This document shows positions 1-64,000 of a DNA stretch of 64,000 nt, one piece after another (positions within the stretch are counted from its first letter, which is position 1; each line of letters starts with the position of its first letter). A program made the position numbers and the translations under genes. Source of the stretch: an uncultured Acidimicrobiia bacterium (GTDB lineage: Bacteria; Actinomycetota; Acidimicrobiia; Acidimicrobiales; SZUA-35). The stretch is from contig CBESNA010000019.1 of the NCBI GenBank assembly GCA_965530755.1, positions 2,102 to 66,101 of the forward strand. Reading direction: 5' to 3'. Under the pieces are notes generated by a model. The model was not told the origin of the DNA and searched no databases. It saw only the letters and a program-made list of their open reading frames with translations.

Positions 1-1
1 A

Positions 2-115
<114 letters not shown>

Positions 116-117
116 TA

Positions 118-1368
118 ATGACGCCAGAAGCGCTCCCGACGGCCGCCGCGCTCGACTCGGCTGATCCGCTCGCTCGACTTCGCGATGAGTTCGAGCTCCC
201 TGACGGGATCTACCTCGTCGGCAATTCGCTCGGCGCTCTGCCGAGGGCCGTCCGTGAGTACGTGAACATCGAGCTCGATCGCTGGAGCACTCTCGGCGTC
301 GAGGGCCATTTCACCGGCAACTTGGCCTGGAAGGATTACCACGAGCTACTGACCAACCAGCTCGCAGCAATCGTCGGCGCTCAGGCCGACGAAGTGGTCG
401 CGATGAACGCCCTCACCGTGAATCTGCACCTCTTGATGGTCAGCTTCTACCGCCCCACCTCCGAACGCCACAAGATTCTCATCGAGCGTCATGCGTTCCC
501 CTCTGATCATTTCGCTGTCGAGTCGCAGATTCGCCAACGGGGCTTCGAGCCATCCGAGTCGATGGTGTTTGTAGAGCCTCGCGAAGGTGAAGACACGCTG
601 CGATCCGAAGACATCCTGAATGCGATATCCGAACACGGGGACGAGCTCGCGCTGATCTTCTTGCCTGGTGTCCAGTACTACACCGGGCAGGTGCTCCCGA
701 TGGCCGACATCGTCCAGGCCGGCCACGCGGTCGGCGCCATGGTCGGTCTCGACCTCGCCCACGCTGTCGGCAACATCGAGCTCAGCCTGCACGACTGGGA
801 CGTCGACTTCGCGATGTGGTGCTCCTACAAATACCTCAACAGTGGGCCAGGGGGAGTTGGAGGAGCGTTTGTCCATAGGCGTCATGTCGCGGACCCCACG
901 CTCGCGAAGCTGTTGGGCTGGTGGGGCACCAACGCGTCGAGCCGATTCGAGATGACGACCGAGTTCGACGCCATCCCCACGGTCGAGTCGTGGCAGCTGT
1001 CCAACGCGCCGATTCTCTCCATGGCGGCCCTCCGCGCCTCGCTCGACATCATCGACAGGGCGGGCGGAATGACCGCCCTACGCCAGAAGTCGGAACGCCA
1101 GATCGAATTCTTCGACCGGAGGCTTGTGGAGAGCCTCGATGGACGAGTCGAGAACATCACGCCAGGACCCCTGCCAGAGCGAGGTTGTCAATATGCCTTG
1201 CGAGTCATCAGCGACAACGGAAAGCGGGTGTACCAGGAATTGGAACACGCGCGGGTCCTCTGCGACTGGAGGGAACCCGATGTCATTCGCGTCGCACCGG
1301 TCCCGCTGTACAACACCTTCGACGACATCGATCGTTTCGTTCGCATCCTCGACGGGATCGTGCGATGA
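118..1368 (+). CDS. kynU: Kynureninase (PLP-dependent)
   Basis: 416-aa ORF with an ATG start. The length and N-terminal pattern (DPLARLRDEFELP..IYLVGNSLGALP) are typical of kynureninases. It overlaps the next gene by ATGA and is followed by KMO and TDO. Confidence 0.9.
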   Translation: MTPEALPTAAALDSADPLARLRDEFELPDGIYLVGNSLGALPRAVREYVNIELDRWSTLGVEGHFTGNLAWKDYHELLTNQLAAIVGAQADEVVAMNALTVNLHLLMVSFYRPTSERHKILIERHAFPSDHFAVESQIRQRGFEPSESMVFVEPREGEDTLRSEDILNAISEHGDELALIFLPGVQYYTGQVLPMADIVQAGHAVGAMVGLDLAHAVGNIELSLHDWDVDFAMWCSYKYLNSGPGGVGGAFVHRRHVADPTLAKLLGWWGTNASSRFEMTTEFDAIPTVESWQLSNAPILSMAALRASLDIIDRAGGMTALRQKSERQIEFFDRRLVESLDGRVENITPGPLPERGCQYALRVISDNGKRVYQELEHARVLCDWREPDVIRVAPVPLYNTFDDIDRFVRILDGIVR

Positions 1369-2714
1369 AGGGCCCCGTCGTGGTAGCGGGTGCCGGCCCG
1401 GCCGGCGCCTTGCTCGCGATCTATCTCGCTCGACAGGGCCATGACGTCACCGTGTACGAGAGTCGAGCGGACCTTCGGCGGACGGACATCGACGCCGGTC
1501 GGTCCATCAACCTCGCCCTGGCGACACGTGGCATCGTTCCGCTCATCGATGTGGGTGTGATCGAACGAGTCGACGACATCACGATCCCGATGCGCGGACG
1601 ACTCGTCCATACAGGTGACGGTTCAACTCCCGAGCTCCAGCCTTACGGGAGCAAAGCGCACGAGGTCATTCACTCGGTGTCGCGCACCGACCTCAATGCC
1701 ATCCTGCTCGATGCCGCTGACGCCACTGGGCGAGTGACCATTGAGTTCGAGAAGGGACTCGAGTCAGTCGACTTCGAGCGCTCGCTTCTTCACTTTGCCG
1801 ACGGAGCAACTGCGCCGTTCGGAGTGATCTTCGGTGCTGACGGTGCAGGCTCACGGGTTCGCCAAGCCATGGTCGACGAGGGCGCGTGCGCCTACACAAC
1901 AGACTGGCTCGACCACTCTTACAAAGAACTGACACTGCCACCGGCCGACGCCGGCGGCCACCTCCTCGACCCACATGCGCTGCACATCTGGCCGCGGGGC
2001 GAGTTCATGCTCATCGCTCTCGCGAATCCGGCGGGTGACTTCACGGTCACGCTGTTCGCTCCGAACGAGTCATTCGAGGCGCTGGCATCGGCCGGCGCGG
2101 TACGGGACTTCTTCGATGCCGAGTTCCCTGACTTCGCGGCTCTCGTTCCCGATGTGGCCGAGCAGTTCGCCGCCAACCCCACCGGACCGCTCGGCACCAT
2201 TCGAGCAACAGGGTGGAGTTTCGAGGACCGCGCAGTTTTGGTTGGTGACGCGGCCCATGCGATCGTCCCGTTCCACGGGCAGGGCATGAACGCGGCAATG
2301 GAATCGGCGAGGGCTCTCGACCGGCACATGCGGGCGTCGCCAGATGATCTCGCGGCCGCCTTCCGTCAGTACGAAGTGGAGCGCAAGCCAGACAGTGACG
2401 CGATTGCCGACATGGCGCTTGGCAATTATGTGGAGATGCGAGCGGGTGTCGTGGACCCGGACTACCTGGCCAAGCGTGCATTCGCCCTCGACTTGGAGCA
2501 CCGGCATCCAGCCCATCTCAGCCCTCGATACAACATGGTCATGTTCTCGACCATGCCCTATTCCGAGGCGAAGTCCCGAGCGGCCAGACAGGCCGAGATC
2601 ATCGCCGCCGCCATCGCCGATCCGTTACTCGACGTCGACTCGCTCATCACTGCGTTGCCTCCACTTCCCGAGCTCGATCCGCTCGCCGACCCAAGGGCCC
2701 TTTCCATCTCATGA
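1365..2714 (+). CDS. kmo: Kynurenine 3-monooxygenase (FAD-dependent)
   Basis: The internal ATG at 1365 overlaps the kynU stop (ATGA). The N-terminus VVVAGAGPAGALLAIYLARQGHDVTVYE is a GxGxxG FAD-binding fold, and the length is about 449 aa. The part of the track ORF upstream of 1365 overlaps kynU out of frame and is ignored. Confidence 0.85.
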   Translation: MKGPVVVAGAGPAGALLAIYLARQGHDVTVYESRADLRRTDIDAGRSINLALATRGIVPLIDVGVIERVDDITIPMRGRLVHTGDGSTPELQPYGSKAHEVIHSVSRTDLNAILLDAADATGRVTIEFEKGLESVDFERSLLHFADGATAPFGVIFGADGAGSRVRQAMVDEGACAYTTDWLDHSYKELTLPPADAGGHLLDPHALHIWPRGEFMLIALANPAGDFTVTLFAPNESFEALASAGAVRDFFDAEFPDFAALVPDVAEQFAANPTGPLGTIRATGWSFEDRAVLVGDAAHAIVPFHGQGMNAAMESARALDRHMRASPDDLAAAFRQYEVERKPDSDAIADMALGNYVEMRAGVVDPDYLAKRAFALDLEHRHPAHLSPRYNMVMFSTMPYSEAKSRAARQAEIIAAAIADPLLDVDSLITALPPLPELDPLADPRALSIS

Positions 2715-3523
2715 GCCTCCCGTTCGAGAACGACGACGATTTCACCTACGGCAACTACTTGAAGATCCCGGAGCTGTTGTCGCTGCAGCAGTGCGTTTCG
2801 GTCGATCTCGAGACGGGAGCAGCGGAGCATGACGAGACCCTGTTCATCATCATCCACCAGGTGTACGAACTCTGGTTCAAACAGATTCTCCACGAGCTCG
2901 ACTTCGTCGTTCGCCTCCTCAACGAGAACCAGGTCAACGGCGCTCGTCATCATCTCAAACGGGTCCTGAAGATCATGAAGACACTGGTTGGGCAGCTCGA
3001 CGTGCTCGAGACGATGACCCCCGTCGAGTTCGCGAGCTTCCGATCCTTCCTGGCCAACGCAAGCGGATTCCAATCCGCCCAGTTCCGCGAGCTCGAGTTC
3101 CTTCTCGGCATCAAGGACCGCATCCAAATCGAATGGTTCAGCGGCGCCGAGGGTGAGCGACTCGCAGCGCGGTACGAAGCACCGACAATCTGGGATGCCT
3201 TCGTGAACGTCTTGCACGCCGACGGCCATGCCGTCCCTTCCGAGGTGCTCCATCGAGACGTGCGGGAGCCCGTAGTGGGGAACAGCGATCTACAAGCGCT
3301 GATTGTCGAGCAGTACAGCGATGAGGGCTTTGCCGGTCTCTGCGAGACCCTCACCGATCTCGATGAGGGACTACAGGAGTGGCGCTACCGCCACGTGATG
3401 ATGGTCCGTCGAACGATTGGAACGAAACCCGGCACCGGTGGCTCCGACGGAGCCACCTATCTGGCCAGCACGTTGTTCAAACCGGCCTTTCCCGACCTGT
3501 GGGCCATTCGCACGGCGTTCTAG
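2711..3523 (+). CDS. kynA: Tryptophan 2,3-dioxygenase
   Basis: 270-aa ORF whose N-terminus (FTYGNYLKIPELLSLQQ) is typical of bacterial TDO. It overlaps the KMO stop by ATGA. Confidence 0.9.
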   Translation: MSLPFENDDDFTYGNYLKIPELLSLQQCVSVDLETGAAEHDETLFIIIHQVYELWFKQILHELDFVVRLLNENQVNGARHHLKRVLKIMKTLVGQLDVLETMTPVEFASFRSFLANASGFQSAQFRELEFLLGIKDRIQIEWFSGAEGERLAARYEAPTIWDAFVNVLHADGHAVPSEVLHRDVREPVVGNSDLQALIVEQYSDEGFAGLCETLTDLDEGLQEWRYRHVMMVRRTIGTKPGTGGSDGATYLASTLFKPAFPDLWAIRTAF

Positions 3524-3579
3524 GTCAGCGCCCCACCCTCACGCAACCAACTCACGCTCGAAACGGCAAACCAACACCC

Positions 3580-5016
3580 ATGACGACGTACCCAGAACTG
3601 AAGCTCTACATCAACGGATCGTGGCGAACCGGCGCCGCTGACCTCCCGGTGATCAACCCCGCGACCGAAGAAGAGATCGGCGGCCTGCCGGTCGCTGGGA
3701 CACAAGACCTCGACGATGCCCTCGCCGCAGCTCAGGCCGGCTTCGCGGTGTGGAGCAAGACCCCTCCCAAGGCGCGAGCCGACCTGATTCGTGACGCGTC
3801 GGCCCTCATGCGCGAACGCCAAGACGAGATCGCACACTCGATCACACTCGAGCACGGCAAGCCGTTCGCGCAGGCCCAGCTCGAGGTCATTCGTGGCTGC
3901 GAATTCTTCGAATGGGACGCAGGTGAGGCAACCCGGACCTACGGCCGGGTCATTCCGAGTGGACCGGGTGTGAAGCACATCGTGCACCATCAGGCCATCG
4001 GGCCAGTGGCCGCCTTTTCGCCGTGGAACTTCCCGATGAGCCAACCCTCCAGGAAGATCGCGGGAGCACTCGCCGCCGGGTGTTCGATCATCCTCAAGGC
4101 CGCAGAGGAGACCCCGGCGGGCGCCATGCACATCGCGCGTGCCTTCCACGACGCTGGTCTCCCGCCAGGTGTCCTGAACCTGGTGTTTGGTGTCCCCGAA
4201 GTCATTTCCCAGCACCTCATTCCGAGCGACACCATCAAACTCGTTGCCTTCACCGGGTCCACGGCCGTCGGACGGCACCTCACCGGTCTTGCGTCGAACC
4301 ACATGACCCCCGTGTTGATGGAACTCGGCGGTCATGCGCCGGTGATCGTGTGCGAGGACACCGACGTCGCGGCGGCCGCAACCACGTCAGCGATACGCAA
4401 GATGCGCAATGCTGGTCAAGTCTGCACATCACCGACCCGGTTCTTCGTGCACGACAGCATCTTCGAACACTTCCTCGACGCGTTCACCACACGAGCAGCG
4501 GCAACGATGGTCGGCAACGGACTGGACCCCGGAGTCGAGATGGGTCCTCTCGCCAACGAACGCCGCATCTCAGCATTGACGGCGATGGTCACTGACGCCC
4601 GCGACGTCGGCGCCGAGGTCGCAACGGGTGGGAATCGGTGGGGCACGTCCGGCTACTTCTTCGAGCCGACCGTCTTGGCCAATGTCCCGCCCAACGCTCG
4701 CGTGATGCAGGAGGAACCGTTCGGGCCTCTCGCCATCGTGAATTCCGTCGACTCACTCGACACCGCGATCCAGCAAGCCAACTCAGTTCCGTATGGGCTC
4801 GCCGCGTATGCCTTCACGAACCGGGCTGACTATGTCGACCGCATGGTCGATCAAGTCGAAGCCGGGAACCTCTCGATCAACACGCTCGAAGCATCGCTGC
4901 CAGAGACGCCCTTCGGTGGCGTGAAGTCGAGCGGATATGGACGCGAAGGCGGCGCCGAAGGCCTCCATCACTACATGGTCGTCAAGAACGTGTCGCACAG
5001 CATCTCCATCAACTGA
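3580..5016 (+). CDS. NAD(P)-dependent aldehyde dehydrogenase (semialdehyde dehydrogenase type)
   Basis: From the ATG at 3580 the protein reads MTTYPELKLYINGSWR. ALDH hallmarks are present: FSPWNFP, ELGGHAP, and the catalytic Cys region GQVCTSPTR. Substrate specificity cannot be read from the sequence. Confidence 0.85.
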   Translation: MTTYPELKLYINGSWRTGAADLPVINPATEEEIGGLPVAGTQDLDDALAAAQAGFAVWSKTPPKARADLIRDASALMRERQDEIAHSITLEHGKPFAQAQLEVIRGCEFFEWDAGEATRTYGRVIPSGPGVKHIVHHQAIGPVAAFSPWNFPMSQPSRKIAGALAAGCSIILKAAEETPAGAMHIARAFHDAGLPPGVLNLVFGVPEVISQHLIPSDTIKLVAFTGSTAVGRHLTGLASNHMTPVLMELGGHAPVIVCEDTDVAAAATTSAIRKMRNAGQVCTSPTRFFVHDSIFEHFLDAFTTRAAATMVGNGLDPGVEMGPLANERRISALTAMVTDARDVGAEVATGGNRWGTSGYFFEPTVLANVPPNARVMQEEPFGPLAIVNSVDSLDTAIQQANSVPYGLAAYAFTNRADYVDRMVDQVEAGNLSINTLEASLPETPFGGVKSSGYGREGGAEGLHHYMVVKNVSHSISIN

Positions 5017-5055
5017 CAGCTCCTGCCGTCGCAGAACCGAGGTCGATCAACCATC

Positions 5056-6018
5056 ATGAGTTACCGCAGAAGTGACGCCAAGGACTACGCCCGCGCCAAC
5101 CTCTCGGGCATCTGGGCCGCCGCGCTCATGCCGTTCACCGAGGACCTGCGTCTCGATGAGGATGGCTTTCGAGAGAACGTTCGTCACTGGACTCAGGAGT
5201 TGGGGATCGAGGGTCTCTTCGTCTCGGGAAAGCAGGGTGAGTTCTTCGCCATGAGCCTCGAGGAGCGAAAGCGGTCCTTCGAGCTGGCGGTCGAGGCAAC
5301 CGGGGAGCACGGTCAGACGATCATGTCGTGCTCCGATCAGAACATGGATGTCGTGATCGACCTCGCACGTCACGCCGAGGAGGTGGGCGCCGACTACATC
5401 GTCGTGCACGCCCCGGCACTCCACTTCTTCAGGGAACAGGATGAGACTCTGCTGGGCTACTACCGGGCCGTTGCGGAAAGCGTGAACATCGGCGTTGCGC
5501 TCTGGAGCCACCCCGACAGCGGCTACCTCATGTCGCCACAACTCTGCAATCGGTTGGCGGACATCGAGAACGTCGTCGCGATCAAATACAGCGTCCCTCG
5601 CCCGATGTACACCGAGCTCACTGAGCTCGCCTCGGATCGAATTCAAGTCAGCACCGCGTCCGAGACCGAGTGGCTCGACAACATTCTCGAGCTCAACTGG
5701 AAGCTCTACCTGTGTTCCTCGCCGCCATTTCTTCTCCAGACGGCAAACGATCGACGCATGCACGACTACACCCATGCAGCGTTCGCTGGCCGCGCCGACG
5801 AGGCCCGTGAGATCAGTCGGAGCCTCGACCCCGTGCGAGAGGCACTGATGGAAACCCGGCCCGCAGAGAAGCCGCACGCGCACCAGAAGTACTGGCAGGA
5901 ACTCCTCGGTCAGGTGGGAGGGCGGGTTCGACGACCGTTGCTGGAGCTGACCGATGAGGAGAAGGCCGTGACCAGAGAAGCGTTCGATGGGTGCGGCCTC
6001 GGGTCGGACCGGAACTGA
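5056..6018 (+). CDS. Dihydrodipicolinate synthase/N-acetylneuraminate lyase family (class I aldolase/dehydratase) protein
   Basis: 320-aa ORF with a DapA-family layout (..ALMPFTEDLRLDEDGFRENV..GLFVSGKQGEFFAMSLEER..). It sits next to an ALDH, a pairing seen for keto-deoxy-acid dehydratase plus semialdehyde dehydrogenase. Confidence 0.7.
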   Translation: MSYRRSDAKDYARANLSGIWAAALMPFTEDLRLDEDGFRENVRHWTQELGIEGLFVSGKQGEFFAMSLEERKRSFELAVEATGEHGQTIMSCSDQNMDVVIDLARHAEEVGADYIVVHAPALHFFREQDETLLGYYRAVAESVNIGVALWSHPDSGYLMSPQLCNRLADIENVVAIKYSVPRPMYTELTELASDRIQVSTASETEWLDNILELNWKLYLCSSPPFLLQTANDRRMHDYTHAAFAGRADEAREISRSLDPVREALMETRPAEKPHAHQKYWQELLGQVGGRVRRPLLELTDEEKAVTREAFDGCGLGSDRN

Positions 6019-6019
6019 C

Positions 6020-6826
6020 GTGGCGATCAAACCAACTCTTCGAGTGGCGTTCGTCGGCTGGGGAGCGATCGCCCGAACTGCCGCAGAGATGCTCACTCGT
6101 CGTTCGGTGGAGATCGTGGCTGTCGCGACCCGAGACGCTTCGTTGTCGAGGGACGTGATCCCTTCGACGGCCAGGGTGATCACCGACCCGGACGAGTTGC
6201 AGAGCATCGAAGCCCACGTGGTTGCGGAGGCAGCGAGCCGAGAGGCTGTTGGACCATGGGGTCACGCAGCTCTTGCGGCGGGATCCGACTTCATCGTCTC
6301 GTCTGTATCCGCCTTGGCTGATCCCCGGCTCTTGGAGTCGCTCCAAGAGGCAGCGATCAGCGGTGGTTCGCAGCTCTGCATCCAGCCCGGCGCGCTCGCA
6401 GGAGTCGAGGCTCTCGCCGCCGCCCGCATCATGGGGATCGACTCGGTGGAGCATCGGATCGTGAAGCCGCCGCTTGCCTGGCTCGGTACAGCGGCCGAGA
6501 CGCTCTGCGATCTGGGTTCGCTCACTGAGCCAAAGGTGTTCTTCACCGGCTCGGCGGCAGAAACGGCCTCGCAGTTTCCCAAGAACGCCAACGTCGCGAT
6601 GACGACGGCCCTCGCCGGCATCGGTCCGGAGGCGACAAGGGTCCTGCTCGTTGCCGATCCGGAGGCGCAGACGAATCGACACGAACTGAGGGCTCACGGC
6701 GACTTCGGGGAACTCCAGGTCGCCATCGCCAACTTCGCGTTGCCGGACAATCCGAAGACCTCAGCAATGGCTGCGTTGAGTCTCGTCCGGGCGATCGAAA
6801 ACCGTGTCAAACCCATGGTGATTTGA
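6020..6826 (+). CDS. Aspartate dehydrogenase domain protein (NadX-like)
   Basis: A GTG at 6020 lies just after the upstream stop. The N-terminus LRVAFVGWGAIART is a Rossmann motif. Size and C-terminal pattern resemble L-aspartate dehydrogenases. The alternative start at 5987 would overlap the upstream gene. Confidence 0.6.
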   Translation: MAIKPTLRVAFVGWGAIARTAAEMLTRRSVEIVAVATRDASLSRDVIPSTARVITDPDELQSIEAHVVAEAASREAVGPWGHAALAAGSDFIVSSVSALADPRLLESLQEAAISGGSQLCIQPGALAGVEALAAARIMGIDSVEHRIVKPPLAWLGTAAETLCDLGSLTEPKVFFTGSAAETASQFPKNANVAMTTALAGIGPEATRVLLVADPEAQTNRHELRAHGDFGELQVAIANFALPDNPKTSAMAALSLVRAIENRVKPMVI

Positions 6827-6847
6827 AACAGGGCATCTGTCGAGCGG

Positions 6848-7609
6848 TCAGGCCGTTTCTGCCCCGGGGAGGTCGAGTGCCTGGCTGAGTTTGCGGGCGG
6901 TCTGCTTCCAGGATCTGCTCGACGGGTCAATGACGTCGAAGTGATCCTCGCCATCGATGACGATTACCTCGACCGAACTGGCGAAATTGGTCGTGTGATG
7001 GACGGGCACGTCGAGATCGGCGTCGCCCGAGACGAGCAATGTGGGTGTCGAGGCGATGATTGGCTGGGCCACCTGGAAAGCCTGAGGCTGGTCTTCTGGC
7101 GACCCGTTGAGAAACCGCTGAACAGCCTGCGAGCCGAGATTCTCGGCTGCGGCAAGCTGCAGATTGGTGACAGCTGCCTGCCCCACGATGAAGATTGGCG
7201 TGACTAGCGGGTCAGCGCCTGGCATGCCGTGCTCGAGATGCCGCCGGCTTCCGGCCCAAAGGGCGAGGTGGCCGCCCGCCGAGTGACCGACGGCGGCGAT
7301 TCGAGCGAGATCGAGGCCGAAGGTCGTGGCTGCCGTGGCGAGCCAGTCGATTCCTGCCGCCACGTCGAGCAGCGTCCCGGGATAGCCACCGCCAACGTTT
7401 CCAACTCGTCGGTACTCGAGGTTCAAGACGGCGTAGCCCCGCTCCAACAGATCGAGGGCGAGGGGAACCATGAGGTCCAGTTCGTACGCCGACTTCCAGA
7501 ATCCGCCGTGAATGAGAACGACAACAGGATGGTCGCCGTCGCTGGTCGGGAGATACAGATGGCCGAATTGCTCGCGGAATTCTCCGTACCGCATGTCATG
7601 GATGTCCAC
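6848..7609 (-). CDS. Alpha/beta hydrolase, probable arylformamidase (kynurenine formamidase type)
   Basis: Carries the HGGFW oxyanion motif and the GHSAGGHL nucleophile elbow seen in AFMID/Bna7-type formamidases. It is convergent with the kynurenine cluster. The start is GTG at 7609, or ATG at 7594. Confidence 0.6.
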   Translation of the reverse strand: MDIHDMRYGEFREQFGHLYLPTSDGDHPVVVLIHGGFWKSAYELDLMVPLALDLLERGYAVLNLEYRRVGNVGGGYPGTLLDVAAGIDWLATAATTFGLDLARIAAVGHSAGGHLALWAGSRRHLEHGMPGADPLVTPIFIVGQAAVTNLQLAAAENLGSQAVQRFLNGSPEDQPQAFQVAQPIIASTPTLLVSGDADLDVPVHHTTNFASSVEVIVIDGEDHFDVIDPSSRSWKQTARKLSQALDLPGAETA

Positions 7610-7835
7610 GTTGTGCTCCGTCTTGAACGGCGACCCTTCTTTCTAGTCGGTCTCGCTGGGCGCAGGTGCGCCAGTTCCTCCACTGTGAGTGCCTGCCTCG
7701 AGTAGCTCTCCAACTTTCCTTGCACTTTTGTGAATCGGCGCTCACCATGGGGACACATCGCTGTGCGCGGCCGAGGGGTGTCCGGCCGATAGCTCCGAGC
7801 TACCACGTGCGCCAGCGCACAGGAGAGGGGCCATC

Positions 7836-8870
7836 ATGTCCGTTTCGATGACTGCAGTGATCCGCAGTTCGGTGGTTGCAGCGCTCGCGGCTGCTTCGCT
7901 GGCCGCAGGCGGAGCTGCGCCTGCGTCGGCTGGAGGTGATACGGGGATCGTGGTCGGGGTGGCGAAGGCGCCGATCACCCCTGATGGCGATGTTGCTGGG
8001 GCGGCAACGGATTTCGTGATCACGCTCGATGCGTCGCTGAATCCGTCGGTTCAGGGGCGGACTCTGCTGGCAGGCATGACCGTCAAGGTCACATTGCCTG
8101 ACGACTTCGTGAATCTTGGCGGTCCGGTCCTGAACCCGGGCCCGCCGCCTGCGTCGTGCCCACCGCCGGCGGGAACCTGCAGCACCGGCGTCTTGCTGCA
8201 AGGGTGGCCGCAACATCCGATTCCGCCGTCGCCGTTGAACTACACGGTCGGAGTGCAGGGCACAAACACGATCGTGTTCACCGCCACGCAGGACCTCGTT
8301 CCGGCGCCGCCCGCTGAGCCGGGCTTGAAGCAGGTGCATCTCATCTTGCGGAGCTTCGTCAACCCTGGGCCGGGCCGCTACGAGTTCTTGGTGGAGGCTC
8401 AGACCGGACCGGGTGGTGCCGTCGAGACCGGTGTCGCCGTCGTGCACATCCGTCCGAAGCCAAGGGCCAGCATCAACGTGACCAGCGTGTTCAACGCCGG
8501 CACGCCGAACACCATTTATCAACAGGCATCGCCGGGCGCAACGGTTCCGCTCGACTACGACTTCTTCTTGTGGGACAAGAAGGGTGATCCGGCCGTTGGC
8601 GTCGAGATCCGCTCGCTGAACGACGACCATGCCGTGCTGGTGCAGGGGCACAGGGTTGTCGGTCAGATCACCATCGACTCTCCACCAGGCGCATCTGGTC
8701 AGCAGGTCAGCTCGCTGGGACCGTCAACACCGGTCGTCGGGCCGGTGCTCAACCTGGACACCGCCCGCCTGACCGCCCAGTTCACCGCAGGTGATGCGCC
8801 GGGTCTCTACACAACCACCTTCAAGATGAACAACGGGACGAGCGCCCAGATGTTCGTTCACGTCTCTTGA
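7836..8870 (+). CDS. Secreted hypothetical protein
   Basis: ATG is preceded by AGGAGAGGGG. A signal peptide is visible (AALAAASLAAGGAAPASAGG). I recognise no domain. Confidence 0.6.
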   Translation: MSVSMTAVIRSSVVAALAAASLAAGGAAPASAGGDTGIVVGVAKAPITPDGDVAGAATDFVITLDASLNPSVQGRTLLAGMTVKVTLPDDFVNLGGPVLNPGPPPASCPPPAGTCSTGVLLQGWPQHPIPPSPLNYTVGVQGTNTIVFTATQDLVPAPPAEPGLKQVHLILRSFVNPGPGRYEFLVEAQTGPGGAVETGVAVVHIRPKPRASINVTSVFNAGTPNTIYQQASPGATVPLDYDFFLWDKKGDPAVGVEIRSLNDDHAVLVQGHRVVGQITIDSPPGASGQQVSSLGPSTPVVGPVLNLDTARLTAQFTAGDAPGLYTTTFKMNNGTSAQMFVHVS

Positions 8871-8911
8871 CCCTGTCGCTCAGCGACACGCCCTGCGGCT
8901 GATGCACACTC

Positions 8912-8940
8912 GCACCGGGTGGCGACTGCCACTCCGGTGC
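8912..8940 (+). terminator. Possible intrinsic terminator hairpin
   Basis: GCACCGGGTGGC-gact-GCCAC(t)CCGGTGC forms a roughly 12-bp stem with one bulge, 42 nt after the stop at 8870. There is no U-tract. Confidence 0.3.
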
Positions 8941-8980
8941 ACCACGAACTCTGGTTCCGCCGATCGGGCAGAATGCTGGT

Positions 8981-9316
8981 GTGCCGTTCGACGCTGACCT
9001 CGCAGAGCGCATTCGACGATCCCTCGACGTGCGCGAGGTTCGGGAGGTCGCCATGTTCGGCGGCCGCTCCTTCATGGTCCACGAGCAGCTCACGGTGGCG
9101 GCGGCGTCCGACGGCTCGTTGCTGCTTCGCTGCGCACCCGGACAGCTCGATCGGCTTCTTGAACGAGAAGGCGCGCAGCCGGCTGAGATGCGTGGCAAAC
9201 CGATGAGTCCGGGCTGGATTCGCGTTGACGTCGAGACCGTGCGAGATGACGCTGTTCTTCGGCAATGGATCGACGATGCCGTGGCTTACGCGCGGCAACG
9301 AGCAACTGGTCGCTGA
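8981..9316 (+). CDS. TfoX/Sxy N-terminal domain family protein
   Basis: 111-aa ORF with a GTG start. The pattern ..RRSLD....EVAMFGGRSFMV...LTVAAASDGSLLLRC resembles the TfoX_N family. Confidence 0.6.
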   Translation: MPFDADLAERIRRSLDVREVREVAMFGGRSFMVHEQLTVAAASDGSLLLRCAPGQLDRLLEREGAQPAEMRGKPMSPGWIRVDVETVRDDAVLRQWIDDAVAYARQRATGR

Positions 9317-9419
9317 ACTCGCGGCGCCAAGCTTTCACGATGGCGGCTCGAGCCGAGTGGCTCCGGTGATTTCTTTGGCGAGTGTGCGGCGATGGCGACG
9401 AGCGCGCTTCGAGTACTGG

Positions 9420-10268
9420 TCATTCGGCGGTGCCTTGACGGTGATTGTTGACGAGCCAGAAGGGCAGGGCGACCAGGAAGAAGGCGCCGAGGATGTTGCC
9501 GATGGCGGCGGGGGCGATGCCCCAGGCGAGCGCGTCCGCCCATCCCGGGCCGGTGCCAAGGGGTTGGATCAGCGAGAAGTAGGCCATGTTGGCGGGGCTG
9601 TGCAGGAACCCGCCGGCAACGAAGGCCATCACGGTCACCAGTACCGGGATGTACTTACCGATGATCGTGCGTCCCATGGTGGCCAGGAACGCTGCCATGC
9701 CGACAAGCCAGTTGCCGAGCATGCCGGACACCACAGCCCGGAAGAATCCGTCGAGACCGCCGATGCCTTGGTAGCGCATCTTCGAGGCCGCGATCTCTCC
9801 GAGCAGGTCTTCGTAGCCAGTGCTGTAGCTCTGCGTGTAGTTGACGATCTGGCCTATGAGGAAGGCGCCGAGGAGGTTCCCGGCGGCGGCGAGGATCCAC
9901 AGTCGAAGGATCGATGAGCGGATCGTTGCCGGGTCGCGGCTGAGCAGGGTGGCGGGGAGCTCCACGTTGACTTCGGTGAACAGCAGTGCGCCGCTGAGCA
10001 CGACGAGGAAGAAGCCGACCGAGAAGCCGAAACCTTCGAGCAAGCGTTGGACTCCCTCGTTCTCCGTGCCTGTCGCGATGAGCGTGCTGAACAATGCGCC
10101 AATCGTGATGAACCCGCCGGCGAGGCTGCTGAGGATGAGCACCTGCCAGCCCGACAGCGACATGGAGCGTCTGGCGCCGGCCTCGGCCATCTCCACGAGC
10201 ACTAACTCTGGTGCGAGGTGCTGGGCGGGCGGGAGGTTGTACGCTTCGGGATCGTCGGCGCTTGTCAT
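9420..10268 (-). CDS. Formate/nitrite transporter (FNT) family channel
   Basis: 282-aa multi-TM protein with FNT-like segments (FLVVLSGALLFTE, SGMLGNWLVGMAAFLA). Confidence 0.85.
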   Translation of the reverse strand: MTSADDPEAYNLPPAQHLAPELVLVEMAEAGARRSMSLSGWQVLILSSLAGGFITIGALFSTLIATGTENEGVQRLLEGFGFSVGFFLVVLSGALLFTEVNVELPATLLSRDPATIRSSILRLWILAAAGNLLGAFLIGQIVNYTQSYSTGYEDLLGEIAASKMRYQGIGGLDGFFRAVVSGMLGNWLVGMAAFLATMGRTIIGKYIPVLVTVMAFVAGGFLHSPANMAYFSLIQPLGTGPGWADALAWGIAPAAIGNILGAFFLVALPFWLVNNHRQGTAE

Positions 10269-10321
10269 GGGGCGTCCTGTTTCGATGCCCTTAGTGGCGT
10301 CGAGATCGGTGCAACAGACAT
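10265..10321 (-). CDS. Candidate 18-aa upstream leader ORF (MSVAPISTPLRASKQDAP)
   Basis: The minus strand reads TTAAGGAGACCATGCCCATG.... The second ATG lies 9 nt after the GGAG. The ORF ends in a TGA that overlaps the FNT ATG (ATGA). Confidence 0.3.
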   Translation of the reverse strand: MSVAPISTPLRASKQDAP

Positions 10322-10479
10322 GGGCATGGTCTCCTTAACCCGCTTCGGGGTTGTGGCGTTCCGTCACGGTTCAGAACCGAGCGCGGTCGATGGATGTTCT
10401 CGCGAGTGAGACGCGGCGAACCGGATCGAACAGGTGATGGGACACCAATCCGATCCGGACGTCGAAGGCGAGTACCGCC

Positions 10480-11244
10480 TCAGACCAGTGCCGGCTGAGC
10501 CTCTCGGGCGATTTCGCTGACCCGATCGCCTTGGAACCGGATGATCTTCTGGATCGTGGTCAAGACCAGAACGATCGAGATCAGGATCATTGCCAGGCCC
10601 GTCAGGCGAAGACCGGGGAGCCACGTACCCACTGCTCTGGTGAATCCGATGTTGGCCAGGTCTGCACCGGAAGCGGTGGATGGATCGGCGATGGCGCTGG
10701 GATCGACCCCACCGATCGAAACGGCGGCAGCAATCCCGATGACAAAGGCGACGATCTCGGTCATGACGCCCATCATCATCAGCATCGGTGTGGCCGTGCC
10801 GGTCCATGGCTTCTTCAACTGAAGCGGCTGAGCGCCGAGCGACGTCTGCACATCGCGTCCGGCATCACGGAGGTGCCTGACGATGTTGACGAGTGTCATC
10901 GTGATCGCTCCGAGGATCATGCCCATTCCGAGGAACAGGACTGCTCCGGTCAGCTGAACCAGCGCCTCTCCACGTCCAAGGTCGGCGGCGACCCCCGACG
11001 GCGAGAAGAAGTCACCAAAGTTCACGCCGCCGGCAATCGCGAGCCCGAGAGCGCCCAGCACAGCCATGGAGCCCATCCCGAGCATCGGCCAAGCCATCTT
11101 CTTGGCCATCGTCTGGACGGCATCGTCGCCCTTGTAGGGAATGGAGTTGTCTGTCGTAGCCACGGGGTGTCCTCCTCGAGTGTTGGATCCTTTTGCGTTG
11201 TTTGTCTTCGTTGTGTTCGTGTTGCGTTGCAGTAGGGAGGTCAT
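10480..11244 (-). CDS. Integral membrane protein, unknown family (two 2-TM repeat units)
   Basis: 254-aa ORF with an ATG start that overlaps the upstream stop (ATGA). Four predicted TM helices and an internal repeat are visible. Confidence 0.6.
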   Translation of the reverse strand: MTSLLQRNTNTTKTNNAKGSNTRGGHPVATTDNSIPYKGDDAVQTMAKKMAWPMLGMGSMAVLGALGLAIAGGVNFGDFFSPSGVAADLGRGEALVQLTGAVLFLGMGMILGAITMTLVNIVRHLRDAGRDVQTSLGAQPLQLKKPWTGTATPMLMMMGVMTEIVAFVIGIAAAVSIGGVDPSAIADPSTASGADLANIGFTRAVGTWLPGLRLTGLAMILISIVLVLTTIQKIIRFQGDRVSEIAREAQPALV

Positions 11245-11597
11245 GACGTTGCGCCTTTCGTGAGGATCGCCGGCAGGGATGACACCATGGCGTCACGGCG
11301 ATAGGAGATGGTCTTGCGGATGTTGCTCAGGGCGTAGGGCACTGCTCCGGCGAACATGACGGCCAAGCCGACGATGCCCAGCGGGTTCGCCCAGGCTCGG
11401 GTGGATGCCCACACACCCTGATCTCGCAGGGCATCAGCAGCGCTGGAGCTGGCCGGGAACAGGTCTGCCGCCGCCACGCCGGCGATGATCAGCGCGATGA
11501 ACGCCGCCGCCGCCACTATGGCTCCGACAAGTCCGACGGCGAGCGGCTCGTAGTTGACGCTGGCCCTTTCCGATGGGACTGGTTGTTTCGTTTTCAT
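11241..11597 (-). CDS. Integral membrane protein, unknown family (single 2-TM unit, paralogous to the neighbour)
   Basis: The ATG at 11597 is preceded by AAGGGGGA. The track start at 11633 is 12 codons longer. Two TM helices are predicted. Confidence 0.55.
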   Translation of the reverse strand: MKTKQPVPSERASVNYEPLAVGLVGAIVAAAAFIALIIAGVAAADLFPASSSAADALRDQGVWASTRAWANPLGIVGLAVMFAGAVPYALSNIRKTISYRRDAMVSSLPAILTKGATS

Positions 11598-11761
11598 CGT
11601 TCCCCCTTCAGAGGTGATAGTTCCGGTTGTCACACCAAAGAACCGGTCCGGGGTCCATCCAGAGCCACAAATGGCCGATCCGACGCAATCACCGACGACC
11701 TACGACAGAAAACGCCGTTGAATGGGTGCACGACAACGAGCAGAAATTGGAGACTGGCGCC

Positions 11762-13549
11762 ATGCGACGCATCGAGGACTACGCCCTGTTGAGCGACTCG
11801 AGATCTGCCGCGCTTGTCTCGAAGAGGGGATCAATCGACTGGCTCTGCTTCCCGCGCTTTGATTCCGGCGCATGCTTTGCGTCGTTGCTCGGCACACCGG
11901 ACAACGGTCACTGGTCGCTTGGCCCGGTCGAAGCCTCCCGAGTGGTGAGGAGCTACCGGGCGGGATCGCTCGTGCTCGAGACGATCCACTCAACGGCGAC
12001 CGGCGTCGTTGCCGTGATCGACGCGTTGGTGCCTGTGGGTGACGCACATCGCTTGGTGCGGCGCGTCGAAGGTCGCAGCGGCACCGTGGCGATGCGAACC
12101 GAGATGCGGGTCCGGTTCGACTACGGCAGCATCGTGCCCTGGGTCACCAGATCCGACGGTGCAGTATCAGCGGTGGCCGGCCCTGAGGCTCTCGTGCTGC
12201 GCACGCCCATCGAGTTGCACGGTGAGGGGTTCGCAACGGTCGGTGACTTCAGCGTGGGGACAGGTGATCTGGTCTCGTTTGAGTTGGTCTGGCACGAGTC
12301 ACACCAGGTCGCACCACCTCCGATCGCTGTCGACGACGCTGTCGAGGCGACGCTCGACTGGTGGCAGGAGTGGTCGAATCGGCTGACCTATGACGGCGCA
12401 TATCGCGACGAGGCCCGTCAATCCCTGACGGTTCTCAAGGGTCTTTCTCATGGGGCGACCGGCTCGTTCGTCGCTGCACCCACGACGTCGCTTCCTGAAT
12501 GGGTCGGGGGCTCTCGTAACTGGGACTATCGATACTGCTGGCTACGCGACGCGACGTTCACCTTGTTGGCGCTGCTGAAGGGCGGCTGCGTCGACGATGC
12601 CCGCTCCTGGCGGGATTGGCTCGTGCGTGCGGTGGCCGGTGAGCCGTCGCGGTTGCAGATCATGTACGGGCTCGCCGGTGAGCGACGGTTGCCCGAACTG
12701 GAGCTTCCGTGGTTGGACGGTTTCGAGGGCTCGAGACCGGTCAGAGTCGGCAACGGGGCCGCTGACCAAGTCCAACTCGACGTCTTCGGCGAGGTCATGG
12801 ACGCCATGCACCAGGCCCGACTGCACGGTTTGGCTCCCGAGGAGAATGCCTGGCGGGTGCAGGAAGCGATGATGGAGTGGCTCGAAGGCAACTGGCAGGA
12901 GCCCGACGAGGGCATCTGGGAGGTTCGTGGCGGCCGGGACCAATTCACCCATTCAAAGGTGATGGCCTGGGTGGCCTTCGACCGGGCGGTCAAGGCCGTC
13001 GAGCAGCACGGGCTCGGCGGGGACGCAGCGAAGTGGCGCAGACTGCGAGCGCAGGTGCACGCCGAGGTGTGCGCCAACGCCGTGGACCACCGTGGGGTGT
13101 TCACCCAGTCCTACGGCGGACACGCGCTCGATGCGTCGACACTGATGATCCCTCTCGTCGGTTTCCTCCCGGCAAACGACCCGAGGGTGGTGGCCACGGT
13201 GGAAGCCATTCAGAGCGAGCTCACCACCGACGGATTGGTGATGCGTTATCAGGTCGGTGACGCTGGCGACGGCGTCGGTGGAGAAGAAGGAGCGTTTCTG
13301 CTGTGCTCCTTCTGGCTCGTCGACTGTCTCGCAATGATGGGCCGGCCTGACGACGCCACGTCCCTCTACGAACGGCTTCTGGGTCTACGAAACGACGTCG
13401 GTCTCCTGGCCGAGGAGTACGACCCCGTCGCCGGCCAACAACTCGGGAACTTTCCCCAGGCCTTCTCCCACATCGCGATCGCCAGCAGCGCCATGACACT
13501 CTGCCCCGACCATGTCGGTCCCAACGAAGAACGAGGACTTCAGCCATGA
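11762..13549 (+). CDS. Glycoside hydrolase family 15 (glucoamylase/trehalase-like)
   Basis: From the ATG at 11762 the protein reads MRRIEDYALLSDSRSAALVSKRGSIDWLCFPRFDS, a typical GH15 N-terminus. The C-terminus has (alpha/alpha)6-barrel motifs (WDYRYCWLRD, EEGAFLLCSFW). Confidence 0.85.
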   Translation: MRRIEDYALLSDSRSAALVSKRGSIDWLCFPRFDSGACFASLLGTPDNGHWSLGPVEASRVVRSYRAGSLVLETIHSTATGVVAVIDALVPVGDAHRLVRRVEGRSGTVAMRTEMRVRFDYGSIVPWVTRSDGAVSAVAGPEALVLRTPIELHGEGFATVGDFSVGTGDLVSFELVWHESHQVAPPPIAVDDAVEATLDWWQEWSNRLTYDGAYRDEARQSLTVLKGLSHGATGSFVAAPTTSLPEWVGGSRNWDYRYCWLRDATFTLLALLKGGCVDDARSWRDWLVRAVAGEPSRLQIMYGLAGERRLPELELPWLDGFEGSRPVRVGNGAADQVQLDVFGEVMDAMHQARLHGLAPEENAWRVQEAMMEWLEGNWQEPDEGIWEVRGGRDQFTHSKVMAWVAFDRAVKAVEQHGLGGDAAKWRRLRAQVHAEVCANAVDHRGVFTQSYGGHALDASTLMIPLVGFLPANDPRVVATVEAIQSELTTDGLVMRYQVGDAGDGVGGEEGAFLLCSFWLVDCLAMMGRPDDATSLYERLLGLRNDVGLLAEEYDPVAGQQLGNFPQAFSHIAIASSAMTLCPDHVGPNEERGLQP

Positions 13550-13592
13550 CCACCTTGTTCACGTCAGCAGGCAGCCGACTAGCGTGACATTG

Positions 13593-14279
13593 ATGAGTTC
13601 GAGGTTGGCACGATACGGAGCCTGGCTTGCGTGCTGCTTGAGCCGCGGGCCACGTGCCCCTCTCGGCGAGAGCGATGTCGAGCTGTTGGCGAAGGAGATG
13701 GGGGAGGAGGCCTACGCCGGCGGCACGTTCGTCTTCCGCCAGGGAACAGCAGCGGCGAAGGTTCACGTCTTGCGGTCCGGGACAGTCGAACTGTCGAGAA
13801 CCGTCAAGGGCCGCCGGGTGACCCTCCAGGTTCTTCGGCCCGGCGATGTGTTCGGCGACGTCCCCGTCTTTCTGGGTGAGCCCGAGCCCTTCGATGCGCG
13901 CGCCGTCGAAGACTGCACGGTGCTGTCTCTGAGTGCCGATGAGCTCTACCAGCTGTTGCAGACCCGACCTCTCGTGGCCCGACGGTGGTTCGTCTCACTC
14001 GCCGAGCGCATGGCGGGACTCCAGAACCGCCTTGTCGACCTGCTCGCGGGAGGCATCGAGGCCCAACTCGCGTCGATCCTGCTCCGAGAGGCAGATAGCA
14101 ACGGCAGCGTCCACATAACCCAGAACAGCCTCGCCGGGATGCTGGGTGTTCAGCGCTCCAGCGTGCAACGTGTTCTGAAGCTGCTCGAGGCCGCCGGACT
14201 CATCGAGTTGCACTATCGCTGCATCGACCTCATCGACCAGGGTGGTCTGGTCTCGTTGCTCGAGGAACCTGACACCTAG
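13593..14279 (+). CDS. Crp/Fnr family transcriptional regulator
   Basis: A cNMP-binding-like segment (FRQGTAAAKVHVLRSGTVELS..GDVFGD) and a C-terminal HTH (SLAGMLGVQRSSVQRVLKLLEAAGLI) are present. The start is uncertain, lying between 13512 and 13593. Confidence 0.8.
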   Translation: MSSRLARYGAWLACCLSRGPRAPLGESDVELLAKEMGEEAYAGGTFVFRQGTAAAKVHVLRSGTVELSRTVKGRRVTLQVLRPGDVFGDVPVFLGEPEPFDARAVEDCTVLSLSADELYQLLQTRPLVARRWFVSLAERMAGLQNRLVDLLAGGIEAQLASILLREADSNGSVHITQNSLAGMLGVQRSSVQRVLKLLEAAGLIELHYRCIDLIDQGGLVSLLEEPDT

Positions 14280-14330
14280 ACCAGCAAGGCGGCCGGGCGG
14301 GGCTACCAGTGGCTGGCAACCGCACTGGTT

Positions 14331-14456
14331 GTGACGATCGCTGAGATCGCGTTCTTCGCCGGGTACCCCATCGTCAGCTACCTGCTCGATGCAGCAGCCG
14401 TCGTCCTCTTCTTCGGCAACCGCCGGGCGCGTGAACGCGTCGGCTCCGTCAGCTGA
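14331..14456 (+). CDS. Possible small hydrophobic protein, or an in-frame extension of the Crp ORF
   Basis: The frame stays open from the Crp TAG at 14277-14279 through to the TGA at 14454. It encodes ..YQWLATALVVTIAEIAFFAGYPIVSYLLDAAAVVLFFGNRRARERVGSVS. By hand count, codon third positions are about 85% G/C. No ATG is present; GTG at 14331 is the nearest conventional start. Confidence 0.3.
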   Translation: MTIAEIAFFAGYPIVSYLLDAAAVVLFFGNRRARERVGSVS

Positions 14457-14615
14457 GGCGACTGCAGGTGGACGGGCTCGACGTGTTCGCATGGCGGCGT
14501 CGCTGGTGTTCGTCGCGTTGGCCAGATGACCTGACGACGATGGTCGCGGTATTCGCCGCCGGGCACGAGGCCGGACACCACGATCCGCGATAGCAGCGGA
14601 TGTTAGAGTCCGCCG

Positions 14616-16184
14616 ATGTCGACGACTCCCGATCCGGTGATCCAAACACCCGCGACGGTGCAGATTCGCAGGCGGCTCGAGAAGCGGGTGGCTTTCAGCC
14701 TCTCCATGTTGGCTCGGCCAATGCGCACCTATCGCATGCTCCGCGACGAGAGCTTGGTCATTGCGTTCCCGAATTATCGCCGGCACGCGCAGCGCGTGGT
14801 CCGGCAGACCGTTGTCGGCCTCGTCTCGTTGGGGGGCCTGCTGATCTATGGGATCGTCTCTTCGACAATGTGGCTGACTGCGCTGGCGCTGGCGGCGCTG
14901 ACATCGGTGGTCGCCGCCGTCGTGTGGAACCGCTGGCACAGTGGGTCGACGGCACTCGTGCGGCGCGGATTGCCACCGGGCGAACTCACCGGCTTGGCGT
15001 GCCCGTTGCTCGATGTTGACCACCACCAGAGGCTCTTCGACGAACACGGCCCCACATTCACGACGAATCACCTCCACACACCGCTCGTCGCCGTGTACGG
15101 CCTCGAGAGAGGGCAGGGTGTGTTGCGTGAATGTCAGGCCGACCTCAGCCCGATGCCCCGTCCTGACAACTTCCTGGTCGAGGGCGGTTTCGTGAGGGTG
15201 CTCGAAGGCGACGACCATCGTCGGATGCGCGCCTCGCTTGCTCCTCTCTTCGCCGCCGGCGTTCTCGAACGACTCCGTCCCCGTGTCGAGGTGAGCGTCG
15301 ACGCGAGCCTGGCTGATTGGGATAGCGGCGGATCGCTGCTGCACCCCCGTCCGCTCGTAGAGCACCTCGTGCTGGACATGTGGCTGACGCTGTTCTTCGG
15401 ACCCAGCGAGCGCTACGAACCCGAGCGGCTGGCCCGGCTGGCAGACCTCTACCGCCAGATCGATCACCTGACTCCGACGCCGGAAATGCGCGACGTGCAG
15501 GACCAAATCGTCGAGGAGGTCCAGGCGCTCGGGCGCCTCCCTGACCTACCGAACTGTTTGTTGCGCGAACTCACGGCACGGTCTCCGGAGAGCCTCGACG
15601 ACCTCCCTCTGGTCGAGAACCTGGTGCATCTCGTCACATCGTCGCACGCCGACATGTCTGGGCTCTTCGATTGGATCGTGAAGTTCCTCGCCGACAACCC
15701 GAAGTGGATCGATCGTCTCCGTGGTTCAGCTCCCGAGCAGACAAAGATCAACGCCGACGCCTTCGTCTCCGAATCGCTCCGGCTCGCCCAGAGCGAAGTG
15801 TTGTTGCGCGTCACGAACCGGCCGACCAACGTTGAGGGCCACACCATCCCGCGCCGGTGGATGATTCGTGTGCTCGTGCGGGAGAGTCATCGCGACCCCG
15901 CAGCGTTCGAAGATCCGCTCGAATTTCGGCCGGAACGATTCGTATCGGAGAGCTACGGGCGCCTCGAGTACTCGCCGTTCGGGCTCGACGGGCGGTCGTG
16001 CATCGCCGAGAGCCTGGCGAGGATGGCGAGCGAGGTCTTCGTGACCGGCCTGGCGAGGCGATTCGATGTCGAAACAGTCGAGGACGGGCCGCTTCAACTC
16101 AGCATTCACCGTCACGCCGCGCCGAACCACCATTGGAAGGTCAGGCTCAGCCCAGCGCCGGTGGCTCGAGCCGGCACCGCGTAG
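14616..16184 (+). CDS. Cytochrome P450 with an N-terminal two-helix membrane anchor
   Basis: P450 motifs are present: ExxR (ESLR), PERF, and the Cys-ligand loop FGLDGRSCIAESLA. The N-terminal ~110 aa contain two hydrophobic helices (VVGLVSLGGLLIYGIVSS, WLTALALAALTSVVAAVVW). Confidence 0.9.
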   Translation: MSTTPDPVIQTPATVQIRRRLEKRVAFSLSMLARPMRTYRMLRDESLVIAFPNYRRHAQRVVRQTVVGLVSLGGLLIYGIVSSTMWLTALALAALTSVVAAVVWNRWHSGSTALVRRGLPPGELTGLACPLLDVDHHQRLFDEHGPTFTTNHLHTPLVAVYGLERGQGVLRECQADLSPMPRPDNFLVEGGFVRVLEGDDHRRMRASLAPLFAAGVLERLRPRVEVSVDASLADWDSGGSLLHPRPLVEHLVLDMWLTLFFGPSERYEPERLARLADLYRQIDHLTPTPEMRDVQDQIVEEVQALGRLPDLPNCLLRELTARSPESLDDLPLVENLVHLVTSSHADMSGLFDWIVKFLADNPKWIDRLRGSAPEQTKINADAFVSESLRLAQSEVLLRVTNRPTNVEGHTIPRRWMIRVLVRESHRDPAAFEDPLEFRPERFVSESYGRLEYSPFGLDGRSCIAESLARMASEVFVTGLARRFDVETVEDGPLQLSIHRHAAPNHHWKVRLSPAPVARAGTA

Positions 16185-16195
16185 CCCATCGACCG

Positions 16196-16645
16196 ATGCA
16201 GCGTGTTTGGGTGCGTGTCGCCGACCTTCGGATGCTTGCCGCCGCTGTTCCCGTGTCCATTTCTGTCCGGCGGGCGCTCCGCTCGCACCAAGACCTCTCT
16301 GCACTGCTCGCCTCCGTCGAGGCCGTGGCCTCAGCCCATCAGCCTCGCCGGTTTTGGGGCGCCCCGGCTCGTGTCCCGATCGTCGCGGGTTGGTGCTTTC
16401 GTTTCACCGACCGGTCGTGTGTCGGGCGGTCGCTCACGGCGTTCGCACTACTACGTCGCCAGGGAGCGTCACCCAGTTTCGTCAGCGGCGTCGTCGCCCT
16501 CGACCGCAGGGATACCAAGACGTTCCTCGACGGTCACGCGTGGGTCGAACTCGATGGTTCGCCGCTCGCGGACGCGGATCTCGCGGTGGCAAAGCGATAT
16601 CGCGAGATCTACCGCCATCCGCCGTCAGCTACGAGAGAGCGCTGA
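16196..16645 (+). CDS. Lasso-peptide-type B2 leader peptidase (transglutaminase-like cysteine protease)
   Basis: 149 aa, starting at an ATG 11 nt after the P450 stop. The sequence DRSCVGRSLTAFALLRRQGASPSFVSGV......LDGHAWVELDGSPL matches the Cys...His(AHAWVE-type)...Asp layout of PF13471 B2 proteins. Confidence 0.8.
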   Translation: MQRVWVRVADLRMLAAAVPVSISVRRALRSHQDLSALLASVEAVASAHQPRRFWGAPARVPIVAGWCFRFTDRSCVGRSLTAFALLRRQGASPSFVSGVVALDRRDTKTFLDGHAWVELDGSPLADADLAVAKRYREIYRHPPSATRER

Positions 16646-16780
16646 CTACGTGAGGCCGCTGCCGATCGACCCGGTGAGGGTGCTCCAGCCTGGATGTTCG
16701 GTGAGTGCCGGGGGCTCGTAGACCTCACGCTCGGTGGCCGCAGCCGTGGGGTCAGCGTCGCAATTCTCGTCTGGGTCCAT
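16646..16780 (-). CDS. Candidate RiPP precursor peptide, 44 aa (MDPDENCDADPTAAATEREVYEPPALTEHPGWSTLTGSIGSGLT)
   Basis: Hand-translated from the minus strand, since it is below the ORF-track size cut-off. ATG is at 16780 and TAG at 16648-16646. It lies 101 nt downstream of the RRE-fusion gene on the same strand. The motif Y21-x2-P24-x-L26-x9-T36-G37 reproduces the lasso leader positions Y-17/P-14/L-12/T-2 exactly. GC3 is about 80% by hand count. No strong SD is seen. Confidence 0.6.
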   Translation of the reverse strand: MDPDENCDADPTAAATEREVYEPPALTEHPGWSTLTGSIGSGLT

Positions 16781-16881
16781 TCGGTCAGGGTACTCAACGG
16801 GCTCGGTTGGCGCCAGCAAAGGACACCGTTGGCCATGTCGGAGGAAGGGTCCGCGACGATCTCGATGGGGTCGCAGCGGCC

Positions 16882-17562
16882 TCAGCCATCCGGCACGACC
16901 AGGCCAGCATCGGCGAGTTGGGCGACCAGGAGTGCCACGTCACGTCGAGCGGCCTCCTCGTCGACCGCAAATGTGGCGATGACGCGCTCGACGGCTGTCT
17001 CGATTCCTTCGTCGATCGACTCCCAGACCACCCTTCCGGCCGGGTTGAGATCGAAAATTCTCTGTGTGCGAGGATCGAGGAGCACCGAGCTTGGGTCGAG
17101 GTCGGTGTACCTGACCGCAGGATCTCGGCGCCAAGAGTGCGTCCGGCCCGGATAGGCGGCACCGTCATCTTGATTGGTGGCTGCGGCTGAGGCGTGCCGG
17201 TGCAACCAGAGCCAACGCTCATCGAGCCTGTGCAGACTCACTGTCCATCGGATCGGGACCGTCAGGGGATTGCCGTTCACGGAGAGATGGATGGTCAGCG
17301 ACGCTGCCACCGTTGCGGCATCACCGCGTCGGGTGAGGTGCCGCCAGTGCCACTCGAATCGTTCAGCGGTCGCCTCGGAGAAGTTCCGTTCGAACAGGCT
17401 CCGGATCTCGGCTCGGCCGGTGCACAACTCGTCGGCACCCGTGCCGATCAGCGAGATGTCATCACCCCCGTCGAACAACTCCATCAGCCCGTCGATGTCT
17501 TTCGCACAGTACGCGTCTGCGTAGACATCGAAGGTGGCGAGTATTTCAGTCTCTTCACTCAC
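16882..17562 (-). CDS. NTF2/SnoaL-like domain fused to a PqqD-family RiPP recognition element (lasso B1-like)
   Basis: The C-terminus LLDPRTQRIFDLNPAGRVVWESIDEG..ATFAVDEEAARRDVALLVAQLADAGLV matches the PqqD/RRE pattern. The N-terminal ~130 aa look like a DUF4440/SnoaL fold (FDVYADAYCAKDIDGLMELF...WLWLHRH). GTG at 17562 has a GGAG 7 nt upstream. The longest ORF starts at GTG 17610. Confidence 0.75.
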   Translation of the reverse strand: MSEETEILATFDVYADAYCAKDIDGLMELFDGGDDISLIGTGADELCTGRAEIRSLFERNFSEATAERFEWHWRHLTRRGDAATVAASLTIHLSVNGNPLTVPIRWTVSLHRLDERWLWLHRHASAAATNQDDGAAYPGRTHSWRRDPAVRYTDLDPSSVLLDPRTQRIFDLNPAGRVVWESIDEGIETAVERVIATFAVDEEAARRDVALLVAQLADAGLVVPDG

Positions 17563-17678
17563 CGAACAGCTCCATCTCTGACAGTCATGCTCAGGAGTTC
17601 CGAATATCACGCGGCGCTGCGTTCCGGATCACGGACCGAGAGAGTGATCTCGAGGCGGCCGGTGATCGGAGGCAACAG

Positions 17679-19580
17679 TCAGCTTCCGTCGACCATGTCG
17701 ACGAGCCCGAGACCAGCTCGTACTCGCTCGATTCGATAGTGCGCATCGGGCCCGTTCAGGAAGTTCGGGCGAAGTGGTGGTGTGTGGAGAATCTCGCGCC
17801 GTTGGAGCTCCTCGATCACTGCTGTGTGTTCTGGCGCAATCTTGCCGACGAGGAGGGTGTCCAGCCGTCCGCCTTTGTGGACGTAGTCAACGACGCCCTG
17901 AAGCCCACGCAGGTAGACGGCATCCTTCACCAAGCCGCCGCCTCGGTGCACCCGCATGGCCACCCCGAATGCACTTTTGCTCGCCATGCCGATGTCATCG
18001 ACGAGCAGTCGGTAGGTGTCGATGAATTCTGCGCCGTCTGCGACCGACCGCGCAGCGATGACCCGAGCGGCCAACGTCCGAAGTCTCGCCGGGGTGAGAC
18101 CGCCAACGATGTACTCGGCGAACACGGCCAAGCCCTCCTGGAGCTCATCGTGGCGCGCCAACCCGGAAGCGAGCAAGCGGAATGGTTGGGCTCGGCCGTT
18201 CCAGTACGTGACGACGTGTGTCCCGACCTCGTGCTGTATGAGTGCCTCGACGCGGTCCGCAGGTATCGACATGGATTTCCCCACCAGGAGATTGCCTGCC
18301 GAGACCATCAGGGACGTCACGTCGTCGCGCAACTCCACGCGGGGCGTGATCGAGCTGTCGACGGAGCGGTAGGTGGCGATTTCGACTTCGGCTGCTGCGG
18401 CGAAGGCTTCGCCCGAGATGCGCCTCCCCGAAGTGGTTGCCTTCTCCCGGTCCATCGACTCCAGAACCGATCGTGCCAGCTCGATTGACGCGTCGTCGAC
18501 CCTCCCGTAGAGAGCAACGCTCGTCGGGAGGAATCGCGGGGTCAGCCTGGCTCCGATGAGCGAGAGTTTGAGCTCCAACTCCACCCGCTTCTCGCGAAAC
18601 AGTGCTTCGAGAGTCGGGTCCTCGACGCGTTCGATCTTGATGTTGAAGAGCTTCCGCTTCAGTATCGATGGATCGACCGTGTGCGGGCGATATTGGAAGC
18701 GTGGGGCCTTGTTGAACTTCGAGGCTCGAAAGCTCCGAAACGCGGCATCAGAGTTGACTGGCGTCACCGTCAGCAGCAGATCGAACGACTCGGCGACACT
18801 CGCGAGCTCACGATCGATGTCGCGTACAGCGCGAACCACGGCGCGGCGGCCCAGCGCTTGGTAATGCAACGGATGCGACGACGTCTCCTCTCGAGCGAAA
18901 ACGAACGCCGCCTGCGCAAGCGAGCGGGCCACCTGGTGGATCATCGCTCGCTTCACCAGTGGGTAGCTTTCGCCCGTCGTCGAGGATTCCCATGCCGGAT
19001 AGGTCATCAAGCCGACGGCGTGGGTGTTCGTGGCTTTAGCCGCCGCCGGGGACAGAAGGCGCCGGACGTGCGGGGGCGCCAGCGGTACCGATGGACTCAG
19101 CCTCACTTCGGCCTTCTGGCCAAGAATCCTCACGCGAGCGAGTTCCTTGGCCAACGCCGTGACTGCCGGTGTGTCGACGAGTTGTTTCGGTATGGCGATT
19201 TCGAAGTCCGGCGTGATGTCCGCGGAGACCGAACTGGCTTCCTCGACCTCATTCTTCAGCCAGACCTCCACGAGGAGGAAGCCGCCAAACGATTTGGACT
19301 GGAGGGTTGCCACCCGCTCGACAAGATCAAGGACAAACTTCTGTGCAGACGGGGCCGATGGCGCAATGATGTACGCGGCCTGGCTCGCCACGAGTGATTT
19401 CAGGGCGGCGTCGGCGGCCCCGGGCGGAGGTCGATAGACAACCAGAAACGGGAGCAACCGGTCGATGTGCACACGACCGTCTGAGGCCAAGTTTCGTCTG
19501 ACACGCTCACCCTTCTCGACGCGAGCTGCGATCTCGTCGAGCAGCGCTGGGCTGAGCTTGGTCGTTCGTTTTGCTGCCAT
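17679..19580 (-). CDS. DUF1704 'QEGLA-motif' metallopeptidase (MATCAP-like tyrosine/phenylalanine carboxypeptidase family)
   Basis: HEVGTH (an HExxH motif) is followed by DELQEGLAVFAEY. The large size is typical of TIGR02421-type proteins. An ATG lies at 19580; the longest ORF starts at GTG 19628. Confidence 0.8.
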   Translation of the reverse strand: MAAKRTTKLSPALLDEIAARVEKGERVRRNLASDGRVHIDRLLPFLVVYRPPPGAADAALKSLVASQAAYIIAPSAPSAQKFVLDLVERVATLQSKSFGGFLLVEVWLKNEVEEASSVSADITPDFEIAIPKQLVDTPAVTALAKELARVRILGQKAEVRLSPSVPLAPPHVRRLLSPAAAKATNTHAVGLMTYPAWESSTTGESYPLVKRAMIHQVARSLAQAAFVFAREETSSHPLHYQALGRRAVVRAVRDIDRELASVAESFDLLLTVTPVNSDAAFRSFRASKFNKAPRFQYRPHTVDPSILKRKLFNIKIERVEDPTLEALFREKRVELELKLSLIGARLTPRFLPTSVALYGRVDDASIELARSVLESMDREKATTSGRRISGEAFAAAAEVEIATYRSVDSSITPRVELRDDVTSLMVSAGNLLVGKSMSIPADRVEALIQHEVGTHVVTYWNGRAQPFRLLASGLARHDELQEGLAVFAEYIVGGLTPARLRTLAARVIAARSVADGAEFIDTYRLLVDDIGMASKSAFGVAMRVHRGGGLVKDAVYLRGLQGVVDYVHKGGRLDTLLVGKIAPEHTAVIEELQRREILHTPPLRPNFLNGPDAHYRIERVRAGLGLVDMVDGS

Positions 19581-19730
19581 CACACCCGTGCCTTGGCGGT
19601 TCCGAGATGGAACTGCACCGAAGGACACAAGCTAGCCCTCGCGCCGGACGATCAACCGGACAAGGGCGAACGCTCGGGTACGAGATGGTCTACGATTCCG
19701 CTCCTCACCGCCGATCGCCGCGCCAGCGTC

Positions 19731-20804
19731 ATGTCGGATCGGCAACACCAAGGAGCTGCAGTGCGTATAGGTTTCGTCGTGAACGACATCAAGACCGAGG
19801 AGGCCGGTTACACCACGACCCGCCTCGGTGTAGCTGCCACGAACCGGGGACACGAGGCCTGGACGATCAGCGTCGGTGACCTTGCCTACGATCCAGACGA
19901 ATTGATCAAGGCCAAGGCCACCCGGCCGCCGAAGTCACGGTACAAAGACGGCGTTGGGTACCTCCGCGATCTCCACGGCAAGGCGGCCATCAGAGAGCGG
20001 ATCACGGTCGACGAACTCGACGTCCTGTTCCTCCGAAACGTTCCCTCGGACGAGAAGTCCAGCCGCGAATGGGCCAAGACAGCCGCCATCGACTTCGGCC
20101 GAGTCGCGATGCGCCACGGCGTCATCGTTCTCAACGATCCGAACGGTTTGGCCAAGGCCGCGAACAAGATGTACTTCCAGCTGTTTCCCGAAGAGGTCAG
20201 GCCAAGGACCCTCATTTCTCGCGATCGGCAAGAGATTCGGGATTTCGTTCATGAGGAAGGAAGGGCCGTCCTCAAACCGCTGAGTGGATCGGGAGGCGAA
20301 AACGTCTTCCTGGTTCGCGCCGACGATCCGGCCAACCTGAATCAGATGATCGATGCCGTCAATCGGGACGGCTACATCATTGCGCAGGAGTATCTCGAGA
20401 AGGCCGAGGACGGCGACACCCGTCTGTTCTTGATGAACGGCGAACCTCTTCGTCACAAAGGCCGGTATGCAGCTTTCCGGCGCGTGAGGAAGGGCGGCGA
20501 CATGCGTTCGAATCTCCACGCCGGAGGGTCACTGGCCAAGGCAACGCTCACCGAGGAGTCACTCGAGCTGGCCGAGATCGTTCGCCCGAAACTCGTCCAG
20601 GACGGAATGTTCCTGGTTGGTATCGACATCGTTGGCAACAAGCTCATGGAAATCAACGTGTTCAGCCCCGGCGGGCTGGGTTCTGCGCAGAAGCTCGAAG
20701 GAGTGAACTTCAATGACGCAGTGCTCGACAGCCTGGAGCGCAAGGTGAGCTACATGGGCTACTACAAGCGCAACTTCAACAACCCGGAAATGAACACATT
20801 GTGA
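19731..20804 (+). CDS. Glutathione-synthetase-like ATP-grasp ligase
   Basis: GshB-type ATP-grasp motifs are present: LKPLSGSGGENVF, GDTRLFLMNG, RSNLHAGG, GIDIVGNKLMEINVFSPGG. It is divergent from the DUF1704 gene. Confidence 0.8.
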   Translation: MSDRQHQGAAVRIGFVVNDIKTEEAGYTTTRLGVAATNRGHEAWTISVGDLAYDPDELIKAKATRPPKSRYKDGVGYLRDLHGKAAIRERITVDELDVLFLRNVPSDEKSSREWAKTAAIDFGRVAMRHGVIVLNDPNGLAKAANKMYFQLFPEEVRPRTLISRDRQEIRDFVHEEGRAVLKPLSGSGGENVFLVRADDPANLNQMIDAVNRDGYIIAQEYLEKAEDGDTRLFLMNGEPLRHKGRYAAFRRVRKGGDMRSNLHAGGSLAKATLTEESLELAEIVRPKLVQDGMFLVGIDIVGNKLMEINVFSPGGLGSAQKLEGVNFNDAVLDSLERKVSYMGYYKRNFNNPEMNTL

Positions 20805-21583
20805 CCAGCCCCGAGTGGCGTATCACGCGGGGCGACGACCCCGTGGTTGCAACAGCTATCCATGCCGGACACGAGCTGCGACCTGAGGTCGCTGCCCTGA
20901 TGGCACTGTCTGACGCAGACCAGCTCCGGGAAGAGGACCCCTTCACGGACAACTGGGTGGGGATCGCCAAGAACTCCATCGTCGTCGATCGATCTCGTTT
21001 CGAGCTCGATCTCAACCGACCCCGAGACAAAGCGGTGTACCTCGTTCCCGAGGATGCATGGGGCCTCGACGTATGGAGCTCGCCGCCCCCCGAAGAAGTC
21101 AAACTTCGGTCTCTCGAGATCTACGACCGTTTCTACGAGGAGCTCGGAGCCCTCTGCGACGCATTGGTCGAGACCCATGGTCATGTGCTCGTGCTGGATC
21201 TCCATTCCTACAACCACCGGCGGAGCGGACCGGACGGCCCGGTCGACGACCCTGAGCTCAACCCGGAAATCAACTTGGGGACCGAGTCGATCCATGAGGC
21301 GTGGGGTCCGGTCTTGCGCAGCTTCACCGAGACCCTGAGCGAACTACCATTCTACGACGATTCGATAGATGTACGAGCGAACGTGAAGTTCAAGGGCGGA
21401 CAGATGACACGGTGGGTCAACGAGCGCTACGGCGACCGCGGGCTGTCGATCGCAGTCGAGATGAAGAAGATCTACATCGACGAATGGTCCGGCGTGCTCG
21501 ACGAGAGCATCACCGCCACCATCGGCGGACTCTTGGAGGCAGCAGCGCAATCGGCGCGACAGAGCCTCTCGGAAAAGGCCTGA
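20801..21583 (+). CDS. N-formylglutamate amidohydrolase (FGase) family protein
   Basis: The GTG start overlaps the upstream stop (GTGA). An FGase-like pattern is present (AIHAGHELRPE...EDPFTD...LDLHSYN). Confidence 0.75.
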   Translation: MTSPEWRITRGDDPVVATAIHAGHELRPEVAALMALSDADQLREEDPFTDNWVGIAKNSIVVDRSRFELDLNRPRDKAVYLVPEDAWGLDVWSSPPPEEVKLRSLEIYDRFYEELGALCDALVETHGHVLVLDLHSYNHRRSGPDGPVDDPELNPEINLGTESIHEAWGPVLRSFTETLSELPFYDDSIDVRANVKFKGGQMTRWVNERYGDRGLSIAVEMKKIYIDEWSGVLDESITATIGGLLEAAAQSARQSLSEKA

Positions 21584-21798
21584 GGACCTGGCCACCGCGC
21601 CCCGTGTCCTGACGTAGATCGACCTTCCGACGAATCGATACGGCATTGCCAGATTCGGCGCGTCCGTTCGAGCACGAGGTTGAGGACATGGGCTGGATCC
21701 TCGGTGCCAGATGACACTCCGGCGATTGCGGTGCGCCGCATCCGTTCGGCCCCCTCGCACGAAAGACATGTGTCGTTCCAATTATCGGAGGAATCCAC

Positions 21799-22017
21799 AT
21801 GTCCGAAGTACTTCACGCTTTCCGGCCGAAGCTCCCGTTTCTCATTGCCGGGTTCGCTTCCTTCTTGTTCTCCGTCTGGTTGTACTTCGCGCAAGACGAC
21901 GCGATGGCAGGGATCTTCGTTGGACTCTGGGTCCCGTCGATCCACTCGTTGGGCACGCTCGTGCTCGCTCAAACCGACGAGCCTGCTCGCAGCGAAGCAC
22001 AAGGGGTGCGGTCATGA
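21799..22017 (+). CDS. Small membrane protein (72 aa)
   Basis: ATG is preceded by GGAGGA. Two hydrophobic helices are predicted. Confidence 0.5.
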   Translation: MSEVLHAFRPKLPFLIAGFASFLFSVWLYFAQDDAMAGIFVGLWVPSIHSLGTLVLAQTDEPARSEAQGVRS

Positions 22018-22193
22018 GTCAAACTGCGATCCTCATCGTGGGTGTCATCATCTTCGCGATCACGGTGTACGGCACCGTCATGGCCGGCGGACTCGCGCTC
22101 ACTCGGCTCGAGATCGAGCAGAACCCGAACCTCAAGGACGGGGTCGATGAGGACCAGCTCAAGAAGCGCTTTCCGTTCCGACTGAAGTACTAA
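22014..22193 (+). CDS. Small membrane protein (59 aa)
   Basis: The ATG overlaps the upstream stop (ATGA). It has one TM helix (ILIVGVIIFAITVYGTVMAGGLAL) and a charged tail. Confidence 0.45.
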   Translation: MSQTAILIVGVIIFAITVYGTVMAGGLALTRLEIEQNPNLKDGVDEDQLKKRFPFRLKY

Positions 22194-22203
22194 AAGCGCG
22201 GCC

Positions 22204-22752
22204 TCACCATCCGGAGGTGCCGGGCTCACCCTTGAAGGGGCCGACAACCTCGTCGGTAATCCATCCTCCGTAGAAGCCACCGGCTTGGCGTCGCACCTGT
22301 TCGCCATCCACCGTGCAATGGACCCGGCCCGGGTAAAAGGAGATCCACCCCGCAAAATTGGCGAACTCCGGGTACGGGTCTGGGTAGCGCCAGCCCACGG
22401 GTTCGGTGGTTACCGCCATCGCCACGTATTCGGCCGCACCTTTCCACTCGCAGTGCGACGTGCCGGGCACACGCACCAAACGCCCGGGAATGACCGATTC
22501 GGGTGGCAGGTAGAAGGCCGGCGGATGGGAGGTCTCGAGTATTCGCACGGACCGGTCGGTTCGCGCCACGAGGCCGCCGGCGTCGGCCACTGTCACCGTT
22601 CGGCCGTCGGGTACTACCGCCGGGGGCCGTGGGTAGTCCCACACCGACTCCTGTCCGGGGCCCGGCTCTGCGGCGAACGTCGGGCGCTGTTCGCCCCGAT
22701 GCTCCCATCCGTCGCGTGCATGCTGAAGCCATGCTGGTCTGTTTTCGTTCAC
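22204..22752 (-). CDS. DUF427 domain protein
   Basis: 182-aa ORF with a DUF427-like pattern (SVWDYPRPP....TSHPPAFYLP..CEWKGAA.Y). Confidence 0.65.
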   Translation of the reverse strand: MNENRPAWLQHARDGWEHRGEQRPTFAAEPGPGQESVWDYPRPPAVVPDGRTVTVADAGGLVARTDRSVRILETSHPPAFYLPPESVIPGRLVRVPGTSHCEWKGAAEYVAMAVTTEPVGWRYPDPYPEFANFAGWISFYPGRVHCTVDGEQVRRQAGGFYGGWITDEVVGPFKGEPGTSGW

Positions 22753-22810
22753 GTCTGTCCAGACTAGGTGGAGGCCTTGGCTGGAGGGTGAATCGCCTGA
22801 GAGGCAGTGC

Positions 22811-23674
22811 CTACTTGTCTGCGCCGAGGGCGAAGCCGGACATGAACGGCTTCTGCAGGGCGATGAAGACCAGGATCGGCGGAACGGAGATCAGCAAGGC
22901 AGCCAACATCAAGGGCCCGAACGTGAGCCCAGCGTCGACGTTTCGAAGGCCCTGAAGACCGACCTGAACGACTTGATTGTCTTGATCGGAGACAATAAGG
23001 ACGGGCCAGAGATACATGTTCCACACGAAGACGAACTGGATCACCGCGAGCGCTCCGATCACGTTCCACGAGAGTGGAATCAGGATCTTCGTCAGGAACT
23101 GAATGGGGGAGGCTCCGTCGATCTGGGAAGCCTCGGCCAGATCTCTCGGCAGGTTGGCGAAGTGCTGGCGGAAGAGGAACGCCCCGGTTGCCGACGCCGC
23201 GAACGGAACCGTGAGCCCGGCGAGCGTGTCCTTCCATCCCAGGTCGGAGACGAAGCGGAAGAGAGCCAGAATCATGACCTCGGTCGGCATCATCAACGTG
23301 ATGAGCACGAAGAAGAACACGATCCACTTGCCGCGGAACTTGAAGTAGACGAACGCGAGCCCGGCGAGGAGCGACAGGACTGTCTTTGCCACTGTGATCA
23401 CCACGGCCTGAACGAGGGAGTTCCACATCAGACGGCCGATGTTTCGCTCGTTCCACACCAGGTCGAAGTGGTCGCGCAGTCCCGAACCAGGCGTGAGTTG
23501 GAACCGGAAGACCTCAGCATTGGTTTGGGTGGAGATGAGAGCGGCGTACGCAATGGGGAAGAGAATGAGCACCATCGACAGCCACAGGCCGAGGTGAACC
23601 GGCCAGCTCCGGCCCCGGATCAAGCCGGGACGCCCGACGTTCAACGAAAGCTTGTCACCCTCACGCGCTGCCAT
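22811..23674 (-). CDS. Carbohydrate ABC transporter permease (MalG/UgpE type)
   Basis: Six-TM permease with an EAA-like loop (LAEASQIDGASPIQFLTKILIPL). Confidence 0.85.
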   Translation of the reverse strand: MAAREGDKLSLNVGRPGLIRGRSWPVHLGLWLSMVLILFPIAYAALISTQTNAEVFRFQLTPGSGLRDHFDLVWNERNIGRLMWNSLVQAVVITVAKTVLSLLAGLAFVYFKFRGKWIVFFFVLITLMMPTEVMILALFRFVSDLGWKDTLAGLTVPFAASATGAFLFRQHFANLPRDLAEASQIDGASPIQFLTKILIPLSWNVIGALAVIQFVFVWNMYLWPVLIVSDQDNQVVQVGLQGLRNVDAGLTFGPLMLAALLISVPPILVFIALQKPFMSGFALGADK

Positions 23675-25010
23675 AGTTGATGCGTCCTTCCGATTGACGG
23701 AACTGCCATGCTGTCAGTCCGATCACAGCGAGGAAGAGAACGACCGATTGGGCCGCACCCCGACCGAGGTCCCCGTTGTCGACCCCGACTCGAATGATTT
23801 CGTAGATGGCAACCGATGTCGCCCCCGCCGGTGCTCCCTTCGTGAGGAAGTCGATGGTTCCGTAGACGTCAAAGAACGAGTAGGTGATGTTCGTAATGAG
23901 CAGGAAGAAGGCAATCGGGCCGAGGGCAGGAACGATGATGCTGCGGAATCGCTGCCAGGCGTTTGCCCCGTCGATCGCCGCAGCCTCGATCTGATCGCGA
24001 GGCACGGTCTGGAGTCCGGCCAAGAAGAACAAGAGGTTGTAACCGAGCAGCTTCCACACCGAGGCGAGGATGATCGTGGATCGTGCAAGGAACGCGCTCT
24101 GGGTGTAGTTGGGGAAATCGAATCCCCATCTCGTGGCGAGCGCAGCGAAGATCCCGCCCGTTGCGTTGAACATCATGAAGAACAAGATTCCCGCAACGGG
24201 TGGTGAGATCGCGTATGGCCAGATCAGAAGCGTTCGATAGATCGTGATTCCCCGGACGTGGCGATAGCTGAGATAGGCCAGGGCCAACCCGAAGGTCATG
24301 CTCAGGACGACAGTGCCGGTGGAGATGATGATCGTGTTCAGGTAGACCCCGCGGTAGCCGCCGTTCTGGTTCTCGAAGATGAAATAGAGCGAGGTCAAGA
24401 AGAGGACGATGCCGAAGGGCTGCAGCATCCGGGTGAAATCATTGGCCAGGGAGCCCCGTTCTGACCGACGGTTCCAAAGGCCGATGCCCCAGATCGTGCC
24501 GACCGAGATCATCGGGAGCATGACCACGATGACGGGGTTGGCGACGAGAAGCTCGGAGTAGTTGCTGAGGCAACGCTCGGCGACACGAGGGGCACCGAGC
24601 CGGGTCAGCTTCGTGGACAGAGTGAAGGTCTGGTAAGCGGGAAGATAGAGAAAGAAGACGAGGATGATGAGCGTGGGCGACAGCAACAGCCATGGCCACC
24701 ACCACGCGAGCCGGTAGGCGCCGGTGCGAATGTCGCGCGAACTCGACGCGTCGGTTTCGCGCCGGCCGAGGACGGCCTTGGTGCCGCTGCCGAAGATCCA
24801 GGCAAATGCTGCACCGACGCCGATGCCGAGCACAGCCTCAGTTGATTCGGCATCTGAGGCGAACGTGCAGAATCCGAGCGCAGCAAGAATGACGGTGGCT
24901 CCGAGGACACCGAGGGCACTGCCGAGGGCGACCTCTCGTTTGGTCTTGTGACCAAACGAGAGGACACCGACAGCAGCAGCAACTATCAGGCTGAGAACGA
25001 TTCCGATCAC
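23661..25010 (-). CDS. Carbohydrate ABC transporter permease (MalF/UgpA type) with an extra N-terminal TM extension
   Basis: EAA loop present (EAAAIDGANAWQRFRSIIVP). The N-terminal ~110 aa add hydrophobic helices. It overlaps the downstream permease gene. Confidence 0.85.
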   Translation of the reverse strand: MIGIVLSLIVAAAVGVLSFGHKTKREVALGSALGVLGATVILAALGFCTFASDAESTEAVLGIGVGAAFAWIFGSGTKAVLGRRETDASSSRDIRTGAYRLAWWWPWLLLSPTLIILVFFLYLPAYQTFTLSTKLTRLGAPRVAERCLSNYSELLVANPVIVVMLPMISVGTIWGIGLWNRRSERGSLANDFTRMLQPFGIVLFLTSLYFIFENQNGGYRGVYLNTIIISTGTVVLSMTFGLALAYLSYRHVRGITIYRTLLIWPYAISPPVAGILFFMMFNATGGIFAALATRWGFDFPNYTQSAFLARSTIILASVWKLLGYNLLFFLAGLQTVPRDQIEAAAIDGANAWQRFRSIIVPALGPIAFFLLITNITYSFFDVYGTIDFLTKGAPAGATSVAIYEIIRVGVDNGDLGRGAAQSVVLFLAVIGLTAWQFRQSEGRINYGSA

Positions 25011-25018
25011 CGGAGATA

Positions 25019-26404
25019 TCAGCCGGCGAAGAGTTCGTTGTAATCGTCCAGCAGGACCTGGCCCTCGTCCTGAGCCGAGCCCATGCGGGTGGCGACGTCG
25101 ACGTCGTTCACGAGGATGTCCTCGACTGCGGCAGTGATGACGTCACGAACAGCAACGAAGTTTCCGATCAACGCTCCGGTGGAGGCCGGTGTGTTCTTGG
25201 CCGCATCGAGCTGTTCTGAAGCGACAGCCGAGTTCGGGCTTTCCTCAAACCAACCCTCGGTTTCGAGCAGGGCTACGGCGCTGTTGGTGATGGGGATGTA
25301 GCCGGTGAGCTGGTGCCACGCTGCCGCGTTCTCGGGGTTCGAGAAGAAGTTCATGAAGGCGAGTGCACCGTCTTGTTCGTTGGTGTCGAGCCCCGCGGTC
25401 AGCCAAAGGGTGGCCCCGCCAATCAGGTTGCCCTCGTAGGCGACATCCTGGTTGTACGGCATGAACGACGACCGAACATCGAACCCGTTCTCTACGCCAG
25501 CGTCGGTGATAGGCCTGGTGTCAGACGACGAGTAGATCAGCATCGCAACGTTCTGTGCCTGGAAGGCCGCTGAGGTGCCGTCCCAGTCGCGCTGCACGCC
25601 CGTGTACACGTAGTGGCCTGAGTCTTCGAGGTCGCTCCACCACTGCACGTAGTTCACGGCGGCATCGGAGTTCAGGAACAGCTCGGTTGCCCGAGCCGAA
25701 CGCCCGTTGTCGTTGTTGGCAAGGTCGGCGCCGGCTTGGCCGAGCGACTGCTCGAAGAACCAACCGTGGTTCGGCCACGTGATACAGCCTTCCGAGGGGG
25801 CATCGGGCAGAGCCATGATTGCGTCACACGCCGACTCGATGTCCGCCCAAGTCGCTGGAGGCTCGGTCACACCGGCCTCAGCGAGGATGTCCATGTTGGA
25901 GAACATCGTCGTTGACGATGTGTTCCACGGCATCGAATAGAGCTCCCCATCGATGGTGTAGTAGTTCGTTGCTGCGGAGACGACGTCGCCGAGTACGACC
26001 GGCTCGCCGAGAATCTCCGACCGTCCGTCGATTGCTTCGGTCACCGACACGAAGATCGGATTGCCGTCGGAGTCGACGGCGTCGAGAGCTTCCTGTGTGG
26101 CCGCTTCGAAGAAGTGAATGATTTCGGGCGGGTTGCCTTCATCGATTGCGAGCTGTGCCTGTTCGAACACGGTGTTGTAGGAGTCGAACGAACTCACAAC
26201 GACGTTGTACTCAGGATGCTCGGCGTTGAACGCTGCAGCCTTGTCCTCGGTGAATCCCAACCGAGCGTCATCGGTGAACGCGATCCACATCTCGATCGTG
26301 ACGGGGTCATCAGAGCTCGCGCTGTTCTCGTCACCGCCGCCGTCGCTCGAACAAGCTGCGGCCAAGAGAACAAGCACCGCGAACAGACCAAAAATCTTCT
26401 TCAT
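25019..26404 (-). CDS. Sugar ABC transporter substrate-binding lipoprotein
   Basis: The ATG at 26404 gives MKKIFGLFAVLVLLAAACSS, a lipobox LAAC. The rest looks like a family-1 extracellular solute-binding protein. The upstream part of the 650-aa track ORF is rejected. Confidence 0.85.
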   Translation of the reverse strand: MKKIFGLFAVLVLLAAACSSDGGGDENSASSDDPVTIEMWIAFTDDARLGFTEDKAAAFNAEHPEYNVVVSSFDSYNTVFEQAQLAIDEGNPPEIIHFFEAATQEALDAVDSDGNPIFVSVTEAIDGRSEILGEPVVLGDVVSAATNYYTIDGELYSMPWNTSSTTMFSNMDILAEAGVTEPPATWADIESACDAIMALPDAPSEGCITWPNHGWFFEQSLGQAGADLANNDNGRSARATELFLNSDAAVNYVQWWSDLEDSGHYVYTGVQRDWDGTSAAFQAQNVAMLIYSSSDTRPITDAGVENGFDVRSSFMPYNQDVAYEGNLIGGATLWLTAGLDTNEQDGALAFMNFFSNPENAAAWHQLTGYIPITNSAVALLETEGWFEESPNSAVASEQLDAAKNTPASTGALIGNFVAVRDVITAAVEDILVNDVDVATRMGSAQDEGQVLLDDYNELFAG

Positions 26405-26561
26405 GGGAATCCTCTTCCAGTTGATGTCGCAAAGGTACTCGTCGGCGGGCCCGCGCGCCCGTTTGCCCTCGCATCGAGATGAAATCCCCGGAACCGCAAA
26501 CGTGAATGGCGGGCGTCCATAGGATGACGCACGAGAAGATGGACGAAAACGGGAGCACGAG

Positions 26562-27176
26562 TTGGTGGATCGCAGTGGTTGGGACGAGCTGGTATCGAAG
26601 GATCCGGACCACTCGCAGTGGTATGTCGAACGGTTCCGGTCCATGGCAGCGGCAGGCGATGATCTGGCCGGCGAAGCCCGTTTCGTCGATGCAATGGTGC
26701 CCCGTAGCGCTCGCATATTGGATGCCGGCTGTGGGCCCGGTCGGGTGGGTGCGTTTCTGGCCGACAGCGGGCACACGGTCGTCGGCGTCGACGGTGATCC
26801 GGTTCTCATTGCCGCCGCTGAAGAGGACCACCCGGGTCCGACATGGCTGGTAGGTGATCTCGCCGACCTTGACCTTCCATCAAAGGGAGTCGACGAGGGT
26901 TTCGACGCGATCGTGTGCGCTGGGAACGTCATGACGTTCCTTGCACCAACCACACGTCGAGAGGTGCTCACCCGACTGGGACGCCACCTGCGACCCCACG
27001 GAAGGATCGTTGTCGGGTTCGGTTCGGGACGTGGCTATGAGTTCGAACACTTCCGCGATGACGTGAACGCGGGGGAGTTGATCTCGGAGCTGGAGCTGGG
27101 GTCCTGGGACCTCCGCCCTCTCACCGACGATTCCGATTTCATCGTCGCTGTCCTGGGTCGTCGACCAGGAGCCTGA
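26562..27176 (+). CDS. Class I SAM-dependent methyltransferase
   Basis: Motif I is ILDAGCGPGRVG, followed by VVGVDGD. A TTG/GTG start lies at 26562/26565, after GGGAG. Confidence 0.8.
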   Translation: MVDRSGWDELVSKDPDHSQWYVERFRSMAAAGDDLAGEARFVDAMVPRSARILDAGCGPGRVGAFLADSGHTVVGVDGDPVLIAAAEEDHPGPTWLVGDLADLDLPSKGVDEGFDAIVCAGNVMTFLAPTTRREVLTRLGRHLRPHGRIVVGFGSGRGYEFEHFRDDVNAGELISELELGSWDLRPLTDDSDFIVAVLGRRPGA

Positions 27177-27181
27177 GCCCG

Positions 27182-28417
27182 TCAGGCCCGGGCGATCGCG
27201 CCCCGGGCGAGCAGCATTGCGGTCACGGCTTGTCTGGTCGTTCGTGGCATTGGGCGGTTGTTTGCTGCCTCCAGCTGAATGATCGACCGCCGGGCGGGAT
27301 CGACTTCGACGGCTCCGGCCAGCCGTCCACGAATCTGGATGCCCAGAACGAGTCTTCGTCCGCTGTCGACGAGTGCCGTGTAGGAGCCGAGGCAGTTCCG
27401 CAGTTCGGAGCCCCATAGTTCGAGCTCGGCAGGGCTGTTCGGCAGGACGAGTTCGATGTCACCGACTCTGGCCCCGTCGTACTGGGCCCACGACGCCGGA
27501 TGATCGAACAGGTCCGGCCGTGGGTCGACGACGGTCGCAGGTCTGCGACGGAGAGCAGGGTGCGGCTGCGGCCGGTTCGGCGGTGGTTGGGGGAGGAGTG
27601 CATCTGCGACGACTTCCTCGAGTGCCGAGATCGTCGTGGGGAGTCGCGGAATCACGTGGTCGGCCCGAGACAGACCATCCAATCCGTCCAACAGACGTTG
27701 TGGACTGCCGTCTCGTGCCGCGGACTGCAGCAACTGCACCGCGTGATCGGGCCGAGCGGGTCCGAGGGTGCCGGCGAGGAGCGCGAATTGGGCATCGTCG
27801 CATCGGTATTCGTTGTCGAGCCCGCTGAGGACGTCGCCGACCTGTCCAGTGTCGAGGCGAGGCGTCGCCAGCACCAGTGCGAGGGGCCACCACTCGGGGC
27901 GCCCGGTCAATTTCTGTCCAATGAGTCGTGTGACGCGGCGCGACGTCCGGCCGCCGAGGACACGGGTGGCGGCGTTCCTGACATCGGGACCCTCGCACCA
28001 GCGGGCAGCCCATCGAGGCAACGACGTCGGGTCATCGGGTTCGAATTCACTGCTCCGCAGCAGGGGCCAAGCAGCCGCCAATGCGATGTGTTCGGGCTCT
28101 CCGGTTCGACGTGCGTCCCACCATCCTTGGCCGACGCTGAAGCGATCGAGGCCAGTGGCGGCTGCGGCGGCCCAACGGTCGGGGTGCTCGCCAGCTTGGT
28201 GGGCTGCGGTTCGGAGAGCGGCGAACCAAGCCGCCGGATCGCGCGAAACTTCGACGACCTTGGCCGCCTCGAAGAACGAAAGGCCGAGTCGGCATCGCCG
28301 GCCGGCTTCGTCGACTTGAATTGTCACCGGGCAGTTCCCGTGGGGATTGACCATCGATTGCCATGGGCTGTTGTGGCGTGCAACTGCATCCAGGCCGCCG
28401 CCGAACTCCAACAACAT
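27182..28417 (-). CDS. Hypothetical protein with a PcfJ-like C-terminal domain
   Basis: The C-terminus ELELWGSELRNCLGSYTALVDSGRRLVLGIQIRGRLAGAVEV...IIQLEAANNRP resembles the PcfJ (PF14284) pattern. Confidence 0.45.
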   Translation of the reverse strand: MLLEFGGGLDAVARHNSPWQSMVNPHGNCPVTIQVDEAGRRCRLGLSFFEAAKVVEVSRDPAAWFAALRTAAHQAGEHPDRWAAAAATGLDRFSVGQGWWDARRTGEPEHIALAAAWPLLRSSEFEPDDPTSLPRWAARWCEGPDVRNAATRVLGGRTSRRVTRLIGQKLTGRPEWWPLALVLATPRLDTGQVGDVLSGLDNEYRCDDAQFALLAGTLGPARPDHAVQLLQSAARDGSPQRLLDGLDGLSRADHVIPRLPTTISALEEVVADALLPQPPPNRPQPHPALRRRPATVVDPRPDLFDHPASWAQYDGARVGDIELVLPNSPAELELWGSELRNCLGSYTALVDSGRRLVLGIQIRGRLAGAVEVDPARRSIIQLEAANNRPMPRTTRQAVTAMLLARGAIARA

Positions 28418-28573
28418 CTCTCCAACCTCATCGCTTGTTTGTGGCCTGCCACGCCCGGCACTGAATCGAACACATGTTCGCGCGTGGGTCGTGGCTGCAC
28501 AAGCAGAAATCGACGTCGCCCCCCGCCGCTCGTCATCCTCAGACTGAGAAATGCGGTCCTCGTCGCGTCATTC

Positions 28574-29944
28574 TTACGTCGGGCCCCAACTTGCTCCGAA
28601 ATCTCGGTCTGTGTTGTCGGTCAGCTGCGCAATTCGGGCGCCATCGGCGGACATGACGTAGATCTCGAAGTCGCCGTCACGGTCTGACGTGAACGTCAGG
28701 AAAGACCCATCCGGTGACCAATCGGGGAACACATCAACCGCGCGGTCGAAGGTCAAGCGGGTCAGCGCCGACCCGTCAGCGTTGGCGACGAAGATGTCGG
28801 TATTGCTTTCGCGAGTCGAATGGAAGGCAATCCGAGCGCCGTCCGGCGACCACGTCGGTCCGCCACCGAACACGGGAGAATCCAGCGGTCGGAGGTCCGC
28901 GCCGTTGGCGTCCATGATGAGGACTTCGTCTGCTCCGTTCCGGTCCGTTTGGAAGATGATCCGAGTGCCGTCCGGCGACCAGTCAGGGAACGAGTCGAAG
29001 GCCGGGTCGGATGTGAGCTGCATCAGGTTCGCGCCGTCGGGATCCATGGTGTAGATGTCCGGCCCATCGCCGGCAGTGAAAACGATGCGAGAGCCATCAG
29101 GGGACCATCGAGGGAACCCGGCGTCCTCGGCGAGACTCCGAATGTCGTTGCCGTCGGGATCCATGGAGTAGACGCCCCAGTCTCGGTTTCGGTTCGACTG
29201 GAAGACGATGCGGGTGCCGTCTGGTGACCATTCCGCCGCGTTGTCGTAGGCCGGGTGGTTCGTCACGCGTCGAATCTCGTTGGTCTCGATGTCGAGGGTG
29301 TAGATCTCCGGGTTCCCGTCTCGGTCCGACTCGAACCCGATGACGCCAGTGAGACCGAGGTCGGCCACTGTCGTCGGCGATGCAGCATCGCGATCGCCGT
29401 CGTCGCCGGGGGCGACGGGCCCGATACATGCTTCCATCGCTGCGATGAACACCGCAGATGCCGCCTCGCTCTCGGCATCGACAGTCGCTTTGTCCGTCCC
29501 TGCTTCGAATTCGGCCCGTAGCGCGTCGATGAAGAAGTCATCGCCGAGCTCATTCAGGACGCAGTCCTTCTCCTGTGAGCTCATCTCATCGGGGAGGCTG
29601 TTTCGGGCGGCCTCGGCGAGGTCGGCACAGGTCTCGAGGCTCGCAATGATCGTGTCGACCTCTTCGCCGCTCCAGTCGGTCTGGAATTCGTCCGGAATGT
29701 TGGTGACCGTGAAACCGAGTTCGCCGAGCCGCTGCTCACCGATCGAACTCACGATTTCGACGGCGAAGCAGTCGGCCGATACCCGGCTGAAGAATGGGGC
29801 GTTCGGATCGGCGAGGATGTCCTCAGCGATGGCCTGCACCAGCGGATTGGTGGTCGATTCCTCATCAACGTTCCCACATGAGCCAGCCAGAACGAGACAA
29901 GCGGCCACTACACCGAGGCGTCCGATCCAACGATGACGGAACAT
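28574..29944 (-). CDS. Secreted PD40/TolB-like beta-propeller repeat protein
   Basis: Signal/lipoprotein-like N-terminus (ACLVLAGSCG). At least five WD40-like PD40 repeats are present (SPDGTRIVFQSNRNRDWGVYSMDPDGN...). Confidence 0.8.
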   Translation of the reverse strand: MFRHRWIGRLGVVAACLVLAGSCGNVDEESTTNPLVQAIAEDILADPNAPFFSRVSADCFAVEIVSSIGEQRLGELGFTVTNIPDEFQTDWSGEEVDTIIASLETCADLAEAARNSLPDEMSSQEKDCVLNELGDDFFIDALRAEFEAGTDKATVDAESEAASAVFIAAMEACIGPVAPGDDGDRDAASPTTVADLGLTGVIGFESDRDGNPEIYTLDIETNEIRRVTNHPAYDNAAEWSPDGTRIVFQSNRNRDWGVYSMDPDGNDIRSLAEDAGFPRWSPDGSRIVFTAGDGPDIYTMDPDGANLMQLTSDPAFDSFPDWSPDGTRIIFQTDRNGADEVLIMDANGADLRPLDSPVFGGGPTWSPDGARIAFHSTRESNTDIFVANADGSALTRLTFDRAVDVFPDWSPDGSFLTFTSDRDGDFEIYVMSADGARIAQLTDNTDRDFGASWGPT

Positions 29945-30029
29945 GGTCTGAAGATGACCCGGGCGGTGCCAGCGGAGCAGGGCACAAGGTCATCGGCTTC
30001 TGTGGCGGCTGGGAGGACGCGCCCAGGAC

Positions 30030-30665
30030 TCACTTCTGAACGGTGATCTCGTAGGCGCAGGTGTGGGCGCCATCGGTCTTGAGGGTGACGCGTTCTACTG
30101 TCGCGTCGGGGATGAGGTCGCGGATGAAGTCGAGTTCGGCTGTGCAGGCTTGTTGAAAGCGGTTGGCGACAGCCCAGATGGCGCAGCTGTGGAGGTTGAT
30201 TCGGTAGTGATCGTCGCCGAGCGCGTCGAAGTCGGCGAGGTAGCCCTGAGCGTCGAGCAATTCGGTCAGGACGGCGACCCGTTTGTCGATTGGTTCGCCT
30301 TCCAGCCGGTCGTTCGCTTCTTCGACGAGTCGACGACGTCGTCGTTCGAAGACTCGATTCACGAGTTCTGGGTCTTCCTCTTCGATGTGTTCGAGGAGCT
30401 CGATCGAGAGGTTGGCCGTTGTGCCGAAGAGGGGTTCCGCGAGATCGGTGGCGTGATATTTGTCGGCCGGTCGTCCGGAGTGCCCGCGCTCTTGGCGTGC
30501 AGTGATGAAGCCGGCCGATCTCAGCGCGCTGAGATGTTGTCGAACGGCGCTGGAGGAGATCTCGAGGGTGGATGCGAGTTCGTCGGCGGTCGCTTCGCCA
30601 CGTCGCTTCAAGGCGATCAGTACGCGGCGTTGAGTTGCCGAGGGCGCAACGCTCGCTGTGGCCAT
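30030..30665 (-). CDS. sufR: ArsR-type winged-helix regulator, SufR-like
   Basis: The N-terminal wHTH reads RVLIALKRRGEATADELASTLEISSSAVRQHLSALRSAGFI. Cysteines are present near the C-terminus. It is divergent from the suf operon. Confidence 0.65.
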   Translation of the reverse strand: MATASVAPSATQRRVLIALKRRGEATADELASTLEISSSAVRQHLSALRSAGFITARQERGHSGRPADKYHATDLAEPLFGTTANLSIELLEHIEEEDPELVNRVFERRRRRLVEEANDRLEGEPIDKRVAVLTELLDAQGYLADFDALGDDHYRINLHSCAIWAVANRFQQACTAELDFIRDLIPDATVERVTLKTDGAHTCAYEITVQK

Positions 30666-30808
30666 CCATCGATGGTAGCACTTGTGTCAGACATTCTGTA
30701 GTTTCGCAACATACAACTGCCAAAAGTCAGGCAACCCTGTAGAGTACGGGGCTAAGAACCCATCATCCCGTCTGCCCGGCGGCCGGGAGTCAGCCGAGAA
30801 GGAGCAAG

Positions 30809-31075
30809 ATGAAGGTTTGGATCGACCAGGATCTCTGCACTGGTGACGGGCTCTGTGCCGAGATCGCACCGGATGTGTTCTTCGGGATGGATGACGGGCT
30901 CTATTACGTGAAGGAATCGGCGGACAACTTCGGCAGTGAGAAGCTCTTCGACGGTGTCGCCAACCCGGCCAGCGCTCAAGGCATGGCTCGCATCCCTGAT
31001 GGCGGGTTGGAGCGGGTCATCGAGTCGGCTGAGGAATGCCCTGGGGAGTGCATCTTCATCGATGTAGACGAATAG
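30809..31075 (+). CDS. Small single-cluster ferredoxin
   Basis: 88 aa. The sequence IDQDLCTGDGLCAEIAP...ECPGECIFI is a Cx2x..C...CP cluster-ligand pattern. A GAAGGAG SD is present. Confidence 0.8.
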   Translation: MKVWIDQDLCTGDGLCAEIAPDVFFGMDDGLYYVKESADNFGSEKLFDGVANPASAQGMARIPDGGLERVIESAEECPGECIFIDVDE

Positions 31076-31216
31076 TCGCCGAGCGTCTGTGCTGCGACCT
31101 ACTCCCTAGGCTTCCAGGAACGCAGCCGACCCGCACAGCATCAGGCACGACCCACATCACAAAGCCGGCGTCGACGACCAGTCCAGGGTCGCAGTCGGTA
31201 CAGGAAGGGACACTTT

Positions 31217-32658
<1,442 letters not shown>

Positions 32659-32659
<1 letters not shown>

Positions 32660-33435
32660 TGCTGCACGTGGAAAATCTGACCGTCTCGATCGGGGACACC
32701 CCGATCCTCAAAGGCCTCGACCTCGACGTCGGCGCCGGAGAAGTGCATGCGATCATGGGCCCGAACGGGTCCGGCAAGAGCACGTTCGCACACGCCCTCG
32801 CCGGCCGTGACGGCTACGACATCGGTGGCACCGTCACTCTCGATGGCGCAAATCTGCTCGAGATGGAACCGGAGGACCGCGCTGCTGCCGGTGTCTTCAT
32901 GGGATTCCAGTACCCGGTCGAGATCCCCGGCGTGAACAACATGTATTTCTTGCGCACAGCCTTGAATTCAGTTCGCCGCTCACGCGGCGACGACGAGATC
33001 GGCGCCCGCGACTTCCTCAAAGTGGCCAACGAGGCCATGGAACTGGTCGAGATGAAGCAGGACTTCCTGTATCGATCGGTCAACGCCGGCTTCAGTGGTG
33101 GCGAAAAGAAGCGCAACGAGATCCTGCAGATGGCTGTCATGCAGCCCCGACTGGCCGTGCTCGATGAGACGGACTCTGGTCTCGACATCGATGCACTCCG
33201 TGTCGTCGCTGCCGGCGTGAATGCGCTGCGCGATCCCGAGCGGTCGATGATCGTCATCACCCACTATCAACGCCTGCTCGACTACATCAAGCCGGACTTC
33301 GTGCATGTCATGGTCGACGGCAAGATCGTCAAGTCTGGTGATCACACCCTCGCTCTCCATCTGGAAGACCACGGCTATGCCGGCTTCGTCAATCACGATC
33401 TCGACGATGCCCCGCTCTCCGGAGCGACAGCATGA
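32659..33435 (+). CDS. sufC: Fe-S cluster assembly ATPase SufC
   Basis: Walker A GPNGSGKST, ABC signature FSGGEKKRNE and Walker B LAVLDETDSGLD are all present. Confidence 0.95.
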
Positions 33436-34649
33436 GCCTGGCAATCCTCCCATCGCGCACCGCCGCGCTCGAGCAGGTGGGATCGCTGACGCTGCCGACC
33501 AAACGGGACGAAGCGTGGCGATACGCACCACACAAGACGTTGAGCCAGCTGACCTTCGGTCCGGCCACTGCGCCCGATGTGGTGCCGGCCGACGTCGACG
33601 CTCAGATCGCTCACGTCGACGGTTCACGACTCGTGATCGTCAACGGCGTCGTCGATCGTGAGCGGTCGAGACTCGAAGCGTTGCCTGCTGGAGTCAAGCT
33701 GGTCAGCCTCGCCGATGCGTCCGGCGAGATTGCCGCTGGCGCGCTCGAACGTGAACACGATGCGGCCGAAGACGCGTTCTCGATCATCAACCGGGCGTAC
33801 GGAACTGGCGGCGCATTGCTGCAGATCGACGGCCGGCCCGATGAGACGATCCACATCGTCGACCTCGTGGTTCCCGGTGGTGCACACAACGCCTCGGCCA
33901 CCCGCATCATCATCGAGATGGCGGCCGGTAGTTCGGCCACCGTGGTGGAGACTCGCATCGGGAGCGGGGAAGCGTTCGGCGGTTCCAACGTTCGCACCGA
34001 GATCTCACTCGCCGCAGACGCCAGCCTCGAACACATCATCCTCCAGGACCTCCCCTCCACCCAGATCCACCTGGGTCGGGTCGACGTGATCCAGGAAGCC
34101 GGCACCACGCTTCGTGCCAGACTCTTCAACCTGGGGTCGGACTATGGACGCGTTGCCTACTACGTGCACCTCGCGGGTGAGGGCGCCCACGCCGACCTGT
34201 CCGGTCTCTACTTCGGCTTCGGCCAACAGACCCTGGATCAGCAGATCACCGTCGTCCACAGCGCGAAGGACTGCACGAGTCGACAGTCGTACCGTGGCGT
34301 GCTCGACGACGCCAGCACCGGTATCTGGAACGGTGGGGTCGATGTTCGTCCCGGTGCCGACGGCACGGACTCCGAGCAGTCCAACCACAATTTGTTGTTG
34401 TCCAGACAAGCCGAAGTCAACACGACTCCCAGACTCGAGATTCTCGCCGACGAAGTGTCGTGCCAGCACGGCGCCACCGTTGGCCAGCTCGACGAGGAGG
34501 CGCTGTATTACATGCGTTCCAGGGGTATCCGCAAAGACGAAGCCAGCCGGTTGTTGATCAAAGGTTTCGCCGACCAGGTGATGGACGATCTGCAGAGCGA
34601 GGCCGTTCGAACCTGGATCACCGACCGACTCGAGCGCGACGATGCGTGA
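33432..34649 (+). CDS. sufD: Fe-S cluster assembly protein SufD
   Basis: 405 aa. The C-terminal beta-helix region is homologous to SufB (HSAKDCTSRQSYRGVL...LLLSRQAEVNTTPRLEI). Confidence 0.9.
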   Translation: MSLAILPSRTAALEQVGSLTLPTKRDEAWRYAPHKTLSQLTFGPATAPDVVPADVDAQIAHVDGSRLVIVNGVVDRERSRLEALPAGVKLVSLADASGEIAAGALEREHDAAEDAFSIINRAYGTGGALLQIDGRPDETIHIVDLVVPGGAHNASATRIIIEMAAGSSATVVETRIGSGEAFGGSNVRTEISLAADASLEHIILQDLPSTQIHLGRVDVIQEAGTTLRARLFNLGSDYGRVAYYVHLAGEGAHADLSGLYFGFGQQTLDQQITVVHSAKDCTSRQSYRGVLDDASTGIWNGGVDVRPGADGTDSEQSNHNLLLSRQAEVNTTPRLEILADEVSCQHGATVGQLDEEALYYMRSRGIRKDEASRLLIKGFADQVMDDLQSEAVRTWITDRLERDDA

Positions 34650-35217
34650 GTCGAAGGTCAAGATCGGCGGATCTCAGGCATTCACGCTCCCGCGTGACGT
34701 GAGGGTGACAATCGTCCCGGCCGGCCACATCGCCGTGTTGCCCGCAGGCGAACGGGTCACCGTCATGCAAGCGCTCGGGGGATCGGCGACTGTCACCACC
34801 CGCGAAGGAGAGATGGCGCGGTTGACACCAGAGGATTCGGTCGACTTCGGCTTCGTTCGCCCCTCGCAGACAGGTGACACCGGTGCCGACGCAGCGATCG
34901 GCGAGTTCAGCCTCGAGGCAGTCTGGGAAGCAGCGGCGACGGTATATGACCCGGAAATCCCGGTCGACATCGTCGAACTCGGTCTCGTCTACCGGATCGA
35001 GCCATCCGATCTGCCGAGCGGTAACAAGCGGGTCGACATCGACATGTCCGTCACCGCACCTTTCTGCGGCATGGGCGACATCATGCGCCAAGACCTGCAC
35101 GACGCCGTCGCTGCACTGCCGGGCGTCGAAACGGTCGAAGTCGTCCTCGTGTTCGACCCACCATGGGATGCCTCGCGCATGTCCGATGTCGCTCGACTCG
35201 AACTGGGAATGATGTGA
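34642..35217 (+). CDS. DUF59 / SufT-like metal-sulfur cluster assembly factor with an N-terminal extension
   Basis: The C-terminal half (VWEAAATVYDPEIPVDIVELGLVY...TAPFCGMGD) is the DUF59/MIP18 pattern. It overlaps the sufD stop. Confidence 0.75.
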   Translation: MRESKVKIGGSQAFTLPRDVRVTIVPAGHIAVLPAGERVTVMQALGGSATVTTREGEMARLTPEDSVDFGFVRPSQTGDTGADAAIGEFSLEAVWEAAATVYDPEIPVDIVELGLVYRIEPSDLPSGNKRVDIDMSVTAPFCGMGDIMRQDLHDAVAALPGVETVEVVLVFDPPWDASRMSDVARLELGMM

Positions 35218-35233
35218 CCGGCCCAGCAACTCC

Positions 35234-36262
35234 CTAGGCAGAGGTCTTGCGAACCTCGACCCATTCGTCTATCTGTTCCCAGACGTGGAAGAGCATCTGG
35301 GATCGTTCCTCGTCGGTCGGTGGGACTCGGGTCGCTGGGAGGACTTGCCAACCGAGTTGGACGATCTTGTGGTCCGGTATGGCTGTCCAGAGGTCGGCGA
35401 TCGTGGCGATCTGATCGAGGCCCGTGTGTGCGACGAAGACAAGGTCCGCAGTAGGGCAAGATGACATCGCTGCGAGCGACCCTGCGGGTCTCGGCGGGAG
35501 CACGTTCCGCAGCGCTGCCGCTCGCTCGGCAGCGGCATGGTGTCCACCGGCTCGAAGCCGATCGATTGCCCGCAGGCGCCGTTTCTCGGTGAAGTTTCCT
35601 CCTTCAGGGAAGATCACGAACGCATCGGCATTGGTCATATAGCGAGTCAGGTCGGCGATCGACTCGATGCTTCGACTCCCGCCGCCCGGCTCGGATGAGA
35701 TGAATCGGTTGGGCAGACGGTTCAACAAGATGTCGAGCGCAGGATCGAACTGGAGAGCCTCCTTGGCCACGATGCGTGGCCGGCGCCCTTTCCAGGACAT
35801 CACCTGGTGCAGAAGAAGAAGCGAATCGGCGGGGCCGGCGTGCCGGCTCATGACGATCAGCGGATTCTCGGTGGTGGTGTCGTCGCCGTCGTCAGACGGC
35901 AGCTGGGGACCGGCGCTGACGATCTCGAGTGAGAAGAGTCGCTCTGCTGCCATCACCAAAAAGCGAATGGCCCAGCGAAAGAGGCGGTAGTGATAGTCGA
36001 TGAATCTCGCTGAGGATTGCTTCCATCCCAATCCGGAAGCGATCCAGAGAGCGAACGCGATGACGGTCACTGTCGCCTCGACGGCCAGGTAACACGTCGC
36101 CAGACCGAGGCTCCGAACCGCTCGCAGCTTGCCCGGCAGCCGATACGAGATCAGGAACGCTGCGATGAGCAGCAACGGGACAGTCGTCACGTACACGAAG
36201 ACAGCGAGCACCGGCAGCGGCCACAGAACGATGCGCCTCACCCAACGCGGGGGAAGCCTCAT
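35234..36262 (-). CDS. Membrane-bound lysophospholipid acyltransferase (PlsC family)
   Basis: N-terminal TM helices are present, together with an HX4D block (SRHAGPAD) and FPEGGN. The start overlaps the patatin stop (ATGA). Confidence 0.75.
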   Translation of the reverse strand: MRLPPRWVRRIVLWPLPVLAVFVYVTTVPLLLIAAFLISYRLPGKLRAVRSLGLATCYLAVEATVTVIAFALWIASGLGWKQSSARFIDYHYRLFRWAIRFLVMAAERLFSLEIVSAGPQLPSDDGDDTTTENPLIVMSRHAGPADSLLLLHQVMSWKGRRPRIVAKEALQFDPALDILLNRLPNRFISSEPGGGSRSIESIADLTRYMTNADAFVIFPEGGNFTEKRRLRAIDRLRAGGHHAAAERAAALRNVLPPRPAGSLAAMSSCPTADLVFVAHTGLDQIATIADLWTAIPDHKIVQLGWQVLPATRVPPTDEERSQMLFHVWEQIDEWVEVRKTSA

Positions 36263-37110
36263 GCCATCTTTTCGAGATAGTCGTGGGTTGCTTGCCGGGA
36301 GAGTGCGATGCGTCGCTCGACGTCGTCGGCGCCTCCCTGACGGTATTGGCGGAGGTCCTTGAATGACTTCGGGTCGCCGGTCGGAAGCACGTGTACGTCA
36401 AGCCCGGCAGGGAGCGACTTCAGCGATTCGGCGAATCGGTGGCGACGCGCGATCTCGAACGCCACCATCGCGACTTCCCAGGGTTTGGTTGGTGCGACCA
36501 GCGGTTCTTCGATGCGACCGACCTGCAGTACGTAGATCGTGGTTGCGCCGAGGTTGATGGCCCGATCGAGGGGGATCGAAGCCACCAGGCCGCCGTCGAG
36601 AAAGTGTTCACCGTCGATCTCGACCGGCGGCAACAGGCCCGGGACAGCGGCTGAGGCCATGATCGCCTCGGCCAGCGGACCCTCAGCGAAGTAGTGGACA
36701 GTGGCTTGCTCGATGCTGGCAGCGACACACTCGAACGGAACGGCCAATTCCTCGATGCGTTCGACCGGCAGGACCTCGATCAGCAGTTGGCGGAGGAGCG
36801 CGTTGTCGTGGAGGTGTGTACCGGTTCGAGCGAGAGTCTTGACCTGGTCGAGAAGTGAGCCGCCGAATACCCCGGAGCGGTCGAGGCTGATCCAGAGTTC
36901 GCGCAGCCGATCAACTGCCGTTGGGGTCGGGTCAGCGGCGATCATTGCTCCGTTGATGGCTCCGATAGAGGTGCCGATCACGAGGTCCGGGCGGATCTCT
37001 TGTTCGAGCAGGGCGCTCAGCATGCCGACTTCGTGTGCGCCGAGGTGCCCGCCGCCGCCGAGAACGAACGCTGTGGACTTGCCCATCTGGTCTTCATGCT
37101 CTCGGGTCAT
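36259..37110 (-). CDS. Patatin-like phospholipase
   Basis: Oxyanion motif VLGGGGHLGA, nucleophile GTSIGA, and a later DGG are present. The ATG at 37110 overlaps the hutH stop (ATGA). The track ORF upstream of this is rejected. Confidence 0.85.
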   Translation of the reverse strand: MTREHEDQMGKSTAFVLGGGGHLGAHEVGMLSALLEQEIRPDLVIGTSIGAINGAMIAADPTPTAVDRLRELWISLDRSGVFGGSLLDQVKTLARTGTHLHDNALLRQLLIEVLPVERIEELAVPFECVAASIEQATVHYFAEGPLAEAIMASAAVPGLLPPVEIDGEHFLDGGLVASIPLDRAINLGATTIYVLQVGRIEEPLVAPTKPWEVAMVAFEIARRHRFAESLKSLPAGLDVHVLPTGDPKSFKDLRQYRQGGADDVERRIALSRQATHDYLEKMA

Positions 37111-38636
37111 GTGAGGGTCACACCGATCGAGGCGAGTGCGTCGGTCATCGCGCTCGAGTTGAGAATCGCCTCGGCTTCTGCGAGTTCTGGGGCGAGAAAG
37201 CGATCGGGCCCGCTTCCGGCGACATCGTTGCGGAGCAACGCGAGGAGCGTGCCGGTTGGTTCCGCCGGAACGAGTGGCGCTCGCAGTTCGATGGCGCGTG
37301 CAGCGCAGATGTACTCGACGGCGAGGATCCGGCGGACGTTGTCGATCACCTTGCGGAGCTTGCGAACGGCGAGCCAGGCCATCGAGACGTGGTCTTCTTG
37401 CATTCCTGACGTGGGGAGCGAGTCTACCGATGCGGGTGCTGCAAGTCGTTTGTTCTCCGAAGCCATGGCAGCTGCGGTGTAGTGAGCGATCATGAGGCCA
37501 CTGTCGACACCGACTTCGTGGGCGAGGAAGGGTGGGAGGCCGTGGTTGCGAGTCTTGTCGAGCATCCGGTCCATGCGCCGTTCCGCAATGGCGCCGATCT
37601 CTGACACGGCGATGGCGAGGAAATCGGAAGCGAATCCGAGCGGTGCGCCGTGGAAGTTGCCGCACGATTCGACGCGGCCGTCGGGGAGAACCATTGGGTT
37701 GTCGATGGCCGATGCGAGTTCATGTTGTGCGACGGTTCGACAATGATCGAGGGTGTCACGGACGGCGCCGTGGACCGAGGGCGTGCAGCGAATCGAGTAG
37801 GCGTCCTGGACCCGGATGTCGTCGTCGTTGGCGTGACTGGCGACGATGGGGGAGTCGGCGAGCATCACCCTGAGGTTCGCTGCGCTGATCGCCTGGCCGG
37901 GTTGTGGCCGGAGTGCCTGGAGGTCGGCGGCGAAGGGGGCGTCGGTTGCGAGGAGAGCTTCGACGGTCATCGCAGTGATCATGTCGGCTTGGGCGAGGAG
38001 GCGTTCGGTGTCGGCGATTGCGAGACACAGCATTCCGAGGATGGCGTCGGTGCCGTTCGTGACGGCGAGGCCCTCCTTCTCGGCCAACTCGATGGGTTCG
38101 AGGCCGGCGTCGGCGAGGGCCTCGGCGGCCGGGCGCACCTGGCCGTTGTGAACAACATCACCCTCGCCGAGGAGCGCCAGAGCTCCGTGGGCGAGAGGTG
38201 CGAGGTCACCGCTGGCGCCGAGCGATCCGTATTCAGGGACGATGGGCGTGATGCCGGCATTGAGGATGTCGACCATTGCCTGGGCAACGAGCGGTCGGGC
38301 GCCGCTGTTGCCGAGCGCCAGGGTCCTTGCCCTCAACAGGACCATCGCCCGTACGACTTCTGCTTCGACCGGGTCGCCCATGCCGGCGGCGTGGGAGCGG
38401 ATGAGGGCGACCTGCAGGGCGCGTCGTCGATCTGGCGGGATCGACACCGTTGCGAGTGCGCCGAAACCTGTGGAGATGCCGTACTTGGGCTCGCCTTCAG
38501 CAAGTTCTTCAACGATCGCCCGAGCAGCGGCCATGCGGTCGATCGCTGCAGGTGTCAGTTGGACGGGTTCGGATCGACGGGCAACGGCGACGACGTCGCT
38601 GATGGTGACGCCTGGGCCGTCGAGTCGGATCGTCAT
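37107..38636 (-). CDS. hutH: Histidine ammonia-lyase
   Basis: The ATG at 38636 gives MTIRLDGPGVT. The MIO-forming motif GSLGASGDLAPL is present. Length is about 509 aa. Confidence 0.95.
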   Translation of the reverse strand: MTIRLDGPGVTISDVVAVARRSEPVQLTPAAIDRMAAARAIVEELAEGEPKYGISTGFGALATVSIPPDRRRALQVALIRSHAAGMGDPVEAEVVRAMVLLRARTLALGNSGARPLVAQAMVDILNAGITPIVPEYGSLGASGDLAPLAHGALALLGEGDVVHNGQVRPAAEALADAGLEPIELAEKEGLAVTNGTDAILGMLCLAIADTERLLAQADMITAMTVEALLATDAPFAADLQALRPQPGQAISAANLRVMLADSPIVASHANDDDIRVQDAYSIRCTPSVHGAVRDTLDHCRTVAQHELASAIDNPMVLPDGRVESCGNFHGAPLGFASDFLAIAVSEIGAIAERRMDRMLDKTRNHGLPPFLAHEVGVDSGLMIAHYTAAAMASENKRLAAPASVDSLPTSGMQEDHVSMAWLAVRKLRKVIDNVRRILAVEYICAARAIELRAPLVPAEPTGTLLALLRNDVAGSGPDRFLAPELAEAEAILNSSAMTDALASIGVTLT

Positions 38637-39340
38637 GACGTGAAGTCCTCTCCATTGGTGCGCAGTTCGCTGCTGAGGGCGTCGACCGCGGCATCGAGGG
38701 CGACCCGATGCCGAGCCCGGTCGGATTCGCCGAAGCGATGCTCGGGGCCGACGATCGAGACAGCCACGCCAAGCTTCCCGGTTTCGGTCAACGCCCGGCT
38801 CATGGCGGTGATGTCTGCTTCCACGGCTCCGGTGCGAACTGCGGCAGCACCAGGGTTGGCGAGTGCGGCGCCAAGAGCCGAGCTTTCCAGGTCGACGTCT
38901 TGACCGATCCATCCGACGTGGCGGATGGCGCGGGCGCTCTCGGCCGTGGCGATATAGGTTCCCATGCGGCCGTCGCTGACGGCGAGGTACGCCGACTCAC
39001 CGGTCTGTTCCGCGAGTGCATCGAGATGGGGCTGGGCGACGGCGGCGAGGCGGTCGAGCACGGTGCCGCCGCGCAGTGACGCCGCGATGCGCAGGATCGT
39101 AGGACCGGCCGAATAGTCGCCCGAGTCGTCACGAACGAGGTAGCCCCGGGCTTCGAGTGCCCGCAAGTAGCGCAACGCTGTCGTCAGCGTCAGCTCGGAA
39201 GCGTTGGCGGCGGTCGTCAGGTTGCAGTCGCGTTCGGCGAGCACGATCTCGAACAGGTCCAGCACTCGTGCGATGGAGCGCGGCACGCTGGCGTCGTCGG
39301 ACACCTCGGCGATGGTCGAGGTGTCGGTTTGCATCGCCAT
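38633..39340 (-). CDS. IclR family transcriptional regulator
   Basis: The ATG at 39340 is preceded by AAGGAA. An N-terminal wHTH (ARVLDLFEIV...ANASELTLTTALRYLRALEARGYL) is followed by an IclR effector domain. The stop overlaps the hutH ATG. Confidence 0.85.
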   Translation of the reverse strand: MAMQTDTSTIAEVSDDASVPRSIARVLDLFEIVLAERDCNLTTAANASELTLTTALRYLRALEARGYLVRDDSGDYSAGPTILRIAASLRGGTVLDRLAAVAQPHLDALAEQTGESAYLAVSDGRMGTYIATAESARAIRHVGWIGQDVDLESSALGAALANPGAAAVRTGAVEADITAMSRALTETGKLGVAVSIVGPEHRFGESDRARHRVALDAAVDALSSELRTNGEDFTS

Positions 39341-39350
39341 GGATTTCCTT

Positions 39351-39392
39351 TCAACTGTCACACAATGACAGTCATATGTGAACAGTTGACAG
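39351..39392. promoter_or_regulatory. AT-rich palindromic operator-like array in the divergent iclR/hutU promoter
   Basis: A perfect inverted repeat, ACTGTCA-cacaa-TGACAGT, lies at 39354-39372. A third TGACAG lies at 39387-39392. CAACTG (39352-39357) is mirrored by CAGTTG (39383-39388). Confidence 0.4.
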
Positions 39393-39410
39393 CGTAGAGA
39401 ACGGGGGCCC

Positions 39411-41141
39411 ATGATGCAAGACATGAGTTCATCTGCGTCATCCTCCTTCGGTCCGATCGGAACGCCTGTCAGAAACATCGCTGCGCCCCGTGGCACCAAG
39501 CTGAGCTGCAAAGGCTGGCCCCAGGAAGCCGCATACCGGATGTTGCAGAACAACCTCGACCCCGAGGTCGCCGAGAACCCAGATGAACTCGTCGTGTACG
39601 GCGGCACTGGCCGTGCCGCTCGAAACTGGGATGCGTATCGGGCGATGCTGCGCACGCTGGAGACTCTCGGTCGCGACGAGACGATGCTGGTGCAGTCCGG
39701 CAAGCCGGTCGGCGTGATGCGCACCCACGAATGGGCACCCCGAGTCATCCTCGCCAACTCGAACCTCGTACCCGACTGGGCAAACTGGGACGAGTTCCGT
39801 CGGCTCGAGCATCAAGGCCTCACCATGTACGGCCAGATGACGGCTGGCTCGTGGATCTACATCGGTACCCAGGGCATCCTCCAGGGAACCTACGAATGCT
39901 TCGCCGAGATCGCACGCAAACGGTTCGGAGGCACCCTGGCCGGAACCCTCACCATCACCGCCGGCGCCGGCGGCATGGGTGGAGCGCAGCCCCTGGCGGT
40001 CACCATGAACGAAGGTGTCGTCCTCTTGGTCGATGTCGACCAGCACATGCTCGATCGCCGAGTTGCGCACCGGTACCTCGATGAGGTCGCACCAGATTAC
40101 GCCGCCGCCGTTGCTCGGGTGATCGAAGCCAAGCGAACAAGAACTCCCCTGTCCGTTGGCCTGCTCGGCAACGCGGCCGACGTCGTGCCTCGGCTGCTGG
40201 CAGACGGCATCGATGCCGACATCGTCACCGATCAGACCAGCGCCCACGACCCCCTCAGCTATATCCCCAACGATCTCTCGTCAGAAGCCGCAGCAGAACT
40301 CAAGAGGACCGACCCGACCGAGTTTACCCGCCGCTCCAGAGGAGCCATGGCTGCCCATTGTCAGGCGATGGTCGGGTTCATGGACGCCGGCGCCGAGGTG
40401 TTCGACTACGGCAACAGCCTGCGGGCCGAAGCCAAACTCGGTGGATTCGATCGAGCTTTCGACTACCCCGGCTTTCTCCCCGCCTACATCCGCCCACTCT
40501 TCTGCGAAGGTGTTGGCCCCTTTCGCTGGGTCGCTCTCTCCGGAGACCCAGCCGACATCGCCGCCACCGATCGCGCTGCGCTCGAGATGTTCCCCGACAA
40601 GGAAGGTCTCGCCAAGTGGATCCGCCTCGCCGGTGAACGTGTGGCCTTCCAAGGCCTGCCTGCACGCATCTGCTGGCTCGGGTACGGCGAACGCCATCTT
40701 CTCGGTCTGCGTTTCAACGAGATGGTCAAGTCAGGCGAACTCAAGGCTCCAATCGTCATAGGACGTGATCACCTCGATTCCGGGTCGGTGGCGTCGCCCT
40801 ATCGCGAGACCGAAGCGATGATCGACGGCTCCGACGCGATTGCCGATTGGCCCTTGCTCAACGGTCTCGTCAACACCTGCTCTGGTGCGACATGGGTGAG
40901 CATTCATCACGGCGGGGGTGTTGGCATCGGCCGCTCGATCCACGCCGGGCAGGTGAGCCTCGCCGACGGCACGGACCTTGCGGCCGAAAAGCTCGAACGA
41001 GTGCTCACCAACGATCCTGCGATGGGTGTGATCCGCCACGCCGATGCCGGCTACGACCGCGCCGTCGAGGTCGCCGACGAGCGGGGCGTCACGATTCCGA
41101 TGCGCCGTGGTGAGATCGAGCCGGGCGGAGCTCAGTCATGA
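39411..41141 (+). CDS. hutU: Urocanate hydratase
   Basis: 576 aa with typical urocanase blocks ([55 protein letters not shown]). Confidence 0.95.
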
Positions 41142-41971
41142 GTGCGTGGACGATCGAGGGTGACTACATCGCTGACGGAGCTGTATGTGTCCGTCAAGCG
41201 TTCACGAGCGAACATGTTTCTCTGGCGCGGCAGGCAATCGACGAGAATCTTGCCGATCTCTCGCCGCGTGCCAAGCGGGCCAGTGCGGAGGGGGACGGTG
41301 CGTTCATCGAGGACTTCTGCAACTGGTCGCGGCTTCCGGGGATGGAACGATTCATCCGTGAGTCGCCCGGTGCCGAGATCGCAGCTCAGCTCACCGACTC
41401 CGACACCATTCGGCTCTATCACGATCATGTGCTGGTCAAGGAGCCCGGCACGAAGCAGCGCACTCCGTGGCACCAGGATCAGCCGTACTACAACGTCGAG
41501 GGTGTACGAAACGCCAGTATGTGGTTTCCCGTCGATCCAGTCGCTCGTTCGGCGACACTCGAATTCATCGCCGGCAGCCATCGGGGCCCCTGGTACATGC
41601 CACGAACATTCCTCGACGATCAGGCCAAGTGGTTCCCCGACGGCAGCCTGGTCGAACTTCCCGACTTCGCCGCCGACAACGCCAAGGACCCCGGCCGATG
41701 GCGGGTACTGGGCTGGGTACTCGAACCGGGAGACGCCGTGTTCTTCAACATGCTCACCGTTCACGGGTCGGGCGGTGTCTCGGGCCCCAACAGGCGACGC
41801 GTCCTGTCGGTGCGCTACCTCGGTGACGACATGGTGCACGCGCCACGTCGTTGGACGACCTCGCCGCCATTCGACGGGCTCGACTCGCAGATCCCAGATG
41901 GAGCACCGATGGATCATCCGCTGTTCCCGGCGCTGTGGACCCGACCAGGCGAACAGGTTGGGACTCGATGA
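41138..41971 (+). CDS. Phytanoyl-CoA dioxygenase (PhyH) family Fe(II)/2-oxoglutarate oxygenase
   Basis: WHQDQPYY (HxD) and a later TVHGS His are present. It overlaps both neighbours by ATGA. Confidence 0.7.
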
Positions 41972-42540
41972 CCGTGCGCGAGGTGCTGTCGATTGGGCAC
42001 CCGACGTTGCGCGTCGTGGCCGACGAGGTTCCAGTTGGAGAGATTGCCACTGACAAGGTTCAGCAGCTGATCGATGACCTGATCGAGACCATGCGATGCG
42101 CCAATGGTGCGGGCCTCGCTGCGACGCAGGTCGACGAACGGTTTCGGATTGCCGTGATGGAGGTTGGTGACAATCCCCGCTATCCGTACAAGCCGCGCAT
42201 CCCGCTGACGGTCGCGATCAACCCGATCATCGAGCCCATCGATGACGAGTTGGTCGAGATCAACGAGGGCTGCCTCTCGGTTCCGTTGCGCGGCAACGTC
42301 GACCGCCATGTCAACATCCGCGTTCGGTATCTCGACCGGCACGGTGTCGAGCACGACGAGATCAAACGAGGTCTCACCGCCGGAACCTGGCAGCACGAAT
42401 GTGACCATCTCGACGGCGTACTGTTCATCGACAAGGTGACCGATCCGACGACGCTCGCCACTTGGAACGAGTTCAACGAATTCCACCGTGACGCTTTCGT
42501 CGATCGGATCACCGCATTCGTGGAGCGAGTGGGTTCGTGA
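41968..42540 (+). CDS. def: Peptide deformylase family metalloenzyme
   Basis: All three PDF motifs are present: GAGLAATQV, EGCLSVP and QHECDHLDG. Confidence 0.9.
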   Translation: MTVREVLSIGHPTLRVVADEVPVGEIATDKVQQLIDDLIETMRCANGAGLAATQVDERFRIAVMEVGDNPRYPYKPRIPLTVAINPIIEPIDDELVEINEGCLSVPLRGNVDRHVNIRVRYLDRHGVEHDEIKRGLTAGTWQHECDHLDGVLFIDKVTDPTTLATWNEFNEFHRDAFVDRITAFVERVGS

Positions 42541-43883
42541 CCCAGGTCTGGTGTGAGCTCGCGCTGGTCGGCGGCCGACCGCAGGCGTCGGTCCTCATCG
42601 AAATCCTCGACGGCAGGCTCGCGTCGATCGAGGTAGGTGTCGACTCTGCGCCGAGCGAAGCTACCCGACTCATGGGCTTCACTGTTCCCGGTCTTGCGAA
42701 TGCGCACAGCCATGCGTTCCACCGGGCTTTGCGTTCTCGCACCCAGGCGGACCGAGGAACCTTCTGGACCTGGCGCGACCTGATGTATCGCGCTGCGGCA
42801 CGGCTCGAACCGGACAGCTATCACCGCCTTGCTCGCGCCGCGTTCGCCGAAATGGCACTGGCTGGGGTCACCTGTGTGGGCGAGTTCCACTACCTCCACC
42901 ACCAGCTCGATGGCACGCCGTATCGCGATCCGAACGCGATGGGCGAGGCGTTGCTCGCCGCAGCTGCCGAGGCCGGCGTCCGCATCACGCTCCTCGATAC
43001 CCTGTACCTCCACGGCGGCCTCGGCTCAGCGGGATACGACGCTCCGGCCGGTGCCCAGCGCCGCTTCAGCGATGGGTCCGCCGACGCCTGGATCGATCGG
43101 GTCGAACGGTTACGACCGACCGCCACGCAGCGGGTCGCAGCCGCCATTCACTCGGTGCGCGCCGTTGACCCCCAATCGATGTCCCACGTCGCGGAATGGG
43201 CGACCAGCGCCGCCGCTCCGGTTCATGCCCACGTGTCCGAACAGCTCGGTGAGAACGAAGCATGCCTGGCCCACCACGGCATGACGCCAGTCGGCGTGCT
43301 TGCAGAAGCCGGCGTGCTCGGATCGAGCTTCTCGGCCGTGCACGCCACTCATGTCGACAATGTCGACACAGATCGACTCGCCACGGCAGGCTCGACCATC
43401 GTCATGTGCCCCACCACCGAACGAGACCTCGGCGACGGGATCGGTCCAACGAGCAGCTTCGCCGCGTCGGGGATCGCGATGGCGCTCGGCTCGGATTCCC
43501 ACGCAGTCATCGACCTGTTCGAGGAGGCCAGAGCGCTCGAACTCGACGAACGACTCCGCCGACGCGAGCGTGGGGTCCACTCAGCGACAGACCTCGTCGC
43601 GATGGCGTCGGTGAATGGACACCGCAGTCTCGGCTGGAACGACGCCGGAGCGATCGAGGTGGGGAATCGAGCTGATCTCGTCACGGTGGCGCTCGACTCC
43701 GCCCGCGTCGCCGGAGTTCCGCCAGCGCTCGCCGTCGAGGGGACCGTGTTCGCGGCAACGACCAGCGACATCAGCGACGTTCACATCGACGGCCAGCACA
43801 TTGTGTCCGAGCACTGCCATGGTTCGATCGACGTCGCATCGGAACTGGCAGCCTCGATCAAGGAGCTGATGGACGATGACTGA
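42537..43883 (+). CDS. hutF: Formimidoylglutamate deiminase
   Basis: An amidohydrolase-fold protein with [14 protein letters not shown] near the N-terminus. It sits between def and hutI. The start is a GTGA overlap. Confidence 0.8.
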
Positions 43884-45066
43884 TGCCACCAAGAACCAGT
43901 CGCTGGTGATCGACAACATCGGTTCCCTGATCACGAACGACCCGGCCCTTGGCCGCGGTCCCCTCGGCATCATGGAGAATGCCAGCGTCGTGATCGTCAA
44001 CGACCTCGTCGAGCACGTCGGCCCGGCCGGTGCGCAAGGCGACCGTCGCATCGATGCAGAGGGAGCCTGCGTCCTGCCAGGATTTGTCGACTCGCACACT
44101 CACCTCGTCTTCGCGGGGGACCGCGCCGAGGAGTTCACCGCCCGGATGGCCGGTCGGCCGTATGACGGCGGCGGCATCAGGGTCACCACAGACGCAACGC
44201 GCAACACACCGACCGAACGACTCGATGCGCTGGTGCGTCAGCGGCTCGCCGAGGCGCATTGTGCTGGAACCACGACCATCGAGATCAAGTCCGGATACGG
44301 GCTCAACGTCGCCGATGAGGTCCGTTCGGTCGAGATCGCACGAGCCCACACGACCGAGTCGACGTTCCTCGGGGCCCATCTGCTTCCTGCCGAGTTTGCG
44401 GGCCGGGCCGACGACTACATCCATCTCGTCTGCAACGAGATGCTCGACGCGACGGCACCCCATGCGAAGTGGATCGACGCGTTCTGCGAGACCGGAGCGT
44501 TCGACGTCGACCAATCTCGCGCCGTGCTCGAAGCCGGACGCGCCGCCGGCCTCGGGCTTCGTCTTCACGGCAATCAGCTCGGCCACGGCCCAGGGGTGCA
44601 ACTCGCCGTCGAATGCGGCTGCGCCTCGGTCGACCATTGCACCTACCTCGGCGACGACGACATCGCCGCACTCGCGGGCAGTGACACCGTCGCGACATTC
44701 CTACCCGCCGCGGACTTCTCGACCCGCCAGCCCTACGCCGACGCCCGCCGCGTGATCGACGCGGGCGCCACCGTCGCGCTCGCCTCCAACTGCAACCCCG
44801 GCTCGAGCTACACCACGTCGATCTCGTTCTGCATCGCTCTCGCCGTTCGCGACATGAACATGACCATCGACGAAGCGATTCAAGCCGTCACTCTCGGCGG
44901 CGCAGCGGCCCTGCGACGTACCGACGTGGGGCGCCTCACACCGGGTTGCGCCGGACACGCCGTCGTCCTCGACGCACCGACGCATCACCACCTTGCCTAT
45001 CGACCCGGTGTCCCGTTGATCCGCCAGACCATCGGCCCGCTCGCCGGACCCCTCCCGAACCCCTGA
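43876..45066 (+). CDS. hutI: Imidazolonepropionase
   Basis: 396 aa with the [16 protein letters not shown] metal site and typical HutI blocks ([13 protein letters not shown]). Confidence 0.9.
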
Positions 45067-45103
45067 CTCAGGTACGTCAGACCAACCGACAAGGAGCAGG
45101 CAC

Positions 45104-45880
45104 ATGACAACGAAGCACCTCGACACGGTCCAGCACCCGATCACCGACGACGCATACATCGCTGCGTGTCGAGATGATCTCGACCGCAACGGCGCACTCG
45201 TGCTCCGGGGTTTTGCGAAGGCAGATGCGATCGACCGGATCGTTGCCCAGTCAGCACCGCACGAAGCCGATGCCTACTACACCGACAAGACCCACAACGT
45301 CTATCTGATGCCGATCGATCCGGAGTTCGCTGACCGCCACCCCCGCAACCGGCAGGTCGAGAGCAGCAAGGGCCTCATCGCGAACGACGAGATCGCTGAG
45401 AACTCGCCCCTCCGGGAGATCTACGAAGGCGCATCCTTCCGGTCGTTCCTGTGCGGCGTCCTAGGAATCAACGAGATCCATCCATACGCCGACAACCTGG
45501 CCTCGATCAACGTCCACTACGCAGCAGAAGGCATGGAGCTCGGCTGGCACTTCGACAACTCGTCGTTCGCCGTCACCATGCTGCTGCAGGCCGCGGAAGG
45601 CGGTGCGTACTTCGAGTACGTGCCGGCAGTTCGCGATGCCGATGCCGGCGACATGGCATTCGAACGCGTGGACACCATCCTCAACGGGGGCGAAACGATC
45701 CAGACGCTCGAGTTCGAACCGGGCGACCTCGTGCTCTTTCGTGGGCGAAACGCCATCCATAGGGTCACTCCAACCGAGGGCGGCACGACCCGCTTGCTCG
45801 TTGTGTTCGCCTACAACGATCAACCCGGCGTCGGTCTCTCCGAGTCGGCCCTCACGACGTTCTATGGCCGCACGGCATGA
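45104..45880 (+). CDS. Fe(II)/2-oxoglutarate-dependent oxygenase family protein
   Basis: AAGGAG SD. An HxD facial-triad candidate (WHFDN) and a distal AIHRV are present. Specificity is unknown. Confidence 0.6.
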   Translation: MTTKHLDTVQHPITDDAYIAACRDDLDRNGALVLRGFAKADAIDRIVAQSAPHEADAYYTDKTHNVYLMPIDPEFADRHPRNRQVESSKGLIANDEIAENSPLREIYEGASFRSFLCGVLGINEIHPYADNLASINVHYAAEGMELGWHFDNSSFAVTMLLQAAEGGAYFEYVPAVRDADAGDMAFERVDTILNGGETIQTLEFEPGDLVLFRGRNAIHRVTPTEGGTTRLLVVFAYNDQPGVGLSESALTTFYGRTA

Positions 45881-46075
45881 AGCGAAGGGCGACCAACAAG
45901 TGGGCCCGGCACTGCTGAAACAGCCCGGACCCTGATCCTCAACCGAAAGGGGTTGACGATGAGCAGTAACAATAGGGCAGCTTCGGCGAGTCGCAACCGG
46001 CTGGTCCTGGCCGTCGAACGCTGAAGCATCGTCCTGGCGACGTGGCGATTCAGCGAATCGGGGTTGCGTCGCGAC

Positions 46076-47728
46076 TCACAAGGTGATCTCCCGGTAGTCG
46101 GGATGCCATGCCGTTTCGTCGATGCGCTCGGCCAGTTCGAGGTCGGTCAGGGGTTCCGCCAGGCCTTCGTCGATTGCAGCTCGTGCAACCGCGATCGCAA
46201 CCTCGCGGGCGACATTGCGGCTCTCGGTGATCGGAGGGAGCAGGCCGCCGTCGCTGTTTCGAGCCGCGAGGTCCCCGATGGTGGTGGCCGCCGCAGTGAA
46301 CATCGCGTCGGAGACCGCTCTGGCGTTCGTGGCGACCACGCCGAGACCGACACCGGGGAAGACATGAACGTTGTTGACTTGAGCGATCGGGATCGATCGG
46401 CCGTGCACAGTGACAGGGTCGAACGGGCTTCCCGTCCCGACGAGCGCCTTACCGCCGGTCCATTCGAGGACGTCGGATGGAATGGCTTCTGCTCTCGGGG
46501 TCGGGTTGGAAAGTGGGAGCACAATCGGACGTTCAACTCCTGCTGCTTGCGAACGGACGACGGACTCGGTGAAGATCCCGGGCTGTCCGGTCACACCGAC
46601 CAGGGCGTGCGGAGCGACCCGTTCGACGACGTCGAGCAGCTCGATCGATCCGTCGCCGTCATCGTCCCAGTCGGCCACGTCGTGCCAAGAACGCGCGTAT
46701 GGCTGCTGGAACGGTAGGAGGCCATCCATTCCATCGTGAAGGAGACCGTCTCGATCGACGAGCCAGCAACGCTCCACGGCGTCGTCGTGGGCGAGGCCGC
46801 CGGCCACCATCGCACGCACCGCTTGACTTGCGATTCCGCTGCCGGCCGAACCGGCGCCCACGATGACGAGACGCAGTTCCGTGATTGGCACATCTGCGGT
46901 CACGAGTCCGGCGACGATCGCTGCAACCGTGACGGCAGCGGTGCCCTGGATGTCATCGTTGAACGAACAGATGTGATCGCGATGACGGGCCAGCAATCGA
47001 TTCGCGTTCAGCTGAGCGAAGTCCTCCCACTGCAGCAGCACGTTGGGGAATCGTCGGTGGAGTGCGGCGACGAATGCGTCGACGAGTTCGTCGTACTCGT
47101 CGCCGCGGACTCGTGCGTGTCGCCATCCGAGGTAGAGCGGATCGGACAGGAGCGCCTCGTTGTTCGTCCCGGCATCGAGGAACACCGGAAGCGTGCGCGA
47201 CGGATCCAGACCCCCGGCGGCCGTGTACAGCGCGAGCTTCCCGACGGGGATACCCATTCCGCCGATCCCGAGATCTCCAAGGCCAAGGACCCGCTCGCCA
47301 TCGGTGACGACCACCACGTCGACCTCTCGATCGCCAACCGCGTTGGCCAGCAGTTCATCGACGCGATCGCGTTGGGGCCACGAAAGAAACAGTCCGCGCT
47401 CCCGACGGTAGATGCGAGACCACTGCTCGCAAGCCACGCCGACGGTCGGCGTGTAAACGATCGGCAACAAACCGTCGAGGTTCTGGGCGAGAAAGGCATA
47501 GAACAGCACCGAGTTCCGGTCCTGCAATGCGCGGAGGAACACGTGACGTTCGAGATCGGTGTCCTTCGCGTCGTATTCGAAGGACACCCGCTCGAGTTGC
47601 GTCGCAAGGTTTTCGATCACCGGCGGCAGTAGCCCGTCGAGTCCGAATTGTCGACGCTCCGCCTCCGTGAACGCTGTTCCCTTGTTCACATATCGATCGG
47701 CGAGCAACGAACGACCAGAGATCATCAT
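46076..47728 (-). CDS. NAD(P)-dependent malic enzyme
   Basis: 550 aa with typical blocks (YTPTVG, FNDDIQGTAAV, GAGSAG). Confidence 0.9.
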   Translation of the reverse strand: MMISGRSLLADRYVNKGTAFTEAERRQFGLDGLLPPVIENLATQLERVSFEYDAKDTDLERHVFLRALQDRNSVLFYAFLAQNLDGLLPIVYTPTVGVACEQWSRIYRRERGLFLSWPQRDRVDELLANAVGDREVDVVVVTDGERVLGLGDLGIGGMGIPVGKLALYTAAGGLDPSRTLPVFLDAGTNNEALLSDPLYLGWRHARVRGDEYDELVDAFVAALHRRFPNVLLQWEDFAQLNANRLLARHRDHICSFNDDIQGTAAVTVAAIVAGLVTADVPITELRLVIVGAGSAGSGIASQAVRAMVAGGLAHDDAVERCWLVDRDGLLHDGMDGLLPFQQPYARSWHDVADWDDDGDGSIELLDVVERVAPHALVGVTGQPGIFTESVVRSQAAGVERPIVLPLSNPTPRAEAIPSDVLEWTGGKALVGTGSPFDPVTVHGRSIPIAQVNNVHVFPGVGLGVVATNARAVSDAMFTAAATTIGDLAARNSDGGLLPPITESRNVAREVAIAVARAAIDEGLAEPLTDLELAERIDETAWHPDYREITL

Positions 47729-47793
47729 GGTCGAACCGTACCGAAGACGAACGATGCCACGCAGCGTCGCTCATCCCTCAAACGGCTGCAGCG

Positions 47794-48951
47794 CTATCGG
47801 CGCCGAGGTGAGGAAATGGACGCGGCAAGGTGATCTGGGACGTTGAATCGAGGCCGCTCGCCGGCCCGATAGTGCACGACGAAGCCCTCGAGGATCCTGA
47901 TGGAGATCCAACGGGCGATACCACGCGCCATGCGGCTGTCTTTCAAATACTTGGACGCCAATCGAGTTTCCACGGCGAAGAGCTTGACGAGCAGCCGCGA
48001 GGATCGAGCATCTCCGACCCCGAGCATGTTCGCCGTTTCGTCACCGATGAACAATCGGGTCATGGCCGATGACACTCCGTGCAGCCGAGAGATGGGAATG
48101 AACGAGTTCACCAACTCGATGAGGCTCGCGGTGAGATGAGTCCCCGCGTCGGACGGCTTCTCATTTCGAGATCGGATGAGTACTTCGAGTTCGTCCATCT
48201 CGGCCCGGTCGAGCGGCAAGAGGTCGGGATCGATGCCGAGGAGACTGCCAACGACGTTCCACAAATGGCAGTAGTCCTCCGCCCCCTGCTCGTCGTATTC
48301 GATGCCGAGTTGGTCGAGAACATGGATCAGCGAGGAACTGAACGACAACATGGCGCCGAGCATGTGCTCCTGATTGATCGGTGCACCCCAGGCGTCGTCC
48401 CACCGGGGCCAGACGTCTGGGTCGCTGGTTTTCGGGACCTTCCCGTGGGGGCTCACGACCATGTGGCGAACGCCGGCGTGCATCAGTCGTACTCGGCGAG
48501 CTGTTTCGTAACCGGCCGCACCGGGCTCGAGACCGGCGGGAGCCGTGACATCAAGAAGGAACTGCGCTGATTCGAGCACCCGTCGCTTGGCGTCGGTCTC
48601 GAGCCGGGCGGTCAAGGCCAGAACCTGTGCTCCATCGTGCGATGCGTAGGCCAGAGGAAGCGAGGAGAGGAACAGACCGAGGCCGAGTTCGACGCCCCAC
48701 TCGGCAAAGAACTGAACACCTCTGTCCAAACGATCGCTATCGGCGAAGTCTGGAAGCTCCGGCCGTCGTGCGAGCCAAGCAGCAACGTGCGGATCCGACG
48801 CGTCGCCAGTGACATGGCTCACGGCCAGAATGGACTTGAACAGTTCGTGCGGATCTCGATCGAGGTATTCATCGGCGAGGGCGTCAGCCTCGGGGTCCGA
48901 GCGTTGTCGAAGTTTGTCCAGTAGCGCTGCATCGATCGTCTGCACGTTCAT
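47794..48951 (-). CDS. MpaB/DUF2236 family oxygenase
   Basis: 385 aa with a DUF2236-like pattern (..GLFLSSLPLAYAS..GAQVL..T..L......RRV.E..QF..DV). The SD is GGGAGGA. Confidence 0.6.
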   Translation of the reverse strand: MNVQTIDAALLDKLRQRSDPEADALADEYLDRDPHELFKSILAVSHVTGDASDPHVAAWLARRPELPDFADSDRLDRGVQFFAEWGVELGLGLFLSSLPLAYASHDGAQVLALTARLETDAKRRVLESAQFLLDVTAPAGLEPGAAGYETARRVRLMHAGVRHMVVSPHGKVPKTSDPDVWPRWDDAWGAPINQEHMLGAMLSFSSSLIHVLDQLGIEYDEQGAEDYCHLWNVVGSLLGIDPDLLPLDRAEMDELEVLIRSRNEKPSDAGTHLTASLIELVNSFIPISRLHGVSSAMTRLFIGDETANMLGVGDARSSRLLVKLFAVETRLASKYLKDSRMARGIARWISIRILEGFVVHYRAGERPRFNVPDHLAASISSPRRR

Positions 48952-49072
48952 CCTCCCGGCGCCCTCCTACCGACAGATTGATATCAGCTACGGTGGCGCG
49001 ACTCCAGCGAGTGGGGTCGGCACGATCACGAGGGAGGGGGAACGAAGGTTGACCGTTGACGCGTGGAGCGAC

Positions 49073-52000
49073 ATGGCAACCGTGCTCCCAACCGGCGTTC
49101 TGACGTTCCTGTTCACCGATGTCGTCGATTCGACGGCCATGTGGGAGAAGGCGCCCGATCTCATGGAGGCCGCCCTCGCGCGCCATGACGCGATCATCGA
49201 GAAGGCCGTGCTCGACCATGGCGGTCTCTTGCTCAAGCACAAGGGAGAAGGGGACAGCACGTTTTGCGTGTTCGTCTCGGCTGCGGATGCTGTGGCGGGG
49301 GCGGTCTCTGCCCGACGAGCCCTGACGCAGGAACCGTGGCACGAGCGTGCCCGCATCACAGTCCGGATGGGCCTGCACAGCGGAGAATCCATTCTGCGAG
49401 GGCGAGATTATTTCGGACGCACCATCAACCGGGCTGCCCGGGTTCGCGCTGTTGCCGTCGGAGATCAGATCGTTCTGAGCGGGGCGGCAGCGCTTCTCGC
49501 CGGATCGGGCCTTCCAGAAAGCGTGGACGTACGGTTTCTCCGCCGGGCTGTCCTGAAGGGTATTGACGGGGCCGAGGAGATCTACGAACTGGTGGATGCG
49601 CAGGTCCAGACTCCTGCCGACGACGAGGTGACCAGTCAGGTACCGCTTCCGAGTGTCTTGAGTACCGCAGTTCCCGCAGTGTTCGTCGGCAGGAGCGATC
49701 ACCTCGAGCGCATCGAACAGGCCCGCCGCCGCGCCGATGGGGGAGCCCAGCTCGTCTTGCTCGGCGGTGAACCAGGGGCCGGCAAGTCGACGCTGGCGGC
49801 AATCGCCGCGCGCTCCGCTCACGACGCCGGGTACACCGTGCTGTTCGGATCGTGCTCCGAGCGGACGGAAACCTTGTTCGAACCGTTCCGGCACATGCTC
49901 GAGCACTACGTGCGAGCAGCACCTCGTGATCTGCTGGCAGATCACGTCTCAGCCCACGGTGGCGAGGTCGGGCGTCTCACCTCGGCGTTGCGGACCCGGA
50001 TGGGTGACATCTCGCCGGTCGAACAGCTCGACCCCGAGACCACGCGCTCGCTGCTGGAGGACGCGATCATCGACCTTCTCGAACGTGTTGCCTCCTGCGG
50101 GCCGCTCATGTTGGTGTTCGACGATCTGCAATGGGCTGACGCAACGAGCTTGGCGCTGCTCAGCCGACTGAATGGGACGGGCGCGAGCATGACCGTGGTC
50201 TGCACCTATCGATCTGCCGAGGCACCTCATCTCGCCGCACTGCGATCGGGCCGATCACTGAACGGGACCACCGACGATCTTCACGTGACGGGTCTGTCGA
50301 ATGGCGAGGTGCTCGAACTGCTCGAAACGTACGCCGGGCGAGGTCTCGGGCAGACAGGCATCGAGGTCGCTGCCTATTTGTCTGAACAGACGGGCGGCAA
50401 CCCGTTCTTTCTCGCGCAGCTCCTCCGCCATTTCGTCGAGACCGGCCTGCTCACATCCGATAGCGAGGCTGGTTGGGTGATCGGCAAGGACCTCCAGGAC
50501 GTCTCGACCCCTGGCACGGTGACTGCCGTGGTCGGCCAGCGACTCGAGCGGCTCGGCACGGAGGCGGCAAGAATTCTGGAAGTTGCTTCAGTGGTGGGTC
50601 AGCGTTTCGACTCGCGGTTGGTGGCGCACGTCCTGACGGCAGACGAACTCGATGTGGTCGATGCCATCGAAGCAGCGATCACCGCGTCCCTCGTCCGCGA
50701 GATCGACGTCGACACCTTCGAGTTCTCGCACGCCCTCGTTCGTGATTCGCTGTACGACGGACTCGGCCATACGCGTCGAGCCCTCCGGCACGAGCAATGC
50801 GGGCGGGCCATGGAGGAACTCTACGGAAAGGCAGTATCGGCTTCGGGTGTGGCATCGCACTGCCTGCGATCGAACTCCCGCGACAACGATCGCCTCGTTC
50901 GATGGGCTCGCCTGGCGGGTCGGAATGCCCTCGATGATCTGTCTCCTGAGGATGCACTCCAGTGGTTCGGTCATGCGCTCGAAGCTCTCGATTCAGATCG
51001 ATCCGCGGAGCGCCTCGAGCTCCTGATCGACATCGCGCCCGCCCAGCGTTGGGTCGACAGTGATGTGTTCCGAACCACGATGCTCGAGGCCGGAGAGCTC
51101 GCCGAACAGCTTGCTGACGAGGCGGCCTTCGTTCGAGTCGTGCTGGCAAACAACCGAGGCGGTGCGAGTCGATCGGGAGCTGTCGACGAGGCTCGTGTTG
51201 CGTCGATTGAAAGAGCGTTGGAGATCGTCGGGTCAGAGGTCTCGCCTGACCGCGCCCGGTTGTTGGGCACGCTGGCCATCGAACTCTCCCAGCGTGACGA
51301 CCCTGACTTGGTCAACGCGATTGCTCTGGAGGCCGTCGAGTGCGCTGAGCAAGCAGATGATGAGGTCGCACTCTTGACGGTCCTGCTCCACACCACCGAG
51401 GCGACCCGCATTCCGGCCACCTTTGACCAGCGAATGGCAGACGGTGAGCGGGTGCTCGACCTGGCGGTCCGCGTCGGTGACCCGCGGCTCCGGGGACTTG
51501 CTGCGGTTCGCGACGTTCGGTTGAAGATCGAGGCGGCAGCCTTCGATGAGGTCGGCCCTTCCATGGCGGTCATCGAAGAGTTCGGCCACCTCGACCCGTA
51601 CGTCGGGCAGAATCTGCTCAGCCTGCGAGCAGTGCTGGCCCACGTCAATGGTGACACCGAAGCCGCTCTCGGACATGCCGCCGCGGCGCGCGAGGCGATG
51701 CGGGGCGAAGTCGATGGGGAGGCGGTCTACATGGCGACCACCTCATTCGTCCTCTGGGACAGAGGCCAACTTGGATCGCTTCTCCCGACGATTGAAGCGA
51801 CCGTCCGCCGCTACCCGGCGGTCACCGGATTCCAGGCGGTGCTGGCCGCTGCGTATTGTGACGTGGACGACTTCGATTCGGCATCACAGATCCTTTCCCA
51901 GTCGACATCGAATGGCTTTGCCGACCATTCGATGAACCCGCTCTGGATGTTGACCATGTCGATGTTCGCCAGCGTGTGTATCGACGTCGGCGACGTGCAA

Positions 52001-52369
52001 GCGGCCACGATGATCTACGACCTGCTCGATCCATTTCGAGGGCGGGCCAACAGCGCGGTTGTGGCCTTCAACGGCCTCGTCAGTGAGAGTTTGGCCGGCC
52101 TCGCTCTCGTCGCCGGGAACCTCCCCCAGGCCGAGCGTGATGCAGTGGAGGCTTTGGCGCAGGCCGAGAAAGTCGGCGCCCCCATCTCCGCTGTGCGAAC
52201 TCGCCTCATCCAGTGCCGGGTTCTGGTCGATCGAGGTGGAGCGGAAGACCTCGACCGGGCGATCGTTCTCGCCCACCGGGTCGCCGAAGACGCGAGCGAG
52301 TTCAGCCTTGCGACGGTGCACCGAAGAGCGGAGGAGCTGATGACCTCGCTGCGAACGGCGGCCTCATGA
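49073..52369 (+). CDS. Class III adenylate/guanylate cyclase domain fused to a STAND-type P-loop ATPase and a helical-repeat region
   Basis: The cyclase domain (LTFLFTDVVDSTAMW..KGEGDSTFCVF..RMGLHSGE) is followed by Walker A GGEPGAGKST, Walker B LMLVFDDLQWAD, and a long helical C-terminus. No HTH is seen. An alternative TTG start lies at 49049. Confidence 0.85.
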   Translation: MATVLPTGVLTFLFTDVVDSTAMWEKAPDLMEAALARHDAIIEKAVLDHGGLLLKHKGEGDSTFCVFVSAADAVAGAVSARRALTQEPWHERARITVRMGLHSGESILRGRDYFGRTINRAARVRAVAVGDQIVLSGAAALLAGSGLPESVDVRFLRRAVLKGIDGAEEIYELVDAQVQTPADDEVTSQVPLPSVLSTAVPAVFVGRSDHLERIEQARRRADGGAQLVLLGGEPGAGKSTLAAIAARSAHDAGYTVLFGSCSERTETLFEPFRHMLEHYVRAAPRDLLADHVSAHGGEVGRLTSALRTRMGDISPVEQLDPETTRSLLEDAIIDLLERVASCGPLMLVFDDLQWADATSLALLSRLNGTGASMTVVCTYRSAEAPHLAALRSGRSLNGTTDDLHVTGLSNGEVLELLETYAGRGLGQTGIEVAAYLSEQTGGNPFFLAQLLRHFVETGLLTSDSEAGWVIGKDLQDVSTPGTVTAVVGQRLERLGTEAARILEVASVVGQRFDSRLVAHVLTADELDVVDAIEAAITASLVREIDVDTFEFSHALVRDSLYDGLGHTRRALRHEQCGRAMEELYGKAVSASGVASHCLRSNSRDNDRLVRWARLAGRNALDDLSPEDALQWFGHALEALDSDRSAERLELLIDIAPAQRWVDSDVFRTTMLEAGELAEQLADEAAFVRVVLANNRGGASRSGAVDEARVASIERALEIVGSEVSPDRARLLGTLAIELSQRDDPDLVNAIALEAVECAEQADDEVALLTVLLHTTEATRIPATFDQRMADGERVLDLAVRVGDPRLRGLAAVRDVRLKIEAAAFDEVGPSMAVIEEFGHLDPYVGQNLLSLRAVLAHVNGDTEAALGHAAAAREAMRGEVDGEAVYMATTSFVLWDRGQLGSLLPTIEATVRRYPAVTGFQAVLAAAYCDVDDFDSASQILSQSTSNGFADHSMNPLWMLTMSMFASVCIDVGDVQAATMIYDLLDPFRGRANSAVVAFNGLVSESLAGLALVAGNLPQAERDAVEALAQAEKVGAPISAVRTRLIQCRVLVDRGGAEDLDRAIVLAHRVAEDASEFSLATVHRRAEELMTSLRTAAS

Positions 52370-52920
52370 GCGACCAAGACCATCAGGCCACCGCTGTGTC
52401 GATCGTCGTCTCCATCAGGCGACTCGGGATGTCGTGGTATCGGTTGCTCTTCCTTGCGGCACGAAACGTCGGATGGGTCACCGCTCCGATGCGTCAGCAG
52501 CAGTTCATCCATTTCTGTCATTGGATGTTGTTGACCCATCTGCCAGACGAGACCGGCCGGCTGAAGCGCCTACGTCACCCGGTCCTGTGGTTCGAGAGCA
52601 ACTACGACGGTGACGTCGTGCGATACATGGACACCTTCGCTCGAATCATTCCGTGGCGAATGCGAGCTGCGTGGACGCCGACCCAACGGTTCCCCGACAT
52701 GTTTCCATCGGCGCCCTTTCATCAGTGGACTGTCGACAATGCGTATGAGACCGCTCACTACTGGTCCGCGTACCCGGATGCCACCACGAGAGATGTTGGC
52801 CGCGCTCTGAGAATGACGGCGGCTTCGCGGGGACTTCCGGCAGATCTGGATTCGATTGCCCCAGCTGAGTTCGAGCGGCTGTGGCGGAGGTTCCTCGCCG
52901 AGAACCAGGGCGACCTCTGA
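52366..52920 (+). CDS. Hypothetical protein (184 aa)
   Basis: The ATG overlaps the cyclase stop (ATGA). I recognise no domain. It contains QFIHFCHWMLL. Confidence 0.5.
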   Translation: MSDQDHQATAVSIVVSIRRLGMSWYRLLFLAARNVGWVTAPMRQQQFIHFCHWMLLTHLPDETGRLKRLRHPVLWFESNYDGDVVRYMDTFARIIPWRMRAAWTPTQRFPDMFPSAPFHQWTVDNAYETAHYWSAYPDATTRDVGRALRMTAASRGLPADLDSIAPAEFERLWRRFLAENQGDL

Positions 52921-53426
52921 TGCCGGTGACGCACTTGACCGTGATCACAGCGGTGAAGCCGGGGCGACACGACGAGCTTCGGACTTTACTCGGGTCGATT
53001 CCCACAGGTGCCGCCAGCCCGTTTGCCAGAATTCCCGGCACCCACAATGGGCGGTGGGCGCTGATCGATACGTCAGCGTCACTGACGGCTCCGCTGCGAG
53101 CCGGTGGCCTTGTGGCTCCCATGCTGGTGTGTTCGGCTGCGATCGACTCCACACCAGCGCAATGGCTGTCTGCGCTCCTCGCCGAGGTCGGAGGCCTCGC
53201 CGACGAGATCTGGGGGCATTGTCCCGGTTGGCCGACAACTGACCACGTCGGTCACCTGCTTGCTCATCAGGTCAAGCCACATCTCGGCTTCGCAACGTGG
53301 GACGAGCCCGCAGCGGAGATTCGTCGTGCGCTCGACTGTCGGGGGAAACTGGTCGACTTCGCGGTACGGACGCAAGGTTTGCCCGCGGCCGAACTACTCG
53401 ATGCGTATCGACGGGAGTTCTCGTGA
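52920..53426 (+). CDS. Hypothetical protein (168 aa)
   Basis: The ATG overlaps the upstream TGA by 1 nt. I recognise no domain. It contains GTHNGRWALI. Confidence 0.5.
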   Translation: MPVTHLTVITAVKPGRHDELRTLLGSIPTGAASPFARIPGTHNGRWALIDTSASLTAPLRAGGLVAPMLVCSAAIDSTPAQWLSALLAEVGGLADEIWGHCPGWPTTDHVGHLLAHQVKPHLGFATWDEPAAEIRRALDCRGKLVDFAVRTQGLPAAELLDAYRREFS

Positions 53427-55498
53427 GGAGTGAGGGTCCGAACCCGCGGAACATCCAAGGCGACGTTCTCAAGGCATACGGACTGCGCTTCTCGGCCCAT
53501 GTGTTCGTCAACATCTCTCACAGCAACGGGGGACGGGCGGTCCTGGCTGCAACCCTCACGCAGGTGACGAGTGCTGCAGACTGGTCCAATCGGCCGTCGA
53601 TCACCCTCAACGTCGGCCTGACCGCCACCGGTCTGCAGGCGCTCGGCGCTCCCAACGAGCTGATCGAGTCCTTTCCCGTTGCGTTCAGCGAGGGCATGTC
53701 GGCCCGCGCTCCGTTGCTGGGGGACACGGAGCAATCAGCCCCGTCCACATGGGATGAAGGGCTCGGCACGGGAGCGGCCCACATCCTCTTCACCATCAAC
53801 GCCGCCTCGTCCGGCGAGCTGAACAATGCAGTCGAGCAGCTCGTGGATGTCTGCGCGCTCAACCACGTGGCCGTCGTCAGCGATCAGCGCGGTGCTCGGC
53901 TTCCCGACAGGAAAGAGCATTTCGGCTACACCGATGGCATCGGTCAGCCAGCAGTTGATGGCACAGCCGGGCCGGTCAAGGGCGAGGGTGATCTCACGCT
54001 CCTGCACCAGTGGCGAGGGCTTCCAGTCGGGGAGTTCTTCCATGGGCACACCGACGGTGACGGCCATCAGTCGCCGGGACCGGCACCGCCGTTCGAGCGT
54101 GACGGAACGTTCAAGGTCTGGCGGAAGCTCCACGAGAACGTTCCTGTCTTCCGCCAATGGGTGGCATCGGAGTCAACGCGGCTCGGGTTCGATGATGCGC
54201 ATCTCCGGGCCAAGTTGATCGGCCGATGGCCGGACGGAACTCCCTTGACCCTGAGCCCGGACCGGCCGGATCCGGCGATCGCAGCTGACCCTGGCCGGTT
54301 CAACGCTTTCGACTACACGAACGACCCCCTCGGAGACCGGTGCCCCTTGGGTGCACACATTCGTCGTGTCAATCCTCGTGCCGGACTTGGGTTCGGCGAT
54401 GCGCTGTCCGAGCGACAGAGGATCATCAGACGAGGGATGACGTACGGCCCGGCACTCGCCGAGGGGGCGCCGGCCGATGGTGCGGACCGCGGCATCTTCT
54501 TCGTTGCGTACATGGCCGACATCGAGCGTCAGTACGAATTCATCCAGCGAAACTGGTGCAACAGCGGCGACGTCGTTGGCGTCGGCCGTGACCGTGACCC
54601 CTTCGTCGGTCGGGCTCCAGGCGACCACAAGTTCGTTGTCCCTGGGCCCGTACCGGCAATCGTGCACCCGCTGCCCGAGCTCGTGACGACGAAGGGCGGG
54701 GAGTACCTGTGGGTTCCGTCCTTGCCTTCGCTGGAACGCCTGGCCAACGGACACTACAAGTCCGATCCTGTGATGCCTGCGCTCCCATTGCACGAACGGT
54801 TGGTCGGAGGCGCAGTTGGCCTGATGCTTGCCCCGGCCACTGCGGCTGGGTCCTTGGTTCGCGGCAAACGGATCGTTCATCCCGTCGGCGTCGGGTACGA
54901 AGCAGAACTCGAGATCTTTGATCCACCGCTGCGGTCCCTCGCGGGGACGCAATTGGCAACGCCAGGCCGACTCCCGGCTCGTGTCCGCCTGTCCCGAGCG
55001 TTCGCGTTTCCCGGCCAGCGTCGGGATGTTCGCGGTTTCGCATTGCGGCTGATCGTTGATGGGACCGAAGGCGTCCAAGATCTGCTGTTGGCCACCGTTG
55101 CCCCTGGCCGACTCGGAAACGCAGTGTCGGTCCTGCTCGAGAGCTACGACGGCACATACTCGACCATGGTTCGGCTTCGTGCACCGGCCGGGCCATTGCT
55201 TTTTCACATTCGACCACGACAGGCCTTGCCATCCGATCCGAACATCGAAGCAGGATCAGGCGTCGGGCTCCGATTCGACGTCTCTGCCGGCTCATCGTCA
55301 GATGAGCTCCGGATTCTTGGTGTCCTCACGCTTCTCGCTCCGCTGGCAAATGCGGAAACCGAAGCGCTCTCGTTCTCCCTCGCCAACGACGGCGCTGGGC
55401 TTCGAGCCCACGGAATCCTCAACGTGGCGCGAAAGATCGCCTATCGCTCCAGCCGTCGAGGTCGATCGCTGAGGCAGAGTTCCGCACGCTCGCATTGA
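53423..55498 (+). CDS. DyP-type peroxidase with a ~235-aa C-terminal catalase-like extension
   Basis: The GTG start overlaps the upstream stop (GTGA). The N-terminus NIQGDVLKAYG and the GxxDG motif FGYTDGIGQP are DyP hallmarks. The C-terminal region carries catalase-like strings (RIVHPVGVG, RVRLS, RDVRGFALRL). Confidence 0.8.
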   Translation: MRSEGPNPRNIQGDVLKAYGLRFSAHVFVNISHSNGGRAVLAATLTQVTSAADWSNRPSITLNVGLTATGLQALGAPNELIESFPVAFSEGMSARAPLLGDTEQSAPSTWDEGLGTGAAHILFTINAASSGELNNAVEQLVDVCALNHVAVVSDQRGARLPDRKEHFGYTDGIGQPAVDGTAGPVKGEGDLTLLHQWRGLPVGEFFHGHTDGDGHQSPGPAPPFERDGTFKVWRKLHENVPVFRQWVASESTRLGFDDAHLRAKLIGRWPDGTPLTLSPDRPDPAIAADPGRFNAFDYTNDPLGDRCPLGAHIRRVNPRAGLGFGDALSERQRIIRRGMTYGPALAEGAPADGADRGIFFVAYMADIERQYEFIQRNWCNSGDVVGVGRDRDPFVGRAPGDHKFVVPGPVPAIVHPLPELVTTKGGEYLWVPSLPSLERLANGHYKSDPVMPALPLHERLVGGAVGLMLAPATAAGSLVRGKRIVHPVGVGYEAELEIFDPPLRSLAGTQLATPGRLPARVRLSRAFAFPGQRRDVRGFALRLIVDGTEGVQDLLLATVAPGRLGNAVSVLLESYDGTYSTMVRLRAPAGPLLFHIRPRQALPSDPNIEAGSGVGLRFDVSAGSSSDELRILGVLTLLAPLANAETEALSFSLANDGAGLRAHGILNVARKIAYRSSRRGRSLRQSSARSH

Positions 55499-55656
55499 CG
55501 ACCGGGGAGGTTGTCGAGCCGTTACCCGGTGAATGACGTGTCCGTGTCTGGATGGGGCCACCCAATCGGGGTCACAGTGGGTGCATGAGTCGATGTCCGG
55601 GAGGCCAGCCGCGACGACGTGCGGTATTTGCGGTAGGTGGAGAGCGGCGCTGACTC

Positions 55657-56124
55657 GTGCACAACACGATCCTGGCCACGGTTGTGGTAGCCGACGACGA
55701 CGCGAATGTGCGTGACGCGCTCGCCGGTCTGCTCGATGATCATCCGTGTCTTCAAGTCGTGGGGCTTGCCGGCACGGGTCGCATGGCAGCCGAGCTGTGC
55801 GGGCTTCATCAGCCCTCGCTTGCCGTCGTCGACGTGATGATGCCCGATGGGGGCGAGTTCGCGATTCGCGCCATCCTCGAGGTTTCTCCGTTCACGATCG
55901 TGTCGATGTTCACGGCACGATCTGATCGTCTGACCCGTGACCGAATGCTTGCGGCGGGTGCGGCCGCCTCGTTCACCAAGGGCGGTGCTTCGGATCTTGC
56001 AAACGAACTGGCCGGGCTGTGGGCGTCCTGGCGAGGTCCCGGCTCGGATGCCGCTGACTGTGGTGAGGCCCCGGCTGACCGAAAGAGACCGCGATCGCCA
56101 GTCGGTTGGGGGTCAGTGGACTAG
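55657..56124 (+). CDS. Stand-alone response-regulator receiver (REC) protein
   Basis: VVVADDD ... AVVDVMMPDG is the phospho-acceptor Asp pattern. There is no output domain. The start is GTG. Confidence 0.75.
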   Translation: MHNTILATVVVADDDANVRDALAGLLDDHPCLQVVGLAGTGRMAAELCGLHQPSLAVVDVMMPDGGEFAIRAILEVSPFTIVSMFTARSDRLTRDRMLAAGAAASFTKGGASDLANELAGLWASWRGPGSDAADCGEAPADRKRPRSPVGWGSVD

Positions 56125-56182
56125 TCGGTCTCGTCACGGGGCAGGAACGGGCCGCTGGGTTGGCCGCCGCTAATGTGGGCCC

Positions 56183-57232
56183 ATGGTCGTGCGCGCAAAC
56201 GCTGAGGAATCAGCATTCGAAGGGGCCACCGCTTCCTTCATGCGCTCCATGCTCGGTATCGATGGCCGCTGGCTCGCCAACCTGGCCGGCGATGGGCGTC
56301 CGAGCGAGACGCTTCGGTATCTGTGCGACTCGGCCCGTGACTTGCTCGGGGCCGACGACGTCGCGGTCCGCTTGTACGAGGGAGCGATCGGCCTCTCGGG
56401 CCTCGTCGAATCCGGGCCGGGAGTGCTGGGCAGGGAAGTGGTGGTGCCGCAGCTCATCGCTGATGTCGGCAACCCTGCAGACGGACCCCTCGGGCAGCTG
56501 GAGTTCTGGTGGGCCGACTCGGAGCGGCAACCGACTCCGCTCGATGAGCTGGTCGCGACCCGTTTCGCGACGATGGCGCTCCTCGTGCTGGAGCGGCACA
56601 TGGGCAAGCGCCGCCAACTCCAAGCCATTGCCCAGGAGCGCGAATCAACCGCGGGAGAGATCCACGACGACCCCATACAGGTCATGACGGCCGTGTCACT
56701 TCAACTCCAGCGAACCGCCTCGCGCCTTGCAGACGGCGAGGATCGTGCCGCGATCCAGCAGGCGAGGGCCCTCAACGACGACGCCATCGACCGCCTCCGT
56801 CACGTCATCTTCTCCTTGCACCCCGCCACCCTGGCCGAAGATGGACTCACCGCCTCGATCGAGGCATATTGCGAGAGCTACGTCGAGCCCGAGGGACTTG
56901 CCTGGAAGGTCACAGGTTTTTCCGATGATGAGGTTCCCCTCGAACTCGGTGCGCTCGCGTTCCGGCTCTGTCGGAACGCCCTGGTGAACGTGGTCGAACA
57001 TGCCCAGGCGAGTGCGGTGGTGATCGATGTGTCCTCCATCGACGGACTGTTGCAGGTCGAGGTGCGCGATGACGGCATCGGGTTCGACCTCGCGCAAGTC
57101 CGTCACACCAGGGTTGGGCACGTCGGTATCCCTCATGCGGTGACACTGGCCCGCTGGGCCGCCGGCACCTACACGACGGTGAGCACCCCTGGGCAGGGCA
57201 CAACCGTCACCGTGAAGCTTCCGATCCTCTGA
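56183..57232 (+). CDS. Soluble sensor histidine kinase (GAF-like N-terminus, HisKA_3, HATPase_c)
   Basis: The H-box AGEIHDDPIQ is of the NarX/DesK HisKA_3 type. ATPase blocks are present (NALVNVVEHA, DDGIGF, GQGTTV). No TM segments are seen. Confidence 0.85.
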   Translation: MVVRANAEESAFEGATASFMRSMLGIDGRWLANLAGDGRPSETLRYLCDSARDLLGADDVAVRLYEGAIGLSGLVESGPGVLGREVVVPQLIADVGNPADGPLGQLEFWWADSERQPTPLDELVATRFATMALLVLERHMGKRRQLQAIAQERESTAGEIHDDPIQVMTAVSLQLQRTASRLADGEDRAAIQQARALNDDAIDRLRHVIFSLHPATLAEDGLTASIEAYCESYVEPEGLAWKVTGFSDDEVPLELGALAFRLCRNALVNVVEHAQASAVVIDVSSIDGLLQVEVRDDGIGFDLAQVRHTRVGHVGIPHAVTLARWAAGTYTTVSTPGQGTTVTVKLPIL

Positions 57233-57292
57233 CCGGTGTCTGGCTGCGTCGGCGCTGTCTGGTCGCTCGGTCGAAGGCGTCGTGCGACCCGC

Positions 57293-58705
57293 TCAGGAGC
57301 TGAGCGATCGCCAGGTGTGGCCCGGCAGGAGGATCTCGTCCTGGCTGGTGGGGCCGTTCGAGCCTGCTGGGTAGGGCTCGGATCGTCCCTGACTCCAGGC
57401 GTCGAGGACGGGGTCGAGGATGTGCCAGGCCCAGTCGATTTCGTCGACGCGCAGGAACGGGGTGTGGTCGCCTTCGAGCACGTCGAGCAGGAGCTGCTGA
57501 TAGGCGGTGACCGTTTCGGTGGTGGTTCCGTAGTCGGTGTGGAGGTGGCTTCGCTCTGCGGCCATCTCCAGGCCGGGGGTCTTGGTCTGGAGGAACAGAT
57601 CGATGCCTTCGGGTTGGTCGAGGCGGAAGATCAGCCAATTCGGTTCCGGCTTCGAGAGCTGCGTGTGGTGGAACAGCTGGGTGGGTGGTTCGCGGAACCG
57701 GTAGGCGATCTCGGAGAACTTGGCGCCGAGCCGTTTGCCTGATCGGAGGTAGAAGGGCACGCCTTGCCAGCGCCAGTTGTCGACCTGGAGGCGGACTGCG
57801 GCGAAGGTCTCGGTTGTGCTGTCGGCGTCGATACCGGGTTCATCGCGGTACCCGTCGACGAGCCTTCCCTGCTGGTTGCCCCTGGTGTACTGGCCGCGGG
57901 CGGCCCATGTGTTCACATCGGCGGAGGATCGGCGGACCGAGCGAAGAATCTCGACCTTGTGGTCGCGGAGCACTTCGGCGTCCCACACGGCGGGTGGGTC
58001 CATCGCCGCAAGGCAGAAGAGTTGGATGAGGTGGTTCTGGATCATGTCGCGTAGCGCGCCGATGCCGTCGTAGTAGCGGTAGCGGCCTTCGACGCCGAGG
58101 GTTTCGGCGACAGTGATCTGGACCTGGTCGACGTGGGTTGCGCACAGCAGCGGCTCGATGACTCGGTTGGCGAAGCGCATGACGCTGAGGTTCTGAACGG
58201 TTTCCTTGCCGAGGAAGTGGTCGATGCGGAAGATCTGGCTCTCGTCCCAGTGGCGGTGGAGGTCGGCCTCGAGGGCGGCGGCGGTGGCCCGGTTGGTGCC
58301 GAAAGGCTTTTCAACGACGAGGTGGTGGTTGCCGATGTCGGTGATGCCGGAATCGGCGATCGCGTCTGCGGCTTTGGGGAACAACCCGGGGGGAAGCGCC
58401 AGGTAGTGGACGTTCGTCTCCGACATCAACGGTCTGAGATAGGCGACTGTTGTCGCGGTGAGATCGCCTTGCCGATAGCTCCACCGGTTCAGCAGCCGAG
58501 TCAATGTTGCCGGTTCGGTGTTCTCGGCGGCCAGTGCGGTCTCGATGTGGTTGGTGAAGTGGTCTTGGGTCCAGTCCTCGAGCGCAGTTGCGACGAGTCG
58601 AACGTCGTGGAGATGACCAAGCTCTTCGAGCCGGTACATGGCCGGGTACAGGAGCCGGCCGGCGAGGTCCCCGGTTGCTCCGAAGATGACGATGGTTGTG
58701 GTCAT
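57293..58705 (-). CDS. zwf: Glucose-6-phosphate dehydrogenase
   Basis: The N-terminus IFGATGDLAGR and the active-site block RIDHFLGKE are present. Confidence 0.9.
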   Translation of the reverse strand: MTTTIVIFGATGDLAGRLLYPAMYRLEELGHLHDVRLVATALEDWTQDHFTNHIETALAAENTEPATLTRLLNRWSYRQGDLTATTVAYLRPLMSETNVHYLALPPGLFPKAADAIADSGITDIGNHHLVVEKPFGTNRATAAALEADLHRHWDESQIFRIDHFLGKETVQNLSVMRFANRVIEPLLCATHVDQVQITVAETLGVEGRYRYYDGIGALRDMIQNHLIQLFCLAAMDPPAVWDAEVLRDHKVEILRSVRRSSADVNTWAARGQYTRGNQQGRLVDGYRDEPGIDADSTTETFAAVRLQVDNWRWQGVPFYLRSGKRLGAKFSEIAYRFREPPTQLFHHTQLSKPEPNWLIFRLDQPEGIDLFLQTKTPGLEMAAERSHLHTDYGTTTETVTAYQQLLLDVLEGDHTPFLRVDEIDWAWHILDPVLDAWSQGRSEPYPAGSNGPTSQDEILLPGHTWRSLSS

Positions 58706-58713
58706 GGCGCTTC

Positions 58714-59844
58714 TTACGGGCTCGGTTCAAGGATTCCACGGTGCCTTGGGGCCGCAGTGAGGTCGAGCGCGAGGGAGGCGAGATTGGTGTGACCGGCTGC
58801 CGATGGGGTCGCTTGCCGTGCGGCGACGACCTGGTTGTACAACTGGAGGTGGCGTTGTGTCATGTGGATGGTGCTGAAGCGTTCTTCGACGGTGGCCCGG
58901 CATAGATCGCGGTCAATCGTGTGGATCTGGTGCACGGCGGCGATGAGTTCTTGGTCGGTGTCGGCGAGAAAGCCGTTTGTTCGATTGACGATGATCTCCG
59001 GGGCGGCGCCCTCTCGAAACGACAGAACCGGGGTTCCGCATGCGAGGGCTTCGATCATGACCATCCCGAAGGGTTCGGGCCAGCGGATGGGGTTGATGAG
59101 TGCCTGGGCGTGGCCGAGTAGCTCCAGTTTGTGGTCCCCCTTGACCTCGCCCACATAGACAACGTCATCACCGAGGGATGGCTCGATCTGGGCCTCGAAG
59201 TATCGCCGTTCGGACTCCTCGCGCATCTTGGCTGCGATGAGGAGGCGCTTTCCTGCGGCTCGGGCCATGCGGATGGCGCGGTGTGCGCCCTTCTCGGATG
59301 CCATCCGGCCGAGAAACAAGAGGTAGTCGCCGGATCCGTCACCAATGGGAAACGCATCAGGGTCGACCCCGTGGTGGATGACGGCGGCGATCCGCACGCC
59401 ACTGGCGCGGCTGGCCTGGTCGTGGGAGATGGAGATCACGCCGACGGTGTCGCAGATGCGTCGATAGAGATCGTTGAGCTCGTCGTTGAACGGGCCGTGG
59501 TTGGTGGTGACCACGGGCGCTTCGGTGAACCCGGAGACTGCGGCGAGTATCGGGCCGGCCATGGTGTGATCGTGGATGATGTCCACGCCGGCGGCAGCCA
59601 TCGCGTCGTAGGCAGCGGTGACGTGTCGCAGCTCGGGGACGCAGGATCCAATGCGCATCCCTTCGGCGCGGTCGAGCACGAATTTCATCGGCACCGGGCA
59701 GGTGCTTTCTCCGACAGTGAAGAGCACGACGTCGTTGCCGGCGGCCTGCAGGCCCCGGGCGAGTTGGTCGATGACGGCTTCGGTGCCGCCGTAGCCGACC
59801 GGCGGGATGGCGGCCCAGGGCGGTGCGATGAGTCCGATCTTCAT
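58714..59844 (-). CDS. Glycosyltransferase family 4 (GT-B)
   Basis: The ATG at 59844 gives MKIGLIAPPWAAIPPVGYGGTE. The C-terminal E-x7-E region reads PEPFGMVMIEALACGTP. The upstream part of the track ORF is rejected. Confidence 0.85.
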   Translation of the reverse strand: MKIGLIAPPWAAIPPVGYGGTEAVIDQLARGLQAAGNDVVLFTVGESTCPVPMKFVLDRAEGMRIGSCVPELRHVTAAYDAMAAAGVDIIHDHTMAGPILAAVSGFTEAPVVTTNHGPFNDELNDLYRRICDTVGVISISHDQASRASGVRIAAVIHHGVDPDAFPIGDGSGDYLLFLGRMASEKGAHRAIRMARAAGKRLLIAAKMREESERRYFEAQIEPSLGDDVVYVGEVKGDHKLELLGHAQALINPIRWPEPFGMVMIEALACGTPVLSFREGAAPEIIVNRTNGFLADTDQELIAAVHQIHTIDRDLCRATVEERFSTIHMTQRHLQLYNQVVAARQATPSAAGHTNLASLALDLTAAPRHRGILEPSP

Positions 59845-60059
59845 GATCGGCTGCTGGGTTTGGGTTGGTCGGATTTGAGTCGCCAGACGTAGCCGAGGCT
59901 GTAGTGCCATTGGCCGCCACACGCGAGGCAGGTGAAGGCGACCGGTTCGGTGTCGTTGATGAGGAAGTCGCGTGAGTTGCAGTCGGGGCAATCGGCGAAC
60001 AGGCCGTGGTCTCCGTGCACGTGGTGGGTCGTCGTCGATGGTGGCGGTGATGTGATCAT
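59841..60059 (-). CDS. Small zinc-ribbon protein (72 aa)
   Basis: CPDC...(16 aa)...CLAC forms two CxxC pairs. The stop overlaps the GT4 ATG (ATGA). Confidence 0.5.
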   Translation of the reverse strand: MITSPPPSTTTHHVHGDHGLFADCPDCNSRDFLINDTEPVAFTCLACGGQWHYSLGYVWRLKSDQPKPSSRS

Positions 60060-60093
60060 GGTTGCGGGCTCCGTGGTTGTTGGTCGCGGTCTG

Positions 60094-62259
60094 TCATCGC
60101 GGTTCGCTGTCGTTCTCTGGTTCGGGTGTGGTGGGGTGGATCGTGACCCCCGGGTTGAGGCCGGTGATTCGGATCGAACCGTCTGCGACCTCGATCGTTG
60201 CTCTTCGGGCTCCGACGGCGACTTGTTCGACCCGGAGTCCATCGAGCTCGGGACCAGGGTCGGGTCGGATGTGGACTCGGCCGGCGGGAATGTCGGGGTC
60301 GAGGCCGAGGAGGGATCTGAGGACCAGCAGCGGAGCAGCCGCTGCCCACGCTTGGGGCGAGCAGGATGACGGGTAGGGGACAGGGGCTGGGAGGTCGTCA
60401 CGGCCGAAGCCGGCGAAGAGCTCTGGAAGGCGTCCTGCGGTGAAGGTCGACGCGTCGAGGAGACCGGCAGCAAGCTGGGCGGCTTGTTCGTGATGGCCGT
60501 AGCGGGCGAGGCCGGCGACGGCGATGGCGGTGTCGTGGGGCCACACTGAGCCGCAGTGATAGGAGAGGGGGTTGTAGCCGCCGTTGGCAGTATCGAGGGT
60601 GCGCAACCCCCAGCCGCTGAACAGGCCAGGGCCGGTGAGCGACGCCGCAACGGCGGCCGAATGCTCGGTGTCGGCTATGCCGGTCCACAGGCAGTGACCA
60701 GGGTTCGACGTCGCACTGGCGATGGGTTGCTTGTCGCGGTCGAGCCCGATGGCGTAGGTGCCGAGGCTGTCGACCCAGAAATCGGCGTTGAATCGGTGCT
60801 TGAGTGCACTCGCTTCGCTGCGGCGCTGCGCCGCCATCGCACGGTCGCCGAATGCGTCGGCGAGCTCGGCTCGGCCCAAGAGGGCCCCGTAGACGTAGGC
60901 CTGTACTTCGCAGAGCGCAATGGGGGCCTCGGCGATGCTGCCGTCGGCGTGACGGATGCCGTCCCAGGAGTCCTTCCAGCCTTGGTTCTCGAGCCCTTGA
61001 GGGGTGGAGCGCTGGTATTCGACGTAGCCGTCGCCGTCGGAGTCTCCGTAGTTGTCGACCCAATCGAGGGCGCGGTCTGCATTGGGGAGTAGCTGGTCGA
61101 CGAGGTCGCGGTCTGCGGTCCAACGCCAATACTCGGCCAGGAGCATCACGAACAGGGGGGTGGCGTCGATGGTGCCGTAGTAGATGTTGTGGCCGCCGAG
61201 CGATCGGGCGGTTGAGGCGTCGAATCTGACTTCGTGCAGGATCCGGCCGGGTTGCTCCTCTGTGAGGGGGTTTTCCGTTGCGCCCTGGAGCTCGGCCAGC
61301 GAGTGCAGAACGCCACGGGCGAGGTCGTGATCGACGATCAGCGCCATCCAGGCCGCCAGGATCGAGTCGCGACCGAACAGCGTCATGAACCAGGGCGCTC
61401 CCGCCGCCACGACCACGCGACTGGGATGGTCGGGGTCGAAGATGCGCAAGGCGCCGAGATCTTCGATCGCTTGGTCGACGGCCCGCGCCATCGAGGGATC
61501 GCCGGCGGTCATGCGGGGTGCGTCGTTTCGCCACTGATGGAGACGTCTGACGGGGATGGCGTCGGCCACGGGATCACCGCAGCGGTAGCTCGGCTCGATC
61601 GTGTTCTGGTCGATCTGGAGCTGTATCTCGGTGCACAGGCGCCAGGCACCACCACCGCTGATGTCGACCAGCCAGCCGTCGTTGTCATTGGGAGCAGGGC
61701 AGTGGCCCAGGCTGAGGGTCATGGCGCTGTGCGGACAGGAGAGCTCGGTGCCGTCGGCGGTGCGACGGCGTTCGACGTGTTGGGTGTCGCGGATGCGTCC
61801 GGCTTTGACGTCGAACAGGCTGGCGAAGTCGCTTCTCGCCTGGAGCCGCACACGTACCGTCGAGGTTGTCGCACCGTGGTTGCGGATCTCGAGGTCTTCG
61901 CGCATTCCTCGCCCGACATGGCGGCGGCGGATGACTGACAGGGCCGAGTCGGCGCGACCTGCCGTCGCCGGCGTTCGGCCAACGAAAGTTGCGGAGAACG
62001 GACCGTTGGCGATGGTGCTCAGCGACTCGACGCGGGCTCCGTCGATGGTGAGCACGAGCCGGTCGAGCACGCGCGTGTCCGACATGAAGAGCCCGTGGGG
62101 TCCGCTGCCGTCGATGTCGCCGGATCTAGCGCTCACCGCAAAGGTGGAGCCGTCAACGAGCGTCACTTCCGTGCCCGGACCAGCCGGGGTCACCTGTTCT
62201 GCGTCCTGAGTCCAGGGGGTGTCGGCCGGCGAGGGAGGTTCGAAGTCTGACCGGTTCAT
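60094..62259 (-). CDS. Amylo-alpha-1,6-glucosidase / glycogen-debranching-enzyme family protein (paralog 1)
   Basis: The ATG at 62259 overlaps the upstream stop. GDE_N-like (VDGSTFAVSARSGDI..GLFMSDTRVL) and GDE_C-like (PWFMTLFGRDS, GWKDSWDG, YHCGSVWPHD) blocks are present. The Arg/Pro-rich upstream part of the track ORF is rejected. Confidence 0.85.
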   Translation of the reverse strand: MNRSDFEPPSPADTPWTQDAEQVTPAGPGTEVTLVDGSTFAVSARSGDIDGSGPHGLFMSDTRVLDRLVLTIDGARVESLSTIANGPFSATFVGRTPATAGRADSALSVIRRRHVGRGMREDLEIRNHGATTSTVRVRLQARSDFASLFDVKAGRIRDTQHVERRRTADGTELSCPHSAMTLSLGHCPAPNDNDGWLVDISGGGAWRLCTEIQLQIDQNTIEPSYRCGDPVADAIPVRRLHQWRNDAPRMTAGDPSMARAVDQAIEDLGALRIFDPDHPSRVVVAAGAPWFMTLFGRDSILAAWMALIVDHDLARGVLHSLAELQGATENPLTEEQPGRILHEVRFDASTARSLGGHNIYYGTIDATPLFVMLLAEYWRWTADRDLVDQLLPNADRALDWVDNYGDSDGDGYVEYQRSTPQGLENQGWKDSWDGIRHADGSIAEAPIALCEVQAYVYGALLGRAELADAFGDRAMAAQRRSEASALKHRFNADFWVDSLGTYAIGLDRDKQPIASATSNPGHCLWTGIADTEHSAAVAASLTGPGLFSGWGLRTLDTANGGYNPLSYHCGSVWPHDTAIAVAGLARYGHHEQAAQLAAGLLDASTFTAGRLPELFAGFGRDDLPAPVPYPSSCSPQAWAAAAPLLVLRSLLGLDPDIPAGRVHIRPDPGPELDGLRVEQVAVGARRATIEVADGSIRITGLNPGVTIHPTTPEPENDSEPR

Positions 62260-64000
62260 GCGTGCCTGCTTTGGTCGGAGGCCCCGGAGGAGACCTTTGG
62301 GCAAGGTGTCGCCGAGGAAGTTCTGCCCTCGAACTCGATCTCGAGGTCTCCTCGCACGAGGTCGCATCGGACCTCGTTCGAGCCGTCTGGCTTCCGTTGC
62401 AGGATCAGGTTCAGCGCGGCGTTGCCGATCTCGATGTTGTCGACACGTAGGTCGGGCAGCCAGCTCGGGAGAGTGGCCGCGATGGTGAGCCGATTCTTGT
62501 CGGCGTCTGGCACGAGGCCGAGCAGAGTCGTGAGTAGGTGGACGATTGCGCCTGATGCCCAGGCCTGGGGGACGTTGGCGCCGAGGTATGGCACTGGGAA
62601 CCCGTTGTGGTCGCGAGGAAGGCCGGCGAACAGTTCGGGGAGTCGCCGGTCCTTGAATCGCTCGGCGGCGTCGAAGATCCCTCCGGCGATCTGGGTGGCC
62701 TCGTTGTCGAGCCCATACCGTCTCATGCCCGCAGCGAGGATCGCGTTGTCGTGGGGCCACACCGATCCCCGGTGATAGGAAAACGGGTTGTACGACACAT
62801 GGTCGGCAGAGAGGGTGCGGACCCCCCAGCCGCTCCACATGTCCGGCGCCAGCAGCCGACGCGCTGTCTGCACAGCGCGGTCGGGGTCGACGGCGTGAGT
62901 CCACAGCAGATGGCCTGCGTTGGAGGCGACAGTTCGAATTGGCTTCTTCGCCCCGTCGAGGCCCAGATAGTAGGTGCCCTCGTCCTCCCACCAGAACCGT
63001 TCCTCGACGAGCTCGGAGAGGCGGTCGGCCTCGGAACGTAGCCGATCCGCGGTCCGCTGCTCAGCCCAGACTTCGTCGACGATGTCGGCCCAGGCCCGCT
63101 TCGCAGCGATGACATAGCCTTGGAGCTCACACAAGGCGAGCGGCAATTCGGCCCGCTGGCCGTCCTCGGTGACGATCGCGTCGCCGGAGTCCTTCCAGCC
63201 CTGGTTGTAGTAGCCGCCGCGTCGAGCTCGGCTCGAATACTCCTGGAGACCGTCGCCGTCGATGTCACCGTCGGTGTCGATCCAGGCCAAGGCCCGCTCG
63301 ACGTTGGGTCGGATCGCGTCGAGCACGCTGCGGTTCCCGTGCCAACGCCAGGCTTGGGCCGCGGTCCAGACATACAGCGCCGTCGAGTCGTGGCTCCCGT
63401 AGTACGGAGTATGTGGAATCAGTCGGAAATGGGCGAGTTCGCCGCGGCGCAGCTCGTGGAGGATCTTGCCGGGCTGCATGTCGCGCTCGTCGTCGTAGCC
63501 GTCACCCTGAAGCGCACCGAGCGCGTAGAGGGCGCCCACTGGGAACATTGGGGACAACGCCAGGGTCTGCAGGGCCACGACGAGCGAATCGCGGCCGAAC
63601 AGCGCCGTGAACCACGGCACTCCCGCAGCCGGCACCCATCTGGCATCGTCGGGGACCGCGGTGGGCTCGTTCGCGGTTGCAAGCGCATCGTGTTGATGGA
63701 GGCGCAAGCTGGCGAGATCGTCCACCGCTCGCGATGCGGCATCGCTGGGCCCAGCGGCCGAGGTCGAGAATCGGGCGGCCTGAGCGAGCCATGACCTCCG
63801 GGCCTCGTCGATCGAGTGCGAGCCACCGGTGAGCGCATGGCACGACCGCACCGGAGACGCGAGATCGAGCTGGCCGCCGGCCGGTTCCCACACAAGGCAG
63901 GTGTGCCACCGCTGACCACGGTCGAGCTGTACCCGGAACGAGATGCCGCCGTTCGCGAATTCAGGAGCCGAATCCGAACGCTCTGCCCTGACAGTAAGGG
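62256..64000 (-). CDS. Amylo-alpha-1,6-glucosidase family protein (paralog 2), 5'-truncated by the window edge
   Basis: The same blocks are present (PWFTALFGRDS, GWKDSGD, YHRGSVWPHD). I checked by hand that the reading frame stays open upstream of 63893 to position 64000, so the true start lies outside the window. Confidence 0.8.
   Translation of the reverse strand, partial: LTVRAERSDSAPEFANGGISFRVQLDRGQRWHTCLVWEPAGGQLDLASPVRSCHALTGGSHSIDEARRSWLAQAARFSTSAAGPSDAASRAVDDLASLRLHQHDALATANEPTAVPDDARWVPAAGVPWFTALFGRDSLVVALQTLALSPMFPVGALYALGALQGDGYDDERDMQPGKILHELRRGELAHFRLIPHTPYYGSHDSTALYVWTAAQAWRWHGNRSVLDAIRPNVERALAWIDTDGDIDGDGLQEYSSRARRGGYYNQGWKDSGDAIVTEDGQRAELPLALCELQGYVIAAKRAWADIVDEVWAEQRTADRLRSEADRLSELVEERFWWEDEGTYYLGLDGAKKPIRTVASNAGHLLWTHAVDPDRAVQTARRLLAPDMWSGWGVRTLSADHVSYNPFSYHRGSVWPHDNAILAAGMRRYGLDNEATQIAGGIFDAAERFKDRRLPELFAGLPRDHNGFPVPYLGANVPQAWASGAIVHLLTTLLGLVPDADKNRLTIAATLPSWLPDLRVDNIEIGNAALNLILQRKPDGSNEVRCDLVRGDLEIEFEGRTSSATPCPKVSSGASDQSRHA

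Follow-up and report, generated by a model that had tools for sequence, protein, structure and literature searches.

The B1 and B2 proteins of lasso-peptide clusters are considered to serve lasso biosynthesis exclusively. Canonical split-B clusters (A, B1, B2, C), such as those of fusilassin/TfuB1 and TbiB1, bring together a discrete PqqD-type leader-recognition element (RRE), a B2 Cys protease and a precursor with a characteristic leader, as well as an Asn-synthetase-like cyclase and an Asp or Glu acceptor in the core. About half of the discrete RREs classed as 'lasso-type' lack a co-occurring cyclase (PMC7470986). Phosphorylated lasso peptides of the paeninodin/pseudomycoidin type come with HPr-kinase homologues, which act on the linear precursor at a Ser hydroxyl (PMC8498205). 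PqqD-family peptide chaperones and HprK-related P-loop proteins are also found in the HPr-rel-A and SynChlorMet systems, and P450s are encoded beside short precursors in several families of P450-modified RiPPs.

The locus described here lies in a 64-kb stretch of DNA from an uncultured Acidimicrobiia bacterium (hereafter the window), where positions 14616-17562 hold four genes, encoding a P450, a B2 protease, a convergent 44-aa precursor and an NTF2-PqqD/RRE fusion. A first-pass annotation had described these as a lasso-like toolkit without its cyclase. All four genes are indeed present, but the annotation missed a fifth gene that belongs to the family and has been lost from the window, encoding an HprK-related kinase-like protein. 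The features are as follows (L numbers denote related loci):

14616..16184, plus strand: membrane-anchored cytochrome P450, 522 aa (PF00067, E=2.9e-28)
16196..16645, plus strand: lasso-type B2 leader peptidase (transglutaminase-like Cys protease), 149 aa (PF13471, E=1.7e-12)
16646-16780, minus strand: ORF of the 44-aa precursor, in which Y21/P24/L26/T36 correspond to Y-17/P-14/L-12/T-2
16646..16669, minus strand: predicted core SIGSGLT and stop codon (core S-[IM]-G-S-G with a variable tail in 9 of 10 loci)
16670..16780, minus strand: leader region of the precursor (MDPDENCDADPTAAATEREVYEPPALTEHPGWSTLTG), with Y-17, P-14, L-12, W-6 and T-2
about 16849..16872, minus strand: probable 5' remnant of the kinase-like gene, 8 codons (DPIEIVAD), where CCCATCGAGATCGTCGCGGA matches CCCATCAAGATCGTCGCCGA of L001
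16882-17562, minus strand: whole ORF of the fusion protein (SnoaL_3, E=9.8e-22, followed by PqqD, E=1.1e-13)
16882..17142, minus strand: lasso-B1-type PqqD/RRE domain, C-terminal in the fusion (PF05402, E=1.1e-13)
17143..17562, minus strand: NTF2/SnoaL-like domain, N-terminal in the fusion (SnoaL_3, E=9.8e-22)

The domain calls of the first-pass annotation, including that of the P450, withstood these profile searches. B2, which starts 11 nt downstream of the P450 exactly as had been stated, also scores 41.1 bits with NF033537 (lasso_biosyn_B2), above the cut-off of 33, and its Cys/His/Asp motifs (DRSC...GHAWVE...D) are invariant in seven orthologues, while a phmmer search of B2 against the PDB gave nothing meaningful. 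The best NCBIfam match of the PqqD part is NF033530 (lasso_PqqD_Strm), whose 54.5 bits lie below the cut-off of 70, and the solved structures to which this part comes closest are those of TfuB1 and TbiB1, both lasso B1 proteins. A promoter and terminator scan of 14100-17800 gave results at chance level.

The combination of genes is conserved. About 15 P450 clusters with 61-85% identity were found, from Acidimicrobiia metagenomes, and P450, B2, precursor and PqqD, with no cyclase, occur in all related contexts that were readable. All four stand together in L001, L003, L004, L015, L017 and L019 and on the contigs of P0123 and P0126; in L016 and L020 the contig ends before the position of PqqD, the other genes being present in unchanged order. 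These contexts were mostly obtained by look-ups of exact proteins, and scans with a P450 profile added only three genome and two metagenome loci. The hosts of the cassette are all uncultured Acidimicrobiia. Since the genes flanking the cassette differ from locus to locus, the cassette itself is the conserved unit. The Crp/Fnr regulator upstream of the P450 in the window (13512-14279) was considered as a remnant of the transporter (MFS + cNMP-binding) that precedes the P450 in one clade of relatives; because tblastn found no match to this transporter in the window, the regulator is not counted in the cassette. The cassette is under purifying selection, with an overall dN/dS of about 0.2-0.3 in the family, in a set of pairs that includes the window and its closest relative: values range over 0.16-0.32 for the P450 (about 0.24 for the window P450 against its relatives), 0.21-0.39 for B2 and 0.12-0.30 for PqqD.

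As claimed earlier for the whole 64 kb, no Asn-synthetase-like lasso cyclase was found. PF00733 has no match among the 39 window ORFs scanned against Pfam, which include all those of at least 400 aa except three that lie opposite an annotated gene, and the SGGxDS PP-loop motif occurs in no frame of the window. Around the related loci, called genes were covered for up to 10 kb in each direction without a match to PF00733, and the PP-loop motif appears in no plausible gene; its one occurrence, in L002, falls in an ORF of 155 codons and is a chance match. None of the observations named in advance as refuting the first-pass annotation was made: no cyclase turned up in the window or in the readable related loci, the B2 and PqqD calls hold, and the gene combination recurs in relatives.

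The precursor had been singled out for its textbook lasso leader, and comparison with its orthologues bears this out. Its start codon (ATG at 16780) agrees with theirs, its stop abuts that of B2, leaving no spacer between the convergent genes, and the leader spacing is exact in ten precursors (that of the window and those of nine other loci), each kept beside the same genes. By chance, 0.43 occurrences of the leader pattern would be expected in a six-frame translation of the window, and the one that is found is not significant by itself. If B2 cleaves after T-2/G-1, as the leader would predict, the cores are SIGSGLT, SIGSGLR, SIGSGIT, SIGSGIP, SMGSGSLG, SIGSGM, SIGSGRLP, SIGSGVPPV, SIGSGQVPPKKFQP and, as the exception to the SIGSG type, VITS in L001. 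The conserved part measures five residues and the whole core 4-14, and Ser4 is invariant. The conserved part contains no aromatic residue, and in the whole set of cores the only one is the Phe that L020 has in its variable tail; the conserved His-9 and Trp-6 fall in the predicted leader.

These cores bear directly on the question whether the locus belongs to a genuine lasso-peptide pathway with its cyclase elsewhere in the genome. B1, B2 and leader are all of lasso type, and some RiPP enzymes are encoded in trans, which would provide a precedent for a distant cyclase. However, not one of the ten predicted cores contains Asp or Glu, as had been pointed out correctly for SIGSGLT, cores of 4-14 residues are too short for a 7-9-membered ring with a threaded tail, and neither the window nor the related loci yielded a cyclase. 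Such a pathway is close to refuted, and we regard it as highly improbable. A lariat is unlikely given a core without acidic residues, and an aromatic cross-link made by the P450 is likewise unlikely, since the conserved core SIGSG lacks Trp, Tyr and His.

The P450 begins with a conserved stretch of about 60 aa, which is followed by two hydrophobic helices and then by the P450 domain itself. The heme ligand is Cys462, whose motif FGLDGRSC is invariant in the family alignment. Residues 64-105 form Kyte-Doolittle hydrophobic peaks that fit two membrane helices, in agreement with the anchor proposed previously. Among NCBIfam models it matches the RiPP P450 ApyO best, with 95.7 bits against a cut-off of 525; this score, which places it outside the ApyO equivalog, equals that for taxadiene hydroxylase in the PDB. 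Because its profile is as near to lipid and terpenoid hydroxylases (taxadiene 5-alpha-hydroxylase, CYP120, CYP3A4, CYP46A1) as to ApyO, the P450 could act on a non-peptide substrate. It might then oxidise a membrane lipid or another small molecule, while B1 and B2, with the kinase where present, make a short linear peptide, such as a signal, that is unmodified or at most phosphorylated. The membrane anchor, the preference for lipophilic substrates among the hydroxylases that are its closest solved structures by sequence, and the lack of aromatic residues in the core would all suit such a division of labour. So would a Deinococcus plasmid locus that encodes a PqqD, an HprK-like protein, a B2 domain and a peptide whose leader is of lasso type but no P450, and around which the annotation shows no cyclase for 20 kb in either direction. 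On the other hand, the P450 stands directly upstream of B2 in every locus inspected, at a distance of 3-46 nt in one gene order and with only the antisense precursor gene between them in the other; the P450 family equals the kinase-like and precursor families in narrowness and is distributed with them; and the best NCBIfam match is, after all, a RiPP P450. We therefore consider a non-peptide substrate rather improbable. The P450 and B2 are probably translationally coupled, and hydroxylation or another oxidation of the short linear peptide is the reaction that we would predict from the sequences, although to our knowledge P450 chemistry on a non-aromatic core has no precedent among characterised RiPP P450s.

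In the family, the cassette normally includes a fifth gene between PqqD and the precursor, present in at least eight related loci, which encodes an HprK-related P-loop kinase-like protein of about 315 aa with the Walker A motif GPSGRGKTTT. This protein lies below the cut-off of every HprK model, and its kinship to HprK comes from remote homologues, of which 47 of 55 match ScmC and 44 of 55 HprK_rel_A, and from hhalign only, which gives a probability of 97.7% for a Deinococcus protein encoded next to PqqD and of 93% for an annotated HprK-related kinase A. When the PDB was searched by sequence and by profile, nothing but Walker-A noise came back; AlphaFold2 gave a poor model (pLDDT 63.4, from a nine-sequence alignment), and Foldseek found no match to it in the PDB at E<=0.001. 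The gene is absent from the window, where the best tblastn hit is no better than E=0.14, and was lost by a deletion of about 1 kb. The blastn match between the window and L001 stops at 16850, leaving about 1 kb of L001 without a counterpart, and CCCATCAAGATCGTCGCCGA, which the remnant in the window matches, encodes in L001 the kinase N-terminus PRPIKIVAE (RPIEIVVHD in L004). L017 has lost the gene independently, and its precursor follows PqqD after 9 nt. Having been lost twice, the kinase-like gene appears to be dispensable and accessory. All kinase-bearing loci have EWD at positions -7 to -5 of the leader, where the window has GWS, L017 GWG and L014 RWS. This co-variation suggests that the kinase-like protein acts on the precursor, its kinase activity and target being putative.

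The first-pass annotation also counted the NTF2-RRE fusion as a component of the system, a point on which it has to be revised. The PqqD of the relatives is a stand-alone protein of 76-89 aa, to which the window PqqD is 59-64% identical, and the NTF2 domain is 74-80% identical to stand-alone 142-aa proteins in unrelated contexts. Among the best 120 of 289 homologues, the window's own protein, recorded on three contigs, is the only one to combine both domains. The joint lies exactly at the former PqqD start codon, where ATG has become CGG, and the in-frame join retains the entire RRE. An independent internal start of the RRE was considered and rejected; the sole in-frame candidate, a GTG at 'VLLDP', would remove the first RRE strand, so the fusion is the likely product. 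Judged by these sequences, the fusion is a lineage-specific capture of a stand-alone NTF2 gene, without a demonstrated role, and not a feature of the family. Its N-terminal addition of 140 aa and the loss of its own start codon could impair the RRE.

In view of these two rearrangements and of the state of its nearest relative, the window's own copy may be inactive. That relative, L006 (85% P450 identity), is visibly decayed, its B2 having an internal deletion and being joined to an antisense PqqD stub. The window copy might likewise be a decaying, non-functional relic, in which the kinase-like gene was deleted, the PqqD start was lost and the ORF ran into NTF2 by accident, the remaining ORFs being intact because not yet disabled; the remnant of the deleted gene and the confinement of the fusion to the window protein, within the homologues compared, would be expected of such a relic. 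Yet the frames of P450, B2, precursor and RRE are all intact and the catalytic residues retained, the join spares the whole RRE, and dN/dS on the window branch (about 0.24, a three-taxon estimate) equals that in the rest of the family. Moreover, the independently kinase-less L017 retains the same four genes. A relic is accordingly an unlikely explanation.

We favour instead, with chances that we judge to be about even, that a conserved RiPP-like cassette, specific to Acidimicrobiia, is present here in reduced form. The lasso-type leader of the precursor (YxxPxL...T-x) would be bound by the PqqD/RRE domain, and B2 would cut after T-2/G-1 to release a short peptide of S-I-G-S-G and a variable tail, SIGSGLT in the window. 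The membrane-anchored P450 would oxidise this aliphatic core, with hydroxylation as the most plausible reaction and more plausible than an aromatic cross-link, and no lariat would form, as both cyclase and acidic acceptor residue are missing. In most relatives the HprK-related kinase-like protein would also act on the precursor, probably phosphorylating a Ser, possibly the invariant Ser4. The earlier proposal that lasso leader-recognition and cleavage parts serve a P450-tailored peptide thus stands in so far as a non-lasso, P450-associated use is consistent with the missing cyclase and the conservation of the cassette; its option of a cross-linked product has become unlikely.

The cassette may encode a family of modified peptides that has yet to be described. 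Its gene combination did not turn up in full-text searches of the literature, in keeping with the initial impression that it matched no recognised RiPP class. More tentatively, and with somewhat less than even confidence, it could represent a new class, in which lasso B1 and B2 are uncoupled from the lariat and serve a dedicated membrane P450 whose oxidation of a tiny, non-aromatic SIGSG core would define the class, with an optional HprK-related kinase that reads the leader motif EWD, as part of a wider and so far unrecognised cyclase-less set of B1, B2 and kinase that includes the Deinococcus plasmid locus. If the family keeps B1, B2 and a lasso leader without ever having a cyclase, B1 and B2 would be a portable leader-processing module, and the P450 would perform its chemistry on an aliphatic mini-peptide. 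The change from EWD to GW[S/G] (RWS in L014) that tracks kinase loss offers a hypothesis for substrate recognition by HprK-like RiPP kinases. The window itself holds a reduced, possibly impaired variant. The cassette provides a concrete, testable example of the cyclase-less 'lasso-type' discrete RREs (PMC7470986).

Compared with canonical split-B lasso clusters, the cassette likewise has a discrete PqqD-type RRE, of B1 type by sequence, a B2 Cys protease and a YxxPxL leader whose Thr stands at -2, in the Y-17/P-14/L-12/T-2 spacing. It differs from them in having no cyclase, no Asp/Glu acceptor at core positions 7-9 and a very short core; its only conserved candidate modifying enzyme is the membrane-anchored P450, and in the window the RRE is fused to NTF2. 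As in the phosphorylated lasso peptides, the relatives' HprK-related kinase-like gene stands with B1, B2 and the precursor, but there the cyclase is retained and the kinase targets a C-terminal Ser (PMC8498205), whereas in the cassette family only the L001 core ends in Ser, and the window's copy is without the kinase. The HPr-rel-A (TIGR04352/TIGR04353/TIGR04355) and SynChlorMet (TIGR04248/TIGR04249) systems share with the cassette the PqqD-family chaperone and the HprK-related P-loop protein; however, they carry nucleotidyltransferases or radical SAM enzymes instead of a P450, and the cassette scores far below their equivalog cut-offs. Finally, the P450-modified RiPPs (aminopyruvatides/ApyO, biarylitides, cittilins, atropopeptides) resemble the cassette in that a heme-thiolate P450 is encoded beside a short precursor. 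Their P450s cross-link Tyr, Trp or His, none of which occurs in the conserved core of the cassette, and they are soluble enzymes from clusters without lasso B1 and B2, whereas the P450 of the cassette is membrane-anchored and accompanied by both.

The first-pass annotation proposed that the leader-processing parts of a lasso pathway have been recruited, without a lasso cyclase, to a short peptide tailored by a cytochrome P450. The genes, the absence of a cyclase and the conservation of the arrangement partly support this proposal, although a fifth gene had been missed, the fusion of an NTF2 domain to the RRE appears confined to the window, and the cross-linked product that had been considered is the less plausible outcome. 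The window holds four genes of the cassette:

14616-16184, + strand: P450, 522 aa (PF00067, E=2.9e-28)
16196-16645, + strand: B2, the leader Cys protease, 149 aa (PF13471, E=1.7e-12), 11 nt downstream of the P450
16646-16780, - strand: precursor, 44 aa, converging on B2 and adjoining its stop codon
16882-17562, - strand: fusion protein, 226 aa, NTF2/SnoaL_3 (E=9.8e-22) followed by PqqD (E=1.1e-13)

The profile searches agree with the earlier domain calls. Two hydrophobic segments at residues 64-105 make "membrane-anchored" a reasonable label for the P450, whose heme-thiolate motif FGLDGRSC (Cys462) and ExxR region are invariant in the family alignment. B2 also scores above the cut-off of the NCBIfam lasso B2 model (41.1 against 33 bits), and 7 orthologues share without exception its Cys (DRSC), its His (GHAWVE) and an Asp further downstream. 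For the PqqD part, claimed to be a leader-recognition element, the nearest solved structures are the lasso B1 proteins TfuB1 and TbiB1. A 503-aa ORF (13995-15506, - strand) overlaps the P450 gene and the intergenic region before it on the opposite strand; the conserved, selected frame being that of the P450, we regard this ORF as most likely an artefact of high GC content.

The window precursor consists of the leader MDPDENCDADPTAAATEREVYEPPALTEHPGWSTLTG followed by the core SIGSGLT. Its residues Y21, P24, L26 and T36 occupy exactly the lasso leader positions -17, -14, -12 and -2, in accord with the lasso leader noted before. The leader pattern is found once in the window, with 0.43 occurrences expected, and by itself is not statistically rare; the significance of the precursor comes from its position and conservation. 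Ten precursors align as ...AYExPxLTEHxEWDxLTG/S-[IM]-G-S-G-tail (the slash separates leader and core) with invariant lasso spacing. The short core is conserved across this alignment (it ends VITS in the related locus L001), while the tail is hypervariable (LT, LR, IT, IP, SLG, M, RLP, VPPV, QVPPKKFQP). Ser4 occurs in every core and is the last residue of the L001 precursor. The lack of an Asp or Glu that could form a lariat, noted before for the window core, extends to all ten cores, and their conserved part contains no aromatic residue.

No lasso cyclase (PF00733) was found in the 64 kb, in agreement with the first reading: none of the 39 ORFs scanned against Pfam (among them every ORF of at least 400 aa except three on the strand opposite to an annotated gene) matches this family, and none of the six frames contains the PP-loop signature S[GA]GxDS. 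The related loci gave the same result, as no called gene up to 10 kb either side of them matches the Asn-synthase family; the sole PP-loop pattern match in these loci, a 155-codon ORF of L002, is due to chance. That the cassette is a true lasso pathway with its cyclase encoded in trans is highly improbable, the cores being too short and devoid of an acidic acceptor residue.

A survey for co-occurrence of P450, B2 and RRE found the combination conserved across related loci of uncultured Acidimicrobiia. P450, B2, a small ORF on the opposite strand and PqqD occur together in L001, L003, L004, L015, L017, L019 and on the contigs of two further P450-family proteins (P0123 and P0126); L002, L016 and L020 end before the PqqD position and keep the remaining genes in the same order. 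The P450 lies directly 5' of B2 in every locus with sequence inspected, either with a gap of 3-46 nt and the precursor gene after B2 (window, L001, L014, L017, L019) or with the precursor gene alone between the two (L002-L005, L015, L016, L020); in both positions the precursor gene is antisense to P450 and B2. The P450 family is tight, with about 15 sequence clusters at 61-85% identity, beyond which identity drops to 35% and then to at most 29%, and its named records are Acidimicrobiia or Acidimicrobiaceae MAGs. Because the flanks vary among loci (toxin-antitoxin, MFS plus cNMP-binding transporter, PIG-L, amidohydrolase, acetyltransferase), the cassette itself is the conserved unit. Pairwise dN/dS values (P450 0.16-0.32, B2 0.21-0.39, PqqD 0.12-0.30) indicate genes under selection rather than leftovers of a lasso cluster.

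In one clade, an MFS transporter-cNMP-binding fusion, which could be an exporter, lies directly 5' of the P450 (L002 8237-9898, L003 28-1689, L004 863-2524, L016 472-2133, L020 632-2293); the window has no homologue of it and carries a Crp/Fnr cNMP-binding regulator (13512-14279) upstream instead. In L004, tblastn aligns a sigma-70 family gene by PqqD (6243-6840) with its L003 orthologue in three disjoint segments, which points to frameshifts or misassembly in the L004 MAG. Adjoining the cassette in the window, a group of three genes (17679-21583) encodes a MATCAP/DUF1704-like carboxypeptidase-family protein (649 aa), a glutathione-synthetase-like ATP-grasp protein and an N-formylglutamate amidohydrolase, and resembles a self-contained small module that would ligate or trim amino acids or peptides. 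Further along are a 1186-aa protein in which an AAA_16/STAND NTPase domain follows an adenylate/guanylate cyclase catalytic domain (48809-52369), and an unusually long 733-aa protein (53297-55498) with weak matches to DyP-type peroxidase N- and C-terminal domains and a large C-terminal extension without a domain match.

The fifth cassette gene, present between PqqD and the precursor or B2 in all relatives except L017, encodes a protein of 305-335 aa with the Walker A motif GPSGRGKTTT, to which a Pfam search assigned no family. It has just 9 close clusters, distributed like the P450, and 231 remote representatives in a full HMM search. Among 55 of these remote homologues tested, 47 match the SynChlorMet protein ScmC, 44 HprK-related kinase A, 38 HprK-related kinase B, and a few HPr kinase or PEP carboxykinase; in hhalign the family profile reaches 97.7% probability against a PqqD-adjacent Deinococcus protein and 93% against an annotated HprK-related kinase A. 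On these grounds we treat the product as an HprK/PEPCK-fold kinase-like protein. In lasso clusters, a Ser in the linear precursor is the phosphorylation target of HPr kinase homologues (PMC8498205).

The window has lost this gene by deletion. The best tblastn match there is no better than E=0.14, and in comparison with L001 about 1 kb is missing, the alignment running up to 16738 and resuming at 16850. Right after the PqqD stop codon the window reads CCCATCGAGATCGTCGCGGA (DPIEIVAD), matching the first kinase-gene codons of relatives (RPIEIVVHD, PRPIKIVAE). In L017 the precursor start codon lies 9 nt past the PqqD stop codon, and nothing of the kinase gene is left between them. Since two kinase-bearing members, L001 and the P0123 contig, separate the window from L017 in the neighbour-joining P450 tree, the two losses are independent. 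Every kinase-bearing locus (L001, L003, L004, L015, L016, L019, L020) has EWD at leader positions -7 to -5, and the kinase-less ones differ, with GWS in the window (16682-16690) and GWG in L017; L014, which we assign to neither group, has RWS. Small as the sample is, we take the losses and this pattern to indicate that the kinase-like protein is an accessory enzyme acting on the precursor, and EWD may be its recognition element.

The reported NTF2-RRE fusion is indeed one protein with both domains, and its record on three contigs makes a one-off mis-assembly unlikely, but it seems private to the window, a product of gene capture: apart from the window's own protein, every one of the best 120 of 289 homologues is a stand-alone NTF2 protein (138-200 aa). 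The nearest of them, among the matches listed (74-80% identity), sit in unrelated contexts. Stand-alone NTF2 proteins end in ...AAYPGQAN and stand-alone PqqD proteins begin with MTQ[ST]WRRDPAV, while the window junction reads ...AAYPG-R-THSWRRDPAV, the PqqD ATG having become CGG; two complete domains have been joined in frame. Nothing suggests a role for the NTF2 domain in the pathway. The closest relative, L006 (an Acidimicrobiaceae MAG, 85% P450 identity), has a decayed cassette: at 2260-2560 a deletion has removed about 46 internal residues from B2, among them the catalytic Cys, and what remains is continuous with an antisense fragment of the PqqD N-terminal region. Its P450 ORF is intact, but neither the precursor nor any other part of PqqD is left. 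Remodelling of this sub-lineage is under way. The window carries a reduced copy, its kinase gene deleted and its RRE fused to a captured NTF2 gene. The copy may be impaired; that it is an inactive relic, as its rearrangements and the decay of L006 could imply, we consider unlikely in view of its intact ORFs, its unchanged dN/dS (0.24 against the closest relative) and the existence of L017 as an independent locus with four genes.

If they act as lasso B1 and B2 proteins do, the RRE would bind the YxxPxL leader and B2 would cut after T-2/G-1, which would yield a short linear peptide starting at Ser1. The P450, the sole conserved candidate for a class-defining modification, would hydroxylate or further oxidise the core, and the kinase-like protein, where present, probably phosphorylates a Ser. 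In sequence the P450 is equally near hydroxylases (taxadiene 5-alpha-hydroxylase, CYP120, CYP3A4, CYP46A1, BM3) and the RiPP cross-linking P450 ApyO, against whose NCBIfam model it scores 95.7 bits (cut-off 525); this, together with the aliphatic or hydroxylic nature of the conserved core, favours hydroxylation or further oxidation over an aromatic cross-link. A non-peptide substrate would suit the membrane anchor, the resemblance to hydroxylases and the lack of a P450 in the Deinococcus analogue described below, but is quite unlikely beside the strict co-occurrence of P450 and B2, and we retain the peptide core as the more likely substrate.

A full-text literature search found no description of the P450 cassette, consistent with the initial view that it is not a described RiPP class. 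Without a cyclase and an acceptor residue it does not qualify as a lasso cluster, and it also falls outside the aromatic cross-linking P450 RiPPs. The RRE-Finder paper (PMC7470986) puts at about half the share of lasso-type discrete RREs without cyclase and peptidase context. A more distant analogue without a P450 is found on the Deinococcus psychrotolerans plasmid NZ_CP034185.1 (L021, 108-6579), which encodes PqqD, a 297-aa HprK-like protein, a 446-aa nucleotidyltransferase(PF14907)-B2 fusion and a 63-aa ORF. The leader of this ORF, YSSPRLEKAGQWQALTL (followed by A...), shares the cassette layout Y-17/P-14/L-12/W-6/T-2, and no asparagine-synthase-like or cyclase gene is annotated within 20 kb either side, so that cyclase-less B1/B2/kinase systems may extend beyond the family of the window. 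The gene logic of the cassette is surprising: it would work like a RiPP pathway assembled from lasso leader-processing parts, and the family is a credible variant of RiPP biosynthesis not described before.

Follow-up and report, generated by a model that had tools for sequence, protein, structure and literature searches.

In actinobacterial lasso-peptide biosynthesis with split B proteins (for example, fusilassin FusA/FusE/FusB/FusC, or TbiB1 and TfuB1 bound to their leaders), a PqqD-type RRE (B1) and a transglutaminase-like Cys-His-Asp leader peptidase (B2) recognize leader positions -17, -14, -12 (YxxPxL), and -2 (Thr, rarely Ile or Val) (PMC10368454). An ATP-dependent cyclase (C protein, Asn-synthetase homolog, PF00733) then closes a macrolactam between the new N-terminus and an Asp or Glu at position 7-9 of a core of about 13 residues or more. 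In phosphorylated lasso peptides (paeninodin type, and the Bradymonas Bsf system), leaders with Ile or Val at -2 occur, and the HPr-kinase-like BsfK requires B1 and phosphorylates a Ser in the core (PMC10368454). In P450-crosslinked RiPPs (biarylitides, atropitides, cittilins, and aminopyruvatides with ApyO), a P450 is encoded beside a small precursor and couples aromatic residues (Tyr, Trp, or His) of the core. Lasso clusters with tailoring P450s also exist (PMC10664482), and biaryl-linked lasso peptides such as nocapeptin retain a cyclase and a full-length core. Triculamin is made with a precursor, a cyclase, and an acetyltransferase, without B proteins (PMC12070363), which shows that the lasso toolkit can be dismantled.

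The locus studied here lies in a 64-kb window (the whole analyzed stretch of 64,000 nt from an uncultured Acidimicrobiia bacterium). It shares with the split-B systems the leader spacing, a discrete PqqD-type RRE, and a B2 protease, but differs in having no cyclase within the window, a very short core, a peptide gene on the strand opposite to B2, and, in its family, a P450 and a P-loop protein as additional conserved partners. It is the mirror image of triculamin, because B1 and B2 are kept and the cyclase is missing. Literature searches found no description of a cyclase-less B1/B2 cluster with a P450 or a ScmC-like protein.

The peptide gene, its leader, and its core

The minus-strand ORF encodes MDPDENCDADPTAAATEREVYEPPALTEHPGWSTLTGSIGSGLT, exactly as read in the earlier note, and its stop codon abuts that of the convergent B2 gene without a spacer (Table 1). 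The note's observation was confirmed: Y21, P24, L26, T36, and G37 are where it placed them, and the residual core after a cut following G37 would be SIGSGLT, seven residues without Asp or Glu. The published fusilassin precursor segment, KYTAPQLAKVGEFKEATG followed by WYTAEW (PMC12338566), aligned without gaps over residues -18 to -1 with VYEPPALTEHPGWSTLTG followed by SIGSGLT, matching at Y(-17), P(-14), L(-12), an aromatic at -6, T(-2), and G(-1). The peptides reached only 11.7-12.7 bits on the NCBIfam lasso_leader_L3 model (cutoff 19), with only model positions 1-9 aligned, and YxxP-type recognition motifs are shared by RREs of several RiPP classes (PMC12710340).

Table 1 Features of the locus (positions within the 64-kb window)
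Feature	Positions	Strand	Description
Crp/Fnr-type cNMP-binding regulator	13512..14279	+	Upstream of the P450; may belong to the cluster
Cytochrome P450	14616..16184	+	522 aa; hydrophobic N-terminal extension of about 105 aa (residues about 61-104, membrane anchor predicted from hydropathy); in an operon with B2, 12-nt gap
Lasso-B2-like transglutaminase-fold cysteine protease	16196..16645	+	149 aa; stop TGA at 16643-16645; convergent with the peptide gene
Precursor-peptide gene	16646..16780	-	44 codons plus TAG; ATG at 16780; stop 16648-16646
Predicted leader	16670-16780	-	Residues 1-37
Predicted core	16649-16669	-	Residues 38-44 (SIGSGLT)
YxxPxL RRE-recognition motif	16703..16720	-	Codons Y21-E-P-P24-A-L26 (-17 to -12)
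Predicted B2 cleavage site	16670..16675	-	Codons T36-G37 (-2 and -1); cut after G37
Promoter-like element	16787..16815	-	TGGCGC (16815-16810), 17-nt spacer, TACCCT (16792-16787), then 6 nt to the ATG
Remnant of the 5' end of the deleted P-loop (ScmC/HprK-like) gene	16816..16881	-	Includes the codons DPIEIVAD (16872-16849)
SnoaL-PqqD fusion ORF	16882..17610	-	Lasso-type RRE (B1) about 16882-17139; junction about 17134-17145; SnoaL/NTF2 domain upstream; gene callers start the protein at 17562

The pattern Y..P.L.{9}T. occurred once in the six-frame translation of the window, in this ORF, against about 0.16 occurrences expected by chance, which is only modest evidence by itself. The decisive evidence was conservation. 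Homologous peptides were found in all 10 related loci whose sequence covers the expected position: eight main-clade loci reached through B2, plus L021 and L023 reached through the P-loop protein (related loci are denoted by L numbers). An exhaustive phmmer search of protein databases with the peptide added two more, as well as two false positives, which were repeat proteins (P0151, cadherin-like, and P0153) whose scores were the sum of many weak repeats. Degenerate-DNA scans of genome and metagenome contigs for the leader motif found only loci that were also reachable through B2 or the P450, plus one chance hit (L013). Absence of a conserved small ORF at homologous loci, or loss of the YxxPxL motif, had been set beforehand as grounds for rejecting the gene; both were examined and both came out in favor of a real gene. 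Gene callers called the homologous peptides in L004, L005, and L017.

The spacing Y-x2-P-x-L-x2-H-x2-W-x3-(T/V)-G was identical in all 14 peptide variants, with Y, P, L, H, and W invariant; T-G was invariant in the main clade, and V-G was found in L021 and L023. Thr(-2), or Ile/Val(-2) in phosphorylated lasso systems, is the known B2 determinant (PMC10368454), although cleavage at this site is inferred here. In the conserved 25-codon block, pS was 0.3-0.8 and pN was 0.05-0.29 in nearly all 45 pairs, indicating purifying selection on the frame. GC3 of the ORF was 0.80, whereas the GC content of the window was 0.636.

The nominal cores were 3-10 residues long (consensus S-I/M-G-S-G plus a variable tail, with only the last 0-5 residues varying): SIGSGLT, SMSSGVR, SIGSGIP, VITS, SMGSGSLG, SIGSGVPG, SIGSGM, SIGSGIRA, SIGSGRLP, SMGSGLP, SIGSGIT, VGS, and VGITCPGGVC, none of which has an acidic residue, and SIGSGIPDRF (L010), which has D8 followed by a 2-residue tail. 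They contain no Tyr, Trp, or His, and Phe in L010 is the only aromatic residue. The nominal core is therefore too short and lacks the acceptor needed to form a lasso, as the earlier note had stated.

In an ungapped alignment of eight upstream regions, the columns CT(G/T)GC ... TAnnnT ... ATG were invariant. This promoter-like element, which suggests a leaderless mRNA, was kept in both gene arrangements (peptide after B2, or between P450 and B2), but it is an inference from a pattern: a generic sigma-70 promoter and terminator scan found nothing relevant. An Rfam search of 13-20 kb also found nothing.

Neighboring genes and rearrangement of the window's copy

The fusion ORF matched Pfam SnoaL_3 and PqqD (1.1e-13 for PqqD). 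The best NCBIfam hit for the PqqD half was lasso_PqqD_Strm (54.5 bits, below the cutoff of 70), and the only significant PDB hits of the RRE profile were the lasso B1 proteins TbiB1 (1.2e-7), a lasso PqqD chaperone in 9x90 (9x90_B; 5.6e-6), and TfuB1 (2.2e-5). The B2 gene product matched Pfam Transglut_core3 and scored 41.1 bits on NCBIfam lasso_biosyn_B2 (cutoff 33). Its C75, H114, and D128 were invariant in 15 homologs, and dN/dS was 0.23 against L015; a B2 profile found no relative in the PDB. The P450 matched Pfam p450, and its best NCBIfam hit was the RiPP P450 ApyO, at 95.7 bits, far below the cutoff of 525. The FGxDGRSC heme-Cys and ExxR motifs were invariant in seven homologs, and the nearest PDB relatives were E-class P450s.

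No Asn-synthetase-like protein was found among the 34 window ORFs scanned with Pfam, which include every GC3-supported ORF of 342 aa or more outside long antisense ORFs, or among the called genes of L004-L023, which include 8 kb upstream in L004 and L005; MAG and metagenome contigs cannot exclude a cyclase encoded elsewhere in the genome. P450, B2, RRE, and peptide co-occurred in every main-clade locus long enough to show all four (L004, L006, L008-L010, L012/L028, L016, L019, and L020). For P450, B2, and PqqD, dN/dS was about 0.2-0.3, including the window lineage. In most relatives, the peptide gene sits antisense between the P450 and B2 genes, not after B2.

The earlier note missed a fourth conserved gene. 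Every main-clade and L021/L023 locus with enough sequence encodes a P-loop protein next to the RRE, except the closest relative, L025. This 301-335 aa Walker-A protein, whose gene overlaps the RRE gene, showed weak similarity to ScmC (8 of 13 members, best E-value 1.5e-4) and to HprK_rel_A and HprK_rel_B (3 of 13 members each, E-values 0.02-0.07, below any significance cutoff for HprK-type kinases). A PDB profile search returned no match, Pfam at E ≤ 10 showed only Walker-A noise, the AF2 model had a pLDDT of 56, and Foldseek matches to it were meaningless. Deinococcales MAGs shared only the PqqD plus P-loop pair, with no B2 or matching peptide.

In the window, a deletion of about 0.9 kb removed the P-loop gene, and tblastn found no P-loop homolog anywhere in the window. 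Nucleotide homology to L004 and L016 continued past the PqqD stop to about 16850 and resumed about 45 nt upstream of the peptide ATG, and PIEIVAD matched the P-loop N-termini RPIEIVVD and RPVEIVV. The RRE lost both candidate start codons, with the internal Met changed to Arg, and is fused in frame to a SnoaL gene; the junction was read directly, the fusion was unique among 289 homologs, and the fusion protein was seen on three contigs. A search with the whole fusion ORF returned only stand-alone SnoaL proteins and no cluster relatives. The AF2 model showed two domains joined by a disordered linker. We considered whether the SnoaL domain functionally replaces the lost P-loop enzyme and rejected this as unsupported, because the SnoaL part is 79-80% identical to ordinary stand-alone genes and the junction looks like a simple deletion. 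L025 (86% nucleotide identity) carries a different deletion of about 0.7 kb, which removes the B2 3' half, the peptide, and most of PqqD.

Interpretation of the locus

We interpret the ORF as the precursor (A) gene of a small, undescribed family of RiPP-type clusters, found mainly in Acidimicrobiia, which reuses the lasso leader-processing module but makes no lasso (probability roughly 0.6). In this view, the gene is transcribed from its own conserved promoter, probably as a leaderless mRNA; the RRE binds the Y21-x2-P24-x-L26 motif; and B2, positioned by the RRE and by T36, cuts after G37, releasing SIGSGLT here and the other short cores in relatives. Before or after cleavage, the peptide would be modified by the putatively membrane-anchored P450 and, in relatives, by the P-loop enzyme, which may phosphorylate the conserved Ser at core position 4, or the C-terminal Ser of the shortest cores, by analogy with BsfK. 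The analysis itself shows that the gene is real and under selection, that its leader matches the lasso rules position by position, that the RRE and B2 are lasso-type and intact, and that no cyclase or acceptor residue is present at this locus; expression, binding, the cleavage site, B2 activity, the order of steps, and all chemistry on the core are inferred. A core of 3-10 residues without Tyr, Trp, or His gives no obvious substrate for a P450 whose nearest curated relative, ApyO, crosslinks tyrosines. As a derived version, the window's copy may make a simpler product or none.

The interpretation given in the earlier note was partly supported. Its lasso-type leader, the adjacent RRE fusion and B2, and the short acid-free core held, whereas its alternative, that HPGW (29-32) belongs to the true, P450-crosslinked core, as in biarylitide- or atropitide-type RiPPs, was not supported; it is weakened but not excluded, and we consider it unlikely. 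In this reading, the segment after T-G would be a follower or recognition tail removed by B2. In its favor, H29 and W32 are invariant, the nominal cores contain no aromatic residue apart from Phe in L010, ApyO, the nearest curated P450 family, forms a biaryl crosslink, and His at -9 is not known from canonical lasso leaders. However, W32 aligns exactly with Phe(-6) of the fusilassin leader, and H and W are equally conserved in L021, whose cluster, bounded by a GGDEF-EAL gene and an acyl-CoA dehydrogenase gene, contains no P450, and in L023, whose contig ends just past the peptide and shows none; the conservation therefore does not track the P450. In addition, the H-W spacing is i,i+3, whereas characterized P450 RiPP crosslinks are mostly i,i+2, the P450 scores far below the ApyO cutoff, and S-I/M-G-S-G after the cut site is itself conserved.

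It remains possible, though less likely than not, that the family is functional elsewhere while the window's copy is a relic disabled by loss of the P-loop enzyme and the accidental fusion, with the remaining genes not yet damaged. The separate deletion in L025 suggests independent decay in this sub-lineage. On the other hand, the peptide, B2, RRE domain, and P450 of the window are intact and keep every family-invariant residue, dN/dS against the closest relatives is 0.23-0.25 (the same as between other members), the deletion precisely spares the promoter-like element, and the RRE half is predicted to fold as a separate domain. That the whole family is a degenerate lasso cluster that lost its cyclase and most of its core, with the small ORF a pseudogene remnant without function, would agree with the lasso-type components and the missing cyclase and acceptor, but is very improbable: the same architecture and short core are conserved across loci whose B2 proteins have diverged to 57% identity and in a second clade with 31% P-loop identity, selection acts on peptide and enzymes, and the peptide gene changed position while keeping its promoter-like element. 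A chance ORF, of which GC-rich DNA contains many, is effectively refuted by the conservation, the low pN relative to pS, the GC3, and the position next to a cognate RRE and B2.

More tentatively, these loci may define a new RiPP class in which B1 and B2 have been uncoupled from the cyclase and re-partnered with a ScmC/HPr-kinase-like P-loop enzyme and, in Acidimicrobiia, a membrane-anchored E-class P450, to make linear, Ser-modified and/or oxidized peptides of 3-10 residues. These would be among the smallest leader-dependent RiPP products and the first natural use of lasso B1/B2 outside lasso biosynthesis. Lasso B1/B2 proteins are regarded as dedicated to lasso peptides, and genome-mining tools such as RODEO and antiSMASH rules require the cyclase, so clusters of this kind go undetected. 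Such a pathway would show that the leader-processing module is portable between RiPP classes, would point to unknown chemistry by a membrane P450 and a ScmC-like ATPase on an aliphatic, Ser-rich mini-core, and would provide a naturally minimal substrate for studying what B1/B2 need downstream of the cut site. The window also shows how such a cluster is rearranged or dismantled.

The family is rare and easily overlooked, with about a dozen loci found across collections holding billions of proteins. The regulator upstream of the P450 matched Pfam cNMP_binding and HTH_Crp_2 and, although the association is suggestive only, proteins containing a cNMP-binding domain also sit just upstream of the P450 in L005, L006, and L017.

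Genomic setting of the small ORF

The minus-strand ORF translated exactly as given in the earlier note (MDPDENCDADPTAAATEREVYEPPALTEHPGWSTLTGSIGSGLT), and its stop codon directly abutted the TGA of a convergent plus-strand gene. The GC3 of the ORF was 0.80 in a window of 63.6% GC. The pattern Y..P.L.{9}T. occurred once in all six frames of the window, whereas approximately 0.16 occurrences are expected by chance. The motif alone is therefore only mildly surprising, and the case rests on context and conservation.

Pfam and NCBIfam searches gave the gene order listed in the table. The gene that converges with the small ORF, 12 nt downstream of a cytochrome P450 gene, encodes a transglutaminase-fold protein that passed the curated NCBI lasso_biosyn_B2 cutoff (41.1 bits; cutoff, 33). 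On the other side of the small ORF, a single ORF joins a SnoaL/NTF2 domain to a PqqD domain, and the best NCBIfam hit for the PqqD half was the lasso PqqD chaperone model. The three genes that follow look like a functional trio unrelated to the peptide. Pfam scans of 34 window ORFs, including every GC3-supported ORF of 342 aa or more outside long antisense ORFs, found no Asn-synthetase-like lasso cyclase. The rest of the window encodes housekeeping functions such as hut, suf, and G6PD. Two long overlapping ORFs near the end of the window both hit MGH1-like glycoside hydrolase or glycogen-debranching domains, which may indicate a frameshifted or mis-started gene.

Coordinates of features in the window and in related loci (L numbers denote contigs carrying related loci)
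Feature	Sequence	Position	Strand	Remarks
Crp-type regulator	window	13512-14279	+	cNMP-binding domain
Cytochrome P450	window	14616-16184	+
B2-like transglutaminase-fold protein	window	16196-16645	+	149 aa; TGA at 16643-16645
Small ORF	window	ATG 16780 to TAG 16648-16646	-
SnoaL-PqqD ORF	window	17610-16882	-	242 codons
Apparently unrelated trio	window	17679-21583
MATCAP/QEGLA-motif protein	window	19628-17679	-	member of the trio
Glutathione-synthetase-like ATP-grasp protein	window	19593-20804	+	member of the trio; NF009110, 456 bits
FGase-family amidohydrolase	window	20801-21583	+	member of the trio
Overlapping MGH1-like ORFs	window	60094-62991 and 62256-63893	-	together 60094-63893
Region matched by L025	window	14582-16393, then 17092-17143
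Mid-B2 to PqqD 5′ junction	L025	2460-2527		uncultured Acidimicrobiaceae MAG
Stand-alone SnoaL	L022	2177-2605
cNMP-binding protein upstream of P450	L005	4487-6148
cNMP-binding protein upstream of P450	L017	790-1515
ParE toxin gene and small upstream ORF	L004	5629-6178
Peptide with core SIGSGIPDRF	L010	2025-2171	-
2OG-Fe(II) oxygenase	L019	4079-5050
PqqD and P-loop pair	L033	9417-11836		Deinococcales MAG; convergent MFS-like membrane protein follows

Related loci and the peptide family

A search with the SnoaL-PqqD ORF returned 289 proteins. All except the window's own protein were stand-alone SnoaL proteins of approximately 142 aa (up to 80% identical); among these proteins, the fusion is therefore unique to this window. 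A search with B2 found 14 homologs at 57–83% identity, and their contigs shared one architecture: P450 (487–538 aa) followed by B2 on one strand, converging with PqqD (76–88 aa) followed by a 313–335 aa protein with no Pfam hit (the P-loop protein) on the other strand. A six-frame motif search found a homologous small ORF in every locus whose sequence covers the expected position. An exhaustive phmmer search of 1.84 billion representative proteins added two more peptides (P0150 and P0152). Two more distant loci, L021 and L023, were reached through the P-loop protein, and both have PqqD, the P-loop protein, B2, and a homologous peptide. L021, bounded by a GGDEF-EAL gene and an acyl-CoA dehydrogenase gene, contains no P450, and the L023 contig, which ends just past the peptide, shows none. 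The named genomes were Acidimicrobiia or Acidimicrobiaceae MAGs. Degenerate-DNA scans of the genome and metagenome collections found nothing further, so the family is rare.

Proteins with a cNMP-binding domain lie just upstream of the P450 in several family members (Crp-type in the window, and fused to an MFS transporter in L005, L006, and L017), which may indicate cyclic-nucleotide regulation or export. In L004, a ParE toxin gene and a small upstream ORF (a likely toxin-antitoxin pair) lie immediately upstream of the P450. In L019, a 2OG-Fe(II) oxygenase gene lies divergently next to PqqD and may encode an extra tailoring enzyme.

The 14 peptide variants, divided at the predicted cleavage site (leader cells are empty where only the core is given)
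Source	Leader	Core
window	..EREVYEPPALTEHPGWSTLTG	SIGSGLT
L015	..YEPPELTEHPEWNILTG	SMSSGVR
P0150		SMGSGLP
P0152	..YEPPTLTEHPGWGSVTG	SIGSGIT
L016		SIGSGIP
L004	..YEAPTLTEHQEWDMLTG	VITS
L005		SMGSGSLG
L017		SIGSGVPG
L012		SIGSGM
L008	..YVRPSLTEHAEWNVVTG	SIGSGIRA
L010		SIGSGIPDRF
L019		SIGSGRLP
L021	..YEPPVLETHGVWMGMVG	VGS
L023		VGITCPGGVC

Y, P, L, H, W, and the final G were invariant. Position -2 was T in the main clade and V in the distant clade (L021 and L023), whereas the N-terminal ∼16 residues and the last 0–5 residues were variable. The L010 core is the only variant with an acidic residue (D8) and an aromatic residue (F10); the closely related L008 ends in ..GIRA, and the C-terminal tails overlap the variable 3′ end of the P450 gene on the opposite strand. 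In the conserved 25-codon block, pS was 0.3–0.8 and pN was 0.05–0.29 in nearly all 45 pairs. The frame is therefore under purifying selection.

The gene sits either after B2 (window, L004, L015, and L016) or antisense between the P450 and B2 genes (the others). In both arrangements, the main-clade gene keeps the same upstream element: CT(G/T)GC(G/T)C, 17 nt, TAnnnT, 6 nt, ATG. We read this element as a promoter for a leaderless mRNA, which is an inference. L021 and L023 have a GGAG Shine-Dalgarno sequence at this position.

Leader, core, and predicted processing

The fusilassin precursor segment from -18 to +18 is printed as KYTAPQLAKVGEFKEATG, followed after the cut by WYTAEW... (PMC12338566). 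The window peptide aligned to it without gaps, from V(-18) to G(-1) and the S that follows. Y, P, L, T, and G coincided, and W32 fell on Phe(-6). Ile/Val(-2) has been reported in phosphorylated lasso peptides (PMC10368454). However, the NCBIfam lasso_leader_L3 model gave only 11.7–12.7 bits (cutoff, 19) over its first nine positions, and YxxP-like motifs are also read by RREs of other RiPP classes (PMC12710340). A profile of the family's PqqD proteins found only lasso B1 structures significantly in the PDB (TbiB1, 1.2e-7; 9x90_B, 5.6e-6; TfuB1, 2.2e-5). B2 keeps invariant C75, H114, and D128.

The P450 is intact, with invariant FGxDGRSC and ExxR motifs, and carries a conserved hydrophobic N-terminal extension of approximately 105 aa (Kyte-Doolittle 1.3–2.0 over residues ∼61–104). 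Its nearest solved relatives are E-class enzymes such as CYP120, BM3, and CYP3A4, and it is not a typical soluble bacterial RiPP P450. The P-loop protein of the relatives has an invariant GxSGxGKTTT motif and overlaps the 3′ end of the RRE gene. It showed only weak similarity to ScmC (8 of 13 members; best E-value, 1.5e-4) and to the HprK-related kinases A and B, and its fold could not be resolved. A ScmC-annotated relative also sits beside a PqqD gene (locus L024). Deinococcales MAGs (L031–L035) keep only the PqqD and P-loop pair, followed by a convergent MFS-like membrane protein; no B2 was detected there by tblastn, and no peptide with the Y..P.L..H..W motif was found.

The observation made in the earlier note is confirmed. 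Its interpretation was supported in part: the reading of a lasso-type leader with a non-lasso core is supported, whereas the alternative that HPGW is the real core, crosslinked by the P450, is not. Two defining lasso features fail, because there is no cyclase among the window ORFs scanned and no Asp/Glu acceptor in a core of adequate length. The HPGW alternative is weakened because W32 occupies the usual aromatic -6 leader position, because H and W are just as conserved in L021 and L023, whose visible clusters contain no P450, and because S-I/M-G-S-G after the cut site is conserved. It is not excluded: His at -9 is unusual, and the nearest curated relative of the P450, ApyO, makes a Tyr-Tyr crosslink. 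However, the score of 95.7 bits (cutoff, 525) does not allow the function of ApyO to be transferred.

In this view, the system would work like the first half of split-B lasso biosynthesis (RRE binding, then B2 cleavage). It resembles phosphorylated-lasso clusters in having, in relatives, an RRE-adjacent P-loop enzyme, and P450-tailored RiPPs in having a P450, but it meets the defining criteria of neither. Triculamin clusters, which have a cyclase and no B proteins, are the mirror image (PMC12070363). By analogy with the B1-dependent kinase BsfK (PMC10368454), we infer an RRE-guided, ATP-dependent modification of a core Ser, which is unproven. The conservation of the peptide, the selection on its frame, and the match of its leader to lasso positions come directly from the sequence comparisons, whereas the leaderless promoter, RRE binding, B2 cleavage, and any modification of the core are inferred. 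Leader-guided RiPP biosynthesis with the lasso B1/B2 module is already known; what differs here is the use of that module without a detected cyclase, and literature searches found no description of this architecture. We estimate a roughly 45% chance that it is a bona fide new RiPP class producing very short modified peptides. Because the window's copy is a truncated derivative and no chemistry can be assigned, it is of less interest than the earlier note proposed, but the interest stays high because the family is real, conserved, undescribed, and missed by cyclase-dependent mining rules.

Rearrangement of the window's copy

No P-loop homolog was found by tblastn anywhere in the 64 kb. Nucleotide homology to L004 and L016 runs through PqqD and approximately 30 nt beyond its stop, a stretch that still encodes DPIEIVAD, which matches the P-loop N-terminus, and it resumes approximately 45 nt upstream of the peptide ATG. 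This is a deletion of approximately 0.9 kb that spares the promoter-like element. In addition, stand-alone SnoaL ends in ...AAYPGQAN followed by a stop codon and stand-alone PqqD starts with MSPSWGRDPVVMF..., whereas the window reads ...AAYPGRTHSWRRDPAVRYTD..., with no in-frame start codon and with the internal Met now Arg. This is a precise in-frame fusion. AF2 modeled it as a confident SnoaL domain, a disordered linker of approximately 23 residues, and a separately folded C-terminal domain (pLDDT ∼73–84).

The closest relative, L025, has an intact P450 that is 85% identical to the window's. A deletion of approximately 0.7 kb joins mid-B2 to the 5′ end of PqqD, so that L025 has lost the B2 3′ half, the peptide, and most of PqqD, while its PqqD 5′ end keeps its own start codon. 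The cluster is therefore being rearranged or dismantled in this sub-lineage. However, dN/dS for the P450, B2, and PqqD was approximately 0.23–0.25 between the window and its nearest relatives, the same as elsewhere in the family, and the window's surviving genes show no sign of prolonged neutral drift. It is possible, but less likely than not, that this copy is non-functional.

The SnoaL half of the fusion is 60–80% identical to stand-alone SnoaL proteins. The few homologs with source annotation were mostly from Alphaproteobacteria, although the cluster's relatives are Acidimicrobiia, and a 79%-identical stand-alone copy lies on a different contig of the same assembly as L004. This may reflect horizontal transfer.
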